Positions 1 through 34,818 of a DNA stretch of 34,818 nucleotides are shown piece by piece; positions within the stretch are counted from its first letter, which is position 1; each line of letters opens with the position of its first letter. The DNA is taken from positions 1-34,818 of the forward strand of contig CAMOYN010000001.1 of NCBI GenBank assembly GCA_946630035.1, written 5' to 3'. The translations under genes were made by a program, and so were the position numbers. This DNA comes from an uncultured Lachnospiraceae bacterium (lineage in GTDB: Bacteria > Bacillota > Clostridia > Lachnospirales > Lachnospiraceae). Below the pieces are notes generated by a model. The model saw nothing but the letters and a program-made list of their open reading frames with translations, had not been told where the DNA came from and did no database searches.

Positions 1-1789
1 TTAATTCATCGGAGGACAGGGCGATCTGATATCCCTTTTCCGCATGGCTCCGGAGGACTTCCCATTCCTGGTCGGTCAGCTTGCCGGGCTTGTTGAGGAT
101 CTCCAGGGGAATGCCGATCTTGCCGATGTCGTGCAGCAGGCAGAGGAGGTTGAGTCCGGCCAGCTGTACGTCGTTGAGCCCGACGCGACGCCCGAGGGCA
201 GCTCCCATTTTCTGCGTTCTCTGCACATGGGCTTCGGTTTCCGAATCCGATTCCTGCAGGGCCCGGACGAGAGAGGTCAGGGTCTGGGAGTGCACGGAAT
301 CGGTGCTGAGCAGCTTCTTCATCTGCAGGGAACGGGAGGCCATCTCGATTGCCTTGATGACATTGCGGTTTTCGCTCTGATCCAGGGTACTGCCCGGAGG
401 AAGTTCCTTTCGGCTCGTCGCGGCGGCGGTATCGCACATGCCGTAGATCACGGTTCCGTCGCTGGCCTGGATCACCTGCTCTACATTTTTCAGAATATCG
501 CTTTCATAATAATGATAGCAGACCACCACCAGATGCGCCTCAAAGCCTCGCACATAATAGGAGCGGGGCGGCATATATTGTTTGATGGTTTTTACCAGGT
601 TGCGGATGCGCTGATCGCCGACCTCGCGGCCGAAGGTTCGGTTGATCTCACTCAACCCGATGATATCGAACACCACGGTTGCCGTGGGGTGATCGAAATT
701 GTAGGGATTTTCTGCGGCGAAGCGTCGGAACTGATACCAGGGCTGAAATCCGGTGAGAAGATCGATGTTGTTCTCTGCCTCGGTCAGAACGTACAGGTTG
801 CCGGTGACGCCTCCTCGGCTGTCTCTCAGCCGCCGGAAATCACAGCGGACCGGCAGGCGTTTGGTACTTCGTCTCTCCAGCTGGACGCTGAAATCCATGT
901 CGCCCCGCTCCTCCTCCGGGAGAGCGATGTGTTTCAGAAATTCGGACACGGGCATTTTCGGGGAAAATGGGATATCCGCCAGCATCTTTTCGGCTTTCTT
1001 GTTGTACATGATGAGCTCATCCGCATAGTCGAAGAGGACGATCCCCTGATTGATATTCTGAAAAATCGTCATGGAAAGAGACTTCAGCATATCATTTCGC
1101 CGGTAGTCGAAGGCGGCCCAGTACATCAGATAGAGCCCCAGGCTGTAACCGACCACGGAGTGGTCAATCTCCATGAGGAGGGTGTCGCCGTTCTGAAAGA
1201 GGAAAACGGCATTTACCAGAATGATGCCCACGATGGCTGCGATATTCAGCCCGTACTGATTGCGGTACTGACGGGGCGTACGGATCGTCTTTACGATCAG
1301 AATGTACAGCGTCAGCCCTACGAGGATATAGGTGAAAATCAGATGCAGGATATACAGCGGTTTCATCTCATACTCATAAATGAGATAGATCGTATCATGC
1401 GGCACATAGTGGACGGATATTTCGCAGAAAATATTAATGAAAAGAACGAGAGTGTCAAAGATGGCATAGATCCTGGCTGCGCGGCGGAGCTGGCAGGCGA
1501 ACTGCAGGGTATGGGTCTCTGTAAACAGATAAACAAAATGCAGAAGCGAAACCAGCATCCAGTCGATTCCTGCGAAATAGATACTGGATGCGATGGAAGT
1601 CATGCGATAGGAATGAGCCAGCAGACTGATCATATAGGCCAGTGTGACGATTCCAGCCAGCGCAGCCGAAAAACCGAAGTAGCGGCTGTACTCCTCTGTT
1701 TCCTGAAATGCTTTATAGGCAAAGTGAAAGTCAATCAATACCAGAAGCACGGCGATGATGATATAAGCGTTCATGACAGGACTGTCCAT
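1..1789 (-). CDS. Membrane c-di-GMP signalling protein: multi-TM sensor, PAS-like region, degenerate GGDEF domain and HD-GYP domain. The 3' end runs off the left edge.
   Basis: It is absent from the ORF track because it has no stop codon in the window, so I translated the minus strand by hand. The start is ATG at 1789, preceded by AGAGGAGGAAGC, with an alternative ATG at 1774. The product begins MDSPVMNAYIIIAVLLVL and has about six hydrophobic segments. It continues with NIDLLTGFQPW...FDIIGLSEINRTFGREVGDQ...VRGFEAHLVVV, a GGDEF fold whose active-site motif is lost. It then reads HVQRTQKMG...LLCLLHDIGKIGIP...LTDQEWEVLRSHAEKGY, an HD domain of HD-GYP type. The 609-aa + ORF 44..1873 is its antisense shadow. 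Confidence 0.8.
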   Translation of the reverse strand, partial: MDSPVMNAYIIIAVLLVLIDFHFAYKAFQETEEYSRYFGFSAALAGIVTLAYMISLLAHSYRMTSIASSIYFAGIDWMLVSLLHFVYLFTETHTLQFACQLRRAARIYAIFDTLVLFINIFCEISVHYVPHDTIYLIYEYEMKPLYILHLIFTYILVGLTLYILIVKTIRTPRQYRNQYGLNIAAIVGIILVNAVFLFQNGDTLLMEIDHSVVGYSLGLYLMYWAAFDYRRNDMLKSLSMTIFQNINQGIVLFDYADELIMYNKKAEKMLADIPFSPKMPVSEFLKHIALPEEERGDMDFSVQLERRSTKRLPVRCDFRRLRDSRGGVTGNLYVLTEAENNIDLLTGFQPWYQFRRFAAENPYNFDHPTATVVFDIIGLSEINRTFGREVGDQRIRNLVKTIKQYMPPRSYYVRGFEAHLVVVCYHYYESDILKNVEQVIQASDGTVIYGMCDTAAATSRKELPPGSTLDQSENRNVIKAIEMASRSLQMKKLLSTDSVHSQTLTSLVRALQESDSETEAHVQRTQKMGAALGRRVGLNDVQLAGLNLLCLLHDIGKIGIPLEILNKPGKLTDQEWEVLRSHAEKGYQIALSSDEL

Positions 1790-2240
1790 GCTTCCTCCTC
1801 TCTGCAATATGACGCAAAGTCCTCTGCTGAAGCCGCGGAAAAAATGCCGAATTTTTTGGTAATTATAGTCTAACAATTATATAAGGAAAGAACAATGGAC
1901 AGTTCGTCAACAAATTGTAAACATTTACCCGTAAGTCAGGTCACTTTTGCCACAAACGCAGAGAGGATTTTGTAAAAGAAAAACAAGAAAATCCCCTGAA
2001 GGAGGCTGTTTTTGACGTTTCTGATGATGTGTATACTGCTAGAATACAGGTACAAGGGAGTACTATAGCCTGAAGTGATAGCGAAATAGGATTTACATAA
2101 GAAGAATTTTCAGTTTTTTCATTGCGAATCCCCCCAAAATGTGGTATTCTATAAGTTGGACGAGATTGCTCTGTGCTTTGCATCACGTCTGAAACCACAG
2201 TATATATTTGTCATCTGATATAAGAATGAAGTGATAGATT

Positions 2241-3161
2241 ATGAGCCGTTCAAAAAAGAATAATGATCCGAAAAAGAAGAAAAGCGGCGCACTGGTGAAT
2301 GCGATCCTTTTCCTGATCATGCTGATCGGAGCGGGCATTATTGCCTACCCTACCTTTTCGGACTGGTGGAACTCGTTTCATCAGACGCGGGCGATCGCAG
2401 GATACGTGGAGCAGGTAGCATCGATGGACCAGGAGGTCTTCGACAAGATGTGGGAGGATGCGGTAGGTTATAACTTGCAGCTCCCCTACAATGCAAACCG
2501 GCTGCTGTTAAGTGATGAAGAAAAACAAGTCTACAATTCGATTCTGGATGTTACCGGAACCGGAATCATGGGATATATCGACATTCCGAAGATCGATATC
2601 AGTCTTCCGATCTATCATGGAACAGACGAAGCGGTTCTTCAGATTGCCATTGGTCACATCGAGGGAACGTCCTTCCCGGTAGGCGGTCCGGGCACGCACT
2701 CTGTATTGTCCGGACATCGCGGGTTGCCTTCGGCGAAGTTGTTCTCGGATATTGACCAGCTGGTGGAAGGGGATCGTTTCCTGATCCAGGTCCTGGACAG
2801 AACGCTGACCTATGAGGTCGACCAGATCCGGATCGTGCTCCCGGCGGAGCTGCAGGATCTGGAGATTGTAGAAGGCGAAGACTACTGTACCCTGGTAACC
2901 TGTACACCCTACGGTGTAAATACCCACCGGCTTCTGGTGCGTGGGCATCGTGTGGAGACAGAACAGGAAGAGGCGCACGTAGTCGCAGATGCTATGAAGT
3001 TTGAACCGGTACTGGTGGCACCTCTGGTAGCCGCACCGATCCTGTTGCTTCTTCTGCTCCTGCTGCTGCTTTCCACCAGCGGACGGAAGCGCAGACGCAG
3101 AGACAGGGCGCGCCGGAGAGCAAGAAAAGCAGCCAGGGAACTGGCGAAGAGAGACCAATAG
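2241..3161 (+). CDS. srtC: Class C (pilus-type) sortase
   Basis: The N-terminal membrane anchor reads KKKSGALVNAILFLIMLIGAGIIAYP. The catalytic His is in VLSGHRG, the catalytic Cys is in the TLVTCTPYG (TLxTC) motif, and the catalytic Arg is in LLVRGHR. A C-terminal TM segment (poly-Leu run) with an Arg-rich tail is typical of class C enzymes. Confidence 0.9.
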   Translation: MSRSKKNNDPKKKKSGALVNAILFLIMLIGAGIIAYPTFSDWWNSFHQTRAIAGYVEQVASMDQEVFDKMWEDAVGYNLQLPYNANRLLLSDEEKQVYNSILDVTGTGIMGYIDIPKIDISLPIYHGTDEAVLQIAIGHIEGTSFPVGGPGTHSVLSGHRGLPSAKLFSDIDQLVEGDRFLIQVLDRTLTYEVDQIRIVLPAELQDLEIVEGEDYCTLVTCTPYGVNTHRLLVRGHRVETEQEEAHVVADAMKFEPVLVAPLVAAPILLLLLLLLLLSTSGRKRRRRDRARRRARKAARELAKRDQ

Positions 3162-3233
3162 TGGAACGTTGTTCGTGCAAATTTGCAGCAGGATCAATAC
3201 AGGATAGTATTGAATCGAAATAAGGAGGATGTT

Positions 3234-4313
3234 ATGAAGAGGGCAGAGAGCTTTATCGCTCAGAAAAAACGGAGGACAGGAACCGTACTGGCTGCTCTGC
3301 TGGCAGGGATTGCTGTTTTGCTTGCAGCAGTGCCCGCACGGGCAGCAGACATTACACAGGAGCCAATTTCTTTGACTGTGATTCCGGGCAGCGCCACACA
3401 GTTGGATTCGTTGAAAGAGGCGAACGTGGTGGTGGATCTCTATCAGATCGCTACGGTAGACAACCTGAATCCCTATCATTTTACGACGATTGAAAAGTAT
3501 GCATCGTTGAAGTCGCAGGTAGAAGATCCGAATGTCACAAACGAACAGTGGCGGGAAGTTGCAGCAAAAGCTTTTAAGCATGCTGTAGATAACGGATTGA
3601 CCCCTGTGCTGCAGGAGCAGCCGGTGAACCAGCCGATTATCCTTTCTTCCTGGGGACTGTATCTGGTGATTGCCAGAGGGAGCGACATATCAGATTATGT
3701 GAGAACACTGGATGACGGAAGTATTGGAACCATCGCCCGAAACGGAAAGGAACAGTTCACCTTCCAACCGGAGTTGATTGCGATTCCAGGAAAAGATCCA
3801 GATGAGTATGGAAAAATCAATACATCGAACCCTGGTGATTGGCAAACTGAAGTTACTATAACTCTGAAACCAGATCAGTCTGAACGTGAATCGGCGATTG
3901 AAATTGTTAAGACCCTCAGTACATATGAAACAAAAGATCCTGCGACTTTTGTATTCCAGATTGAGGCTTGGTTACCGGGCGGTCCTGATGATAAAAAGCC
4001 TGAGAACAAAGTATATAGTAATACAATCGCACTAACCTTCGATGAGTCATCACCAGTACTTCAGTCTTATGTTATTGATGGACTGCCAGTTGATGCTTAT
4101 GTTGAGGTGACGGAGGTCTATTCCGGAGCCAATTACCGGCTGACGACGGATGAGACGAAGACGATTACTGTAGCGGCGGATGAAATAAAACAAGCAGTAT
4201 TCGATAATACTTATGATGATAAATACCATGGTGGTGGCTCTGTTGTGAACTTGTTTGAGTATGATGAGAACAAGGGTTGGGTCAATGAAAAGATATTTGA
4301 TGAGTCTAACTGA
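3234..4313 (+). CDS. Secreted pilin-like protein with a CnaB-type C-terminal domain and no C-terminal sorting signal
   Basis: I prefer the ATG at 3234 (AAGGAGGATGTT upstream) over the ORF-track start at 3183. The Sec signal peptide is MKRAESFIAQKKRRTGTVLAALLAGIAVLLAAVPARA/AD. Pilin-like strings are present: GLYLVIARG and DWQTEVTITLKPD. The C-terminal domain (IEIVKTL ... VEVTEVY ... AVFDNTYD) resembles a CnaB isopeptide domain. The C-terminus (...EKIFDESN) has no LPXTG motif and no TM segment. Confidence 0.7.
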   Translation: MKRAESFIAQKKRRTGTVLAALLAGIAVLLAAVPARAADITQEPISLTVIPGSATQLDSLKEANVVVDLYQIATVDNLNPYHFTTIEKYASLKSQVEDPNVTNEQWREVAAKAFKHAVDNGLTPVLQEQPVNQPIILSSWGLYLVIARGSDISDYVRTLDDGSIGTIARNGKEQFTFQPELIAIPGKDPDEYGKINTSNPGDWQTEVTITLKPDQSERESAIEIVKTLSTYETKDPATFVFQIEAWLPGGPDDKKPENKVYSNTIALTFDESSPVLQSYVIDGLPVDAYVEVTEVYSGANYRLTTDETKTITVAADEIKQAVFDNTYDDKYHGGGSVVNLFEYDENKGWVNEKIFDESN

Positions 4314-4328
4314 TAGGAGGGCTGAATA

Positions 4329-4847
4329 ATGAAAAAATGGATAAATAGTAATGCCTTCCGGTCTATAGCAATCTTGGCGTTAGCTGTGATTATGATTGCA
4401 GGAGCATCGATTCGTAGTGCGTGGTCTTATTTTACTACTTATGCGACAGCCAAGGGTGGCTATATAATTCATCTAGGAGATCAAACGGATATTGAAGAAG
4501 ATGTTTCTCAATGGAAAAAGCATATAAAAATCAAAAGTGATGCGGATTCTGATCCAGTATATATTCGCGCAAGAGCTTATTGGGGAGATGATTATACTTG
4601 TCATTATGAAGACTCAAGCGGTAAATGGTCTCCAAGATCGGATGGTTGGTATTATTATAGTGATATTGTTTATGGTGGCGATATTACAGATGAATTAGTG
4701 GTTGTTATAGATAATCATCCAGAAATAGATCAGCCAGGCCCTGATTTTAATGTGATTGTAGTTTATGAGAGCCTTCCTGTAGAATATGATTCAAATGGAA
4801 ATATTGTGGAGCCAGACTGGAATAAAAAAGTAAATGACGAGAAGTGA
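4329..4847 (+). CDS. Small TasA-family-like protein with a SipW-dependent-type signal peptide
   Basis: The RBS is AGGAGGG. The N-terminus MKKWINSNAFRSIAILALAVIMIAGASIRSAWSYFTTYATAKG matches the SipW-cognate signal pattern (hydrophobic core, then G..x.A.(Y/F)F(S/T)D-like). SDPVYIRARAY resembles the xVYVR strand of TasA/CalY-like proteins. The gene is AT-rich compared with its neighbours. Confidence 0.7.
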   Translation: MKKWINSNAFRSIAILALAVIMIAGASIRSAWSYFTTYATAKGGYIIHLGDQTDIEEDVSQWKKHIKIKSDADSDPVYIRARAYWGDDYTCHYEDSSGKWSPRSDGWYYYSDIVYGGDITDELVVVIDNHPEIDQPGPDFNVIVVYESLPVEYDSNGNIVEPDWNKKVNDEK

Positions 4848-4861
4848 GGAGGGAGTTTTAA

Positions 4862-5731
4862 GTGAAAGATTATAAAAAATCGGACAATTTACTACACAGA
4901 GTTCTCCTTTCTCCTATGACAACAATAGGCGCATTCGCGTTGGCGGTAGTTTTACTTGGAATTAGTGGTATTGGTGGAGCTAGAGCGGCGTTACAGTACT
5001 ATTCCGAGAACTATGAATCGCATCTGGAAATGTATGATATTGGTGTTTCTTTGTTGGAGAATGAGGACAGAGTTTCTTTCCGTGATTACGTTCAAAATTC
5101 TGATGGGGTTTGGAGCGAGACAGAAGGAACATTGCTGACACATATGTTAGATGCAATAGGGGAGAATGGAGAACCTGTAAAGGACGAGAATGGTAATATC
5201 GTGACTGAAGAATTAAAAATAGGAGACGATTATAAATACAAGGAAGAATTGTCAATAATGAATTCAGGATCGATCGATCAATATGCGAGAGTATCCATCT
5301 ATAAGTACTGGGAGAAGGATGGCAAAAAACTCACAAATCTGTCTCCGGACCTTATTCATCTAAATTTTGTTAATTGTGATGGAGCGAATGCAGACTGGGC
5401 GATTGATGAGAATGCTTCGACAGATGAACGTACTGTTTTGTATTATCGGCATTTGCTTAAGGCGGGTGAAACATCTTCAATATTTACGGACACTTTATCA
5501 ATTGATGGAATGCTTGCATCAAAGAAAACGGTACATAAATCTGAACCTATCACTGATAAAGATGGTCGTAAGAAGACCGTCATTACCACATCCTATGATT
5601 ACGATGGTGTGAGATTCTGCATCGAAGCAACCGTAGATGCTGTACAGGAGCACAATGTTTCCGATGCCATTCTGTCTGCATGGGGCGGCAAGGTTACGTC
5701 CTCCAATGCGGAACTGAGTCTGATCAAGTAA
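4862..5731 (+). CDS. TasA/camelysin-family protein with a SipW-dependent-type signal peptide
   Basis: The start is GTG, 6-7 nt after GGAGGGAG. The N-terminus reads ...TTIGAFALAVVLLGISGIGGARAALQYYSENYES (compare TasA GGGTWAAFND). LKIGDDYKYKEELSIMNSGSIDQYARV and the C-terminal FCIEATVDAVQEHN...AWGG resemble the TasA/CalY core and its C-terminal strand. Confidence 0.75.
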   Translation: MKDYKKSDNLLHRVLLSPMTTIGAFALAVVLLGISGIGGARAALQYYSENYESHLEMYDIGVSLLENEDRVSFRDYVQNSDGVWSETEGTLLTHMLDAIGENGEPVKDENGNIVTEELKIGDDYKYKEELSIMNSGSIDQYARVSIYKYWEKDGKKLTNLSPDLIHLNFVNCDGANADWAIDENASTDERTVLYYRHLLKAGETSSIFTDTLSIDGMLASKKTVHKSEPITDKDGRKKTVITTSYDYDGVRFCIEATVDAVQEHNVSDAILSAWGGKVTSSNAELSLIK

Positions 5732-5743
5732 GGAGGGACAGCT

Positions 5744-6604
5744 ATGAATATGAAAAAAATTGCGATGCTTTCTATGCTGGCTGCTTCTCTCACAGTGACT
5801 TCTCTGGTGACCGAGCCGGTGAAAGCAGAAAAACTGGGCGGCAAGCAGAACTGGGCTGTTACATTCACCGCGGATAAGAAGATGACGAGTAACTTCAAAT
5901 CCGACAACATGGATGATGTGATCAATGGCATGCAGCCCGGTGATGAAGCTTCCTTTACTCTGAAACTTACCAATGAGTACTCTACCGGCACGGACTGGTA
6001 CATGACCAACAAGGTCCTGAAGTCCATGGAGGATCAGAGTGCCAACAGCGCCACGGCCGGTGGTGCTTATACCTATCACCTCACCTATACGAATCCGGAA
6101 GGCAAGGTCACGGTACTGTTTGATTCCGATACCGTCGGTGGTGAGGAGAGCGAGAACATTATTAAAAATGCAGGAGAAGGTCTTCATGAGGCTACCTCCG
6201 CACTGGAAGATTTCTTCTTCCTGGATGACCTGAAGACCGGAGAGAGCGGCCAGATCGATCTGACGGTGGCTCTGGATGGTGAGACTCAGGGTAACGATTA
6301 CCAGGATACACTGGCAGAACTGCAGATGAATTTCGCGGTAGAGCTTGCCGTGGAAAATGACGAACCGGAAACTACGAAACCTTCTCGTGAGAATCCTACG
6401 GATGAAACCACCAAACCGAATAACCGGGGCGGTGACCGTGAGGTCGTTAAGACCGGCGATGAGACGAACATGAATACCTACTACATCCTCGCCGGTATCA
6501 GCGGAGCTCTTCTTCTCTTCCTTGGTTTCCTGAGCATTTCCATGAGAAAACAGGAAGCGGCGAGAGCCCGTAAGAAGAGCCGGAAGGGAAGGAGGAGAGT
6601 ATGA
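5744..6604 (+). CDS. TasA-like surface protein with an ordinary Sec signal and a non-canonical cell-wall sorting signal (VVKTGD)
   Basis: The RBS is AGGAGGG and the signal peptide ends ...TEPVKA/EK. MQPGDEASFTLKLTNEYS and GETQGNDYQDTLAELQMNFAVE parallel B. subtilis TasA LKPGDKLTKDFQFENNGS and NKYQGNSIKLQFSFEATQ. The C-terminus is REVVKTGDETNMNTYY, then a hydrophobic stretch ILAGISGALLLFLGFLSISM, then a basic tail RKQEAARARKKSRKGRRRV. This is the tripartite architecture of a sortase substrate. Confidence 0.75.
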   Translation: MNMKKIAMLSMLAASLTVTSLVTEPVKAEKLGGKQNWAVTFTADKKMTSNFKSDNMDDVINGMQPGDEASFTLKLTNEYSTGTDWYMTNKVLKSMEDQSANSATAGGAYTYHLTYTNPEGKVTVLFDSDTVGGEESENIIKNAGEGLHEATSALEDFFFLDDLKTGESGQIDLTVALDGETQGNDYQDTLAELQMNFAVELAVENDEPETTKPSRENPTDETTKPNNRGGDREVVKTGDETNMNTYYILAGISGALLLFLGFLSISMRKQEAARARKKSRKGRRRV

Positions 6605-7806
6605 TGAAGAAAGACAGAAAATCATTCCCTTCTCGCTGCCACGCCACCCTCATGGCAGTGGTTATGATGATCACTCTGGTTGCCGGACTGGTGATGCCTT
6701 CGGTAAACACCCGGGCCGCTAAGGATTATACCTATACGGTAAGAGTATTTGCCGGTAAACAGGGAAATATCGGAGGAGCTGCCGTTAAGGAGTTCGACGG
6801 ACTCGCCTATGGAGAAGAGTTCAGTTTCAACCCGATCCAGCAGGCGACGGTGAAAGAGGATAGTAAGTATTATGTCAAAGGTATGCGTGAGAGCGGAAAG
6901 GATAATAATACTTCCCTCGCCATGCAGAACTTCAAAGTAACCAGAGATGTGGACTACGTAATTGCTTACGGACTGAAAGGCAATCTGGTAGAGTATACCG
7001 TACGGTTTGTGGAAGCAGGTACCAATACCCAGCTAGCCGATCCGGAGACGTACTATGGCAATGTAGGAGACAAACCCGTTGTTTCCTATAAATATATTGA
7101 AGGTTACTTCCCCAATGCGAACAACATGACGGGTACACTGAAAGAGGACGCAAGCAAGAACGTGTTTACTTTCCAGTACCAGAAGATCGTAGAGGAAGAG
7201 ACCACTACCACAGCGGAGAGTGAAGCTGAGACGACGACCCGGAGCAGCGGAGATAACAATACTCCTACCCGGAGCTCGCCGAATCCTACCTCGCCGGCAC
7301 CTACCACTCGTGCCAGCAATGAAACCACGCGTGCCAATCAGGAGACCACGACTGCAGCGTCCGGTTCTACAGCGGAGACTACGACTACGACCGCACCGGC
7401 CCAGCCCGAACAGCCGACCCAGCCGACCCAGCCGCCGACAGAGGCCACCTCTGAGGGTGCTGTAGCCGAAGAGAACGAGCTGCAGAATCCTCCGACCGAA
7501 CCGACCCTGCCTTCGTCCCCGGATGAAGTACCGGATCTGATCGATATCGATGAGGGCCCTGTACCTCTGGCTGAATTCTCCGGAGCGTCCGATGAAGGCA
7601 CGGAGACCGGATCCGATTCCTCCAGCCTGAGCCCGAACGACAATGTGAGACCTGGCAGCGGCCTGTCCACTTCCAAGATTATCGTGATCGCAGTCGGAGC
7701 AGCCCTGCTGATCGCACTGGCTGTCATCTTCCTGCTTCGCAGAAGAAGATACGATGACGAAGAGGATGAGGACGACGAAGACGATTTAGACGATTACGAC
7801 GAGTAA
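6601..7806 (+). CDS. MucBP-like surface protein with a Thr/Pro-rich stalk, a C-terminal TM anchor and a poly-acidic cytoplasmic tail
   Basis: The start overlaps the upstream stop (ATGA), and GGAAGGAGGAG lies upstream. It has a signal or anchor sequence. VEYTVRFVEAGTNTQLADPETYYGNVGDKPVVSYKYIEGYFP...NVFTFQYQK is MucBP-like. About 150 aa of T/P/S/E-rich linker follow. The C-terminus is KIIVIAVGAALLIALAVIFLLRRRRYDDEEDEDDEDDLDDYDE, and no LPXTG motif is present. Confidence 0.75.
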   Translation: MMKKDRKSFPSRCHATLMAVVMMITLVAGLVMPSVNTRAAKDYTYTVRVFAGKQGNIGGAAVKEFDGLAYGEEFSFNPIQQATVKEDSKYYVKGMRESGKDNNTSLAMQNFKVTRDVDYVIAYGLKGNLVEYTVRFVEAGTNTQLADPETYYGNVGDKPVVSYKYIEGYFPNANNMTGTLKEDASKNVFTFQYQKIVEEETTTTAESEAETTTRSSGDNNTPTRSSPNPTSPAPTTRASNETTRANQETTTAASGSTAETTTTTAPAQPEQPTQPTQPPTEATSEGAVAEENELQNPPTEPTLPSSPDEVPDLIDIDEGPVPLAEFSGASDEGTETGSDSSSLSPNDNVRPGSGLSTSKIIVIAVGAALLIALAVIFLLRRRRYDDEEDEDDEDDLDDYDE

Positions 7807-7839
7807 AGACAAAGAAAAGCATATAAAGTGCCAATGGTT

Positions 7840-7880
7840 ACAGCGGCCCGGTGATGAAAAGGCCGGGCCGCTGTTCTTTG
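7840..7880 (+). terminator. Stem-loop terminator ending the sortase/TasA-like operon
   Basis: A perfect 12-bp stem pairs ACAGCGGCCCGG (7840-7851) with CCGGGCCGCTGT (7863-7874) around an 11-nt loop. It is followed by TCTTT, a weak T tract. Confidence 0.55.
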
Positions 7881-7972
7881 AGAAGAGAAAACGCCCGTGA
7901 TTCCTGCGAGCCGTGGAACTGACAAATCGTGCGGATTGCAGAGAAAACTAAGGGCTATTGTAAAGGCTATTC

Positions 7973-8001
7973 TTGACAGATCGACTAAAAAAGTGCACAA
8001 T
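7973..8001 (+). promoter_or_regulatory. Candidate sigma-A promoter for sipW
   Basis: TTGACA (7973-7978), a 17-nt spacer, then CACAAT (7996-8001). It lies about 30 nt upstream of the sipW ATG. Confidence 0.4.
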
Positions 8002-8033
8002 AAAAGAAAAAGCATCATGAAAGGGCTTGGAAT

Positions 8034-8549
8034 ATGAGCGACAAAAGGGCTCGCAAAAGGAAAAAAAGAAAAAAAAGATTTGTGCGCTTCATGTGCCGAC
8101 TGACAGGAACACTGATCCTGCTGGCTGTGATTGCGGCCTGCGCCAGTGTGACACTGCCTCGTTATTTTGGATATGAGATCTTCCATGTGGTGAGTGGAAG
8201 TATGGAACCGAAGATTCCGGTAGGAAGTATTGCCTATGTGGAGAAGGTCCCTCCGGAGACGATTGAGAAGGGACAGATTATCGCCTTTTACAGCGGCAAC
8301 TCGGTGATTATTCACCGGGCGGTGAAGAACCAGGTAGTAGAAGGTTATTTCAATACAAAAGGGGATGCCAACGACGGAGAAGACATGAACAATGTGGATT
8401 ACGATCAGATCATAGGAGTGGTCCGATTCCATTATCCTGTCCTGGGGCAGTGGTTCATGGTCTTTACCTCAGAGGTTGGCAAGCTTTACGTGATCTGCTT
8501 TGCGGCCTGCGGGGCACTGTTGAATATCGTAGCAGGCCGTCTTGAATAA
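8034..8549 (+). CDS. sipW: ER/archaeal-type signal peptidase I (S26B), SipW
   Basis: The N-terminus is basic and followed by a TM segment. VVSGSMEPKIPVGSIAYV carries the catalytic Ser, IIHRAV carries the catalytic His, and the TKGDAN motif and a C-terminal TM are present. It is collinear with B. subtilis SipW (VVLSGSMEPEF...THRIV...TKGDNN). Confidence 0.9.
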   Translation: MSDKRARKRKKRKKRFVRFMCRLTGTLILLAVIAACASVTLPRYFGYEIFHVVSGSMEPKIPVGSIAYVEKVPPETIEKGQIIAFYSGNSVIIHRAVKNQVVEGYFNTKGDANDGEDMNNVDYDQIIGVVRFHYPVLGQWFMVFTSEVGKLYVICFAACGALLNIVAGRLE

Positions 8550-8604
8550 TGAAAATAGATCCTTGATGGGATAAATATAGAGTTTTATGGGGAGGTGAGA
8601 GCGG

Positions 8605-9495
8605 ATGCAGCAGAAGATGCGGCGGATACTGGCCTGTGGGATGGCATGTATTCTGGGGATCATCGGAGGCAGCATGCGCCCTCAGGCCGCTTATGAAGCG
8701 CCGGCGATGGAGATGGCTGCGTTTCATGAAGGAGCGGCTGAAGGAAATGATTCAGTAAAGATTGATTTGTCACAGACATCGCAGGGGATTGTGGCAGCGA
8801 CCGCCAAGGCCGCAGGAAAAGTGAAGTTTCAGGTGATACTGGGCGAGGCAGCGTATACCTATGACCTGTCCTCCGAAGGGGCACCGGGGGTTTTCCCTCT
8901 GCAGAGCGGAAACGGACACTATTCCTTCCGGGTGCTGGAAAATGTTTCCGGCTCCAAATACGCGATGTTATATCAGACCGAAGCGGACGTACAGATCGAA
9001 GATGAGTTTGCACCCTTTCTGCGGCCCAGTGTCTACACCAATTACTCGGCGGCTTCGGCCTGCGTGACGAAAGCCAGAGAGCTGGCTGCGACGGCAGAGG
9101 ATGCGAATGGCGTGGTACACGCCGTCTTTGACTTTATCTGCAGCAATGTTGTCTATGACCGGGAGAAAGCGGCAACGGTACAGGCCGGTTATGTGCCGAA
9201 ACCGGATGAGACTCTGAGCACCGGCAAGGGGATCTGCTTTGACTATGCGGCTCTGGCAGCGGCGATGCTGCGGAGTCAGGGGATTCCCACCAAGATGATT
9301 TTCGGATATGTGTCACCGAACGATGTCTATCACGCGTGGAACATGTTCTATACGGAGGATACCGGCTGGGTGACTGTGGATTACCAGGTGAGTGAGGACA
9401 GCTGGAACCGGCTGGACCTTACGTTTTCAGCCAACGGAGCCGATGGAAGTTTCATCGGTGATGGCAGCAATTATACAGATGTTTATTATTACTGA
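8605..9495 (+). CDS. Secreted transglutaminase-like (Cys-His-Asp core) domain protein
   Basis: The RBS is GGGGAGGTGAGAG. The signal peptide is MQQKMRRILACGMACILGIIGGSMRPQAA/YE. The transglutaminase core reads GKGICFDYAALAAAMLRSQGIPTKMIFGYV ... YHAWNMFY ... GWVTVD. Confidence 0.85.
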   Translation: MQQKMRRILACGMACILGIIGGSMRPQAAYEAPAMEMAAFHEGAAEGNDSVKIDLSQTSQGIVAATAKAAGKVKFQVILGEAAYTYDLSSEGAPGVFPLQSGNGHYSFRVLENVSGSKYAMLYQTEADVQIEDEFAPFLRPSVYTNYSAASACVTKARELAATAEDANGVVHAVFDFICSNVVYDREKAATVQAGYVPKPDETLSTGKGICFDYAALAAAMLRSQGIPTKMIFGYVSPNDVYHAWNMFYTEDTGWVTVDYQVSEDSWNRLDLTFSANGADGSFIGDGSNYTDVYYY

Positions 9496-9521
9496 GTATA
9501 GCAGCAGAGGAAGAGGTGCTT

Positions 9522-10571
9522 ATGAGCCAAAGAAAACTGGACAACCTGGGAGTCAGCGCTTTCTGTGAAAGTATGGCTATGATGATTCAGGCCGGCATCC
9601 AGACCGATGAGGCGATCGCCTTGCTGGGACAGAACCACGCCCATGTCACGGGTGGTGTTCTGGAGACGGCCATAGATAAGATGAAAGAGAAGGTGGAGAT
9701 AGGAGAAAGCCTGTCCTCTGCGATGCGCGAGAGTGAAATATTCCCGGAGTATGCTCTGCAGATGATAGCGGCCGGTGAGTCGGCCGGCCGGCTGGAAGAC
9801 GTGCTGTTCCGTCTCTCCCGTTACTATGCGGATCAGAAAACCATCAGTGAGAAGCTGAAAAATGCGGTCACTTATCCGGCCGCCATGCTGGTTCTGATCA
9901 TCGCCGTGCTGGCGGTGATGCTGACGATGGTGCTTCCCGCCTTTTCCGATGTCTATGATAATCTGACAGGAAGCCTGTCTTCTTCCACCTACAGTTACAT
10001 TCACTGGGCCTATGGATTCTGCTGGGTAGCCCTGGTCGTGATGGTGATTCTGGCCGTTCTGCTGATTGGCGGGCTGTGGCTCTGGAACCGCGGTGAGAAA
10101 AAGAAGGTGGAGGGACTGCTCCGGAAAATCCCGGTATGCAGAGACATCCTGGACACGATGGGGATGTTCCGGTTTACTTCCGCTCTGGAGACCTTCCTGG
10201 CCAGCGGCGAGATGCAGGATATCGCGGTGATCGACAGTATTGCCATGACGGACTGTGCTCCCGTGGAAGAGAAACTGAAACGATGCGTTTCCCGCATGGA
10301 AGAGGGACACAGCATTGCCCAGGCCGCCTATGATGAAGAGCTGTTTGAACCGGTGTATGGCCGGATGCTTCTGGCGGGTGAGCGAAGCGGCAGCATGGAG
10401 AATGTGCTGAGCCGTCTGACCGGACTCCTGGAAGAGAACTGCGGAAGCATGGTGGATCATCTGGTAGGTATCGTGGATCCTCTGCTGTCCGGTGTTTTGA
10501 TGGTAACCGTGGGATTATCCCTTCTGAGCGTCATGCTTCCTCTGATCGGTATGATGAACGCTGTGGGGTAA
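9522..10571 (+). CDS. pilC: Type II secretion / type IV pilus platform protein (GspF/PilC family)
   Basis: I prefer the ATG at 9522 (GAGGAAGAGG 5 nt upstream) over the GTG at 9516. Two T2SSF-type repeats are present: GESLSSAMRESEIFPEYALQMIAAGESAGRLEDVL and GHSIAQAAYDEELFEPVYGRMLLAGERSGSMENVL. TM segments lie between them. Confidence 0.9.
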   Translation: MSQRKLDNLGVSAFCESMAMMIQAGIQTDEAIALLGQNHAHVTGGVLETAIDKMKEKVEIGESLSSAMRESEIFPEYALQMIAAGESAGRLEDVLFRLSRYYADQKTISEKLKNAVTYPAAMLVLIIAVLAVMLTMVLPAFSDVYDNLTGSLSSSTYSYIHWAYGFCWVALVVMVILAVLLIGGLWLWNRGEKKKVEGLLRKIPVCRDILDTMGMFRFTSALETFLASGEMQDIAVIDSIAMTDCAPVEEKLKRCVSRMEEGHSIAQAAYDEELFEPVYGRMLLAGERSGSMENVLSRLTGLLEENCGSMVDHLVGIVDPLLSGVLMVTVGLSLLSVMLPLIGMMNAVG

Positions 10572-10656
10572 AAGAGCGCGGCGAAGGAATGAGAATCAGC
10601 GAAGTAACCCGGAGTAACCCCAGGAAACCGATGGATTTCCGGAAACAGGAGGTGCC

Positions 10657-10986
10657 ATGTATTCAGATAAGAAAAAGTTCAGATGGTCATGGCTCCTGGC
10701 AGGCGTATTGCTTGTAGCTCTGTTGGCAGCCGGCGGTGCGTTTTTCCGGATACGGGGAGGCGCGGACATTCATCAGGAGGCGGTTGTCTCTGTGAGGGAA
10801 GCCGTGGAGCGCGCGGCACTTCAATGCTATGTGGTCGAGGGGGCCTATCCCTCGGATCTGGAATATCTGACAGAAAACTATGGACTGGCGGTAAATACGA
10901 GGGATTTCTATATACGTTATGATGCGTTTGCCTCGAACCTTCCGCCCGATGTGAGAGTGGAACCAAAGCCGAAAGAAGAGAGGTGA
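10657..10986 (+). CDS. Pseudopilin-like small membrane protein with no canonical prepilin cleavage motif
   Basis: The RBS is AGGAGGTGCC. A single N-terminal hydrophobic helix (WSWLLAGVLLVALLAAGGAFF) is followed by AALQCYVVEGAYPSDLEYLTENYGL. This resembles the A..Y...G.YP..L..L..GY head-domain motif of GspG/ComGC-type pseudopilins. No G/FTLxE motif is present. Confidence 0.55.
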   Translation: MYSDKKKFRWSWLLAGVLLVALLAAGGAFFRIRGGADIHQEAVVSVREAVERAALQCYVVEGAYPSDLEYLTENYGLAVNTRDFYIRYDAFASNLPPDVRVEPKPKEER

Positions 10987-10993
10987 GTGCGGG

Positions 10994-11470
10994 ATGAGGG
11001 AGCAAAAGGGTTCTCCGCTGGGATTCTATATGCTGGGAATCTGTGCCCTGTTTCTGGCGAGCTTTCTGCTTCTGGTAGTTCTCGGCGCAGGAGTGTACCG
11101 CCGGACTACCGGCAGCCAGAATCAGAACAATCAGACCCGGGCTCTGCTGTCTTATCTTGCTACGGTGGTTCGCGCCAACGATATGAGCGGCGGTATCCAT
11201 GTAAGGGAAGGAGCAGCTCCGGACGGGCAGCTGCTGCTGATCGCGGAAGATGGCAGCGGATATGGTTCCCGGATCTATCCCTACGGGGAATATCTGCTGG
11301 AAGATTATGGCGAAGTGGAAGGGGAGTTTGACCCGGAGCACGCGCTGAAGATCGGCAAGATTCAACAGTTTGAGATCGACTGGGATAAGGATCAGAATTC
11401 TTTATGGATTACAGCCAATGATAATCATCTGCTGTTGCACCTCCGAAGCGAAGGGGGTGTCAGCGAATGA
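10994..11470 (+). CDS. Small membrane protein, possibly DUF4860-like (family recalled from memory, unverified), with a degenerate prepilin-like N-terminus
   Basis: The RBS is GAGAGGTGA. The N-terminus is MREQKGSPLG/FYMLGICALFLASFLLLVVL, with Gly-Phe ahead of the hydrophobic helix and Gly instead of Glu at +5. Its stop overlaps the next start (ATGA). Confidence 0.5.
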   Translation: MREQKGSPLGFYMLGICALFLASFLLLVVLGAGVYRRTTGSQNQNNQTRALLSYLATVVRANDMSGGIHVREGAAPDGQLLLIAEDGSGYGSRIYPYGEYLLEDYGEVEGEFDPEHALKIGKIQQFEIDWDKDQNSLWITANDNHLLLHLRSEGGVSE

Positions 11471-11898
11471 AGAAAAAGGGACATATAACTGCTTTTTACA
11501 TTGAAACACTGGTTATGATCACCGTGGTGATCGGCATTCTGCTGGTACTGTCTCAGATCATGGGGCTTTCCAGAAAGCAGAGTATCCGTGCCAAACGGCT
11601 GACCGAGGCTGTGACCATTGCCCAGAGCATGGCGGAGGCCTCCGTGGGCTGTGGTGACCTGGCATCCTTTCCCCTGGAACTGGGGGAAGCATCTCTGGGA
11701 GAAGAGACCGAAGGAAAAGAAGTTCTCTCCGGGACCTATCTTTGGTCCGATGAGGGAGAGGGAACAACCCTCTATCGGGTTCAGGTGCTGAGAACCCGGA
11801 TGGATGCGATGGCAGAGGACGAGATCTCTGTATTCCCGGCGGAGGGCGAGGAGCCCATCTACACCTTGCATGTGCGGCACAGAGAGGGGGAAACATGA
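11467..11898 (+). CDS. Pseudopilin-like protein with a degenerate class III signal
   Basis: The N-terminus is MKKKGHITAFYIETLVMITVVIGILLVL (compare the canonical KKGFTLIELLVVIAIIGIL). The Glu is displaced by one position and three residues are inserted after the Gly. It overlaps both neighbouring genes by ATGA. Confidence 0.55.
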   Translation: MKKKGHITAFYIETLVMITVVIGILLVLSQIMGLSRKQSIRAKRLTEAVTIAQSMAEASVGCGDLASFPLELGEASLGEETEGKEVLSGTYLWSDEGEGTTLYRVQVLRTRMDAMAEDEISVFPAEGEEPIYTLHVRHREGET

Positions 11899-12299
11899 AT
11901 CAGACGCCTGTTAAACTGGGACCGCTGGCCTTGCTGCTGACGGTGGTCAGCATCTGTCTGACAACATTGGCGATTCTGACCTTCTCAACCGCCCGGGCGG
12001 ACATGAGACTGGCAGAGAAATATGCCGATATGGTTTCCCTGCGATATGAACTGATGAATGAAGGAGAAGATTTCCTTCAAAGTGCCGAAGAGATGGCTGC
12101 GATGAGCATACCGGTTCGTTCCGTACCGGGCACCACGGCGGATGCACAGGGTGTAATTCGTTATGATCTGGAAAAGGATGGCATGCAGCTTACCATCGGT
12201 GTCCGGGAAGAGGCACAAAAGATATCCGTAGTGGATTATCGTATAACGAAGGAATGGGAAGAGGATCTGGATCTTGGAAATCTCTGGCCTGGATTCTGA
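11895..12299 (+). CDS. Small membrane protein (possible minor pseudopilin)
   Basis: The RBS is GAGGGGGAAAC. The N-terminus is MNQTPVKLG/PLALLLTVVSICLTTLAILTF, with a Gly just before a single hydrophobic helix. It is translationally coupled to the upstream gene. Confidence 0.45.
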   Translation: MNQTPVKLGPLALLLTVVSICLTTLAILTFSTARADMRLAEKYADMVSLRYELMNEGEDFLQSAEEMAAMSIPVRSVPGTTADAQGVIRYDLEKDGMQLTIGVREEAQKISVVDYRITKEWEEDLDLGNLWPGF

Positions 12300-12348
12300 T
12301 AATCAGGATTAATCCTGCATGGATGACAGAGAACGGGAGGGGAGTAAA

Positions 12349-13410
12349 ATGAACATCACTGAGATTCTGCAAAAGGCACTGGATGCCGGAGCTGCAGATA
12401 TATTTCTGATCGCCGGTCTGCCGGTTACGTTTAAGTGTAATGGGCACCAGGAAAGGATGCCCGGTGACCGGCTTTTGCCGGACAGTATTCAGACTCTGGT
12501 AGAGGAGATTTATGATGTGAGTCATCGTACCAGAGTCAACCTGGAACAGGGGATCGACGATGATTTCTCCTTTTCGCTGTCTCAGATGGGGCGTTTCCGT
12601 GTCAATGTCTTCCGGCAGAGAGGTTCTCTGGCGGCGGTAATCCGGGTGATTCACTTCGGACTGCCGGATCCCGTGGCACTGGGAATCCCGGAATCGGTTC
12701 TGTCCCTGGCGGACAATAAAAAAGGACTGGTACTGATCACAGGTTCCGCAGGAACCGGAAAATCAACAACCCTGGCCTGTATGATCGACCGGATCAACCG
12801 GCAGAGAGACTGCCACATCATTACGATGGAGGATCCGATCGAATATATTCACCGGCACGATAAAGCGATCGTGACCCAGAGAGAGATATCCATCGATACG
12901 CCGGGCTATCTCGAGTCTCTTCGTTCGGCGCTGAGAGAGAGTCCCGATGTGATTCTTCTGGGGGAGATGAGAGACTATGATACCATTTCTGCCGCGCTGA
13001 CCGCTGCAGAAACCGGTGTGCTTCTCTTCTCGACATTGCACACCAGCAGTGCATCGAATACGATCAACCGTATTCTGGATGTCTTCCCGGCCAACCAGCA
13101 GCAGCAGGTGAAGATTCAGCTGGCGCAGATTCTGAAAGGCGTGGTCTGCCAGCAGCTGGTACCGAAGATTGGCGGAGGACAGACAGCTGTATTTGAAATC
13201 ATGAAGACGACGACCGCCATTCAGAATATGATCCGGGAAGATAAACTGCATCAGCTGGATTCCGCGATGCAGGCCGGAGCCGCCGATGGCATGTGCACCA
13301 TGGATGGCAGCCTCCTCAGGCTGGTGAAAGAGGGAAAGATAACGAAGGAAACCGCCATGATTTCCTGCGTACATTATGAGAATATGAGTAAACGTCTGGG
13401 TGTCAGATGA
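12349..13410 (+). CDS. pilT: PilT-family hexameric secretion ATPase
   Basis: I prefer the ATG at 12349 (GGGAGGGGAG upstream) over the ORF-track start at 12319. Motifs seen: AADIFLIAGLP; GRFRVNVFRQRGSLAAVIRVI; Walker A GSAGTGKST; ITMEDPIEY; Walker B VILLGEMRD; LLFSTLHT; and the PilT-type signature AIQNMIREDKLHQ. At 353 aa it is the size of PilT or ComGA rather than PilB or GspE. Confidence 0.9.
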   Translation: MNITEILQKALDAGAADIFLIAGLPVTFKCNGHQERMPGDRLLPDSIQTLVEEIYDVSHRTRVNLEQGIDDDFSFSLSQMGRFRVNVFRQRGSLAAVIRVIHFGLPDPVALGIPESVLSLADNKKGLVLITGSAGTGKSTTLACMIDRINRQRDCHIITMEDPIEYIHRHDKAIVTQREISIDTPGYLESLRSALRESPDVILLGEMRDYDTISAALTAAETGVLLFSTLHTSSASNTINRILDVFPANQQQQVKIQLAQILKGVVCQQLVPKIGGGQTAVFEIMKTTTAIQNMIREDKLHQLDSAMQAGAADGMCTMDGSLLRLVKEGKITKETAMISCVHYENMSKRLGVR

Positions 13411-13442
13411 CGTAAATAGTGGACGAGAGATTACAGAGAAAA

Positions 13443-14693
13443 ATGGAAATGGATAAGAATTTAAACGAACAGGATATTTTGTATGTAAAAATGTTTGGAA
13501 ACTTCTCCATGACATGGCATGGAAAAGCGCTGGCAGGCGAGGCTAAATCCCTGGAGTCCCAGTTCATTCTACTGATGGAAATTCTGCTGCATAATCGTGA
13601 AAAAGGAGTCACACGAGATCAACTGGAAAGAGCTCTGTTTGAAAACCGGGACATCGATGATGTGCACCATGCGCTGAGAACCGTTATCTATAATGCAAGG
13701 AAAAAGCTGAAAAAATATGGGTTGCCCGATGTGAATTACATTGTTTCCGAGAAAGGGGTCTACACCTGGACGAAGGAGATTCCGGTGGTGGAGGATGCCA
13801 CGGAGATGGAAAAAATGATGGCTCAGGCGGAGGAAGAGACCGATCCGGCAAAGAAGAAAGCATTGTATCTGGATGCATGTCATTGCTATACCGGCGAGTT
13901 CCTCTCCAGTCAGATCGGGATTGTATGGATTGCAAGGGAAGCCAGAAAATACAGAGAATTGTTTTTTGACTGCGTGAATAAGACGGTGGAACAGCTGCGG
14001 GTTTCCCATGACTATTTCCAGATGGAGTCGCTGGGGTATTATGCGTCGAAACTGCATCCGCTGGAGAACTGGGAAATCGTGACCATGGAAGCATTGACGG
14101 CCATGGGACGCTATGATGATGCGGTAAAGCTGTACGAGGATACCGTGGATCTCTACTTCCGGGAGGAAGGACTGAAGCCTTCGGGACGTCTGATGGAGAT
14201 GCTGGATGAACTGGGAAGCAGTATGGAACATCAGCATGCCGTCCTGGATGACATTCAGGGAGACCTGGCCGAAGAGGGAGAGCCCGGCGGTGGGTATGCC
14301 GTTTCCTACCCGGTGTTCCAGGGAATCTATCGTATGATTGAACGGCTGCTGGAACGCGGCGGCCAGTCGGTATTTCTGATGCTGTGCACGGTGGTGGACA
14401 GTAAAGGGAATCCAATGAGAGAAGGGAGCGCTCTGGAGGAGCTGTCCCAGCGTCTGGGAGAAGCGATCCACAATTCCGTGCGGCACAGCGATACGATGAC
14501 CCGCTATGGGAGAGGACAGTATCTGGTTCTTCTGGTTAATACCACTCTGGAAGACTGTAAGATTGTTCAGAAGAGAATTAATCTGCATTTTATTAAAGGA
14601 CGTCAAAGAACGGGAATCAAGTATCACGTGAATTCAGTAATCTGCGAGCCGGATATTATATTCCACTCAAAAGGACCGGAGGACAGAGAATAA
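13443..14693 (+). CDS. SARP-like winged-helix / BTAD regulator fused to a degenerate GGDEF domain with an intact RxxD I-site
   Basis: The start is uncertain (GTG 13419, ATG 13443 or ATG 13449). The N-terminus reads ILYVKMFGNFSMTWHGKAL...QFILLMEILLHNREKGVTRDQLERALF...ALRTVIYNARKKL, which is SARP/OmpR-like. ALYLDACHCYTGEFLS is a BTAD-like string. The C-terminus reads VFLMLCTVVDSKG...LGEAIHNSVRHSDTMTRYGRGQYLVLLVN. It aligns with PleD RAIDLPCRYGGEEFVVIM: RHSD corresponds to the RxxD I-site and GRGQY replaces GGEEF. Confidence 0.75.
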   Translation: MEMDKNLNEQDILYVKMFGNFSMTWHGKALAGEAKSLESQFILLMEILLHNREKGVTRDQLERALFENRDIDDVHHALRTVIYNARKKLKKYGLPDVNYIVSEKGVYTWTKEIPVVEDATEMEKMMAQAEEETDPAKKKALYLDACHCYTGEFLSSQIGIVWIAREARKYRELFFDCVNKTVEQLRVSHDYFQMESLGYYASKLHPLENWEIVTMEALTAMGRYDDAVKLYEDTVDLYFREEGLKPSGRLMEMLDELGSSMEHQHAVLDDIQGDLAEEGEPGGGYAVSYPVFQGIYRMIERLLERGGQSVFLMLCTVVDSKGNPMREGSALEELSQRLGEAIHNSVRHSDTMTRYGRGQYLVLLVNTTLEDCKIVQKRINLHFIKGRQRTGIKYHVNSVICEPDIIFHSKGPEDRE

Positions 14694-15172
14694 TGGCAAA
14701 TTCACAATGCTATATCGGGACTCCCAATGGCGTAGTTTTGTGTGTTGACCGGAAATCAGGCGACGGCCTGGATGGACATTTCTGGCATGGATACAGGGAA
14801 GATGCCGTGAAATTTTCAAGACTGTATGAATTTGTACAGGAGCTGGAAAAATTCTTTGATGAGATCCGTTTTCCGTACCGCGGTACGACGATGCGTACGT
14901 TCGGAGTGGCAGCAGTTCCCAGACAGAGACAGGAGAAAACGAGGGTTATGGCAGACGAGAAACTACTGGAAAAGAGAGGCGACCTGGGGACTTTCATCGT
15001 TCGGGTGCAGCACCGTCAGAACAGCAGCTGGCAGGGACGTCTGACCTGGATTGAAGAAGACAAAACGGTATATTTTCGCTCCATCTGGGAGATGATAAAG
15101 CTGGTGGAGAGCGCTCTGGATACCGTGGATTCGGAAGAATTGATGGAGAATGTTTCCTGGTCGGAAGAGTGA
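14693..15172 (+). CDS. Hypothetical cytoplasmic protein built from two copies of a domain of about 45 aa
   Basis: The start overlaps the upstream stop (TAATG), and GGAGG lies 10 nt upstream. The two halves align: VVLCVDRKSGDGLDGHFWHGYREDAVKFSRLYEFVQELEKF and FIVRVQHRQNSSWQGRLTWIEEDKTVYFRSIWEMIKLVESA. I do not recognise the family. Confidence 0.6.
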   Translation: MANSQCYIGTPNGVVLCVDRKSGDGLDGHFWHGYREDAVKFSRLYEFVQELEKFFDEIRFPYRGTTMRTFGVAAVPRQRQEKTRVMADEKLLEKRGDLGTFIVRVQHRQNSSWQGRLTWIEEDKTVYFRSIWEMIKLVESALDTVDSEELMENVSWSEE

Positions 15173-16890
15173 TGGAGATGGATAAAAAACTGCGGCATTA
15201 CAACGATATCCGTCGTGTTGTGATGGTTGTGGATGATGAGCCGATCAACCAGGAGATGCTGGGATTTATCCTGAAAAAGGATTATGAAGTCGTGCTGGCA
15301 TCGAATGGCGAAGAGGCACTGGAGAAGATCCGGAGCCGTAAAAGGACTCTTTCCATGATACTCCTGGATTTGAATATGCCGGTTATGGATGGCTATCGTC
15401 TGCTGGAAATACTCCGGGAAGATGAAGAACTGAAGTACATTCCTGTGATTGTACTGACGGCAGAGGATGGGGCAGAAGTCCGGTGTCTGGAACTGGGCGC
15501 AGTGGATTTTATCAAAAAGCCTTACAACGTTCCGAGTGTGATACTGGCCAGGGTCCGGCGGGCGATTGAACTGTCCGAAGATAACCGGATTATACAGGAT
15601 GCAGAACAGGACGAACTGACCGGATTATACAACCGGGTATTCTTCTTTGAGTATGCGTCACAGATGGATCCTTTTCAGGAAAAAGGCGAGACGGACGCCA
15701 TTGTGATCAATATTGATCATTTTCATCTGGTCAATGAATTATACGGCAGAATCTATGGGGATCAGGTCCTGCAAGCCATTGCCGACGGAATCCGGGAATT
15801 CATGGATGAGAACCGGGGGATTGCCTGCCGGTGTGACGGGGATATGTTCTATATCTATTGCCCTCACCAGAAGGAACCTGCTGCGATTCTGGATGTGATC
15901 CGACGCCATCTGGAAAAACTGCCCGATGATTCGCGGATTCGCCTGCGGATGGGAGTCTATGCGAAGGCGGCACCGGATGAGCTGATGGAACGACGATTTG
16001 AACGCGCAAAACTGGCCTGCAGTACGGTGCGCGGCAAATACATAGAACCGGTTGCCTGCTATGATGTTTCCATGTCGGAGACGGAAGTTCTCTCAGAGCG
16101 ACTGGTCAATGATCTGAAAAGAGGTCTGGATGAGAAACAGTTTAAGGTCTGGTTCCAGCCGAAATACGCTATTCAGGGAGAACAGCCCCAGCTTTCCAGT
16201 GCGGAGGCTCTGATCCGGTGGGATCATCCTGAATTCGGAATGATCAGTCCGAGTGTATTTATCCCTCTTTTTGAGAATAATGGGCTGGTGCAGAAACTGG
16301 ATCATTATGTCTGGGCGGAAGCAGGAAGATGGATTGCTTCCTGGAAAAGTAAATATGGATTTACGGTACCGGTTTCCGTGAATATATCCCGGGTGGACAT
16401 GTATGACCCCCGGCTGAAGGAAAAGATACTGACGATATTAGAAGAGAATCATCTGACTCCGGAGGATTATCTCCTGGAAATCACGGAATCGGCTTATTCC
16501 GATGATCTGGAACAGCTGATTCATATCGTGGAAGAACTGCGTGTTCTGGGATTTATGATCGAGATGGATGATTTCGGAGCCGGATATTCAACCTTGAATA
16601 TGCTCACGGTTCTTCCGGTGGATGTTCTGAAGCTGGATATGCAGTTTGTGAAGAATGCAACCAGCGACAGAAAGAATTACCGGCTGGTAGAACTGATGAA
16701 AGATATTGCCAGATTCCTGGAGGTGCCGATTGTGGCAGAGGGTGTCGAGACGAAGGAGCAGTGTGAGATACTGCAGAAGATCGGATTCGACCTGGTGCAG
16801 GGATATTATTTCAGCCCGCCCCTGCCTCCGGAGGAATTTGAAAAGCTGATAAAAAAGGAAGTCGATAGGAAAGGAGCAGAGATATGTTGA
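15172..16890 (+). CDS. Response-regulator receiver + degenerate GGDEF + EAL domain protein (predicted c-di-GMP phosphodiesterase)
   Basis: Candidate starts are GTG 15169, ATG 15172 and ATG 15178, overlapping the upstream stop. REC domain: VVMVVDDEP...MILLDLNMPVMDG...VIVLTA. GGDEF fold with the A-site changed to RCDGDMF. EAL domain: QPKY...AEALIRW, NISRVD, EITES, DDFGAGYS, LKLD, VAEGVET, QGYYF. The catalytic set looks complete. Confidence 0.9.
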   Translation: MEMDKKLRHYNDIRRVVMVVDDEPINQEMLGFILKKDYEVVLASNGEEALEKIRSRKRTLSMILLDLNMPVMDGYRLLEILREDEELKYIPVIVLTAEDGAEVRCLELGAVDFIKKPYNVPSVILARVRRAIELSEDNRIIQDAEQDELTGLYNRVFFFEYASQMDPFQEKGETDAIVINIDHFHLVNELYGRIYGDQVLQAIADGIREFMDENRGIACRCDGDMFYIYCPHQKEPAAILDVIRRHLEKLPDDSRIRLRMGVYAKAAPDELMERRFERAKLACSTVRGKYIEPVACYDVSMSETEVLSERLVNDLKRGLDEKQFKVWFQPKYAIQGEQPQLSSAEALIRWDHPEFGMISPSVFIPLFENNGLVQKLDHYVWAEAGRWIASWKSKYGFTVPVSVNISRVDMYDPRLKEKILTILEENHLTPEDYLLEITESAYSDDLEQLIHIVEELRVLGFMIEMDDFGAGYSTLNMLTVLPVDVLKLDMQFVKNATSDRKNYRLVELMKDIARFLEVPIVAEGVETKEQCEILQKIGFDLVQGYYFSPPLPPEEFEKLIKKEVDRKGAEIC

Positions 16891-17225
16891 CAATAGAAGC
16901 TTTGCGTGAATACGGCGCAAATGTAGACGAAGGCCTTGCCAGGTGCTTTAACAACGCGGATTTCTACCTGAAACTGGTAGGAATGCTGGGCAATGAAAAA
17001 GGCTTTGACAAACTGGAGGAAGCGCTGGAAAAGAACGACCTGGATGCTGCATTTGAGGCGGCTCATGCATTGAAGGGTGTACTGGGAAATCTCTCGCTCA
17101 CACCGGCTTATACACAGGTCAGTGAAATCACAGAATTGCTTCGCAGCCGCACCAATATGGACTATAGTGAACGGTTGGCGGGTATCATGGAGCAGCAGAA
17201 GATCCTGAAGGAGTTGTTGAATTAA
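16884..17225 (+). CDS. Histidine phosphotransfer (HPt) domain protein
   Basis: AAGGAG lies 7 nt upstream, and the gene overlaps the EAL gene stop. The HPt signature is AAHALKGVLGNLSL. The product is a four-helix-sized protein of 113 aa. Confidence 0.8.
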   Translation: MLTIEALREYGANVDEGLARCFNNADFYLKLVGMLGNEKGFDKLEEALEKNDLDAAFEAAHALKGVLGNLSLTPAYTQVSEITELLRSRTNMDYSERLAGIMEQQKILKELLN

Positions 17226-17812
17226 TGAAGAAGCGCAGAGCAGTTCCTTTTGTGCCGGAGGTCGCAGCTCTGGAAAGGGAACTGCAGAAGGAATATCAAA
17301 ACAAAAAACGTTTTCGCACTTTCCGGCGTATGGCTTTTACTCTGGTGACAGTGTCAGCGGTGGCGATTCTGGTCGCTATTCTATGGATGCCGGTGCTGCG
17401 GATTTATGGCAGCTCCATGGCACCGACATTGTTTGAGGGTGATATTGTTGTGTCCGTAAAGGAGCAGAACATGAAACCGGGAGATATCATTGCCTTCTAT
17501 TATAACAATGAGATCCTGGTGAAACGGCTGGTCGGAGTTGCCGGGGACTGGATTGATATCGATGAGGAAGGGAATGTATATCTGAATGGCACTCTTCTGG
17601 ATGAGCCGTATGTGCAGGAAAAGGCTTTTGGTGAGACGAACATTCAGCTGCCTTATCAGGTACCAGAGAATCGTGTCTTTGTGCTGGGAGACCATCGCAG
17701 CGTCTCCATTGATTCGAGAAACACCGCGGTAGGCTGCGTGGCGGCAGAGCAGATCGTCGGAAAGATTACCATGAGGCTCTGGCCGATCACAGAAATGTCG
17801 ATTGTCAAGTAA
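17225..17812 (+). CDS. lepB: Type I signal peptidase (S26A, LepB/SipS type), paralogue 1
   Basis: The start overlaps the HPt stop (TAATG). After the TM segment come YGSSMAPTL (Ser box), ILVKRLVGVAGD (Lys box) and VLGDHRSVSIDSR. Confidence 0.9.
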   Translation: MKKRRAVPFVPEVAALERELQKEYQNKKRFRTFRRMAFTLVTVSAVAILVAILWMPVLRIYGSSMAPTLFEGDIVVSVKEQNMKPGDIIAFYYNNEILVKRLVGVAGDWIDIDEEGNVYLNGTLLDEPYVQEKAFGETNIQLPYQVPENRVFVLGDHRSVSIDSRNTAVGCVAAEQIVGKITMRLWPITEMSIVK

Positions 17813-17888
17813 TGATTGAGGGGGATGCCGGAAGTATGGAAGGAACCGAAGGAACCCCGTCATGTGTCAGTGAAGAGGATAAAGAGAT

Positions 17889-18137
17889 ATGTTTGGATCT
17901 AAGAAAAAGAGAAATCCTGAAGATGATGTAAAAAAACTGTCCCGGACAGAGCTCCTGGAGATACTGATCGAGGAGACCCGGGAGGCAGATCGCCTTCGTA
18001 AAGAGAATACCCGTCTTACGGAAGAGCTGACCCGCGTACGGGCGGATCTGGACCGGTCAGCTTCCCTCGAGGTGATCATGGAAAGACTGGAACGGATGAT
18101 GGGCACGAAAGGTACAGTACCTCCGGCCGAGGGCTGA
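17889..18137 (+). CDS. Small coiled-coil protein of unknown function
   Basis: The 82-aa product reads MFGSKKKRNPEDDVKKLSRTELLEILIEETREADRLRKENTRLTEELTRVRADLDR, with heptad-like charged and Leu residues. The RBS is weak (GAAGAGGATAAAGAG). It sits between the two lepB paralogues. Confidence 0.5.
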   Translation: MFGSKKKRNPEDDVKKLSRTELLEILIEETREADRLRKENTRLTEELTRVRADLDRSASLEVIMERLERMMGTKGTVPPAEG

Positions 18138-18179
18138 GCAGCACAGGACGGGCACAGTACCTCCGGTGAGGACTGAGCA
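18103..18179. repeat. Imperfect tandem duplication (about 38 nt, two copies) spanning the stop codon of the small coiled-coil ORF
   Basis: Copy 1 is GCACGAAAGGTACAGTACCTCCGGCCGAGGGCTGAGCA and copy 2 is GCACAGGACGGGCACAGTACCTCCGGTGAGGACTGAGCA. They share the cores ACAGTACCTCCGG and CTGAGCA. Confidence 0.7.
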
Positions 18180-18201
18180 TTTTATCAGGAAGTGAAGATA
18201 C

Positions 18202-18810
18202 ATGAGTAAAGAAAAAACGAATAGGACGGATGAACAACAGCACCATAATGAACCGGATATTGCTACCCTGGAATCGGAGCTGGAAAGAGAACGCTATAAG
18301 AGCCGCTACCGAAGCGCCCTTCAGAGCACGATCTTTACCTTGATCACAGTAGCGGCCGCAGCGGTACTGGTTGCGACGCTGTGGATGCCGGTGCTGCAGA
18401 TCTATGGTTCCTCCATGAACCCGGGATTGGCAGCGGGGGATATCGTCGTCTGCCGGAAAGCGGAGAAGGTCAAACGGGGCGATATCATTGCTTTCTATTT
18501 TAATAACAAGATACTGGTGAAGCGCGTGATCGGTACCAGCGGCGATCAGGTGTCTATTTCCGATGAAGGCGTAGTGACTGTTAACGGAGAGACACTGCAG
18601 GAATCCTATATAACAGAGCAGTCTCTGGGACAGTGCAATGTTACCTTCCCTGTGGTTGTGCCCCAGGGCAAGGTCTTTGTTGTGGGAGATAACCGGGGAA
18701 CGTCGGTGGATTCCAGAAACAGCGCCGTCGGCTGCGTAGACACAGAGCAGATGATCGGAAAACTCCTGGTCCGTGTCTGGCCGATCGATAATCTCAGCAT
18801 CGTAAAATAG
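18202..18810 (+). CDS. lepB: Type I signal peptidase (S26A), paralogue 2
   Basis: YGSSMNPGL, ILVKRVIGTSGD and VVGDNRGTSVDSR are present. The N-terminal region (LESELERERYKSRYRS...LWMPVLQIYGSSM) is collinear with paralogue 1 (LERELQKEYQNKKRFRT...LWMPVLRIYGSSM). Confidence 0.9.
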   Translation: MSKEKTNRTDEQQHHNEPDIATLESELERERYKSRYRSALQSTIFTLITVAAAAVLVATLWMPVLQIYGSSMNPGLAAGDIVVCRKAEKVKRGDIIAFYFNNKILVKRVIGTSGDQVSISDEGVVTVNGETLQESYITEQSLGQCNVTFPVVVPQGKVFVVGDNRGTSVDSRNSAVGCVDTEQMIGKLLVRVWPIDNLSIVK

Positions 18811-18833
18811 ACAGACATAAAATAGACAGATAT

Positions 18834-19790
18834 ATGATAGATGATACTATGAAAGAAGGAAAGAAAATCCGGCTGGTGGCCCTGGACCTGGACCGGACAA
18901 CCCTGCGGGATGACAAAAGCCTGTCCCCCGCCAACCGGGAAGCCATCCAGGCATGTCTGGCGGCAGGTATTCATGTGGTAGTGGCCAGTGGCCGCGCCTA
19001 TGGCTCCCTGCCGGCCGAAGTGATGCAGATCCCAGGTCTTACCTACGCCATCACCGGCAACGGCGCGGCCATCTACGCCCTGGATGAGTCAGAAGGGACG
19101 GTTCTTTTTGACTCATTGCACGCAAATGAGTCAAAAAGAACCGTCCCTTCTGACTCATCCGGGTTGCCGCCGGCACGCAGGATTCACGCGAATCTCCTCA
19201 CTCCGACATCGGTGCGGCAGATTCTGGAACTGGTGCCGGAGCGGTTCCCCCTGGAGACCTTCGTGGAAGGGATTCCCTTTGCGTCCGCAGAGTATGTGAA
19301 AGATCCGATGGCCTTCGGGGCAAAAGCCTGGGCCGTGGATTATGTACAGTCAACCCGACGTCCGGTGGAGGATATCCGGGCGTTTATTATTGAAAACATC
19401 CGGACCCTGGATTCTCTGGATGTGGTGATCGATGATGCCTCCGGCCGGCAGGATCTCCGATCGGTGCTGGAGGAGAAGGTGGAGGATGTCTATATCACCG
19501 CCTCGGTTCCTCAGCTGATCGAGATTTCCCACCGGGACAGCGGGAAAGCCTACGGCCTTCGCTGGATAGCAGAGTACCTGGGCATTCCGTTAGAAGAGAC
19601 CGTCGCTTTCGGAGATGCGGAAAATGATAGGGAGATGCTGGCCGCCGCCGGACTGGGAGTCGCCATGGAGAATGCCGGGGAGGCCGTGAAGGCAGTGGCC
19701 GACCGGATCGCTCCCTCCAATGAAGACGATGGCGTGGCCTGCGTATTGCAGGAAATACTATATTTCACAAAGAAATCACAGAATTATTAG
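18834..19790 (+). CDS. Cof-type HAD-IIB phosphatase carrying an in-frame palindromic insertion
   Basis: Motif I is LVALDLDRTTL, VVASGR is present, and motif IV is FGDAENDREML. At 318 aa it is about 40-50 aa longer than typical Cof proteins. The extra segment (ESEGTVLFDSLHANESKRTVPSDSS...) coincides with the inverted repeat at 19082-19160. The start is uncertain (18834 or 18849), and neither has a good RBS. Confidence 0.8.
   Translation: MIDDTMKEGKKIRLVALDLDRTTLRDDKSLSPANREAIQACLAAGIHVVVASGRAYGSLPAEVMQIPGLTYAITGNGAAIYALDESEGTVLFDSLHANESKRTVPSDSSGLPPARRIHANLLTPTSVRQILELVPERFPLETFVEGIPFASAEYVKDPMAFGAKAWAVDYVQSTRRPVEDIRAFIIENIRTLDSLDVVIDDASGRQDLRSVLEEKVEDVYITASVPQLIEISHRDSGKAYGLRWIAEYLGIPLEETVAFGDAENDREMLAAAGLGVAMENAGEAVKAVADRIAPSNEDDGVACVLQEILYFTKKSQNY
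19082..19160. repeat. Perfect 36-bp inverted repeat (7-nt spacer) inside the HAD coding sequence; a dimer of a dispersed palindromic element
   Basis: The left arm is GGATGAGTCAGAAGGGACGGTTCTTTTTGACTCATT (19082-19117). The spacer is GCACGCA. The right arm (19125-19160) is the exact reverse complement of the left arm. A third copy of the same unit lies at 28481-28515. Confidence 0.95.
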
Positions 19791-19813
19791 CACTCGCACT
19801 TGACGAGTGCTAA
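19787..19813. promoter_or_regulatory. CIRCE operator (HrcA binding site)
   Basis: TTAGCACTC-GCACTTGAC-GAGTGCTAA matches the CIRCE consensus TTAGCACTC-N9-GAGTGCTAA exactly. It overlaps the stop codon of the HAD gene. Confidence 0.9.
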
Positions 19814-19828
19814 TTTTGGATATATAAT
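19800..19828 (+). promoter_or_regulatory. Sigma-A type promoter overlapping CIRCE
   Basis: TTGACG (19800-19805), a 17-nt spacer, then TATAAT (19823-19828). The -35 box lies inside the CIRCE spacer and right arm. Confidence 0.65.
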
Positions 19829-20041
19829 GTATTCAGAACCGAGAAAAGAGTTACAATCATTGGTGTTTTGATGGTACAGTTCTGTTTTAACACCAGCCAT
19901 AAGCAAGAATTGATCAGGACTGTATATTCCGCAGGGGATATGCAGTTCTTTTATATCTTGTCTTACAGGAAATATCGAAGAAATAACCTGTCAGACAAAA
20001 CCACTAAAATCAGAATACTACGGAAGAGAGGAGGAAACCAT

Positions 20042-21259
20042 ATGACACAGAGCAAAGATTTTTATCAGGTGCTGGGAGTTTCCCGTACAGCATCGGATGC
20101 GGAGATAAAGAAAGCCTACCGCAAACTGGCGAAGAAATATCATCCGGATACCAATTCCGGAAATACCTTTGCAGCGGAAAAGTTCAAAGAAGCCAATGAT
20201 GCATATGGGATTCTCGGGGATTCGGAAAAAAGAAAAATCTATGATAAATATGGGGCCGATGCCTTCGACGGCAGCGGCAATATCCGCGAAGAAATAAAGG
20301 AGTGGGAGAAAAACGGAGGCCAGGGAAATCCGTTCCGGGGCGGCTTCGAAGGAGGCCAGGGAAATCCGTTCCGCGGCGGCTTCGGAGGAGGCCAGGGAAA
20401 TCCGTTCCGTGGCGGCTTCGGAAGCAGTCAGGGCGGCCCGTCCCAGGGCAGCTGGCAGGAGGTTCATTTTGACGGAGATCCAGAGGATCTGGAGGAGATC
20501 CTGAAGCAGATGTTCGGCAGCTCCGGAGCCCGGGGATTCACCGGCGGACATTTCGGAGGCCATGGCAGCCAGGGATTTACCGGAAGTGGCTTTGGCGGAC
20601 ATGGCGGTCAGGGCTATACCGGAAGTGGCTTTAATGGACATGGAAGTCGTGGTTTTACCGGCAGTGACTTCTCCAGCGGCTTTGAAGGTCGCGGCAGTCG
20701 TGGTTTCGGAGGATACGGAGGAGCCGATCCGGGGCAGGGCGCCGATGCTTCGGCCGAGATGACCATCAACCTGGAAGATGCGGTCAATGGCGGGGACCGT
20801 GAGATTTCCCTGCAGGATGAAAGCGGACAGAAACGGACCATCAAGGTGAATATCCCGGCGGGTATTGAAGAAGGACAGAAAATCCGTCTTCGCGGCCAGG
20901 GGGCGAAGGGCGCCTATGGCAAACCGGCGGGGGATCTGTACCTGACCGTGCATATCCGGCCGAAACAGGGATTTGAAAGAAAAGGAAATGACATCTACAC
21001 TACGGCGAGGATTCCCTTTACCACGGCGGTTCTCGGCGGTGAGACCGTTGTCCCTACCCTCTACGGAAATGTCAGCTGTCATATCAAGGAAGGTACCCAG
21101 GCGGGCACCCGAATCCGTCTTCGGGGCAAAGGGGCTCCGGAAAGGAAAAATCCCCGGGTCAGAGGCGATCAGTATGTACAGATCGAAATTGAAACACCCC
21201 GCGCCCTGACACCGGAAGCCCGCGCCAAACTGGAAGAATTCCGCCGGCTCGCCGGATAA
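20042..21259 (+). CDS. J-domain co-chaperone of the CbpA/DnaJ class II type (no zinc-finger domain) with an expanded Gly/Phe-rich repeat region
   Basis: I prefer the ATG at 20042, with GAGGAGGAAACCAT upstream. The J domain is at the extreme N-terminus: [31 protein letters not shown]. About 170 aa of G/F-rich repeats follow. The DnaJ C-terminal domains read [21 protein letters not shown]...GDLYLTVHI...IRLRGKGAP. No CxxCxGxG motif is present. Confidence 0.85.
20315..20422 (+). repeat. Three tandem 36-nt repeats encoding [11 protein letters not shown](E/G)
   Basis: GGAGGCCAGGGAAATCCGTTCCG(G/C/T)GGCGGCTTCG(A/G)A occurs three times in frame within the J-protein gene. Confidence 0.9.
20558..20674 (+). 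repeat. Three tandem 39-nt repeats encoding GHG(S/G)(Q/R)G(F/Y)TGS(G/D)F(G/N/S)
   Basis: The units [26 protein letters not shown] and [13 protein letters not shown] are read directly from the translation. Confidence 0.8.
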
Positions 21260-21264
21260 AGATA

Positions 21265-21303
21265 AAAACCGGTTTCTCTCAGTTGTGGAAACCGGTTTTT
21301 TTT
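21265..21303 (+). terminator. Rho-independent terminator of the J-protein gene
   Basis: AAAACCGGTTTC (21265-21276) pairs with GAAACCGGTTTT (21289-21300) and runs into TTTTTTTT. Confidence 0.8.
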
Positions 21304-21367
21304 GTTAGAATATGGAAAGAGGATTCTACCAGATTTTGCATACGTATGCAAGACTCGCTTGCGAGTC
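21303..21367 (+). promoter_or_regulatory. Extended -10 element followed by two adjacent perfect palindromes (candidate operators) upstream of the XRE gene
   Basis: TGTTAGAAT lies at 21303-21311. TTGCATACGTATGCAA (21336-21351) is a perfect 16-bp palindrome. GACTCGCTTGCGAGTC (21352-21367) is a perfect 7+2+7 palindrome. Confidence 0.4.
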
Positions 21368-21416
21368 ATGCGCGCCGTGTGCGGGCAGCCGCAGGGTTGG
21401 GAGAGGAGAGACAAAT

Positions 21417-21743
21417 ATGGCAAACGATATCGTAGGAAGTATCGTCCAGGGACTGGCCGAGGGCCTGATCAAGGCAGAAAAGGACCGGAAGAAAGCAGCC
21501 TCCAATGTGGTGGTCACACCGGTCAAGAAATATCGCCCCATCGATGTGCAGCAGATTCGCAAGACCACGGGGCTGTCCCAGCAGAACTTCGCCAGCTACA
21601 TGGGCGTTCCGGTGGAAACGGTGAGAGAGTGGGAAAACGGTTCGTCGACGCCCCCCGGCCCCGCCAGCCGGCTGCTGGCCTGTATGGACATGGATGAAGA
21701 ATTCATCACCAAATACCCCTTCGTCAGAAAGAAGAAAAAGTAA
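21417..21743 (+). CDS. Small XRE-family helix-turn-helix protein (YiaG/MqsA-C-terminal-like)
   Basis: I prefer the ATG at 21417 (GGAGAGGAGAGACAAAT upstream) over the ORF-track start at 21312. IDVQQIRKTTGLSQQNFASYMGVPVETVREWENGSSTPPGPASRLL is a typical HTH_XRE string ending in the E.G...P.G motif. Confidence 0.75.
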   Translation: MANDIVGSIVQGLAEGLIKAEKDRKKAASNVVVTPVKKYRPIDVQQIRKTTGLSQQNFASYMGVPVETVREWENGSSTPPGPASRLLACMDMDEEFITKYPFVRKKKK

Positions 21744-21746
21744 AAG

Positions 21747-21840
21747 AGACAGGGGACAGAAGGAGACAGGGGACGGTCCTGCGTCTCCCGAAAGGGAGAC
21801 ACAGGACCGTCCCCTGTCTCCTTCTGTCTCCTTCTGTCTC
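21747..21840. repeat. Long imperfect palindrome (arms of about 44 nt, GAAA loop) built from GAGACAGGGGAC(GG/AG) units
   Basis: The left arm is GAGACAGGGGACAGAAGGAGACAGGGGACGGTCCTGCGTCTCCC. The loop is GAAA. The right arm is GGGAGACACAGGACCGTCCCCTGTCTCCTTCTGTCTCCTTCTGTCTC. It shares the GGGGACGGTCC core with the other dispersed elements. Confidence 0.85.
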
Positions 21841-21846
21841 CCCCCG

Positions 21847-21910
21847 GCGGGATCCGCACCTGAAAAGAAATTTTATTTCCCTTCAGGTGCGGATCCCGCT
21901 ATTATTTTGG
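21847..21910 (+). terminator. Second stem-loop: a perfect 18-bp stem followed by a T-rich tract
   Basis: GCGGGATCCGCACCTGAA (21847-21864) pairs with TTCAGGTGCGGATCCCGC (21882-21899) around a 17-nt loop. TATTATTTT follows. Confidence 0.55.
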
Positions 21911-21932
21911 GAAGTTTTGTGTCTGCATTGTA

Positions 21933-21961
21933 TTGACAAAATAATATTTCATAACTATAAT
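21933..21961 (+). promoter_or_regulatory. Consensus sigma-A promoter of the sugar operon
   Basis: TTGACA (21933-21938), a 17-nt spacer, then TATAAT (21956-21961). Confidence 0.7.
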
Positions 21962-22073
21962 GATAAATGTCATATGACTTCGTGGATTTTCAAAAATCAA
22001 AGCTGCAGCTACTATTTATTTTACGGAAAACTACGAGGTGCGTGAAATATTATTTAACGGAGGTAAGTGAGAA

Positions 22074-23330
22074 ATGAAGGCATTCGCGAAAAAGGCCTTG
22101 GTTTGCGCCGCTGCAATTGCTATGACCATGGGGATGGCTACGAGTGCAAAGGCAGAGGATGTTACCCTTGAGTTCCAGCAGTGGTGGGGCGTTGAGCTTC
22201 CTGATGGAGCTCTGCAGGAGATCTGTGACGGATTTACCGCAGAGAGTGGTGTTAAGATTGAGCTTCTGAGCAACCCTTATGCCGATACCAAGACACAGGT
22301 TGCCGCTGGTGCTGCTACCGGTACCATGGCGGATGTTGTTGGTCTGGACGGTTCCTGGGTTTATGACTTCGCAAAACAGGAAGCTATTGCCAATCTTTCC
22401 GAGCTGATGACCGCTGACGGATATGATACCGCTCAGCTGTCGGATCAGATTCAGTATCAGGGTAACACCTATATGATTCCGGTTGTTAACTTTGCATATC
22501 CTCTGTATGTTAACATGGACATCCTGGAAGAAGCCGGTGTAGAAGCGATTCCTACCACCTGGACCGAGTTCCTGGATGCATGTGCTAAGATCAAAGAGAA
22601 TACCGATAAAGCTGCATACTGCATTCCGCTGAGCACTGAGGCTCCCAACGGAATCCAGAACCAGTTCAGCACCTGGCTGTGGGCTTCGGGCGGCACCCTG
22701 ATGAAGGATGGCAAACCCGCTCTGACCGACAACGAAATGCTGACGAAGGTTGTTGATTTCTTCAAGACCATGAAAGATAATGGCTATCTGACCGATGGCG
22801 TAGAAGCTATGAAAGAGCAGGATATGGTTAATGAGTTCGAGAACGGCCGTCTTGCCTTCATGGTAGATGGTATCTCCCATCTGACCACCATCAAGACCGA
22901 GAGCCCTGACCTGCACTTCACCTATGCTCCGATGCCCAAGGAAGATTCCTATGAAGGCCAGAGCGGTATGGACGTTGCTAACTGGGGTATCGGTATTGCC
23001 GAGAACTGCGAGCACAAGGCAGAAGCTATGAAGTTCATCGAGTATCTGATGAGCCCGGAAGTAAATGCGAAACTGTCTCAGCTGGCAAACGCTTTCCCTG
23101 GCAACAACACCGCTGCACCTGACTACTCCGCAAATGACGAGCTGTTCCTGACAGCCTTCGAGATCTTCCAGAATGGTTATGCCATCAACGAGTTCACCGG
23201 AGCTCCTACCGCAGAAGATCTTATGAGAAGCATGAACGAACAGCTGATCCTGTACTTCGACGGCGATACCGCTTCCGTAGCGGATATGCTGACAGCTACT
23301 CAGACTGCATGGGAAGCTGCTTACGAATAA
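22074..23330 (+). CDS. ABC sugar transporter substrate-binding protein (family 1, CUT1-type)
   Basis: The RBS is GGAGGT and the signal peptide is MKAFAKKALVCAAAIAMTMGMATSAKA/ED. EFQQWWG...LLSNPYADTKTQV...GLDGSWVYDFA... is typical of extracellular solute-binding family 1 proteins. Two MalF/G-type permease genes follow. Confidence 0.85.
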   Translation: MKAFAKKALVCAAAIAMTMGMATSAKAEDVTLEFQQWWGVELPDGALQEICDGFTAESGVKIELLSNPYADTKTQVAAGAATGTMADVVGLDGSWVYDFAKQEAIANLSELMTADGYDTAQLSDQIQYQGNTYMIPVVNFAYPLYVNMDILEEAGVEAIPTTWTEFLDACAKIKENTDKAAYCIPLSTEAPNGIQNQFSTWLWASGGTLMKDGKPALTDNEMLTKVVDFFKTMKDNGYLTDGVEAMKEQDMVNEFENGRLAFMVDGISHLTTIKTESPDLHFTYAPMPKEDSYEGQSGMDVANWGIGIAENCEHKAEAMKFIEYLMSPEVNAKLSQLANAFPGNNTAAPDYSANDELFLTAFEIFQNGYAINEFTGAPTAEDLMRSMNEQLILYFDGDTASVADMLTATQTAWEAAYE

Positions 23331-23373
23331 ATTGAAGTAATTCCCCAACAGTACGTGACTGCGGGGATAGAAA

Positions 23374-23410
23374 GCAGGGGCGTGCAAAAACGTACGTCCC
23401 TGCATTTTTG
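23374..23410 (+). terminator. Imperfect intra-operon stem-loop after the binding-protein gene (possible attenuator)
   Basis: GCAGGGGCGTGCA pairs with CGTACGTCCCTGC (two mismatches) and is followed by ATTTTTG. Confidence 0.4.
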
Positions 23411-23431
23411 TGAGGAGGTGAAAGCGTTTTT

Positions 23432-24313
23432 ATGAATTCAAAACTGAAGAAAACACTTACGCCGTACGGATACCTGCTGCCTACACTGATTCTGATGACG
23501 ATCCTGCTCGTAATTCCGATCATCATGGTCATCCGCTATTCCCTGTATGACAATGTCATTGCCAACAAGAATCCTGCCTTCGTGGGACTGGCCAATTATG
23601 TGACGGTTCTGTCAGATCATGATTTCTGGAATGCCATAGGACATACTTTGTTCTTCGTTATCATCAGTATCATTGCTCACATGCTGATCGGCATGACCTT
23701 TGCATTGATATTGAATACGAGATATCTGGGCGCCCGGACGAAGGGTATCTTCCGTGCAGTGTATGCGCTCCCCTGGATGTTTACGGCTTCAGTTATCGCC
23801 ATCACCTGGCGTATGGTACTGGATCCGAACGGTGTTCTCAACTATATCCTGATGACGCTGCATATCACATCGGAAAAAATAACCTTCCTGGCTTCCCGTG
23901 ATATTGCCCTTCAGTCCGTGACCCTGATCAATATCTGGTCGGGATATCCCTTCTATATGATCAGTATTCTGGCCGGTCTGCAGGGAATTTCACCGGATCT
24001 GTACGAGGCAGCAGCCCTCGACGGAGCGGATGCCATTCATTCCTTCACCGGAGTGACGATTCCTCAGCTGAAGCCGATCCTGATCAGTCTGATCATGCTG
24101 GACTTTGTGTGGACGCTGCAGCAGTTCGCTCTGATCTGGATGACCACCGGCGGCGGCCCTGTAAATGCGACAGAAACCGTGAGTACCTGGATTTATAAAC
24201 AGGGCTTTACGAAGTTCCAGTATTCCATGGCATCCACCGGCGCTGTGATTCTGTTGATTGTCTGCACCATTATCGGTATCCTGTACGTGAGACAGCAGAG
24301 AGCGGAGGCATAG
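23432..24313 (+). CDS. ABC sugar permease (MalF/UgpA-like)
   Basis: The product has six hydrophobic segments. The EAA-loop string is YEAAALDGADAIHSFTGVTIPQLKP. Confidence 0.85.
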   Translation: MNSKLKKTLTPYGYLLPTLILMTILLVIPIIMVIRYSLYDNVIANKNPAFVGLANYVTVLSDHDFWNAIGHTLFFVIISIIAHMLIGMTFALILNTRYLGARTKGIFRAVYALPWMFTASVIAITWRMVLDPNGVLNYILMTLHITSEKITFLASRDIALQSVTLINIWSGYPFYMISILAGLQGISPDLYEAAALDGADAIHSFTGVTIPQLKPILISLIMLDFVWTLQQFALIWMTTGGGPVNATETVSTWIYKQGFTKFQYSMASTGAVILLIVCTIIGILYVRQQRAEA

Positions 24314-24316
24314 ATT

Positions 24317-25150
24317 ATGATTGGACAGAAAAAATTATGGGTGAAAATTCTGATCGTAGTGATTCTGATCCTTGGCGCAATCTGGGCCGGATTCCCTGTT
24401 GTCTGGATGATTTCCAACTCCTTTAAGACCAATGCGGAGATATTTGAACTCCCGCCGCGTCTGATTACGGAGAACTTCAGCTTCACCGCCTATGCGAAAA
24501 TTTTCCAGAATCCCGAGCAGGTCCGTTTCTTTATCAACAGCTATATCATTTCCGGTATCGTTGTAATTCTGACGTTGTTTATCGGTATCATGGCGGCGTA
24601 TGCTTTCAGCCGGTTTGAATTCAAGGGCAAATCTGTGATCAACACGGTGATTGTAGCGGTTCAGGCCGTTCCTCCCATCACTCTGCTGATCCCTTATCTG
24701 AGCCTGATCGTTTCCCTGAAGCTGTTCAATACCTTCGGTGCGCTGGTTCTCACCTACCTGGTATTTACACTTCCCTACTGTATCCTGATGGTAACCGGTT
24801 ATCTCAACACCATGCCCAAGGATCTGGATGAAGCGGTAATGATCGACGGTGGTTCCCGCTGGACGGCTCTGTGGAAGATCCTGATCCCCTCGGCTATTCC
24901 CGGACTGATCTCTGTTGGTATGTACACCTTTATGCAGGCCTGGAATGAGTATCTGTTCGCTCTGACCCTGACCAAGACGAATGACATGCGCACGGTGCCT
25001 GTCGGTATCAACCTGCTGATGGGACAGCATGCCTATGAGTGGAATCAGATGATGGCTATGAGTGTGCTGGGATCTCTGCCGATCCTGGTTCTCTTCCTCT
25101 TCTTCCAGAAGTACTTTATCGCCGGTATGACGGCAGGGGCAGTGAAATAA
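24317..25150 (+). CDS. ABC sugar permease (MalG/UgpE-like)
   Basis: The EAA-loop string is DLDEAVMIDGGSRWTALWKILIPSAIPG. The product has six TM segments and the RBS is GGAGG. Confidence 0.85.
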   Translation: MIGQKKLWVKILIVVILILGAIWAGFPVVWMISNSFKTNAEIFELPPRLITENFSFTAYAKIFQNPEQVRFFINSYIISGIVVILTLFIGIMAAYAFSRFEFKGKSVINTVIVAVQAVPPITLLIPYLSLIVSLKLFNTFGALVLTYLVFTLPYCILMVTGYLNTMPKDLDEAVMIDGGSRWTALWKILIPSAIPGLISVGMYTFMQAWNEYLFALTLTKTNDMRTVPVGINLLMGQHAYEWNQMMAMSVLGSLPILVLFLFFQKYFIAGMTAGAVK

Positions 25151-26464
25151 ATGATAGACAAGACGAAGTATCAGGCAATCTATGATACCTTAGAGACAAC
25201 CATCCGGAGCCGGAACGAACGGGGCATCTACACGGCGATGGGATATTCCAGCAATCTGGATATTCTGCTGGATTTTCACGTGGAAGAGTTGAACCAGCTC
25301 CTGGAAAAACATATGAGTGGGGCAGATCTTGGACAGATGCGCCGGGCAGAGTGGATTCGCACGGTTCCGGAACTGCTGGAGACCATTGTCTGGTTCTGCC
25401 TGCATGGTGTGGGCGGAGAGGTGGACATCGAGGATCCGGCATTGATCCGAAGCTGCTTCCCCTGTAAAAACGGGGTAGGCGGTACAGCGGTGCAGGCGGC
25501 CATGGCCCTCTCCCAGGTGGGGGCGGAGTCCGTCGTCCATCTGACGGATGACTCGCCGGAACTTTGCGAGCAGCTGGTATCACCATACATCTGCGTACCG
25601 CTGGAAGACGGAAGTCTGGGCCATGCGGATGAGGTGCAGCCGAGGAACGAGCAGGAAGTCCATGTGATCCTGCAGTTCCAGAAGGGAAATGAGATCCGCC
25701 TGGGAGATCAGACGGCGGTGATTCCGGCGTCTAACCGGCTGATTCTTACCAAAAATACGGTGAATGTCACCGTCCCTTTCCGGGATTCCTATTTCCGGTG
25801 GATCGAAGATCATGCGAAGCAGGTGAGCAGCAATGTGCTCTCGAGCTTTAACTGCATCCTGGATCCGGCGGTGCTGAAGGAACGGCTCGAGTATGTGAAA
25901 CATCATATCGAAGTCTACCATCAGAGAAATCCCGAGGGAACCGTATATTTTGAGGACGCGCATTATCATGATGCGGATGTGCGGAGGCTCTGTATTGAGA
26001 CACTCTATCCTTTAGTGGATATCATGAGCATGAATGAAGAAGAGCTTGCGTATACTCTTAAAATGTACGACGTTCCGGTGGATATTGAGGATGTACTTTC
26101 CTGTGTCCGTGGTGTAGAATATTTACTGCATCGCTTCCGGATCCATAAGGGGATCGTGGTTCACACGAAAGATTACGCTATGTTTGTGGGGGACCGCGGA
26201 CAGACCGACATCGAAAAAGGTCTGGTCTGGGGCGGTTGCCTGGCGACGGCAAAAGCCGCATTCGGGGGATACGGGAATGATCTTCAGATCCGGGAGATAC
26301 TGAAGAATCCTCTCAGTGAAAAAGGCGTCCGAAGCCAGGAAATCCTGGCGGAAAGCGAGTACAAAGACCAGGTGATCCTGGTGCCGACCTGCTATATTGA
26401 CAAGCCGAAATATACCATCGGCCTCGGGGATTCCTTCACGGGAGGCATGCAGCTTTGCTTCTGA
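25151..26464 (+). CDS. ADP-dependent glucokinase/phosphofructokinase-family (ribokinase-superfamily) sugar kinase
   Basis: The product is 437 aa. The N-terminal string is AMGYSSNLDILLDF (compare GFNANVDAI in the ADP-PFK/GK family). GVGGTAVQAAMALSQVG, the SMNEEEL (NExE) motif and the C-terminal TIGLGDSFTGG are present. Its size and motif order fit PF04587-type kinases better than PfkB kinases of about 310 aa. Confidence 0.65.
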   Translation: MIDKTKYQAIYDTLETTIRSRNERGIYTAMGYSSNLDILLDFHVEELNQLLEKHMSGADLGQMRRAEWIRTVPELLETIVWFCLHGVGGEVDIEDPALIRSCFPCKNGVGGTAVQAAMALSQVGAESVVHLTDDSPELCEQLVSPYICVPLEDGSLGHADEVQPRNEQEVHVILQFQKGNEIRLGDQTAVIPASNRLILTKNTVNVTVPFRDSYFRWIEDHAKQVSSNVLSSFNCILDPAVLKERLEYVKHHIEVYHQRNPEGTVYFEDAHYHDADVRRLCIETLYPLVDIMSMNEEELAYTLKMYDVPVDIEDVLSCVRGVEYLLHRFRIHKGIVVHTKDYAMFVGDRGQTDIEKGLVWGGCLATAKAAFGGYGNDLQIREILKNPLSEKGVRSQEILAESEYKDQVILVPTCYIDKPKYTIGLGDSFTGGMQLCF

Positions 26465-26519
26465 TAACAGAGGCGTTTCTGATTTTGCTATATTTTTTAA
26501 TTCAAGGAGATATAAAACT

Positions 26520-27386
26520 ATGTTAATGAACATGAAAGACATTCTGGCGGTTGCAAAGGAACACAGATTTGCGATTCCTGCATTTAATATCAGCGACTGG
26601 TCTATGTTCCTGGGAATTATGGATCTTTGCGAAGAGACCAATTCTCCGGTAATCATCGAGATCCATCCCGATGAGCTGAGCTTTACCGGCCCCGATATGG
26701 TTGTGGGCATCCGTGAGCGTGCTATGAAATCTCCGGTACCGGTCTGCATTCACCTGGATCACTGCGGAGATTTTGGAAAGATTATCTATGCCATTCAGTG
26801 TGGTTTCACCTCTGTTATGTTTGACGGCGCCGAGCTTCCTTTCGAGGAGAACATCGCCGGTACCAAGAAGGTAGTGGAAGCAGCTCATCCGGCCAACGTA
26901 TCGGTGGAAGCAGAGCTGGGGACCATCGGCTCCACCAATCCGGCGGACCTGGAAGGCGGCGCAGCGAAGATCATTTACACGGATCCGGAAGATGCAGTGA
27001 AGTTTGTAGCGGCTACAGGAGTGGATACCCTGGCTGTTGCCATCGGAACCTGCCACGGTCTGTATCCGAAGGGAATGAAACCCGAGCTGAAGCTGGATAT
27101 CCTGAAAGACATTGCCTCCAAAGTGGACATTCCGCTGGTACTGCACGGCGGCTCCAACAACCCCGACAAGGAAATCGGTGAATCCGTCACTCTTGGCATC
27201 AACAAGATCAACATTTCCTCCGACATCAAGGCCGCTTACTTCAAGAAGATGAGAGAGGTTCTGGAGGATCAGGGTCTGAGAGAGCCGAACGAGATCGAAC
27301 CTCCTTGCATCGAGGCTATGAAGGTTGTGGCAAAACATAAACTGGATCTGTTCCAGACCACCGGAAAAGCTTCCTTATATAAATAA
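26520..27386 (+). CDS. Class II ketose-bisphosphate aldolase (FBA/TBP aldolase family)
   Basis: I prefer the ATG at 26520 (AAGGAGATATAAAACT upstream) over the ORF-track start at 26397. Motifs seen: FAIPAFN, PVCIHLDHCGD, GFTSVMFDGAELPFEENI, VSVEAELGTIG, LAVAIGTCHGLY, IPLVLHGGS and GINKINISSD. Confidence 0.85.
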   Translation: MLMNMKDILAVAKEHRFAIPAFNISDWSMFLGIMDLCEETNSPVIIEIHPDELSFTGPDMVVGIRERAMKSPVPVCIHLDHCGDFGKIIYAIQCGFTSVMFDGAELPFEENIAGTKKVVEAAHPANVSVEAELGTIGSTNPADLEGGAAKIIYTDPEDAVKFVAATGVDTLAVAIGTCHGLYPKGMKPELKLDILKDIASKVDIPLVLHGGSNNPDKEIGESVTLGINKINISSDIKAAYFKKMREVLEDQGLREPNEIEPPCIEAMKVVAKHKLDLFQTTGKASLYK

Positions 27387-27462
27387 ACTAAAATACAAGG
27401 GCAAACGGAAAATGCGTTTTGCTCCTGAAATTACAGAATCTGACCCTGCGTGATGTGGGAAC

Positions 27463-27498
27463 GGAAGAGAGGGGGAGAGATTGTTCTTCCCCTTTTTT
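27463..27498 (+). terminator. Weak stem-loop with a T tract after the aldolase gene
   Basis: GGAAGA pairs with TCTTCC around a 16-nt loop, followed by CCTTTTTT. Confidence 0.45.
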
Positions 27499-27506
27499 AA
27501 AACATC

Positions 27507-27515
27507 TGTTATAAT
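27507..27515 (+). promoter_or_regulatory. Extended -10 element upstream of the rpiR-like gene
   Basis: The sequence is TGTTATAAT. Confidence 0.35.
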
Positions 27516-27619
27516 ATTTTTCGCACAATGAATATTTCAGTTAACAGTCAGACTAATTGAATAAAACAATCGATTCGTCTATTCTGTTTTATAAAATAAG
27601 TGATCATAGAGGAAGATTT

Positions 27620-28474
27620 GTGGAAGATATTAGCATTATTGACAGAGACGTCATGGACGTCATCCGCAGGAAGTACGATGATATTTTTCCGGCCGAGAAG
27701 AAGGCCGCCGATTTTGTGCTGGAAAAACCGACGGAGGCAGTGAATTACAATGTCTCCGGTCTGGCAAAAGCCAGCGGAGTAAGCGATGCAACCATTATCC
27801 GCATGTGCCACCATCTGGGGTACACCGGGTATTACCAGTTCCGGCTGGCCCTTTCCCGGGAGCTGGGGAAGAAACAATCGAAGGTACCGGATCGGACGGA
27901 CCCGGGGAATGTGCTGCACGCTGTGTTTGAGGAATATGCCTCTACCATTTCCACCATAGGGCGGAATCTGGACGTGGAAATTCTCTGGAAATGCGTGGAG
28001 CTGCTGAAAACCGCCGGCACCGTGCACATCATCTCCATGGGAAATACGACCAACGTCTCCGGATACCTGGGTTTCCGACTGGAACGGCTCGGCGTCCGGT
28101 GCACCAATTCCGACCTGCCGGAATATTTTATCAATCATATCGCCCTGGCCGATCCCACCGACATCGTAGTAGCCATCACCAAATCCGGCTCGTCAAAGCG
28201 GGTAATCGACGCCATGAAACTGGCGCGCGAGAAAAAACTGAAGATGATCGTCATCACCGCTTACGAACACTCCCCCGCCTCCGAACTGGCCGACTATCGC
28301 CTGGACAGCCGCGGCACCAGCACCCCCGGAACCGGAGACTTCCACAAGGAGTACTCCTACCTCAACGAATTCGTGATCGTAGAAACCTTAATCAACCTGA
28401 TCGCGAACGAGGAACGGATCCGGAACCAGCAGGCAGATCGTCTCGAGATGCTGCTGGCCGAAAACAAACTATAG
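27620..28474 (+). CDS. RpiR-family transcriptional regulator (HTH_6 + SIS domain)
   Basis: The start is uncertain: GTG 27620 (AGAGGAAGA 5 nt upstream), ATG 27653, or the ORF-track start at 27557. HTH region: AEKKAADFVLEKPTEAVNYNVSGLAKASGVSDATIIRMCHHLGYTGYYQFRLAL. SIS region: VHIISMGNTTNVSGYLGFRL...IVVAITKSGSSKRVIDAMKLAREK. Confidence 0.8.
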   Translation: MEDISIIDRDVMDVIRRKYDDIFPAEKKAADFVLEKPTEAVNYNVSGLAKASGVSDATIIRMCHHLGYTGYYQFRLALSRELGKKQSKVPDRTDPGNVLHAVFEEYASTISTIGRNLDVEILWKCVELLKTAGTVHIISMGNTTNVSGYLGFRLERLGVRCTNSDLPEYFINHIALADPTDIVVAITKSGSSKRVIDAMKLAREKKLKMIVITAYEHSPASELADYRLDSRGTSTPGTGDFHKEYSYLNEFVIVETLINLIANEERIRNQQADRLEMLLAENKL

Positions 28475-28480
28475 ACTTTA

Positions 28481-28515
28481 GATGAGTCAGAAGGGACGGT
28501 TCTTTTTGACTCGTT
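28481..28515. repeat. Single copy of the GAGTCAGAAGGGACGGTTCTTTTTGACTC element, located between genes
   Basis: GATGAGTCAGAAGGGACGGTTCTTTTTGACTC is identical over 32 nt to 19083-19114. It is self-complementary (GAGTCA...TGACTC) and contains a T run, so it may also act as the rpiR terminator. Confidence 0.9.
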
Positions 28516-28533
28516 ATGACGAGGAGATAGAAT

Positions 28534-29214
28534 ATGAAAAGATCAAGAGTGAACGAGGTTATTCGGGACATGGAAAAACTCTGCAGAGAGCACGGTTTTC
28601 ATCTCCCCCCCTTCGCAGACTGGAGCGTCGAAGACTGGCAGAAAGCCGGCCATGAATACGATGAGATCCGCGACAACAAACTGGGCTGGGATATCACCGA
28701 TTACGGCCTGGGGAAGTTTGATGAAGTCGGATTCTCCCTCTTCACCATCCGCAACGGCAACCAGAAAATGCCGGAGAAGTATCCGAAAACCTACGCTGAG
28801 AAGCTGCTGATGCTCTATCCCGGACAGACCGCACCACTCCATTATCATGTCAGCAAGATGGAAGATATCATCAACCGCGGAGGAAATGACGTCTACATCA
28901 CCGTATACAATGGGACAAAAGAGATGGAAAAACTGGACACCGACGTAACCGTCCATTCCGACGGACGCGTATATACCGTACCCGCCGGCACCCGCGTACA
29001 GCTGAAACCCGGCCAGAGCATCACCATCACCCCGTACCTGTTCCACGATTTTATCGTACCCGAAACCGGCGGCTCCGTACTGCTCGGCGAAGTATCCATG
29101 TGCAACGACGATGAAAACGACAACTTCTTCTACGAACGCATGGGACGCTTCCCCACCATCGAAGAAGACGAGCCAGCCTACCACCTCCTCTGCACCGAAT
29201 ACCCCGAAGCCTGA
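28534..29214 (+). CDS. D-lyxose/D-mannose family sugar isomerase (cupin)
   Basis: It is collinear with my recollection of the E. coli O157 D-lyxose isomerase of about 227 aa. Shared strings: HLPPFA..W; LGWDITDYGLGKF; FTIRNGN; YAEKLLM...QT.P.HYH..KMEDIINRGGN; LLGEVS..NDD..DN.F; EDEPA..LC.EY. Confidence 0.85.
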   Translation: MKRSRVNEVIRDMEKLCREHGFHLPPFADWSVEDWQKAGHEYDEIRDNKLGWDITDYGLGKFDEVGFSLFTIRNGNQKMPEKYPKTYAEKLLMLYPGQTAPLHYHVSKMEDIINRGGNDVYITVYNGTKEMEKLDTDVTVHSDGRVYTVPAGTRVQLKPGQSITITPYLFHDFIVPETGGSVLLGEVSMCNDDENDNFFYERMGRFPTIEEDEPAYHLLCTEYPEA

Positions 29215-29221
29215 CCCCCGG

Positions 29222-29250
29222 CGAGCCGCCAGCGGGGACAGGTCCCGGTG
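29222..29250. repeat. Single arm of the CGAGCCGCCA-GGGGACAGGTCCC-GTGG element
   Basis: CGAGCCGCCAGCGGGGACAGGTCCCGGTGG closely matches both arms of the palindrome at 30193-30262. The core GGGACAGGTCCC is itself palindromic. Confidence 0.8.
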
Positions 29251-29273
29251 GAAAAACTCTTCGGAATACGGAA

Positions 29274-30167
29274 ATGTCCATGGAGGTCAATACTTTGAAA
29301 ATTCAATTGGAAAATGCCGGAATGCGTGCCGTCATTGATACCATGGGAGCGGAGCTTACGTCCCTGGTTCGTGACGAGCGAGAGTACCTCTGGCAGGGCG
29401 ATCCCGGGATCTGGGATCAGCATTCACCCCTCCTTTTCCCTTATGTGGGGCGGTTCACGGAGGGGCATTACCAGCTGTACGGAGTGAAATATCCCATGAC
29501 AATCCACGGTTTTGCTGCCCACAGCGAATTTAAGATCGGACAGCAGAGTGGGGATGCCGTGATATTGTGTCTTACAGACACGGAAAAAACCAGGGAGATT
29601 TATCCCTTTTGCTTTCAGCTGAAGGTCACCTATCAGTTGTCGCCGGAAGGCGTTACAACTTCCTATGAGGTGGAAAACCGGTCGGAAACGACCATGTTCT
29701 TCGGAATCGGCGGTCATCCCGGCTTCCGGGTGCCCATGGATGAGAATACAGACTTTGACGATTATTATCTCGACTTTCACCAGAAACATCCCCCCACCCG
29801 GGTCGGCCACACAGCGGCCTGCTTCCTGAGCGGCGAGGACAGAGATTTTCCGTTGAAAAAAGATCGTTACCTGCCGCTGGCCCACGATCTCTTCGATGAC
29901 GATGCGATTGTGCTGAAAAATGTATCCCGAAAGGTTTCGATCGTCTCAGAGAAGACGGATCGGCGGGTGACAATGGAATTCCCCCAGATGCCGTATCTCG
30001 GAATCTGGCACTGCCCGAAAACCGAAGCTCCTTATGTCTGTATCGAACCCTGGACCTCCCTCCCGTCCAGACAGGATGTGATCGAGGAAATATCGGTAAA
30101 GAGCGACCTGATTCATCTGGAACCGAAAGACACTTATAGGAATGGATGGACAGTGACGATAGAATAG
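29274..30167 (+). CDS. Aldose 1-epimerase family protein (LacX/YihR-like)
   Basis: Motifs seen: GAELTSL...EYLWQGDP..W..HSPLLFP.VGR; HGF; GGHPGFRVP; and CIEPWTS. The start is ATG 29274 or 29280, and the RBS is weak. Confidence 0.8.
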   Translation: MSMEVNTLKIQLENAGMRAVIDTMGAELTSLVRDEREYLWQGDPGIWDQHSPLLFPYVGRFTEGHYQLYGVKYPMTIHGFAAHSEFKIGQQSGDAVILCLTDTEKTREIYPFCFQLKVTYQLSPEGVTTSYEVENRSETTMFFGIGGHPGFRVPMDENTDFDDYYLDFHQKHPPTRVGHTAACFLSGEDRDFPLKKDRYLPLAHDLFDDDAIVLKNVSRKVSIVSEKTDRRVTMEFPQMPYLGIWHCPKTEAPYVCIEPWTSLPSRQDVIEEISVKSDLIHLEPKDTYRNGWTVTIE

Positions 30168-30192
30168 TAAAATAAAAACAGCCGATGGGCAA

Positions 30193-30262
30193 CCAATGGG
30201 GACAGGTCCCGGTGGCCGGATTTTTCCGCCACTGGGACCTGTCCCCATTGGCGGCTCGCGAA
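30193..30262. repeat. 23-bp-stem palindrome of the GGGGACAGGTCCC element between convergent genes (probable bidirectional terminator)
   Basis: CCAATGGGGACAGGTCCCGGTGG (30193-30215) pairs with CCACTGGGACCTGTCCCCATTGG (30229-30251), with one G-T position and a 13-nt loop. The flanking CGGCTCG extends the match to the copy at 29222. Confidence 0.85.
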
Positions 30263-30298
30263 GTGCGAGGAATGGAACGCAGGAACCGTCCCCCCGTT

Positions 30299-30597
30299 TT
30301 ATTGCCGGGTTTTGCCTGGCAGGTTGACGAGGAGGATGCCGACCAGGAAGAGGGCGGACCCGGAGATGACGTAAAATGAAGCGCTTTACAGAGTCCACCG
30401 ACGATGATCATCTGATTTGCCATGGGAAGCTGGATTTTCCCGGTGCGGGCCTTCAGAAGTATCAGGAGAATGAGTACACCGATGGCAAAGCGAAGCCCGG
30501 AAATCATAAAAGGGGAGAACATCAAACCGGCGGACTTGATCATAAGTCCGCCGAAACTGAATATAACTGCCTGCAGAATCAGGTAAAAGTAACCCAT
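30299..30597 (-). pseudogene. Small DMT/EamA-like membrane protein gene interrupted by a frameshift at a T4 run
   Basis: The first frame reads MGYFYLILQAVIFSFGGLMIKSAGLMFSPFMISGLRFAIGVLILLILLKARTG...IIVGGLCKALHF, which is EamA-like. After CATTTTAC the sensible reading continues in another frame as (F)YVISGSALFLVGILLVNLPGKTRQ*. The 314-aa ORF in the track (29653..30597) only arises by reading through nonsense sequence, the palindrome, and the antisense of the epimerase gene. Confidence 0.5.
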
Positions 30598-30691
30598 GAA
30601 AGCACCTCGTGTGCATTTTAAAGTACTTCTTATATATGTAATTAAATTGTCTTGCGATGCCCGACGCTATCTTAAGCTTCCTTGCGTTTCC

Positions 30692-31741
30692 TTACGCGTT
30701 GGCCTGTTTGCAGGCGTCAAGGAAAGCGAGGATATTCTCCTCGGGGGTGTTTTTGTCCATTCCCACGCAGGAGATGGAGATTTTGCCTTCCTCCGCCTTG
30801 CCAAGCTCCAGCATATGGCGGACGGTCTCGTGGATCTCCTCCGGAGTCTGCTTCTGGATGTGCACTGCGCTGTAACGAAGATTGAGCCACACGCCGGGCA
30901 GATGCTCCCGCACGTAGGCGATATCGGAGCCGGCGCCGACTTCCGCGAAGGCCAGGCCCGGTACTTTGGCATACCCGGCGCAGACATGTTCCATGCTCTT
31001 GCCGCAGTGATGGATTCCGAAACAGGGGAAGGCCTTGGCCAGCCGCTGGTCATGGGGGAGCAGGAATTCTTCGTAGCATGCGTTCGATACCATCTCCACG
31101 GAGCAGTTGGAGGTGAGATAATTCTGCGGCATCACCTGACGTACGATGCCGGTTACACCACCGGAAATATCATTGGACAGTGCATAGAATCTCCGTCCGA
31201 TCTCCAGACTCATATCGGTGATTTTGGTCAGGAGGGCCGTGATCTCTTCCGGATCGGAATAATAGGCGAGGTAGAGTTCCTGTCCCATCAGATCCAGGGC
31301 AATATTCTGAACTCCCTGAAGGTTGACGTAGGTCTCGACCCTGCCGTATTCTTCCAGCATCCCGTCGATCTGCCTCTGCATTCTGGCCCAGATCGGGCTC
31401 TTATCCAGATCCGGAACCGTAACCTGGTCCAGCTCATCCGCATCCAGATCGCGGCAGACTACCTGGGGAGAATTGTCGCTCTGATAGACAATGTCGCAGC
31501 CCATGAGCTCGGAATACAGATAGCCGGCAGCCAGCAGATCCGTGCCCAGCAGGGGGCGCGGCTGAGGGTTCTTCTCACCGATGCCATAGGCCCCGAAATG
31601 GTCATAGAGGGTCCGGCGCATCTTCACGTCGCAGTCCATCCGGTAATGATAGTCATCGAAGAAAGGTTGGGAAAAATCGATCCCGGCATTTTCATGCCAC
31701 CAGGTGGGATGAAAGGTAATATCATAAGGAATTTTATTCAT
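30692..31741 (-). CDS. Uroporphyrinogen-decarboxylase (URO-D) family protein
   Basis: I prefer the ATG at 31741 (GAGGAGGTATCCCCTT upstream) over the TTG at 31759. The product is 349 aa. Its overall composition and strings (...FHPTWWHENAGIDF..., ...GIHHCGKS..., ...ISCVGMD...) resemble URO-D/MtaA-like TIM-barrel enzymes. The assignment is from memory only. Confidence 0.55.
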   Translation of the reverse strand: MNKIPYDITFHPTWWHENAGIDFSQPFFDDYHYRMDCDVKMRRTLYDHFGAYGIGEKNPQPRPLLGTDLLAAGYLYSELMGCDIVYQSDNSPQVVCRDLDADELDQVTVPDLDKSPIWARMQRQIDGMLEEYGRVETYVNLQGVQNIALDLMGQELYLAYYSDPEEITALLTKITDMSLEIGRRFYALSNDISGGVTGIVRQVMPQNYLTSNCSVEMVSNACYEEFLLPHDQRLAKAFPCFGIHHCGKSMEHVCAGYAKVPGLAFAEVGAGSDIAYVREHLPGVWLNLRYSAVHIQKQTPEEIHETVRHMLELGKAEEGKISISCVGMDKNTPEENILAFLDACKQANA

Positions 31742-31776
31742 AAGGGGATACCTCCTCAAATAATTCAGAAACTGTG

Positions 31777-32334
31777 TCAGGTCTTCCCAACCGGAGCCTT
31801 CCCGGAAAGCAGTTTTCCGGAGGCGGGGTTTTCTGCCGGCGCCTTGGCGGTGAGCAGATCCTTCAGATCCTGCGCGCTTTTGCCCTGGATCCCGTCATAG
31901 GGAAGCAGAAATGCGCTGGATTTTGTCAGATAAAGGTACAGAATATTCTGCTCATCATTAAAATGGGTGCGCACAATCCGGTCATAGCTGTATTTCGCAT
32001 GCTCTTTCTGATTCTTCACCTCAAAATCCCGGGAGTGAAAGGTCAGTGTATAAAAATATTTCGGTGTATCGCTGAGACCGAACTGCTCGACAATGCGGTT
32101 GACACTCATGTAAAACCGGAGATAACGGCTGATAAGAAGGTAGATGGCCAGGGTGACAAAAATCCAGCCGAGAAGCGGGCTCTTCGCACTGAAATTAACA
32201 AGGCCGAAGGCTGCGATCAAAAGACAGAGGATAGCGTGCCGGAGGACGTCGCGGCGATTCCCCAGCACATGATATTTCATATAATTGCGGTACTGGCGCT
32301 CGGTAAGAGAGCATTCCACTCGTATCTCGTCCAT
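31777..32334 (-). CDS. YcxB-like membrane protein (two TM segments plus a C-terminal domain)
   Basis: I prefer the ATG at 32334 (GGAGGTAAGAACG upstream) over the ORF-track start at 32436. The product begins MDEIRVECSLTERQYRNYMKYHVLGN. Two hydrophobic segments follow (ILCLLIAAFGLVNF and LLGWIFVTLAIYLLISRYL). YLYLTKSSAFLLP near the C-terminus is typical of YcxB-like proteins. Confidence 0.5.
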   Translation of the reverse strand: MDEIRVECSLTERQYRNYMKYHVLGNRRDVLRHAILCLLIAAFGLVNFSAKSPLLGWIFVTLAIYLLISRYLRFYMSVNRIVEQFGLSDTPKYFYTLTFHSRDFEVKNQKEHAKYSYDRIVRTHFNDEQNILYLYLTKSSAFLLPYDGIQGKSAQDLKDLLTAKAPAENPASGKLLSGKAPVGKT

Positions 32335-32446
32335 CGTTCTTACCTCCATCTTCCACTGATTGTACAGCATCGGATTGTAAAATACAATAGATTTTTGAAG
32401 GAAAGAAAACGATTCCGTAAAATGTATAATTAACACGTATATCTAG

Positions 32447-32475
32447 TTGACAAATGATATAACGCATAGTAAAAT
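32447..32475 (+). promoter_or_regulatory. Candidate sigma-A promoter of the TRAP operon
   Basis: TTGACA (32447-32452), a 17-nt spacer, then TAAAAT (32470-32475). Confidence 0.6.
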
Positions 32476-32539
32476 GCAAAATGAGGGTGGCTATTCTATA
32501 GGCGCCGTCAAAAATACTCATATGAGAAGGAGACGAAGT

Positions 32540-33547
32540 ATGAAGAAGTTGTTAGCAATGATCCTGGCTCTTAGTATGGCAGCAGCGGTTGCTGTTCCGG
32601 TTCATGCTGAGACGACCCCCGAGTACACTTTCACCTATGCAGAGCTGAACGGCGATGATAACATCAACGCTAAAGTAGGCTACAAGTTCGCAGAACTGGT
32701 AAATGAGCTGTCTGAAGGCCGCATCAAGATCGATGTATTCACGGCTTCCCAGCTCGGTGATGAGATCACCTGCCTGAATGCTCTTCAGATGGGCGGCGGC
32801 ACCGTTGACTTCTACAGAGGCAACACCAACTCTCTGGGCGACTACGGTATTCGCAAGATGAACCTGTTCGGACTGCCCTACATCTTCACCAGCCGTGACG
32901 GTATGTGGAAAGTTCTGAATGATGCGAACCTTGGCCAGGCTTTCCTGAATGAAGGTGCAGAAGTTGGTGCCGGCTTTGTTGGTATCACCTACACCGATGA
33001 GGGTGCTCGTCATACCTTTACCTCTATGGAAATCACCTGCCTGGATGACCTGAAGGGCAAGAAGATCCGTGTTCCTGAGACCACCCTTATGATGGATACC
33101 ATGGCTGCTCTGGGCGCTGAGCCTACTCCGATTTCCTACAGCGAACTGTACAGCTCCATCCAGACCGGCGTGGTTGACGGTGGTGAGAACGGATATCCCG
33201 GATATGACAGCAACAAGTTCTATGAAGTAGCTCCTTACTATCTGCTGGATGGCCATACCTTCAGCCCTGGCGTTATCCTGATGGCTGAGGCCCGCTGGAA
33301 TGAGCTGAGCGAAGAAGATCAGGCTATCCTGAGAGAAGCCGGTGCACAGGCTTCCGCATGGAACAAAGAGCAGATCGAAGCAGAAGAAGAAGCTCTGAGA
33401 AAGTCCCTGGAAGAGAAGGGTGTTACCATTATCGACGTTCCCGCTGAAGATATGGCGAAAGCTCAGGAAGCCTGCAAGAGCGTATGGGCCGGCTATTCCG
33501 AAGGCCTCGAAGAAGAGCTTCAGGCGATCGTAGATATTCAGAAATAA
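32540..33547 (+). CDS. dctP: TRAP transporter substrate-binding protein (DctP family)
   Basis: I prefer the ATG at 32540, with GAAGGAGACGAAGT upstream. The signal peptide is MKKLLAMILALSMAAAVAVPVHA/ET. DctP-like strings include ...ELVNELSEGRIKIDVFTASQLGDE...LQMGGGTVDF...KKIRVPE... DctQ and DctM genes follow. Confidence 0.85.
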   Translation: MKKLLAMILALSMAAAVAVPVHAETTPEYTFTYAELNGDDNINAKVGYKFAELVNELSEGRIKIDVFTASQLGDEITCLNALQMGGGTVDFYRGNTNSLGDYGIRKMNLFGLPYIFTSRDGMWKVLNDANLGQAFLNEGAEVGAGFVGITYTDEGARHTFTSMEITCLDDLKGKKIRVPETTLMMDTMAALGAEPTPISYSELYSSIQTGVVDGGENGYPGYDSNKFYEVAPYYLLDGHTFSPGVILMAEARWNELSEEDQAILREAGAQASAWNKEQIEAEEEALRKSLEEKGVTIIDVPAEDMAKAQEACKSVWAGYSEGLEEELQAIVDIQK

Positions 33548-33637
33548 GGCACGCATTCTGATATTCGATGTTATATCGAATGTACAGGAGCGACAGTCGG
33601 CAATAACGCCGGCGAATCTGAGATAGAACAGATTTGC

Positions 33638-33676
33638 GGGGAAGAGAAACGCAATTAGCTTCTCTTCCCCTTTTTG
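33638..33676 (+). terminator. Intra-operon stem-loop with a T tract between dctP and dctQ
   Basis: GGGGAAGAGA (33638-33647) pairs with TCTCTTCCCC (33661-33670) and is followed by TTTTT. Confidence 0.6.
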
Positions 33677-33707
33677 GGGCTTTTGTAATAATCCTTAAAA
33701 GGGGGCA

Positions 33708-34271
33708 GTGGTAGTGAGAAAGTTTTATGATGGGGTGTACTGGCTGTTTATGACATTCTGCAAGATTGTCTTTATCGCCTCGATTATTATCACCTCATAT
33801 GTTGTATTTATGCGGTTTGTAATGAGCAAAACACCCCGGTGGGGCGAGCAGGCGATCCTGATGTGCATGGTCTACATGGCTCTGATCAGTGCCAGCCTGG
33901 CGATTCGTACCGATAAGCACCTGCGCGTTGTGCTGATTCAGTATGCATTTCCCGCATCGATCCGGGCGAAGGTAATGAAGGTGCTTCATTCCCTCAGCCA
34001 GGTCATGATTTTTGCTTTTAGTCTGTTTATGATTGTTTATGGCATCCAGTTCACACAGCTGATGTCAAAGAGTGTACTTTCCGGTATTCCGATTGCAAAA
34101 TCCTGGCTGTATGCCGCTGTTCCGGTATCCGGCCTGTGTATGCTGCTGATGCAGAGTGAACGCTTCATTCTGTTTATTCTGAAGATGATGAATAAGCCGG
34201 TGGAAGGCTATTATAATTATGAAATCAATCCTCCGGAAGAGGGAGTAGATGGAACGGAGGTGCAGGCATGA
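33708..34271 (+). CDS. dctQ: TRAP transporter small permease (DctQ family)
   Basis: The start is GTG at 33708 or 33714, after AAAAGGGGG. The product has four hydrophobic segments. Its stop overlaps the dctM start (ATGA). Confidence 0.8.
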   Translation: MVVRKFYDGVYWLFMTFCKIVFIASIIITSYVVFMRFVMSKTPRWGEQAILMCMVYMALISASLAIRTDKHLRVVLIQYAFPASIRAKVMKVLHSLSQVMIFAFSLFMIVYGIQFTQLMSKSVLSGIPIAKSWLYAAVPVSGLCMLLMQSERFILFILKMMNKPVEGYYNYEINPPEEGVDGTEVQA

Positions 34272-34818
34272 ATTCGACAACAGCCATTATTCTGCTGCTG
34301 GTTTTGTTTTTCCTGTTTATAGTGCTCAGTTTCCCGATCGCCTATGCCATCGGTATCGCAGCCGTGATCGGCATGATGTATATGGGGCTGAATCTTCAGC
34401 AGGTGGTTCAGCTGATGGTAAAAGGTGTGTTCAGTTTCTCGCTGATGGCAGTGCCCTTCTTCATCCTGGCCGGTGAGCTGATGGGGGAAGGCGGAATATC
34501 CGATAAACTGATCAATCTTTCCGACGCCATCGTAGGATGGATGCGCGGCGGTCTGGCCATGGTAAATATCGTAGCATCCATGTTCTTCGGCGGTATCTCC
34601 GGATCCTCCGCCGCGGACTGCGCTTCCCTCGGAACCATTCTGATTCCCATGATGGTAGATCAGGGATACGATGACGATTTCGCAGCCAACGTTACCATGA
34701 CATCCTCCGTGCAGGGTATTCTGATTCCTCCGAGCCACAACATGGTTATCTATGCCACCGTGGCAGGCAGTGTATCCATCGGCCGTCTGTTCATCGCAGG
34801 CTATGCACCGGGTATCCT
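34268..34818 (+). CDS. dctM: TRAP transporter large permease (DctM family); the 3' end runs off the right edge
   Basis: It is absent from the ORF track because it has no stop in the window, so I translated it by hand. The product reads MNSTTAIILLLVLFFLFIVLSFPIAYAIGIAAVIGMMY...FFILAGELMGEGGISDKLINLSDAIVGWMRGGLAMVNIVASMFFGGISGSSAADCASLG, which is typical of DctM. Confidence 0.85.
   Translation, partial: MNSTTAIILLLVLFFLFIVLSFPIAYAIGIAAVIGMMYMGLNLQQVVQLMVKGVFSFSLMAVPFFILAGELMGEGGISDKLINLSDAIVGWMRGGLAMVNIVASMFFGGISGSSAADCASLGTILIPMMVDQGYDDDFAANVTMTSSVQGILIPPSHNMVIYATVAGSVSIGRLFIAGYAPGI

Follow-up and report, generated by a model that had tools for sequence, protein, structure and literature searches.

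A seven-gene cassette conserved across Lachnospiraceae

Lachnospiraceae share a conserved surface-fibre cassette of seven genes, srtC-P2-P3-P4-P5-P6-sipW, and the locus described here is one of its copies (Table 1; the five structural genes between srtC and sipW are named P2 to P6 by gene order). In the cassette, genes for a pilus-type sortase and for a SipW signal peptidase lie together with genes for fibre proteins that are distantly TasA/BsaA-like, and this combination is real and conserved. Its carriers are gut Lachnospiraceae, amounting to hundreds of genomes. We refer to the whole stretch of DNA analyzed, i.e., 34,818 nucleotides, as the window. All open reading frames of the preliminary description were recovered at the coordinates it gave.

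Table 1. Features of the cassette and the adjoining region in the window.
Feature	Position	Strand	Description	Model or evidence
srtC	2241..3161	+	class C (pilus-type) sortase, N- and C-terminal membrane segments	NF033745
P2	3183..4313	+	secreted pilin-like protein, no sorting signal	DUF5979, DUF7601
P3	4329..4847	+	small BsaA-like (TasA superfamily) protein, SipW-type N-terminus (SAWSYFTTYATAKGG)	TIGR04090 below cut-off
P4	4862..5731	+	BsaA-like protein, SipW-type N-terminus (GGARAALQYYSE)	TIGR04090 below cut-off
P5	5744..6604	+	secreted beta-sandwich, AxA signal peptide, Pro/Thr-rich stalk, VVKTGD sorting signal	hhalign, Foldseek, TIGR03063
P6	6601..7806	+	membrane-anchored, MucBP-like domain, Pro/Thr-rich stalk, C-terminal membrane helix, acidic tail	MucBP
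Hairpin	7840..7874	+	13-bp GC-rich stem, then UUCUUUG; possible terminator or attenuator	between P6 and sipW
sipW	8034..8549	+	ER/archaeal-type (S26B) signal peptidase I	TIGR02228
Transglutaminase-core protein	8605..9495	+	secreted, probable lipoprotein	Transglut_core, 82 bits
Partial type IV filament module	9516..13410	+		T2SSF, DUF4860, T2SSE, TIGR01420
PilC/GspF-like platform protein	9516-10571	+		T2SSF, 133 bits
Four small membrane proteins	10657-12299	+	including DUF4860	DUF4860 match
PilT/PilU-family ATPase	12319-13410	+		T2SSE; TIGR01420, 406 bits (cut-off 319)
BTAD/SARP-type regulator	13419-14693	+	degenerate GGDEF end	BTAD, Trans_reg_C matches
Partner of the BTAD regulator	14693-15172	+	conserved 159-aa protein	conserved in relatives

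Relatives of P5 were encoded at 340 genome loci, and about 75 of 80 species-level Lachnospiraceae loci inspected were collinear over all seven genes; we hence conclude that the genes cluster far beyond chance. The co-occurrence of srtC, sipW and TasA-like genes that had been claimed for this locus is therefore strongly conserved, and the srtC-sipW pairing is not a one-off juxtaposition. From srtC to P6 the genes are densely spaced, with gaps of 12-21 nt or, where the P6 start overlaps the P5 stop, an overlap of 4 nt. In the inspected relatives srtC always lies immediately upstream of P2-P6. The sipW gene, described previously as following directly, indeed comes after P6, but a 228-bp gap intervenes. 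It contains a promoter-like site (TTGACA-17-CACAAT, 7973-8001) and the strong hairpin that may be a terminator or attenuator: positions 7830-7895 fold with -31.2 kcal/mol (z = -4.7), and none of 200 shuffles was as stable.

The window carries a stripped variant of the cassette, without upstream LPSTGG pilins and without a class B sortase after sipW; transglutaminase-like, PilC-like and PilT genes take the place of the missing genes. In its closest relative, L006, a minimal cassette is flanked by unrelated flavoprotein and ribonuclease genes. In both, srtC is the sole sortase and P5 alone carries a sorting signal. The 34.8 kb of the window, an entire contig, contained neither another sortase nor another sorting-signal protein; further sortases may be encoded elsewhere in the genome.

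The preliminary description was aware of no system with such an architecture. This has to be corrected, as TasA-like loci that combine LPXTG anchors with sortases and signal peptidases are already on record in two preprints (PMC11580942; bioRxiv 10.64898/2026.01.04.697558). BsaA/TasA genes often neighbour genes for LPxTG proteins, SpaA, sortases and signal peptidases, and sortase anchoring has been proposed (PMC11580942); for bacterial TasA-like loci with LPXTG anchors and sortases, donor-strand oligomers of anchors and TasA-like subunits were predicted with AF3 (bioRxiv 10.64898/2026.01.04.697558). In C. perfringens, srtB adjoins sipW-bsaA-bsaB and bsaB bears an LPXTG motif in most strains (PMC11580942).

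Sortase and signal peptidase

The assignment of a class C sortase to the head of the operon was confirmed with 277 bits on the NF033745 model (cut-off 160). His159, Cys221 and Arg234 are invariant across 70 orthologues, and the protein is 51-72% identical to the sortase heading the same cassette in relatives. Class C sortases normally link pilins to one another through a pilin lysine nucleophile, not to the wall, i.e., they are usually pilin polymerases and not wall-anchoring enzymes. SipW scored 82 bits on TIGR02228 for archaeal/ER-type signal peptidase I (cut-off 51.85) and 70.7 bits on the Bacillus SipW model. Ser56, His94 and Asp111 are invariant across 64 orthologues, and SipW thus appears active and catalytically intact.

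P3 and P4 are distant BsaA-like proteins, P5 less clearly so

Three TasA/camelysin-like proteins had been assigned to the operon, and this stands in part. None of P3, P4 and P5 reached the curated cut-off of a TasA, BsaA or Peptidase_M73 model, and compared with one another they showed no detectable similarity. P3 and P4 orthologues, however, match BsaA consistently, always below the cut-off. P3 scored 24.5 bits on TIGR04090 (E = 1.9e-5, cut-off 60) and the window copy of P4 17.1 bits; this was the only family matched by 14 of 21 P3 orthologues (best E = 1.4e-8) and by 26 of 32 P4 orthologues (best E = 5.5e-8, profile positions 60-229 of 241). The N-termini of P3 and P4 (AWAYFTTY, GGARAALTYYSE) resemble TWAAFND of TasA, and when P3 was compared with TasA this part of the protein matched the TasA signal and donor strand (E = 1.4e-4). 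The SipW-signal model TIGR04088 was never matched. P4 is the candidate for the main subunit of the fibre. AlphaFold2 models it as a beta-sandwich (pLDDT 77.5) in which residues 38-55 form an N-terminal strand of low confidence, as expected for a donor strand. Foldseek returned only generic cohesin and CBM3 sandwiches for P4.

P5 matched none of the TasA, BsaA and Peptidase_M73 models, and its TasA-likeness is weak. It has partial TasA-like motifs and aligned with TasA (PF12389) in hhalign over the N-terminal half only (E = 4.4e-6, or 8.6e-5 when signal peptides were left out). With Foldseek, the TasA fibre 8aur_A appeared at rank 36 (probability 0.94, E = 9e-3), behind an enterotoxin C-domain. 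The ordinary signal peptide and the cell-wall sorting signal noted earlier on P5 were both found again. Across the family the signal reads [VI]V[KR]T[GS]D, with V-x-T-G/S-D invariant; behind it lie a membrane-spanning segment and a basic tail. It is a non-LPXTG signal and differs from LPSTGG, the signal on the pilins found with srtC in relatives. P5 scored 16.3 bits on the srtB_target model TIGR03063 (cut-off 18.15); among 31 orthologue signals, six matched the SrtB-target model and three the LPXTG model.

The MucBP protein of the preliminary description is P6. Its own match is weak (14.4 bits), and 15 of 19 orthologues match MucBP (best E = 3.8e-6). The P6 C-termini inspected contain no sorting motif. 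Two kinds of gene fusion in relatives are new observations, i.e., in-frame P5-P6 fusions (L006 and P0243) and a natural P4-P5 fusion, P0329, in which a BsaA-like domain and a P5 domain with sorting signal form a single polypeptide. The C-terminus of P0329 reads SPQTND and resembles the class B motif NPQTN. The fusions argue that P4, P5 and P6 act in one assembly.

P2 is pilin-like and carries an invariant lysine

The preliminary description had overlooked that P2 is pilin-like and has an invariant lysine but no sorting signal, a further new observation. P2, which probably starts at ATG 3234, consists of an N-terminal Ig-like domain, a CnaB-type DUF5979 domain with a K/E/N triad and a conserved C-terminal tail, GGGSxxNxF..W. 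It scored 33 bits on Pfam DUF5979 (cut-off 25), matched by 16 of 18 orthologues, and also matched DUF7601. The Ig-like domain ends in WQTEVTITLK (Lys229 of the ORF, codon 3867-3869). In the P2 motif, W-x3-V-x-[VI]-x-L-K, Trp and Lys are spaced as in WxxxVxVYPK, a published pilin motif (PMC4420484, PMC3485203), but x-L-K stands in place of Y-P-K. The pilin-motif-like sequence occurs in 55 of 80 P2 orthologues and in one of 342 background ORFs; Trp, Lys and the triad residues are invariant in the orthologue alignment. A sorting signal was absent from all distinct P2 orthologue C-termini listed, and P2 matched no solved pilin structure by sequence. P2 is an invariable member of the cassette, always directly after srtC.

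Genes flanking the cassette

In 61 loci of relatives the upstream sequence is long enough for comparison, and in 57 of them srtC comes directly after a canonical LPSTGG shaft pilin (SpaH/RrgB-type) and a giant LPXTG adhesin. The shaft pilins have an invariant lysine, K183, in the context ATPKN. In 33 of 58 relatives (about 57%), sipW is followed by a gene for a class B sortase, with 177-194 bits on TIGR03064 (cut-off 153.75); in the other 25 loci none is nearby and the P5 signal is still unchanged.

Downstream of sipW, the transglutaminase-core protein showed a weak LapG-like match (E = 0.007). Homologues follow sipW/srtB in L032, L036, L041, L045, L051 and L063, and the cassette can occur with or without this gene. 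Cassettes with the same type IV filament module downstream occur in L045, L051 and L063; L041 has part of the module. The BTAD regulator is 52-66% identical to its counterpart in relatives, where the pair lies behind sipW/srtB at 32 of 58 loci; in about half of the relatives, the cassette ends with regulator and 159-aa partner. Together with nearby c-di-GMP genes, this regulator probably governs cassette expression. By analogy with C. perfringens, where Bsa secretion is type IV pilus-dependent (PMC11580942), the transglutaminase-like, PilC-like and PilT proteins probably help in export or remodelling.

Proposed working of the cassette

We propose that the dedicated SipW would cleave the TasA-type signal peptides off P3 and P4, which outside the membrane would build a donor-strand fibre or stalk of the TasA/BsaA type. 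P5, partly TasA-like, would be exported by the ordinary route, and a sortase would cut Thr-Gly of VVKTGD and attach P5 covalently as the anchored end of the P3/P4 assembly. P6 would be a membrane-anchored partner made together with P5, and P2 a pilin-like accessory subunit. We give this model, the likeliest of those considered, about an even chance. In its favour we count the gene assignments, the invariant catalytic residues of SipW and SrtC, the synteny and dense spacing, the conserved P5 signal, the gene fusions, the TasA-type similarities of P3, P4 and P5, and the precedents in the two preprints. P5 had been suggested previously as the wall-anchored base of a SipW-processed fibre. The conserved cassette, the sole sortase/signal pair in the window and L006, and the P0329 fusion, which fits P5 belonging to the same assembly, are consistent with this; the TasA-like character of that base is weakly indicated. 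As the only sortase on the contig, SrtC is the candidate for processing P5. Given the LPSTGG pilin upstream and the class B sortase downstream in relatives, and a SrtB-target score of the P5 signal above its LPXTG score, wall anchoring by the class C enzyme is only one of several readings. Against the model we count the sub-threshold TasA-like matches of three mutually dissimilar proteins, the unmatched TIGR04088, the Foldseek results for P4 and P5, the P5 motif, the hairpin and promoter-like site before sipW, the usual role of class C sortases as pilin polymerases, and the chance that a class B or housekeeping sortase lies beyond the contig.

Alternatively, the locus could comprise two separate systems with nothing in common but their neighbourhood and regulator. 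SrtC would then serve a tip-adhesin/LPSTGG pilus, the SipW-dependent proteins would form a matrix fibre, and a class B or housekeeping sortase would attach P5 to the wall; in the window, srtC would be a leftover, its pilins lost or elsewhere, and P5 would be served by a sortase off the contig. The upstream pilin and adhesin and the class B sortases of relatives, the SrtB-target matches of P5 signals, the P0329 C-terminus and the srtB-sipW-bsa pairing of C. perfringens point in this direction. We nevertheless consider it rather unlikely, as srtC adjoins P2-P6 with very short gaps, the srtC-bearing cassette persists without pilins in the window and L006, the P5 signal does not change where no class B sortase is nearby, and pilin-like P2 is invariably present. 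That last protein could also be the link between both halves: SrtC would join the Thr of P5 VVKTGD, and in relatives also the shaft Thr of LPSTGG, to the invariant P2 lysine, while the P2 tail docks into BsaA-like subunits. Pilin lysines are the established nucleophiles of class C sortases, and neither the window nor L006 has a plausible donor other than P5 or a plausible acceptor other than P2. The P2 domain architecture, the rarity of its motif in background ORFs and its place behind srtC agree with such a bridge; lacking a sorting signal, P2 could accept a chain but not pass it on. If true, sortase chemistry and a donor-strand fibre would merge into a single structure. We regard this as unlikely, since the P2 motif is only pilin-motif-like, the relatives' shaft pilins use another lysine context, P2 matches no solved pilin by sequence, and the bridge does not readily account for retention of a P5-P2 product on the cell.

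Finally, SipW might be a pilus-assembly helper of the sortase system, with P3, P4 and P5 as minor pilus-associated proteins and not TasA-type subunits, as with SipA/LepA in the FCT pili of Streptococcus pyogenes. There, a signal-peptidase homologue, the signal peptidase-like SipA with a proposed chaperone-like role, is essential for polymerisation of a sortase pilus; the pilus sortase is of class B and its motifs are (E/Q/V)(V/P)PTG (PMC4049620, PMC3019223). The sipW-srtB adjacency in relatives and the xVKTG motif of P5 resemble this trio. We find such a role very unlikely, because the N-termini of P3 and P4 are of TasA type and their sole family matches are to the SipW-dependent BsaA model. 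Moreover, SipA is a bacterial-type signal peptidase homologue without catalytic residues, whereas the cassette peptidase is of the ER/archaeal SipW type with invariant Ser, His and Asp.

A conserved seven-gene cassette headed by a class C sortase

The locus comprises seven genes in the order srtC-P2-P3-P4-P5-P6-sipW, i.e., a sortase gene, five structural genes (P2 to P6) and a signal peptidase gene, hereafter the cassette. All reading frames named in the preliminary description were found on the plus strand with the same coordinates. Between srtC and P6, neighbouring genes lie 12–21 nt apart or share 4 nt. The 228-bp gap between P6 and sipW contains a 13-bp GC hairpin (7840–7874; −31 kcal/mol, z = −4.7), followed by a U-rich stretch, and a promoter-like site (7973–8001). 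Given these two elements, sipW may here be transcribed together with the genes downstream. In relatives, by contrast, the P6 and sipW genes overlap, so the transcription units of the window copy may differ.

Genes of the cassette and its surroundings
Feature	Position	Strand	Assignment
HD-GYP-like membrane protein	1–1873, off left end	−	motif HDIGKIGIP; divergent, upstream of srtC
srtC	2241–3161	+	class C sortase, NF033745
P2	3183–4313, likely true start 3234	+	pilin-like, DUF5979/DUF7601 CnaB-type domain
P3	4329–4847	+	distant BsaA/TasA-superfamily protein
P4	4862–5731	+	distant BsaA/TasA-superfamily protein
P5	5744–6604	+	sorting-signal protein, at best partly TasA-like
P6	6601–7806	+	membrane-anchored, MucBP-like
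sipW	8034–8549	+	ER/archaeal-type (S26B) signal peptidase, TIGR02228
Transglutaminase-core protein	8605–9495		secreted, lipobox-like ILAC
Type IV filament module	9516–13410		PilC-like protein, four small membrane proteins, PilT-family ATPase; between sipW and regulator
BTAD regulator	13419–14693		degenerate GGDEF end
Response-regulator-GGDEF-EAL protein and Hpt protein	15169–17225		

In a scan of one genome per species, a P5 relative was encoded at 340 loci. The 80 loci that were retrieved all came from Lachnospiraceae or mis-binned relatives, and the seven genes were collinear in nearly all of them. This rules out a one-off juxtaposition of srtC and sipW, and the pairing on which the preliminary description was built is a conserved unit. 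The cassette is a real and conserved feature. Its carriers are gut and rumen Lachnospiraceae, including Dorea, Roseburia, Acetatifactor, Eubacterium and Lachnotalea, with at least 340 species-level genomes, and the P5 family forms about 1000 clusters at 50% identity. All structural proteins are annotated as hypothetical. In common commensals, the cassette probably represents a major adhesion or biofilm organelle that has gone unstudied.

Relatives usually carry more than the seven genes. A giant LPXTG adhesin (DUF7601) and a SpaH/RrgB-type shaft pilin, with an LPSTGG end and an invariant lysine in ATPKN, precede srtC in 57 of the 61 loci with enough upstream sequence. A class B sortase gene (TIGR03064, over cut-off) directly follows sipW in 33/58 loci, and a BTAD regulator with a small partner closes the cassette in 32/58; the corresponding pair in the window lies at 13419–15172. 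The window itself is a stripped variant without these pilins and without a class B sortase, the latter absent by tblastn with SrtB of relatives. The closest relative (L006, srtC 72% identical) carries the bare seven genes between flavoprotein and ribonuclease genes; the seven, srtC included, hence behave as a self-contained module. Another locus (L010, 199–16016) is permuted: sipW, BTAD regulator and partner come first, then srtC and P2 to P6, and a 2474-aa FctA/CnaB adhesin lies downstream rather than upstream.

Gene fusions occur within the cassette. In-frame P5-P6 fusions recur, e.g., in L006 (5830–7734) and in the P5-family protein P0243, and about 10 of the 150 P5-family representatives listed have lengths matching such a fusion. 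One P4-P5 fusion (P0329) combines a SipW-type N-terminus, a BsaA-like domain, a P5 domain and an SPQTND signal. Both types of fusion support the view that P4, P5 and P6 act in one assembly. The P5-P6 fusions place the sortase signal mid-protein; the SPQTND end of P0329 is a class B-like motif.

Sortase and signal peptidase

The assignment of srtC to class C was borne out, with 277 bits on NF033745 against a cut-off of 160. The triad His159, Cys221 and Arg234 was invariant in 70 orthologues. A simple pattern search of residues 40–140 found no DP[FWY] lid in the window sortase or these 70 orthologues; they nonetheless score far over the class C cut-off. The SipW-type peptidase was likewise corroborated (TIGR02228, 82 bits against a cut-off of 51.85). 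All 64 orthologues compared conserve its residues Ser56, His94 and Asp111, and SipW therefore looks catalytically competent.

Sorting signal and pilin-like features lie on different proteins

P5 ends in VVKTGD, a hydrophobic helix and a basic tail, and this previously proposed sorting signal proved to be conserved family-wide as [VI]V[KR]T[GS]D, with V, T and D invariant. TIGR03063, the SrtB-target model, gives it a slightly higher score than the LPXTG model does. P5 is the sole sorting-signal protein in the 34.8-kb window, where we found neither SpaA-type pilins nor further sorting signals, and within this contig no enzyme other than the class C sortase is a candidate for P5. P6 terminates in a plain membrane helix without a sortase motif. 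Its description as a MucBP protein was weak for the window copy (14 bits) and fitted its orthologues better, 15 of 19 of which match MucBP.

P2 starts with a signal peptide, followed by an N-terminal domain ending in W-x3-V-x-[VI]-x-L-K. Trp and Lys of this motif are invariant and spaced exactly as in the published pilin motif WxxxVxVYPK (PMC4420484, PMC3485203). The motif was present in 55/80 orthologues compared with 1/342 background ORFs. It is followed by a CnaB-type domain of the DUF5979/DUF7601 kind with invariant K, E and N, and by a conserved tail, GGGSxxNxF..W (4239–4313), with invariant Asn, Phe and Trp. This tail might serve as a docking or donor strand, and its conserved Asn makes an isopeptide lock possible. 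None of the distinct P2 orthologue C-termini listed contained a sorting signal. P2 is an unusual pilin-like protein, as it combines a candidate acceptor lysine with the lack of a donor signal and always lies beside a class C sortase. This suggests that P2 accepts a sortase-borne partner. The pilin-like character of P2 had been overlooked in the preliminary description.

P3 and P4 are distant relatives of BsaA

The designation of P3, P4 and P5 as three TasA-like proteins held only loosely. P3 and P4 matched a single family, the SipW-dependent biofilm matrix protein BsaA (TIGR04090), with 24.5 and 17.1 bits, respectively, well under its cut-off of 60, and P5 matched no TasA, BsaA or camelysin model. 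By curated thresholds, none of the three is a member of Peptidase_M73/TasA (PF12389) or of TIGR04087–04090. Among the orthologues, 14 of 21 for P3 and 26 of 32 for P4 matched TIGR04090 and essentially no other model (best E ~1e-8). As these scores are consistent across orthologues and sub-threshold, we regard P3 and P4 as remote relatives within the BsaA/TasA superfamily that fall outside its families when the curated thresholds are applied. The resemblance of P5 to TasA is partial at most.

Profile comparisons with hhalign were not significant for P5 and P4 against a single TasA sequence, so that a TasA family alignment was needed, for which we used PF12389 sequences throughout. Against this alignment, P5 gave E = 4.4e-6 over 83 columns and, with signal peptides removed, E = 8.6e-5 over 51 columns centred on the LKPGD...N.GSL...VL region. 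P3 aligned with its N-terminus only, i.e., with the TasA signal and donor-strand region (E = 1.4e-4); P4 was not significant. Profiles of P5, P4 and P2 against sequences of solved structures returned noise only, with no TasA or pilin match, and a full-library HMM search with the P5 profile found orthologues alone among the 150 matches listed and no bridge to TasA; this search supplied the size of the P5 family and the fusions.

AlphaFold2 monomer models of P5 and P4 were β-sandwiches (pLDDT 68 and 77.5, respectively). In Foldseek searches with the P5 model, the TasA fibre structure 8aur_A ranked 36th (probability 0.94, E = 9e-3, TM-score 0.31–0.36), behind the C-terminal domain of C. perfringens enterotoxin. 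The P4 model retrieved generic β-sandwiches of the cohesin and CBM3 type only; its N-terminal strand is of low confidence, which would be compatible with donor-strand exchange.

SipW-type signal peptides had been assigned to P3 and P4. Such signals follow the pattern ...A-x-F/Y-T/N-D. The corresponding model TIGR04088 had no match at E ≤ 0.1, but the conserved N-termini of P3 (AWAYFTTY) and of P4 (GGARAALTYYSE) resemble TWAAFND of TasA. The motif ARAALTYYSE is conserved as well. A paralogous origin of P3, P4 and P5 gained no support, since hhalign among P2 to P6 showed no detectable similarity between them. The best pair in this comparison was P5-P6 (E = 1.3e-3, 93 columns, probability 18%), and from this faint similarity the two may be old paralogues.

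Comparison with known fibre systems

Among known systems, the C. perfringens bsa locus comes closest; there, srtB adjoins sipW-bsaA-bsaB-bsaC, bsaB carries LPXTG in most strains and secretion is type IV pilus-assisted (Obana 2020, PMC7395162; Kivimaki et al. preprint, PMC11580942). BsaA/TasA genes often adjoin genes for LPxTG proteins, SpaA, sortases and signal peptidases; the preprint authors speculate on sortase anchoring and suggest a signal-bearing paralogue as the fibre anchor (PMC11580942). The cassette likewise has a dedicated SipW, a neighbouring sortase gene and several BsaA/TasA-like proteins, one with a sortase signal (P5, of non-canonical motif), and it shares the type IV pilus link through PilC-like and PilT-family genes directly downstream. 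In contrast to bsa, its sortase is of class C and heads the operon, whereas class B, found in 57% of relatives, is missing in the window. The cassette also lacks the VWA protein BsaC, and no ORF scanned from 2241 to 17812 matched a VWA domain. P2, CnaB-containing and devoid of a sorting signal, and the membrane-anchored P6 are additional, the signal is VVKTGD instead of LPXTG, and similarity to BsaA, which has an N-E-K intermolecular isopeptide triad, stays below the family cut-off.

With Bacillus subtilis tapA-sipW-tasA (PDB 8AUR, 5OF1), the cassette has in common a SipW-type peptidase, TasA-like N-termini on subunits, the LKPGD...N.GSL region of P5 and, presumably, a donor-strand β-sandwich fibre. 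It contains no TapA homologue, the Bacillus system has neither sortase nor wall-sorting signal, and sequence similarity to TasA is marginal (hhalign E 1e-4 to 1e-6) and covers part of the protein. SpaA/RrgB-type sortase pili of Gram-positive bacteria resemble it in the class C sortase with an intact His-Cys-Arg triad, in the CnaB-type isopeptide domain and pilin-motif-like lysine of P2 and, in relatives, in the tip adhesin and LPSTGG shaft pilin directly upstream. Unlike these pili, the window has no shaft pilin uniting LPXTG and the pilin-motif lysine; the signal is on P5, which is not pilin-like, and the lysine motif on P2. Nor did a simple pattern search show a DP[FWY] lid in this sortase family.

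In the Streptococcus pyogenes FCT pilus locus (PMC4049620, PMC3019223), a signal-peptidase-family gene (SipA/LepA) also lies inside a sortase locus with a class B pilus sortase, and sorting motifs are non-LPXTG, of xVxTG type; in relatives of the window, the peptidase gene too stands beside a class B sortase gene. A chaperone-like role has been proposed for the signal peptidase-like SipA (PMC4049620, PMC3019223). The peptidase described here is instead of ER/archaeal (S26B) type and looks active rather than being an inactive LepB-like homologue, and TasA-like genes are missing from FCT loci. LPXTG or SLH anchors are present in bacterial AbpX/TasA-like loci, along with sortases and c-di-GMP regulators, and these anchors are predicted to join the fibre by donor-strand complementation (bioRxiv 10.64898/2026.01.04.697558). 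As in the cassette region, TasA-superfamily subunits occur together with a sortase, a signal peptidase I and an anchor subunit of LPXTG type, accompanied by genes for diguanylate cyclases and HD-GYP proteins. The AbpX subunit family is different, however, its linked peptidase has ten membrane helices, and that preprint describes no class C sortase combined with a pilin-like module such as P2.

The impression that this architecture was undescribed is out of date in view of the C. perfringens (PMC11580942) and 2026 (bioRxiv 10.64898/2026.01.04.697558) accounts. Since these already contain the idea of combining sortase, SipW and TasA-like proteins, we do not report a new category, and the kind of system has so far only been predicted. 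Neither account describes the cassette conserved in Lachnospiraceae with a class C sortase at its head, a pilin-like protein that lacks a sorting signal as P2 does, a signal of the VVKTGD type, the joining of the cassette to a SpaA-type pilus that is usual in relatives, or the stripped variant of the window.

Proposed assembly and alternatives

We infer the following mechanism. SipW would mature P3 and P4, which would then form a donor-strand fibre or stalk of the TasA/BsaA type. A sortase would cut P5 between Thr and Gly to yield a covalently fixed end, with P6 as a membrane partner made together with P5 and P2 as a pilin-like adaptor. Sortase anchoring of TasA/BsaA-type fibres has so far been proposed from gene order only. 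One-sortase minimal cassettes, versions with class B and class C sortases, the P4-P5 and P5-P6 fusions and cultured carriers such as Dorea sp. 5-2, Acetatifactor aquisgranensis DSM 110981 and Lachnospiraceae bacterium strains 62-26 and 29-84 are natural test cases.

Alternatively, two independent systems might share the locus, with P5 handled by a sortase encoded off the contig. The slightly higher score of its signal on the SrtB-target model would suit such an enzyme; the collinear gene order and the fusions joining P5 to both neighbours speak for one assembly, and we consider independent systems doubtful. Another alternative, which appears unlikely to us, is a true hybrid fibre: SrtC would ligate the Thr of the P5 VVKTGD signal to the invariant pilin-motif-like lysine of P2, Lys229, and the conserved C-terminal strand of P2 would insert into SipW-processed BsaA-like subunits. 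In most relatives, an LPSTGG SpaA-type shaft would also be ligated to the P2 lysine by SrtC. In this reading, P2 would be a pilin that lacks a sorting signal throughout. If true, the covalent element made by the sortase would sit on a TasA-type donor-strand polymer or carry it as a cap, an undescribed junction of two fibre chemistries, and P2 as lysine acceptor without sorting signal would be a new way to end or join sortase pili.

SipA is of bacterial type and catalytically inactive. A comparable helper role for SipW, for which the shared position inside a sortase locus could be quoted, is highly improbable in our estimate; as an inactive chaperone, SipW was rated unlikely because its catalytic residues are invariant.

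Genes flanking the cassette

Genes for c-di-GMP signalling and phosphorelay lie on both flanks of the locus. On the left, a plus-strand ORF (44–1873) was discarded as an artefact opposite the real minus-strand HD-GYP-like gene. On the right, the transglutaminase-core protein has a weak LapG-like match (E = 0.007), and homologues follow sipW/srtB in six related loci. With c-di-GMP genes around it, this protein could conceivably release or cross-link the fibre.

In the type IV filament module, the ATPase (12319–13410) belongs to the PilT/PilU (retraction) family (TIGR01420, 406 bits); neither a PilB-type assembly ATPase nor a prepilin peptidase was among the genes scanned. The four small ORFs upstream of it have N-terminal hydrophobic segments and no clear G/FTLxE prepilin motif. 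The whole insertion between sipW and the regulator, the transglutaminase-core gene included, recurs in three related loci (L045, L051 and L063) and in part in a fourth (L041); in these loci it is located after srtB. Just past the locus, two tandem bacterial-type (LepB) signal peptidase I genes (17225–17812 and 18202–18810) are present besides sipW.

Follow-up and report, generated by a model that had tools for sequence, protein, structure and literature searches.

A conserved gene cassette of gut and rumen Clostridia encoding a putative minimal pseudopilus machine with a PilT-type ATPase

We find that six tightly linked genes of an uncultured Lachnospiraceae bacterium, together with a transglutaminase-like gene upstream of them, constitute one conserved seven-gene cassette. 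Its hosts are Oscillospiraceae, Lachnospiraceae, Erysipelotrichaceae and their relatives, that is, gut and rumen Clostridia. The cassette probably specifies a pseudopilus machine that is divergent, minimal and type IV filament-like, and that would be autonomous and have a PilT-family protein as its sole ATPase. A limited literature search returned no prior description of it. An earlier, sequence-only reading of the window (the whole 34,818-nt stretch analyzed here) had proposed a stripped-down pseudopilus machine. The PilC-type platform, PilT as the only ATPase and the non-canonical pilin-like proteins of that proposal stand, but the alternative processing peptidase and the fibre-exporting piston are not supported. 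The features discussed below are as follows, with K, L, M and N denoting the four small proteins of the core:

8034–8549: S26 signal peptidase, SipW/archaeal type
8605–9495, + strand: transglutaminase-like protein, papain-fold Cys-His-Asp; first core gene
9516 (or 9522)–10571, + strand: GspF/PilC-type platform, short form of 349–351 aa
10657–10986, + strand: protein K, 109 aa
10994–11470, + strand: protein L, 158 aa, DUF4860
11467–11898, + strand: protein M, 143 aa
11895–12299, + strand: protein N, 134 aa
12319 (or 12349)–13410, + strand: PilT-family hexameric ATPase
13419–14693, + strand: regulator with winged-helix, BTAD and GGDEF-like domains
14693–15172, + strand: protein Q, 159 aa
15169–16890, + strand: REC-GGDEF-EAL protein
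16884–17225, + strand: Hpt protein
17225–17812: S26 signal peptidase
18202–18810: S26 signal peptidase

Organization and conservation of the cassette

The comparison drew on 85 genome loci, seeded with DUF4860, and 80 metagenome loci, seeded with distant homologs of K, each with about 20 kb of surrounding sequence (2.1 Mb in all). The same order, transglutaminase-like gene, PilC, K, L, M, N and PilT, is common to these ~165 independent loci. This identical order, coupled with the retention of gene overlaps, means that the six-gene arrangement is not due to chance. With the start codons used in the sequence-only reading we obtained the same sizes for the six genes (349, 109, 158, 143, 134 and 353 aa), and the gaps of 85, 7 and 49 nt that it listed follow from the ORF coordinates. 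For the ATPase, the conserved start in an alignment of the family is at 12349. The two ATGA junctions reported earlier correspond to 4-nt overlaps, at 11467–11470 between L and M and at 11895–11898 between M and N, retained in 53 of 70 and 49 of 63 loci, respectively. All six genes are thus coupled as had been described, but the unit starts one gene earlier, with the transglutaminase-like gene.

The product of this additional gene matches Transglut_core (E = 4e-23) and DUF553 (E = 6e-12) and carries a signal or anchor at its N-terminus. Across 76 transglutaminase-like sequences, GKGICFDYA, YHAWN and RLDLT recur as conserved motifs. The gene lies immediately 5′ of PilC in 79 of the 85 genome loci and 49 of the 80 metagenome loci, at a median distance of 15 nt, and where the contig extends far enough it precedes PilC almost always. 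Further upstream, gene content varies by lineage.

Motor components, small proteins and missing parts

A GspF/PilC-type platform and a PilT-family ATPase are the sole motor parts of the cassette locus, and profiles for T2SSF, PilT and DUF4860 each matched the gene expected to carry them. The platform matches T2SSF in two stretches (E = 5e-39) and aligns with residues 80–416 of M. xanthus PilC, being devoid of roughly the first 55–80 residues of canonical GspF/PilC. Its NCBIfam scores, every one under the family cut-off, are 171 bits for GspF, 137 for PilC and 114 for ComGB. Each locus has one platform and exactly one GspE-like ORF. The latter, last in the gene order as noted earlier, scores 406 bits against the PilT/PilU family TIGR01420 (cut-off 319) and aligns over its full length with A. 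aeolicus PilT (2ewv; 347 bits, E = 9e-103), compared with ~79 bits for PilB. Both its Walker A motif (GSAGTGKST) and the PilT signature AIQNMIRE, which the sequence-only reading had picked out, are conserved across 75 loci. Judged by these scores and motifs, the ATPase is a genuine PilT-family member.

K, L, M and N are single-pass membrane proteins. In agreement with the earlier claim, inspection by eye and a regular-expression search over all ORFs revealed no G-FTLxE prepilin, neither these four nor any other, nor did the latter search provide an obvious candidate for a major subunit in the locus. The view that all four are diverged, non-canonical pilin-like proteins is supported. The N-terminus of M looks the most pilin-like. 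In M, a short basic leader is followed by T-[A/S/G]-F-Y-x-E and then by a hydrophobic helix that is likewise conserved; the T-[A/S/G]-F-Y-x-E motif is the conserved one here, in place of KKKG-H singled out previously, where Gly occurs in only 9 of 73 sequences. Its Glu, which this clade has at +4, never varies (73 of 73, and 48 of 48 residues aligned at that column). The canonical PilFind motif (PMC3244431), [GAS]-x4-[DE], is present in 32 of the 50 more distant relatives of M, and [GAS]-x3-E with 14 uncharged residues is found in 66 of 71 close ones. M comes from a family with a standard prepilin signal. Alignment of profiles (hhalign) places its Glu on that of the E. coli GspI N-terminus (P = 3.5e-4), and ComGG and PilV models are each matched weakly, far under threshold, by 9 of 57 members.

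The other three small proteins do not conform to the prepilin motif. In N, P-x-[KR]-L-G-P comes after a basic leader and before a hydrophobic helix that is conserved and has no Glu. The Gly reported ahead of the helix is indeed conserved in N (69 of 70 and 36 of 37 sequences), but in L only to 65%. N has essentially no match to pilin-family profiles, PilX_N being hit weakly and far under threshold by two members, and by hhalign comparison with M (probability 82%, E = 1e-5) it is a distant paralog of the latter. L matches PF16152 (DUF4860) with 43.6 bits (cut-off 25), and by residue counts its N-terminal region has no Glu. L, M and N have strongly conserved hydrophobic helices, which is what packing of helix against helix would lead one to expect. 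K starts with an invariant M-Y-S-D; next come a basic segment, a membrane helix whose sequence varies and a 65-aa head with strong conservation (QCYVVEGxYPxDLxYLxxxYG...FASNxPP). At 50% identity its family comprises 1163 clusters, and Pfam has no model for it; 7 of 58 members match the ComGC model weakly, far under threshold. The variable helix and the missing cleavage-type motif make K ill-suited as a filament core subunit.

AlphaFold2 models of both K (pLDDT 82; helices 7–61 and 68–75, two strands) and L (pLDDT 87; helix 9–61, eight strands) feature an N-terminal helix of 53–55 residues and a small beta head, a predicted pilin-like architecture. Both models take the "lollipop" form of pilins, and the beta head of L is GspJ-like. 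The best Foldseek matches of L by TM scores and probabilities were the GspJ-type pseudopilins EpsJ (2ret_H; 0.77 / 0.46) and XcpW (5bw0_C), neither with a significant E-value, and for K the highest probability was obtained with the T. thermophilus type IV pilin PilA4 (0.57, TM 0.45), again not significant. Overall, the best matches for the two proteins had E-values of ~0.4–0.9 and TM scores of ~0.45, none of them significant.

Regarding absent components, the sequence-only reading held that no PilB, PilD or canonical prepilin accompanies these genes, and this is true of the window and of all related loci. In the window, phmmer with E. coli GspO did not find a prepilin peptidase, and a PilB-type ATPase, a prepilin peptidase and a canonical prepilin are all missing from the 2.1 Mb of loci. 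As these sequences span only ~20 kb at each locus, PilB, PilD and a major pilin may be encoded in other parts of the genome and cooperate with the cassette. In B. subtilis, comC is not linked to comG. MSH loci likewise have no prepilin peptidase (PMC6668835), so that, given both precedents, a peptidase-less locus is not unusual in itself. The three S26 signal peptidases mentioned before are all present, and were thought to offer a different route of processing. However, they are not conserved neighbors of the core, occurring mainly in the lineage that also carries the sortase module, and the standard motif in distant M homologs speaks for processing in trans by an ordinary PilD.

Candidate mechanism and alternative explanations

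The likeliest product of the cassette would be a short, non-extending pseudopilus, as in type II secretion. L, M and N may assemble on the platform into a structure resembling the minor-pilin tip complex (GspH-I-J-K with GspF): the L model is closest to GspJ, weakly and not significantly, the M N-terminus aligns with that of GspI, also with weak similarity, and N, like GspK, has Gly but no Glu. Unlike type II secretion systems, the cassette includes no GspE-type ATPase, GspG-type major subunit, GspL/M/C or secretin, its host is monoderm and the heads are far smaller than that of GspK. K, with its varying anchor, conserved head and M-Y-S-D tag, could be an adaptor subunit or a membrane-tethered partner. 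Classically, PilT is a disassembly motor. Here the hexamer, as the only motor, would turn the platform and thereby drive the stub both out and in. In Vibrio cholerae MSHA, whose locus also has no prepilin peptidase, both extension and retraction depend on PilT (PMC9815625; PMC6668835), although MSHA retains MshE, an extension ATPase of its own, and a canonical major pilin. In Tad/Flp a single bifunctional ATPase performs both jobs (PMC6668835), as may be the case here, but it belongs to the TadA/CpaF family, on whose model the cassette ATPase scores only 42 bits, and Tad also differs in its pair of platform proteins and in having a TadV peptidase of its own. Cleavage of M and N would probably fall to a prepilin peptidase whose gene lies at another place in the genome. 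Once exported, the transglutaminase-like enzyme would work outside the membrane, and its target may be the thick cell wall, to be opened or cross-linked, or the pseudopilins.

Possible, but doubtful in our view, is an accessory role in an ordinary multi-locus type IVa pilus, to which the cassette would contribute a second platform, special minor pilins and the genome's retraction ATPase, with PilB, PilD, PilMNO and the major pilin elsewhere performing assembly. Type IVa systems of Clostridia and Streptococcus sanguinis (PilB, PilC, PilD, PilMNO, PilT and canonical pilins; PMC6916266) share the host lineage and the platform and PilT families with the cassette, its ATPase is an orthodox PilT, and PilT is normally dispensable for assembly (PMC6916266). 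The standard prepilin motifs of distant M homologs and the missing major pilin also fit, as do prepilin peptidases being frequently unlinked and common to several systems (PMC6668835). However, the cassette has its own platform and a rigid seven-gene order maintained in several families, with PilT as the sole motor. An extension ATPase, PilM/N/O, a peptidase and canonical pilins are missing from the locus, no PilB, PilM/N/O or pilin gene is ever adjacent, the prepilin motif is absent from all small proteins but M, and the transglutaminase-like gene has no counterpart in type IVa systems. It is improbable that the small proteins are instead unprocessed membrane-anchored assembly or stator proteins, analogous to PilN/PilO/GspM, with PilT-PilC powering, for example, export or insertion of the transglutaminase-like enzyme. 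K, with a variable anchor and an invariant cytoplasmic tag, does resemble proteins docking a cytoplasmic partner, and both the missing motif in K, L and N and the non-significant Foldseek matches agree with such a role. Yet the modeled heads combine a pilin-type helix with a beta sheet, whereas PilN and PilO heads are ferredoxin-like, and the pilin-type Glu of M, the full prepilin motif among its relatives and the conserved helices of L, M and N are also at odds with it.

A class C sortase, a SipW-type peptidase and BsaA-like secreted proteins are encoded directly upstream on the same strand, both in the window and in ~20 related genomes, and the earlier idea was a piston exporting these fibre proteins. 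Since no more than about one in four genome loci (~20 of 85) and 1–2 of 80 metagenome loci have such genes beside the core, an association confined to one lineage, a dedicated fibre exporter is unlikely. The neighbors elsewhere are unrelated and, in the two loci sampled, include ATP synthase and histidine phosphatase/acetyltransferase genes, that is, housekeeping functions, and proteins without a Pfam match; moreover, the fibre proteins have ordinary Sec-type signals, making the piston highly improbable. Barely credible is a divergent ComG-type competence pseudopilus for DNA uptake, even though the gene number and sizes recall comGA-GG (ComGA ATPase, ComGB platform, ComGC-GG pilins), the ComGC and ComGG models give weak matches, and both are compact single operons of monoderm bacteria with one ATPase, a short platform (~345–350 aa), several pilin-like proteins of 100–160 aa and the peptidase outside the operon. 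On the ComGA model the cassette ATPase reaches 124 bits, against a cut-off of 300, whereas it exceeds that for PilT; it lies outside the ComGA/PilB branch, and its gene is last, not first; the platform reaches less than half of the ComGB cut-off of 240 bits. In addition, the subunits differ from those of ComG in having no canonical G-FTLxE, the transglutaminase-like gene is obligatory here, and no ComEA/ComEC-type gene was found among the neighbors scanned against Pfam or NCBIfam.

Regulatory companions

The BTAD regulator and its partner Q are frequent companions of the core and part of the conserved unit. The regulator gene follows PilT in ~41 of 85 loci and is inverted and placed upstream of the core in loci L075, L108 and L130. 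Genes for REC-GGDEF-EAL and Hpt proteins, accessory c-di-GMP and phosphorelay components, adjoin the core in ~30 loci. These proteins, together with the regulator, may control expression of the putative pseudopilus, and such control suggests a role in surface attachment or aggregation. Q, a family without a match in Pfam, NCBIfam or PDB, occurs in ~38 loci, always together with the BTAD regulator, and in the window its start shares one base with the regulator stop codon.

Composition and distribution of the cassette

The pilus-like core of the window comprises seven genes. Four of them encode small proteins, referred to here as K, L, M and N, and one encodes a transglutaminase-like (TGase-like) protein.

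8605-9495, TGase-like protein
9516/9522-10571, + strand, PilC-type platform protein
10657-10986, + strand, K (109 aa)
10994-11470, + strand, L (158 aa), a DUF4860 protein
11467-11898, + strand, M (143 aa)
11895-12299, + strand, N (134 aa)
12319/12349-13410, + strand, PilT-type ATPase

The ORF list reproduced the sizes that the sequence-only reading had assigned to the last six genes with its own start codons (349, 109, 158, 143, 134 and 353 aa), as well as the junctions it had described, namely gaps of 85, 7 and 49 nt and two 4-nt ATGA overlaps. The observation was accurate overall: ORFs, domain matches, absences and three S26 peptidases were all recovered. Within the window, an Rfam search detected no riboswitch or other RNA, and a promoter/terminator scan gave no signal above shuffled background.

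We used the DUF4860 protein L as the first query. Its score of 43.6 bits, compared with the Pfam gathering threshold of 25, places it in PF16152, and all 31 of its 31 homologues carry a precomputed PF16152 match. These homologues came from Oscillospiraceae-type metagenome bins and had the same neighbourhood on their contigs. A scan of one genome per GTDB species contributed 80 loci, including four records without a MAG label, from Oscillospiraceae, Lachnospiraceae, Erysipelotrichaceae, Eubacterium, Butyricicoccus, Lentihominibacter and other hosts. Carriers number roughly 86 GTDB species, and the four records are Neglectibacter sp. X58 (QWEO01), bacterium D16-50 (RAZA01), bacterium D16-76 (QZEE01) and Oscillospiraceae bacterium B35_35_AM_H (CAJTCS01). 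ORF clustering defined the invariant block as TGase-like protein, PilC, K, L, M, N and PilT. Moreover, a metagenome scan seeded with distant K homologues confirmed at least 591 places in human gut, mouse gut and rumen samples, and the seven-gene order recurs in the 80 metagenome loci kept from these; the window itself originates from a sheep rumen metagenome. The spacing is also maintained, with a median gap of 15 nt between the TGase-like and PilC genes, an L/M overlap in 53 of 70 loci and an M/N overlap in 49 of 63. The TGase-like gene of a few distant cassettes (loci L142, L145 and L146) is encoded on the other strand, downstream of PilT, where it keeps its linkage but not its position in the operon. 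Literature searches of incomplete coverage returned no papers on DUF4860 and, more broadly, general type IV pilus work only, with no description of the cassette. The cassette is widespread and rigidly conserved and, as far as we have checked, undescribed.

The last gene scores 406 bits on the PilT/PilU family model TIGR01420 (curated cut-off 319) and aligns over its full length (residues 8-349) with Aquifex PilT (2ewv; 347 bits, E 9e-103), compared with only about 79 bits for PilB. The Walker A box GSAGTGKST and the AIQNMIRE motif are conserved in the family alignment, and no CxxC pair, the PilB-type Zn-binding Cys motif, is visible in the PilT sequence of the window. These matches assign the protein to the PilT/PilU retraction ATPase family, in agreement with the earlier proposal of a PilT-type ATPase in last position. 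The first of the six genes encodes a GspF/PilC platform protein: it contains two T2SSF (PF00482) stretches (E 5e-39) and aligns with residues 80-416 of M. xanthus PilC. The subfamily models for GspF, PilC and ComGB all stayed below their cut-offs for this protein.

The TGase-like protein matches Transglut_core (PF01841) with an E-value of 4e-23 and also DUF553. Across 76 sequences, its Cys and His are invariant and the Asp in RLDLT is conserved, which places it among the PF01841 cysteine enzymes with a Cys-His-Asp triad. The nearest solved relatives, both distant, are a putative cysteine protease (3isr) and a protein-glutamine gamma-glutamyltransferase (6g49). Because a basic N-terminus is followed by a hydrophobic segment, the catalytic domain is predicted to be extracytoplasmic. 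Pilin leaders are cytoplasmic, and a domain outside the cell would therefore not remove them; accordingly, we rejected this protein as a candidate substitute leader peptidase. It may act on the wall, which it would open locally or cross-link, or on the small proteins at their exposed heads.

The four small proteins

A class III signal opens with a short, hydrophilic leader whose last residue is Gly (or Ala/Ser); about 21 hydrophobic residues follow, with Glu or Asp at position +5 (PMC6916266). The PilFind rule is [GAS]-x4-[DE] followed by 14 uncharged residues (PMC3244431). None of the four small proteins of the window satisfies this rule, and K, L and N are without the acidic residue; the lack of a canonical G-FTLxE motif in all four had been read correctly from the sequence. 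At the level of families, three of the four fail a PilFind-type motif. The N-terminus of M has a short basic leader and the sequence T-[A/S/G]-F-Y-x-E, then a conserved hydrophobic helix. The Glu is invariant (73/73). Among close relatives it stands one position early, as [A/S/G]-F-Y-x-E, in 66 of 71 sequences, and none passes the canonical rule; among distant homologues in the same cassette, 32 of 50 do. An example of the N-terminus in these more distant cassettes is MNRKHPSG-VFMMEMIAVVFFF. N has a near-invariant Gly (69/70 and 36/37) ahead of a conserved helix and no Glu; Gly without Glu is the pattern typical of GspK/PilX-type minor pilins. In L, conservation of the pre-helix Gly is only 65% and Glu is again missing, and in its distant members the helix begins L-F-T-x-L-L.

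Structural models cover L and K; for M, the homologue search returned only six sequences. The AlphaFold2 model of L (18-sequence alignment, pLDDT 87) consists of a helix at residues 9-61 and an eight-stranded sheet. Its top Foldseek matches in PDB by probability and TM-score, none of them significant, were EpsJ (2ret_H; probability 0.77, TM 0.46), XcpW (5bw0) and a model of XcpGHIJK; EpsJ and XcpW are GspJ pseudopilins. The model of K (60 sequences, pLDDT 82) has a helix at residues 7-61, a short helix and a beta hairpin. Its match of best probability was the full-length T. thermophilus pilin PilA4 (0.57, TM 0.45), with Neisseria pilins at ranks 13 and 18, again not significant. Both models display the "lollipop" architecture of type IV pilins, in which the C-terminal half of a long N-terminal helix packs on an antiparallel beta sheet; at Foldseek E-values of 0.4-0.9 and TM-scores of about 0.45, the two proteins are candidates for this fold.

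At the sequence level, none of K, M and N of the window matches a Pfam or NCBIfam family above threshold, and family-wide scans gave sub-threshold, scattered matches only, which we therefore take as hints: ComGC in 7 of 58 members of K, and ComGG and PilV each in 9 of 57 members of M. HMM profiles of K, M and N retrieved nothing relevant from PDB sequences; most solved pilins are missing the N-terminal helix. When K, L and N were compared by hhalign with E. coli GspG-M, there was no signal. Only two comparisons stood out. M aligned with GspI over its N-terminal 52 residues, Glu on Glu (P 3.5e-4), and M aligned with N (probability 82%, E 1e-5), which makes the two proteins distant paralogues.

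Three features set K apart from pilins: a membrane helix of variable sequence, an invariant M-Y-S-D at the extreme N-terminus and the lack of any cleavage-type motif. In the family as a whole, the only invariant residues are a Cys, a Gly, two Pro and a Tyr, and many members begin M-Y-x-[D/E]. The family is very large and has no Pfam model; a K profile retrieved 1163 clusters (50% identity) at E ≤ 0.001 from 1.84 billion representative proteins. The lone invariant Cys of K lies in the extracytoplasmic domain, and a Cys-His-Asp enzyme is encoded nearby.

Taken together, these features indicate that K, L, M and N are four diverged pilin-like proteins. The case is strongest for M and L, reasonable for N because of its relation to M, and weakest for K. 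None of the four looks like a major filament subunit.

Absent parts and a possible mechanism

All ORFs of at least 45 aa in the 165 loci (1.39 Mb + 0.72 Mb = 2.1 Mb) were searched with E. coli GspE, GspF and GspO. Every locus contained exactly one GspE-like ORF, which is PilT, and one GspF-like ORF. No GspO-like prepilin peptidase was found in these 2.1 Mb, window included, and no GspL/M-like protein at any of the 165 loci; a regular expression for canonical prepilins, applied to the ORFs of the loci, produced only three hits, all spurious. The earlier statements that the window holds neither a prepilin peptidase nor a G-FTLxE prepilin are thus confirmed by the GspO search and the regular expression, respectively. 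The type IVa parts list of PilB, PilM/PilN/PilO, prepilin peptidase and major pilin is missing from the loci; with none of these at any of the 165, they are never linked to the cassette.

Nor does the cassette qualify as a ComG or Tad system. The ATPase scores 124 bits on the ComGA model (cut-off 300) and 42 bits on the TadA-family model (cut-off 373), the platform protein scores 114 bits on the ComGB model (cut-off 240), and there is a single platform gene as opposed to TadB and TadC. Judged by locus content, the cassette is neither a T2SS nor a type IVa pilus system with all its parts. In its probable mode of action it comes closest to pseudopili of the Com or T2SS type, from which it differs by its PilT motor, its degenerate subunits and a transglutaminase-like protein as obligatory partner. 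An extension ATPase, a platform, a prepilin peptidase and pilins bearing class III signals together define a type IV filament machine, and PilT is viewed as an optional retraction motor (PMC6668835, PMC6916266). The cassette conflicts with this standard parts list: it retains only platform and PilT, and its pilin-like proteins escape motif-based detection.

The operon encodes a platform, a PilT-family ATPase, four single-pass proteins that a structural model or a sequence motif marks as pilin-like, and a papain-fold enzyme that is exported. Often the cassette is accompanied by its own regulator and by c-di-GMP/phosphorelay genes. We propose that L, M, N and perhaps K would build a short pseudopilus on the platform, and that a PilT hexamer would turn the platform and so move the pseudopilus. 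M and N may be cleaved by a peptidase encoded elsewhere, M behind the small residue that precedes F-Y-x-E and N behind L-G, and the surface function of the machine may be governed by c-di-GMP. Extension of the MSHA pilus requires PilT (PMC9815625), and Tad pili use one ATPase for both extension and retraction (discussed in PMC6668835); these are precedents for a PilT-dependent or single motor.

As the main alternative, the cassette may serve as an accessory locus to a canonical pilus that has its PilB, PilD and pilin genes elsewhere in the genome. In B. subtilis, comC is unlinked to comG, and a locus without a linked prepilin peptidase is not unusual in itself. The peptidase is also absent from MSH loci (PMC6668835). 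Against such an accessory role may be set the fact that none of the 165 loci has the canonical genes nearby. The opposite view would make the cassette an autonomous, new class of type IV filament machine, driven by a PilT-type ATPase alone and lacking both an extension ATPase and a dedicated prepilin peptidase. Its product would be a short pseudopilus of four degenerate pilin-like proteins, some of which at least would stay unprocessed. The machine would further need an exported enzyme of the transglutaminase fold to cut or cross-link either the Gram-positive wall or the subunits. Taken as a whole, we consider this rather unlikely.

If the cassette were autonomous, it would represent a surface organelle that is widespread among gut and rumen Clostridia but has gone unrecognised, and a PilT-type motor would be able to assemble as well as retract, which bears on the question of how motor direction is set. 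With more than 1100 K clusters and at least 591 metagenome matches, it is a sizeable uncharacterised surface system of abundant commensals. DUF4860 would gain a context, and three more unnamed protein families a first description. Moreover, with a transglutaminase-like protein as obligatory partner, pilus-type machines may be connected to the chemistry of the monoderm cell wall.

Neighbouring genes

Several further groups of genes flank the core in the window.

2241-8549, sortase/SipW fibre module, upstream of the core
13419-15172, winged-helix/BTAD regulator with a GGDEF-like C-terminus, and Q (159 aa), whose start overlaps the regulator stop codon by one base
15169-17225, REC-GGDEF-EAL protein, then a small Hpt protein with overlapping start
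17225-17812 and 18202-18810, paralogous signal peptidases I of the LepB type; the 390 nt between them contain an 82-aa ORF
22050-30167, sugar-utilisation cluster (ABC permeases, ADP-dependent kinase family protein, class II aldolase, RpiR regulator, D-lyxose isomerase, aldose 1-epimerase)

The fibre module encodes a class C sortase (277 bits) and a DUF5979 protein, along with two secreted proteins that weakly match BsaA/SipW-dependent families. It further encodes a protein whose end, VKTGD followed by a TM segment and a basic tail, is a sorting signal of the sortase type, a Thr/Pro-rich protein carrying a TM segment and a poly-acidic tail, and a SipW/archaeal-type S26 peptidase. The sequence-only reading had considered the core as a piston-like exporter of these neighbouring fibre proteins. 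The module adjoins the core at about 20 of 85 genome loci and 1-2 of 80 metagenome loci. In the two other lineages sampled, the upstream genes include an ATP synthase operon, a histidine phosphatase/acetyltransferase and proteins without Pfam match. A dedicated fibre exporter is therefore unlikely as the general function of the core; a lineage-specific functional link between core and fibre module is possible. In the approximately 20 related genomes the module is kept as a block, usually with a second sortase-like gene that the window does not have.

Domain matches confirmed the three S26 signal peptidases near the core. Comparison of loci revealed that they are not conserved with it, and no Ala-x-Ala-type site was noticed by eye after the conserved helices in the alignments; we rejected them as processing enzymes for the small proteins. 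The suggestion that a different peptidase processes these proteins thus found no support, whereas that of a divergent filament-type machine did, so that the earlier interpretation as a whole stands in part.

The pair of BTAD regulator and Q is found with the core in about 40 loci, in some of which (L075, L108 and L130) it lies upstream in inverted orientation. Q has no match in Pfam, NCBIfam or PDB. The two may represent a c-di-GMP-responsive activator with a partner protein. The REC-GGDEF-EAL and Hpt pair adjoins the core in about 30 loci, and this recurrence suggests a phosphorelay input to c-di-GMP turnover. The sugar-utilisation cluster is unrelated to the pilus-like core. At the start of the window, a 609-aa ORF (44-1873) matches no family and is oddly composed, much like low-complexity sequence; it probably does not represent a real gene. 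Relatives (loci L003 and L004) have a gene for a SpaA-type LPXTG pilin in its place.

Follow-up and report, generated by a model that had tools for sequence, protein, structure and literature searches.

A perfect palindrome in frame within a Cof-type phosphatase gene: a probable REPIN-like doublet from a repeat family of rumen and gut Clostridia

How a perfect 36+7+36 nt palindrome came to stand in frame within the gene of a Cof-type HAD-IIB phosphatase, and how the gene has fared with it, are the questions raised by positions 19082-19160 of the window (the whole stretch of 34,818 nt analyzed here, from an uncultured Lachnospiraceae bacterium). An earlier note, made from the letters of this DNA, had described a 36-nt arm and its exact reverse complement 7 nt apart, with the ORF open across both; this description is confirmed, the left arm (GGATGAGTCAGAAGGGACGGTTCTTTTTGACTCATT) occupying 19082-19117 and its exact reverse complement 19125-19160, and the 318-codon ORF 18834-19790 reading ...LDESEGTVLFDSLHANESKRTVPSDSS... 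across the palindrome. The features of the locus are as follows.

18834-19790, + strand: host gene, a Cof-type HAD-IIB phosphatase of 318 aa with intact catalytic motifs
19082-19160, unstranded: perfect 79-nt palindrome, two hairpin units head to head (REPIN-like in arrangement)
19084-19117, + strand: left unit, an imperfect hairpin containing G-T pairs, whose core GGGACGGTTCTTTTTGAC reads on this strand
19118-19124, unstranded: 7-nt spacer GCACGCA between the units
19125-19158, - strand: right unit, a reverse-complement copy of the left one

When the CCTGG/CCGGG flanks are included, the inverted repeat reaches 39 nt at 97% (19079-19163), and no inverted-repeat match of such kind appeared in 100 shuffles of the window. 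Folded as RNA, the 93-nt palindrome region gives -74.6 kcal/mol (z = -16) and a single unit -18.4 kcal/mol (z = -5.4); each arm alone is thus an imperfect hairpin, which makes the 79-nt element a doublet of a smaller unit of ~33 nt. A role as intrinsic terminator within the phosphatase gene was considered and dropped, since no T-run lies past the stem and a terminator scan found none there; in the window neither a tRNA nor an Rfam family above its gathering threshold was found. Each arm is free of stop codons in two of its three frames. Spurious small ORFs also arise from the repeat, such as 19084-19299 (MSQKGRFFLTH...).

The host gene matches Pfam Hydrolase_3 at 7e-46, in two stretches around the insert, and comparison with 73 homologues (45–57% identity, 273–295 aa) places the extra sequence in one interval.

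19080-19166, + strand: interval holding the 84-nt (28-codon) net insertion, from alignment with homologues

The 28 codons are absent from every one of these homologues, in which 6 residues occupy the insertion site vs 34 in the window protein. The net insertion, given earlier as 79 bp, is therefore corrected to 84 nt; the claim that it keeps the reading frame stands, 84 nt being 28 codons and the catalytic motifs being intact. The earlier note had proposed that orthologues be aligned to find the exact boundaries and any target-site duplication. The insert is indeed missing from 73/73, but the breakpoints are ambiguous: deletion of 19080-19163, or of any frame up to 19083-19166, restores IY-ALPPAR-RIH, in which ALPPAR matches the homologue pattern x-[ILV]-P-x-x-[KR]. 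A TG dinucleotide (microhomology) stands at both possible junctions, a clean target-site duplication is absent, and 5–9 of the 84 extra nucleotides are not common to other repeat copies. No empty-site allele was found in the 8 metagenome runs in which it was sought; a 274-nt skip in contig X3 was disregarded as a candidate empty site, being supported by a 22-nt flank only. The 28-residue segment is repeat-derived, not a specialization of the cap.

A palindromic chimera or a collapsed repeat might mimic such a structure, and the earlier note had named an assembly artefact as what could overturn its reading. Short-read assemblers do break at the repeat, many contigs end within the palindrome, and no single contig in the metagenome runs examined spans it; however, independent metagenomes (sheep, goat and gut, from several studies) yield contigs that join both arms to unique gene sequence with the frame kept, the unique 5' gene sequence running into the left arm in X2 (18700-19104) and X3 (18757-19109) and the right-arm end running into unique 3' gene sequence in X4 (19156-19420). 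The strains behind these contigs differ by ~0.3–4% in the flanking gene, and no frame disruption was seen among them. Two assemblies also carry the palindrome identically, though they probably derive from the same strain, and similar doublets are present in other MAGs. The artefact is not borne out and deserves next to no credence; the palindrome in the phosphatase gene is real. Metagenome depth is 50–490x over the element vs 3–5x over the gene; a second depth peak, at 19776-19816, was considered as another mobile repeat and proved to be a CIRCE operator.

The element has relatives nearby: the motif GGGAC(N0-2)GGTYC occurs 9 times in the window, at 5–6 loci, vs 0.43 expected. Outside the phosphatase gene these relatives are as follows.

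28480-28515, + strand: single intergenic unit of the same class as the palindrome arm, with 2 mismatches
21751-21832, unstranded: second-class doublet (GGAGACAGGGGACGGTCCTGCGTCTCC), related and intergenic, with a spacer of 4 nt and repeated half-sites beyond its ends
29218-29251, + strand: single intergenic unit of a third class (GCCGCCAGCGGGGACAGGTCCCGGTGG)
30182-30259, unstranded: intergenic doublet of the third class (core GGGGACAGGTCCC)
30283-30292, - strand: further GGGACGGTTC motif adjoining the third-class doublet

The first of these lies 6 nt past the stop of ORF 27557-28474 and 18 nt ahead of ORF 28534-29214. It had been reported as the same unit recurring between genes at 28481-28515; its intergenic position holds, but its identity to the arm does not, as 2 of 36 positions differ.

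Beyond the window, the 18-nt core was met on at least 120 rumen and gut metagenome contigs, with at least 171 copies read, and a 25-nt core occurs in 4 MAGs (Lachnospiraceae, Oscillospiraceae and Clostridiales). The alignment of the metagenome copies starts at 19082 or 19084 and stops at 19157-19159. Arms are often found singly; where two units stand within 120 nt of each other, the order is + then - in 36 cases and - then + in 1 among the matches listed, and the spacer between units of the family ranges from -3 to 106 nt (ACACGGC or GCATGCA in related copies vs GCACGCA in the window doublet). The outer stem covaries across 161 distinct copies among the matches listed: stem pair -8/18, for example, is read as T-A 95 times and as A-T 40 times, and is paired in 88% vs 52% in shuffles. 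The columns upstream of the stem read (A/G)(T/G)G(T/A)GTCA, with neither GTAG nor GTGG, so that the GT[AG]G foot is absent. A full-text literature search with the GGGACGGTTC string returned unrelated primer matches only; among annotated phage and plasmid records, blastn matched the element to no phage and, weakly, to one plasmid, and viral contigs gave one match to the 18-nt core.

Copies are mostly intergenic, and only ~3 loci among the matches listed lie within credible genes. In another MAG (L002) a doublet stands in frame in a mannose-1-phosphate guanylyltransferase gene, whose NTP_transferase domain is split in two and whose cupin domain is intact, and a second small ORF, in L058, translates the repeat in the frame that the phosphatase gene uses (GTVLFD...KRTVPSD). 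Long open frames over units in L005, L016 and L115 have a non-coding or antisense look and were not counted as coding insertions.

A gene for a 245-aa protein with a Y1_Tnp domain (PF01797, 9e-13), or a homologue of it, lies within 160 nt of a unit on 6 of ~125 contigs among the matches listed; on three of these (L026, L020 and L023) the order is unit(+), gene, unit(-). The same inverted arrangement, with species-specific unit variants and a syntenic gene, is found in the isolates Butyrivibrio sp. VCB2001 and FCS006, so the association is one seen in relatives of the window's genome. HUH (N59-H60-V-H62; NHVHLL) and Y119-ILN-N123-P124 (Y-x3-NP) are invariant in the Y1 proteins. Searches of PDB by sequence and profile with the transposase gave no significant match, and fold comparison was alone informative: the predicted fold best matches 4ER8_A, TnpA-REP bound to a REP hairpin (E = 5.6e-7, TM 0.74, rmsd 2.6 Å), and matches the TnpA proteins of IS608, ISDra2 and IS200 more weakly. 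The score against NCBIfam REP_Tyr_transpos is 48 bits, below the cut-off of 80. The C-terminal tail, with conserved GLSxRQIERLTG, is modeled as helices at 187-244, and its HTH_28/HTH_23 matches are sub-threshold (E 0.007–0.17). The unit core is common to loci whose transposases are only 34–52% identical and belong to different bacterial families.

It is in light of this partner that a classical MITE, that is, a deletion derivative of a DDE-type IS with the arms as terminal inverted repeats and insertion with target-site duplication, must be weighed. Two long inverted arms around a short interior of variable length would suit a MITE, as would the TG at both possible junctions; yet an arm forms a covarying hairpin by itself and is often found without a partner, no clean duplication is present, and the sole transposase gene found between or beside units (6 contigs, 2 isolates) is of the Y1/HUH type, with no DDE gene seen between the distant unit pairs inspected. 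Three pairs with units 0.8–1.2 kb apart (L013, L097 and L120), considered as long elements, enclose ordinary genes and no transposase. A REP-like element fits better than a MITE because the arms are self-complementary and also occur singly, a clean duplication is absent and the partner is a tyrosine transposase; the MITE is accordingly held to be highly improbable.

The palindrome is thus very probably a REPIN-like doublet of a repeat family of rumen and gut Clostridia that is partnered with HUH/Y1 enzymes of the RAYT/TIRYT type. The earlier reading of a MITE- or REP-like element invading a coding sequence is upheld by 73/73 homologues without the insert, the dispersed repeat, the Y1 association and the disordered loop described below. 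By analogy with TnpA-REP and IS200/IS605, a Y1 transposase would recognize the hairpin in its single-stranded form, cut the DNA next to it and mobilize the doublet, and one such event may have put the doublet into the phosphatase gene. The copy probably survived there through three circumstances: a net gain of 84 nt, a multiple of three; a frame used without a stop codon; and a site at a surface β-hairpin turn where a floppy loop of 28 residues would be tolerable.

That last point draws on a structure prediction, which the earlier note had also proposed and which has the insert as a disordered surface loop. The AlphaFold2 model of the insert-bearing phosphatase has pLDDT 91.8 and pTM 0.90; residues 84-113 are unstructured at pLDDT <65 (<50 at 87-98) and lie between strands 79-83 and 114-119. 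The earlier note had placed the insert in the variable cap; the model has it as a surface loop at the β-hairpin turn where core and cap meet. The fold, with its C2B cap, matches HAD-IIB sugar phosphatases of 257–285 aa, including YidA, YbiV and BT4131, with E down to 1.8e-21. D18, D20, T22, S52, K238, G260, N264 and D265 fall in invariant or nearly invariant columns (HAD motifs I–IV).

Whether the enzyme works is a separate matter, since a doublet of the same origin could have killed the gene, either by its position at the hinge between core and cap or by its mRNA hairpin, the ORF remaining open because the event is recent. The insert lies in the hairpin leading into the cap, a part of HAD-IIB enzymes that is mobile in catalysis. 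The perfect complementarity of the arms is consistent with a young copy and suggests either a recent event or ongoing correction between the arms, and for this reason an intact ORF alone is no proof of a working enzyme; RNA evidence is also thin, metatranscriptome contigs from shallow data covering both sides of the gene at low depth and none spanning the element. Loss of function is nevertheless rather unlikely: the catalytic motifs are all preserved, as are 36 positions invariant in the family, the remaining fold is predicted with high confidence, strains up to ~4% apart carry the junctions with no frame disruption seen, and transcript contigs do occur on both sides. The phosphatase bearing the doublet may well be still active.

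The stem or loop could instead have been co-opted, selection now acting on the 28-residue loop, or on the mRNA stem as a target of RNase III or a brake on translation, for regulation of the phosphatase. Such a role would draw on the high stability of the stem, on an insertion common to strains a few percent apart in different hosts, and on the use of the same repeat frame in the L058 ORF. Its sequence is, however, essentially identical to intergenic copies, with nothing specific to this gene, and the loop is predicted to be disordered; single units show no sense-strand preference relative to the 3' end of the neighboring gene (37 sense, 32 antisense, by crude ORF calls), which argues against a general RNA role of the family. 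Co-option is considered improbable; as the earlier note suggested, the 36-bp stem in the mRNA may hinder translation or be cut by RNase III.

The repeat-derived segment of 28 residues should be masked in alignments and function prediction, and the repeat breaks short-read assemblies of rumen and gut Clostridia. The family would clearly exemplify, in Gram-positive bacteria, the link between hairpin repeats and a transposase of the RAYT/TIRYT type, and its natural in-frame insertions in two enzymes serve as simple test cases for the mobilization of the repeats and for their tolerance by proteins and mRNAs.

The nearest known systems are the REP/REPIN-RAYT systems of E. coli and Pseudomonas (Nunvar 2010; Bertels & Rainey 2011, PMC3116915; TnpA-REP structure 4ER8). 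Shared with them are a unit that is an imperfect palindrome of 30–35 nt, dispersed and mostly intergenic among the matches listed, inverted doublets that form long hairpins, inverted units around a low-copy HUH/Y1 gene that is syntenic in two related species, repeat variants that differ by species, and a protein whose closest solved fold is TnpA-REP. In contrast, the Clostridial units lack the GT[AG]G foot, the Y1 protein is ~80 residues longer, has a helix-turn-helix-like C-terminal tail and falls below the NCBIfam RAYT cut-off, and the hosts are Clostridia rather than Proteobacteria, with an identical 18–25-nt core across bacterial families.

TIRtrons with their TIRYT enzymes (Di Nocera 2013, PMC3733652) correspond to TnpAY1 subclass 2.1 (Quentin 2018, PMC6006769) and to RAYT Group 1, which is reported also in Clostridia (Bertels 2017, PMC5581495). 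TIRYTs are longer tyrosine transposases with a C-terminal HTH (HTH_23, HTH_28 or Bac_DnaA_C); their genes are flanked by inverted repeats with GGGGWSAS, which can form moderate families of dimers or clusters, and no REP-like hairpins were found beside subclass 2.1 genes (Quentin 2018, PMC6006769). The candidate protein resembles them in its greater length, its putative HTH-like tail and its flanking inverted repeats in dimers, whereas the flanking repeats here clearly form hairpins, the G-rich motif lying at their apex, and are abundant as REPIN-like doublets. The third class of the window (GGGGACAG) agrees fully with GGGGWSAS and the majority form (GGGGACGG) departs from it by a single base; the copy in the phosphatase gene has AGGGACGG. 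It is a tentative and somewhat doubtful proposal that the hairpins with the GGGACGGTTC core are an undescribed, very widespread REPIN-type population of rumen and gut Clostridia driven by Group 1/subclass 2.1/TIRYT enzymes, the largest of the RAYT groups and one without previously found hairpin repeats, with GGGGWSAS as the recognition site at the apex. If true, the presence of one core beside such divergent transposases in different families would point either to horizontal spread or to a protein-DNA code of unusual conservation, in contrast to proteobacterial REPIN-RAYT pairs, which are inherited vertically.

Enzymes of IS200/IS605 elements apply HUH/Y1 chemistry to hairpins in single-stranded DNA and insert without target duplication. 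The Pfam Y1_Tnp domain is common to both systems; in those IS the end hairpins share one strand and a direct orientation, and it is the complete element that is present in many copies, whereas in the Clostridial family the units stand inverted on either side of the gene and the short repeats are what multiplies. The Rickettsia palindromic elements (RPE), which Ogata reportedly described in 2000, are said to be inserted in frame in protein-coding genes. More than half of the reported in-frame intragenic REPs are dimers encoding 20–30 residues (Di Nocera 2013, PMC3733652). The phosphatase insert is likewise an in-frame palindromic dimer, encoding 28 residues, but differs in its repeat family and hosts and in lying in a sugar phosphatase rather than in the DNA-repair and replication genes emphasized there. 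In-frame insertion of palindromic repeats is already known from other bacteria, and the phosphatase gene is a further member of that group.

The palindrome reported in the earlier note is confirmed: it consists of a perfect 36-nt left arm, GGATGAGTCAGAAGGGACGGTTCTTTTTGACTCATT (19082–19117), and its exact reverse complement (19125–19160) on either side of the 7-nt spacer GCACGCA, and the surrounding ORF (18834–19790, + strand, 318 aa; the Cof gene) stays open across it. Counting the CCTGG/CCGGG flanks as well, the inverted repeat measures 39 nt at 97%; it was matched in 0 of 100 shuffles of the window and lies in a region that folds at −74.6 kcal/mol (z = −16). Taken alone, each arm folds into an imperfect hairpin, GAUGAGUCAGAAGGGA-CGG-UUCUUUUUGACUCAUU, with several G-U pairs (−18.4 kcal/mol on one strand vs. 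about −9 on the complement); the 79-nt palindrome is therefore read as two smaller units placed head to head, the layout of REP doublets (BIMEs/REPINs). A terminator role for the stem was rejected: no T-run follows it and no terminator is called there. The intergenic copy of the unit also exists, with two mismatches and one base longer at its left end than the 28481–28515 first assigned to it. GGGAC(N0-2)GGTYC motifs number 9 in the window, against 0.43 expected.

Arm copy and GGGAC(N0-2)GGTYC motifs in the window
28480–28515: third copy of the arm, 2 mismatches, intergenic, 6 nt past a stop codon
19095, 19138, 28493: motif class 1, intergenic except for the Cof copy (19095/19138)
21770, 21804: motif class 2, intergenic
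29235, 30199, 30235: motif class 3, intergenic
30283: additional motif beside the three classes (element 30283–30292), intergenic

The two further classes are nested palindromic elements, doublets and singles centred on GGGAC(N)GGTYC (21751–21832, 29218–29251, 30182–30259, and 30283–30292). The 21751–21832 doublet has repeated GGAGACAGAA half-sites beyond its arms; directly after it comes a separate inverted repeat (21847–21899; 25-nt arms, GCGGGATCCGCACCTGAAAAGAAAT and its reverse complement, 3-nt loop), which is probably a hairpin of another type, similar to a terminator.

The palindrome is taken as real DNA because independent metagenome contigs bear both junctions: sheep, goat, and gut contigs pass from unique sequence in the 5′ part of the gene to the left arm (as far as 19104 and 19109), and in independent metagenomes the right arm's final bases continue into unique 3′ sequence (from 19156), with flank divergence of about 0.3% to about 4%. 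These carry more weight than a second public contig, 100% identical to the window over 17.5 kb and probably of the same strain. No insert-free Cof allele was found among eight metagenome runs; depth in the same runs is 3–5x in the gene vs. 50–490x in the element, and many contigs end inside the element. A second depth peak (up to 1345x) is due to a perfect CIRCE operator (HrcA site; TTAGCACTC-N9-GAGTGCTAA, 19781–19828), which overlaps the Cof ORF end and a strong promoter-like site (TTGACG-17-TATAAT, 11/12) upstream of a DnaJ-like chaperone gene (20042–21259; DnaJ and DnaJ_C domains). The latter, listed as an ORF from 19868 and called from 20042 on an identical contig, has a long, Gly/Phe-rich linker with 36-nt tandem repeats (12-residue unit x3; 20315–20453 and 20585–20706). 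Just upstream of the Cof gene are tandem signal peptidase I (S26) paralogues (17225–17812 and 18202–18810; 72% DNA identity over 200 nt), preceded at 9516–17225 (genes as called on the identical contig L001) by a pilus/secretion cluster (T2SSF, T2SSE, DUF4860), then a BTAD/Trans_reg_C regulator, a GGDEF + EAL response regulator, and an Hpt protein.

The Cof gene encodes a Cof-type HAD-IIB hydrolase (Pfam Hydrolase_3, 7e-46, two matched stretches either side of the insert), whose nearest proteins in a search of 5.8 billion have 45–57% identity and 273–295 aa. When 17 and later 73 homologues were aligned, NGAA(I/V)Y and (R/C)(I/L)H stood exactly 6 residues apart in all of them, against 34 in the window's protein, and none had a residue in the 28 extra columns; on this sequence comparison, the palindrome is an insertion. 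All catalytic motifs are intact and in frame around it, as had been claimed. Deleting 84 nt gives back IY-ALPPAR-RIH, and TG microhomology allows this for 19080–19163 through any register up to 19083–19166; the restored ALPPAR conforms to x-[ILV]-P-x-x-[KR], the pattern of the family. About 75–79 of the 84 nt are common to other repeat copies and 5–9 nt are left over; alternatively, the insert would be 78 nt (26 codons) and the receiving loop two residues longer to begin with. In an AlphaFold2 model (74 sequences; pLDDT 91.8, pTM 0.90), the insert is predicted between strands 79–83 and 114–119, at the turn of a β-hairpin running from core to cap, with residues 84–113 lacking secondary structure (pLDDT <65; <50 at 87–98). 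The rest superposes on HAD-IIB sugar phosphatases 257–285 residues long, YidA, YbiV, and BT4131 among them (E down to 1.8e-21).

Two of the three frames in each arm are stop-free (EGTVLFD/KRTVPSD and RGRFFLT/QKEPSLLT), so an open in-frame doublet is not improbable; insertions out of frame or with stops would be purged by selection. A doublet also lies in frame within a mannose-1-phosphate guanylyltransferase gene (contig L002), splitting its NTP_transferase domain (1.2e-25) into two stretches and leaving the C-terminal cupin intact, and a small ORF on contig L058, unmatched in Pfam, uses the same frame of the repeat as the Cof gene does. Otherwise, about 3 of about 130 repeat loci are in credible genes, a strong depletion given bacterial coding density. 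The peptides RGRFFLT, QKEPSPLT, GTVLFD, and KRTVPSD reappear in open frames across copies on other contigs, and the repeat makes a spurious 71-codon ORF at 19084–19299 (MSQKGRFFLTHCTQMSQKEPSLLTH...); such peptides are a likely source of false hypothetical proteins in databases.

The 25-nt core GTCAGAAGGGACGGTTCTTTTTGAC was found in four rumen MAGs (Lachnospiraceae, Oscillospiraceae, Clostridiales) and the 18-nt core GGGACGGTTCTTTTTGAC in >120 rumen and human-gut metagenome contigs, a lower bound. The 171 copies read give the consensus (xx)GTCAAtG-GGGACGGTTCTTTTTGAC(x'x'), with covariation in three pairs outside the fixed GTCA/TGAC stem; pair −8/18, for example, occurs as T-A 95 times and as A-T 40 times (88% paired vs. 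52% in shuffles, maximum 64%), which indicates that the hairpin is under constraint. Doublet polarity is fixed (36 + then −, vs. 1 − then +), and spacers span −3 to 106 nt; at 17, the core-to-core gap in the window is among the commonest. Short repeated half-sites, e.g., TGTCAATGG, are frequent outside doublets. Partial or tandem duplications, such as a full unit with a truncated one joined to it (contigs L005, 4440–4580, and L026, 9469–9524), suggest slippage or repeated nicking at hairpins. By crude ORF-based calls, single units lie beside gene 3′ ends more often than 5′ ends (69 vs. 42) and have no sense-strand preference (37 vs. 32), so the conserved G-T asymmetry more probably reflects recognition at the DNA level than anything at the RNA level. 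In the mRNA, the 36-bp stem may be an RNase III target or a brake on ribosomes; metatranscriptome contigs reach both halves of the Cof gene at depth 2–3, and none spans the element.

On L026, a 245-aa gene is flanked by two tandem (+) units and one (−) unit; its protein matches Pfam Y1_Tnp (PF01797; 8.9e-13), and its top NCBIfam model, REP-associated tyrosine transposase, is below cut-off (48 vs. 80 bits). About 250 nt of degenerate CTGTACTTTCTGCA(T/C)TCT-like tandem repeats (9600–9860) lie between the left units and the gene's 3′ end. Local tblastn placed homologues (34–55% identity) on 6 of about 125 unit-bearing contigs, each ≤160 nt from a unit, and the order unit(+)–gene–unit(−) on L026 and two others (L020, L023) matches the polarity of short doublets. 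The protein family has >1000 relatives at E ≤ 1e-10, mostly Lachnospiraceae and Butyrivibrio with some Anaerolineae, a few carrying the JGI name RayT. Two isolates, Butyrivibrio sp. VCB2001 and FCS006, carry the gene at a syntenic site between (+) and (−) units whose sequence is particular to each species (GGGACGGTTCTCTTTGAC and GGGACGTTTCAGTTTGAC), with three tandem copies either side in FCS006 (34–45-nt period; L129, 9762–10820), where adjoining resolvase, relaxase-fragment, and HTH_17 genes place it beside other mobile-element remnants. N59-H60-V-H62 (the HUH motif) and Y119-x3-N123-P124 never vary, and a helix-turn-helix-like C-terminal GLSxRQIERLTG tail is conserved (HTH_28/HTH_23 matches sub-threshold only). 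PDB sequence searches were uninformative; the closest structure to an AlphaFold2 model of the transposase (pLDDT 87) is 4ER8_A, E. coli TnpA-REP with a REP hairpin (E = 5.6e-7, TM 0.74, rmsd 2.6 Å), ranking above IS608, ISDra2, and IS200 TnpA.

The 28 codons absent from all homologues, the dispersed repeat family, and the Y1 gene beside units on other contigs uphold the earlier reading of a MITE/REP-like element that entered a coding sequence without destroying its frame, and the Cof palindrome likely originated as a transposase-associated repeat doublet. Mobilization of REP doublets by single-copy RAYTs is well documented for Proteobacteria (PMC3116915, PMC3337134), and intragenic REPs are known in several species, more than half of the inserts being dimers or groups coding 20–30 residues (Di Nocera et al., 2013, PMC3733652); the Cof insert is an instructive in-frame example, and its mechanism is not new. 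TIRtrons/TIRYTs are tyrosine transposase genes with inverted repeats either side sharing GGGGWSAS, some self-complementary and present as dimers or clusters (PMC3733652). According to Quentin et al. (2018, PMC6006769), who saw no REP-like hairpins next to these genes, TIRYTs correspond to TnpAY1 subclass 2.1 (long, C-terminal HTH) and to Bertels' RAYT Group 1; Group 1 RAYTs have been noted in Clostridia (Bertels, 2017, PMC5581495). The window's third class, carrying GGGGACAG, and the common repeat form GGGGACGG resemble this system; however, the repeats described here are clear covarying hairpins with abundant doublets. The GT[AG]G foot of canonical REPs is absent from the Clostridia repeat, which is therefore not filed among them; this apparently little-described family is filed as a palindromic repeat with a RAYT/TIRYT association and REPIN-like behavior.
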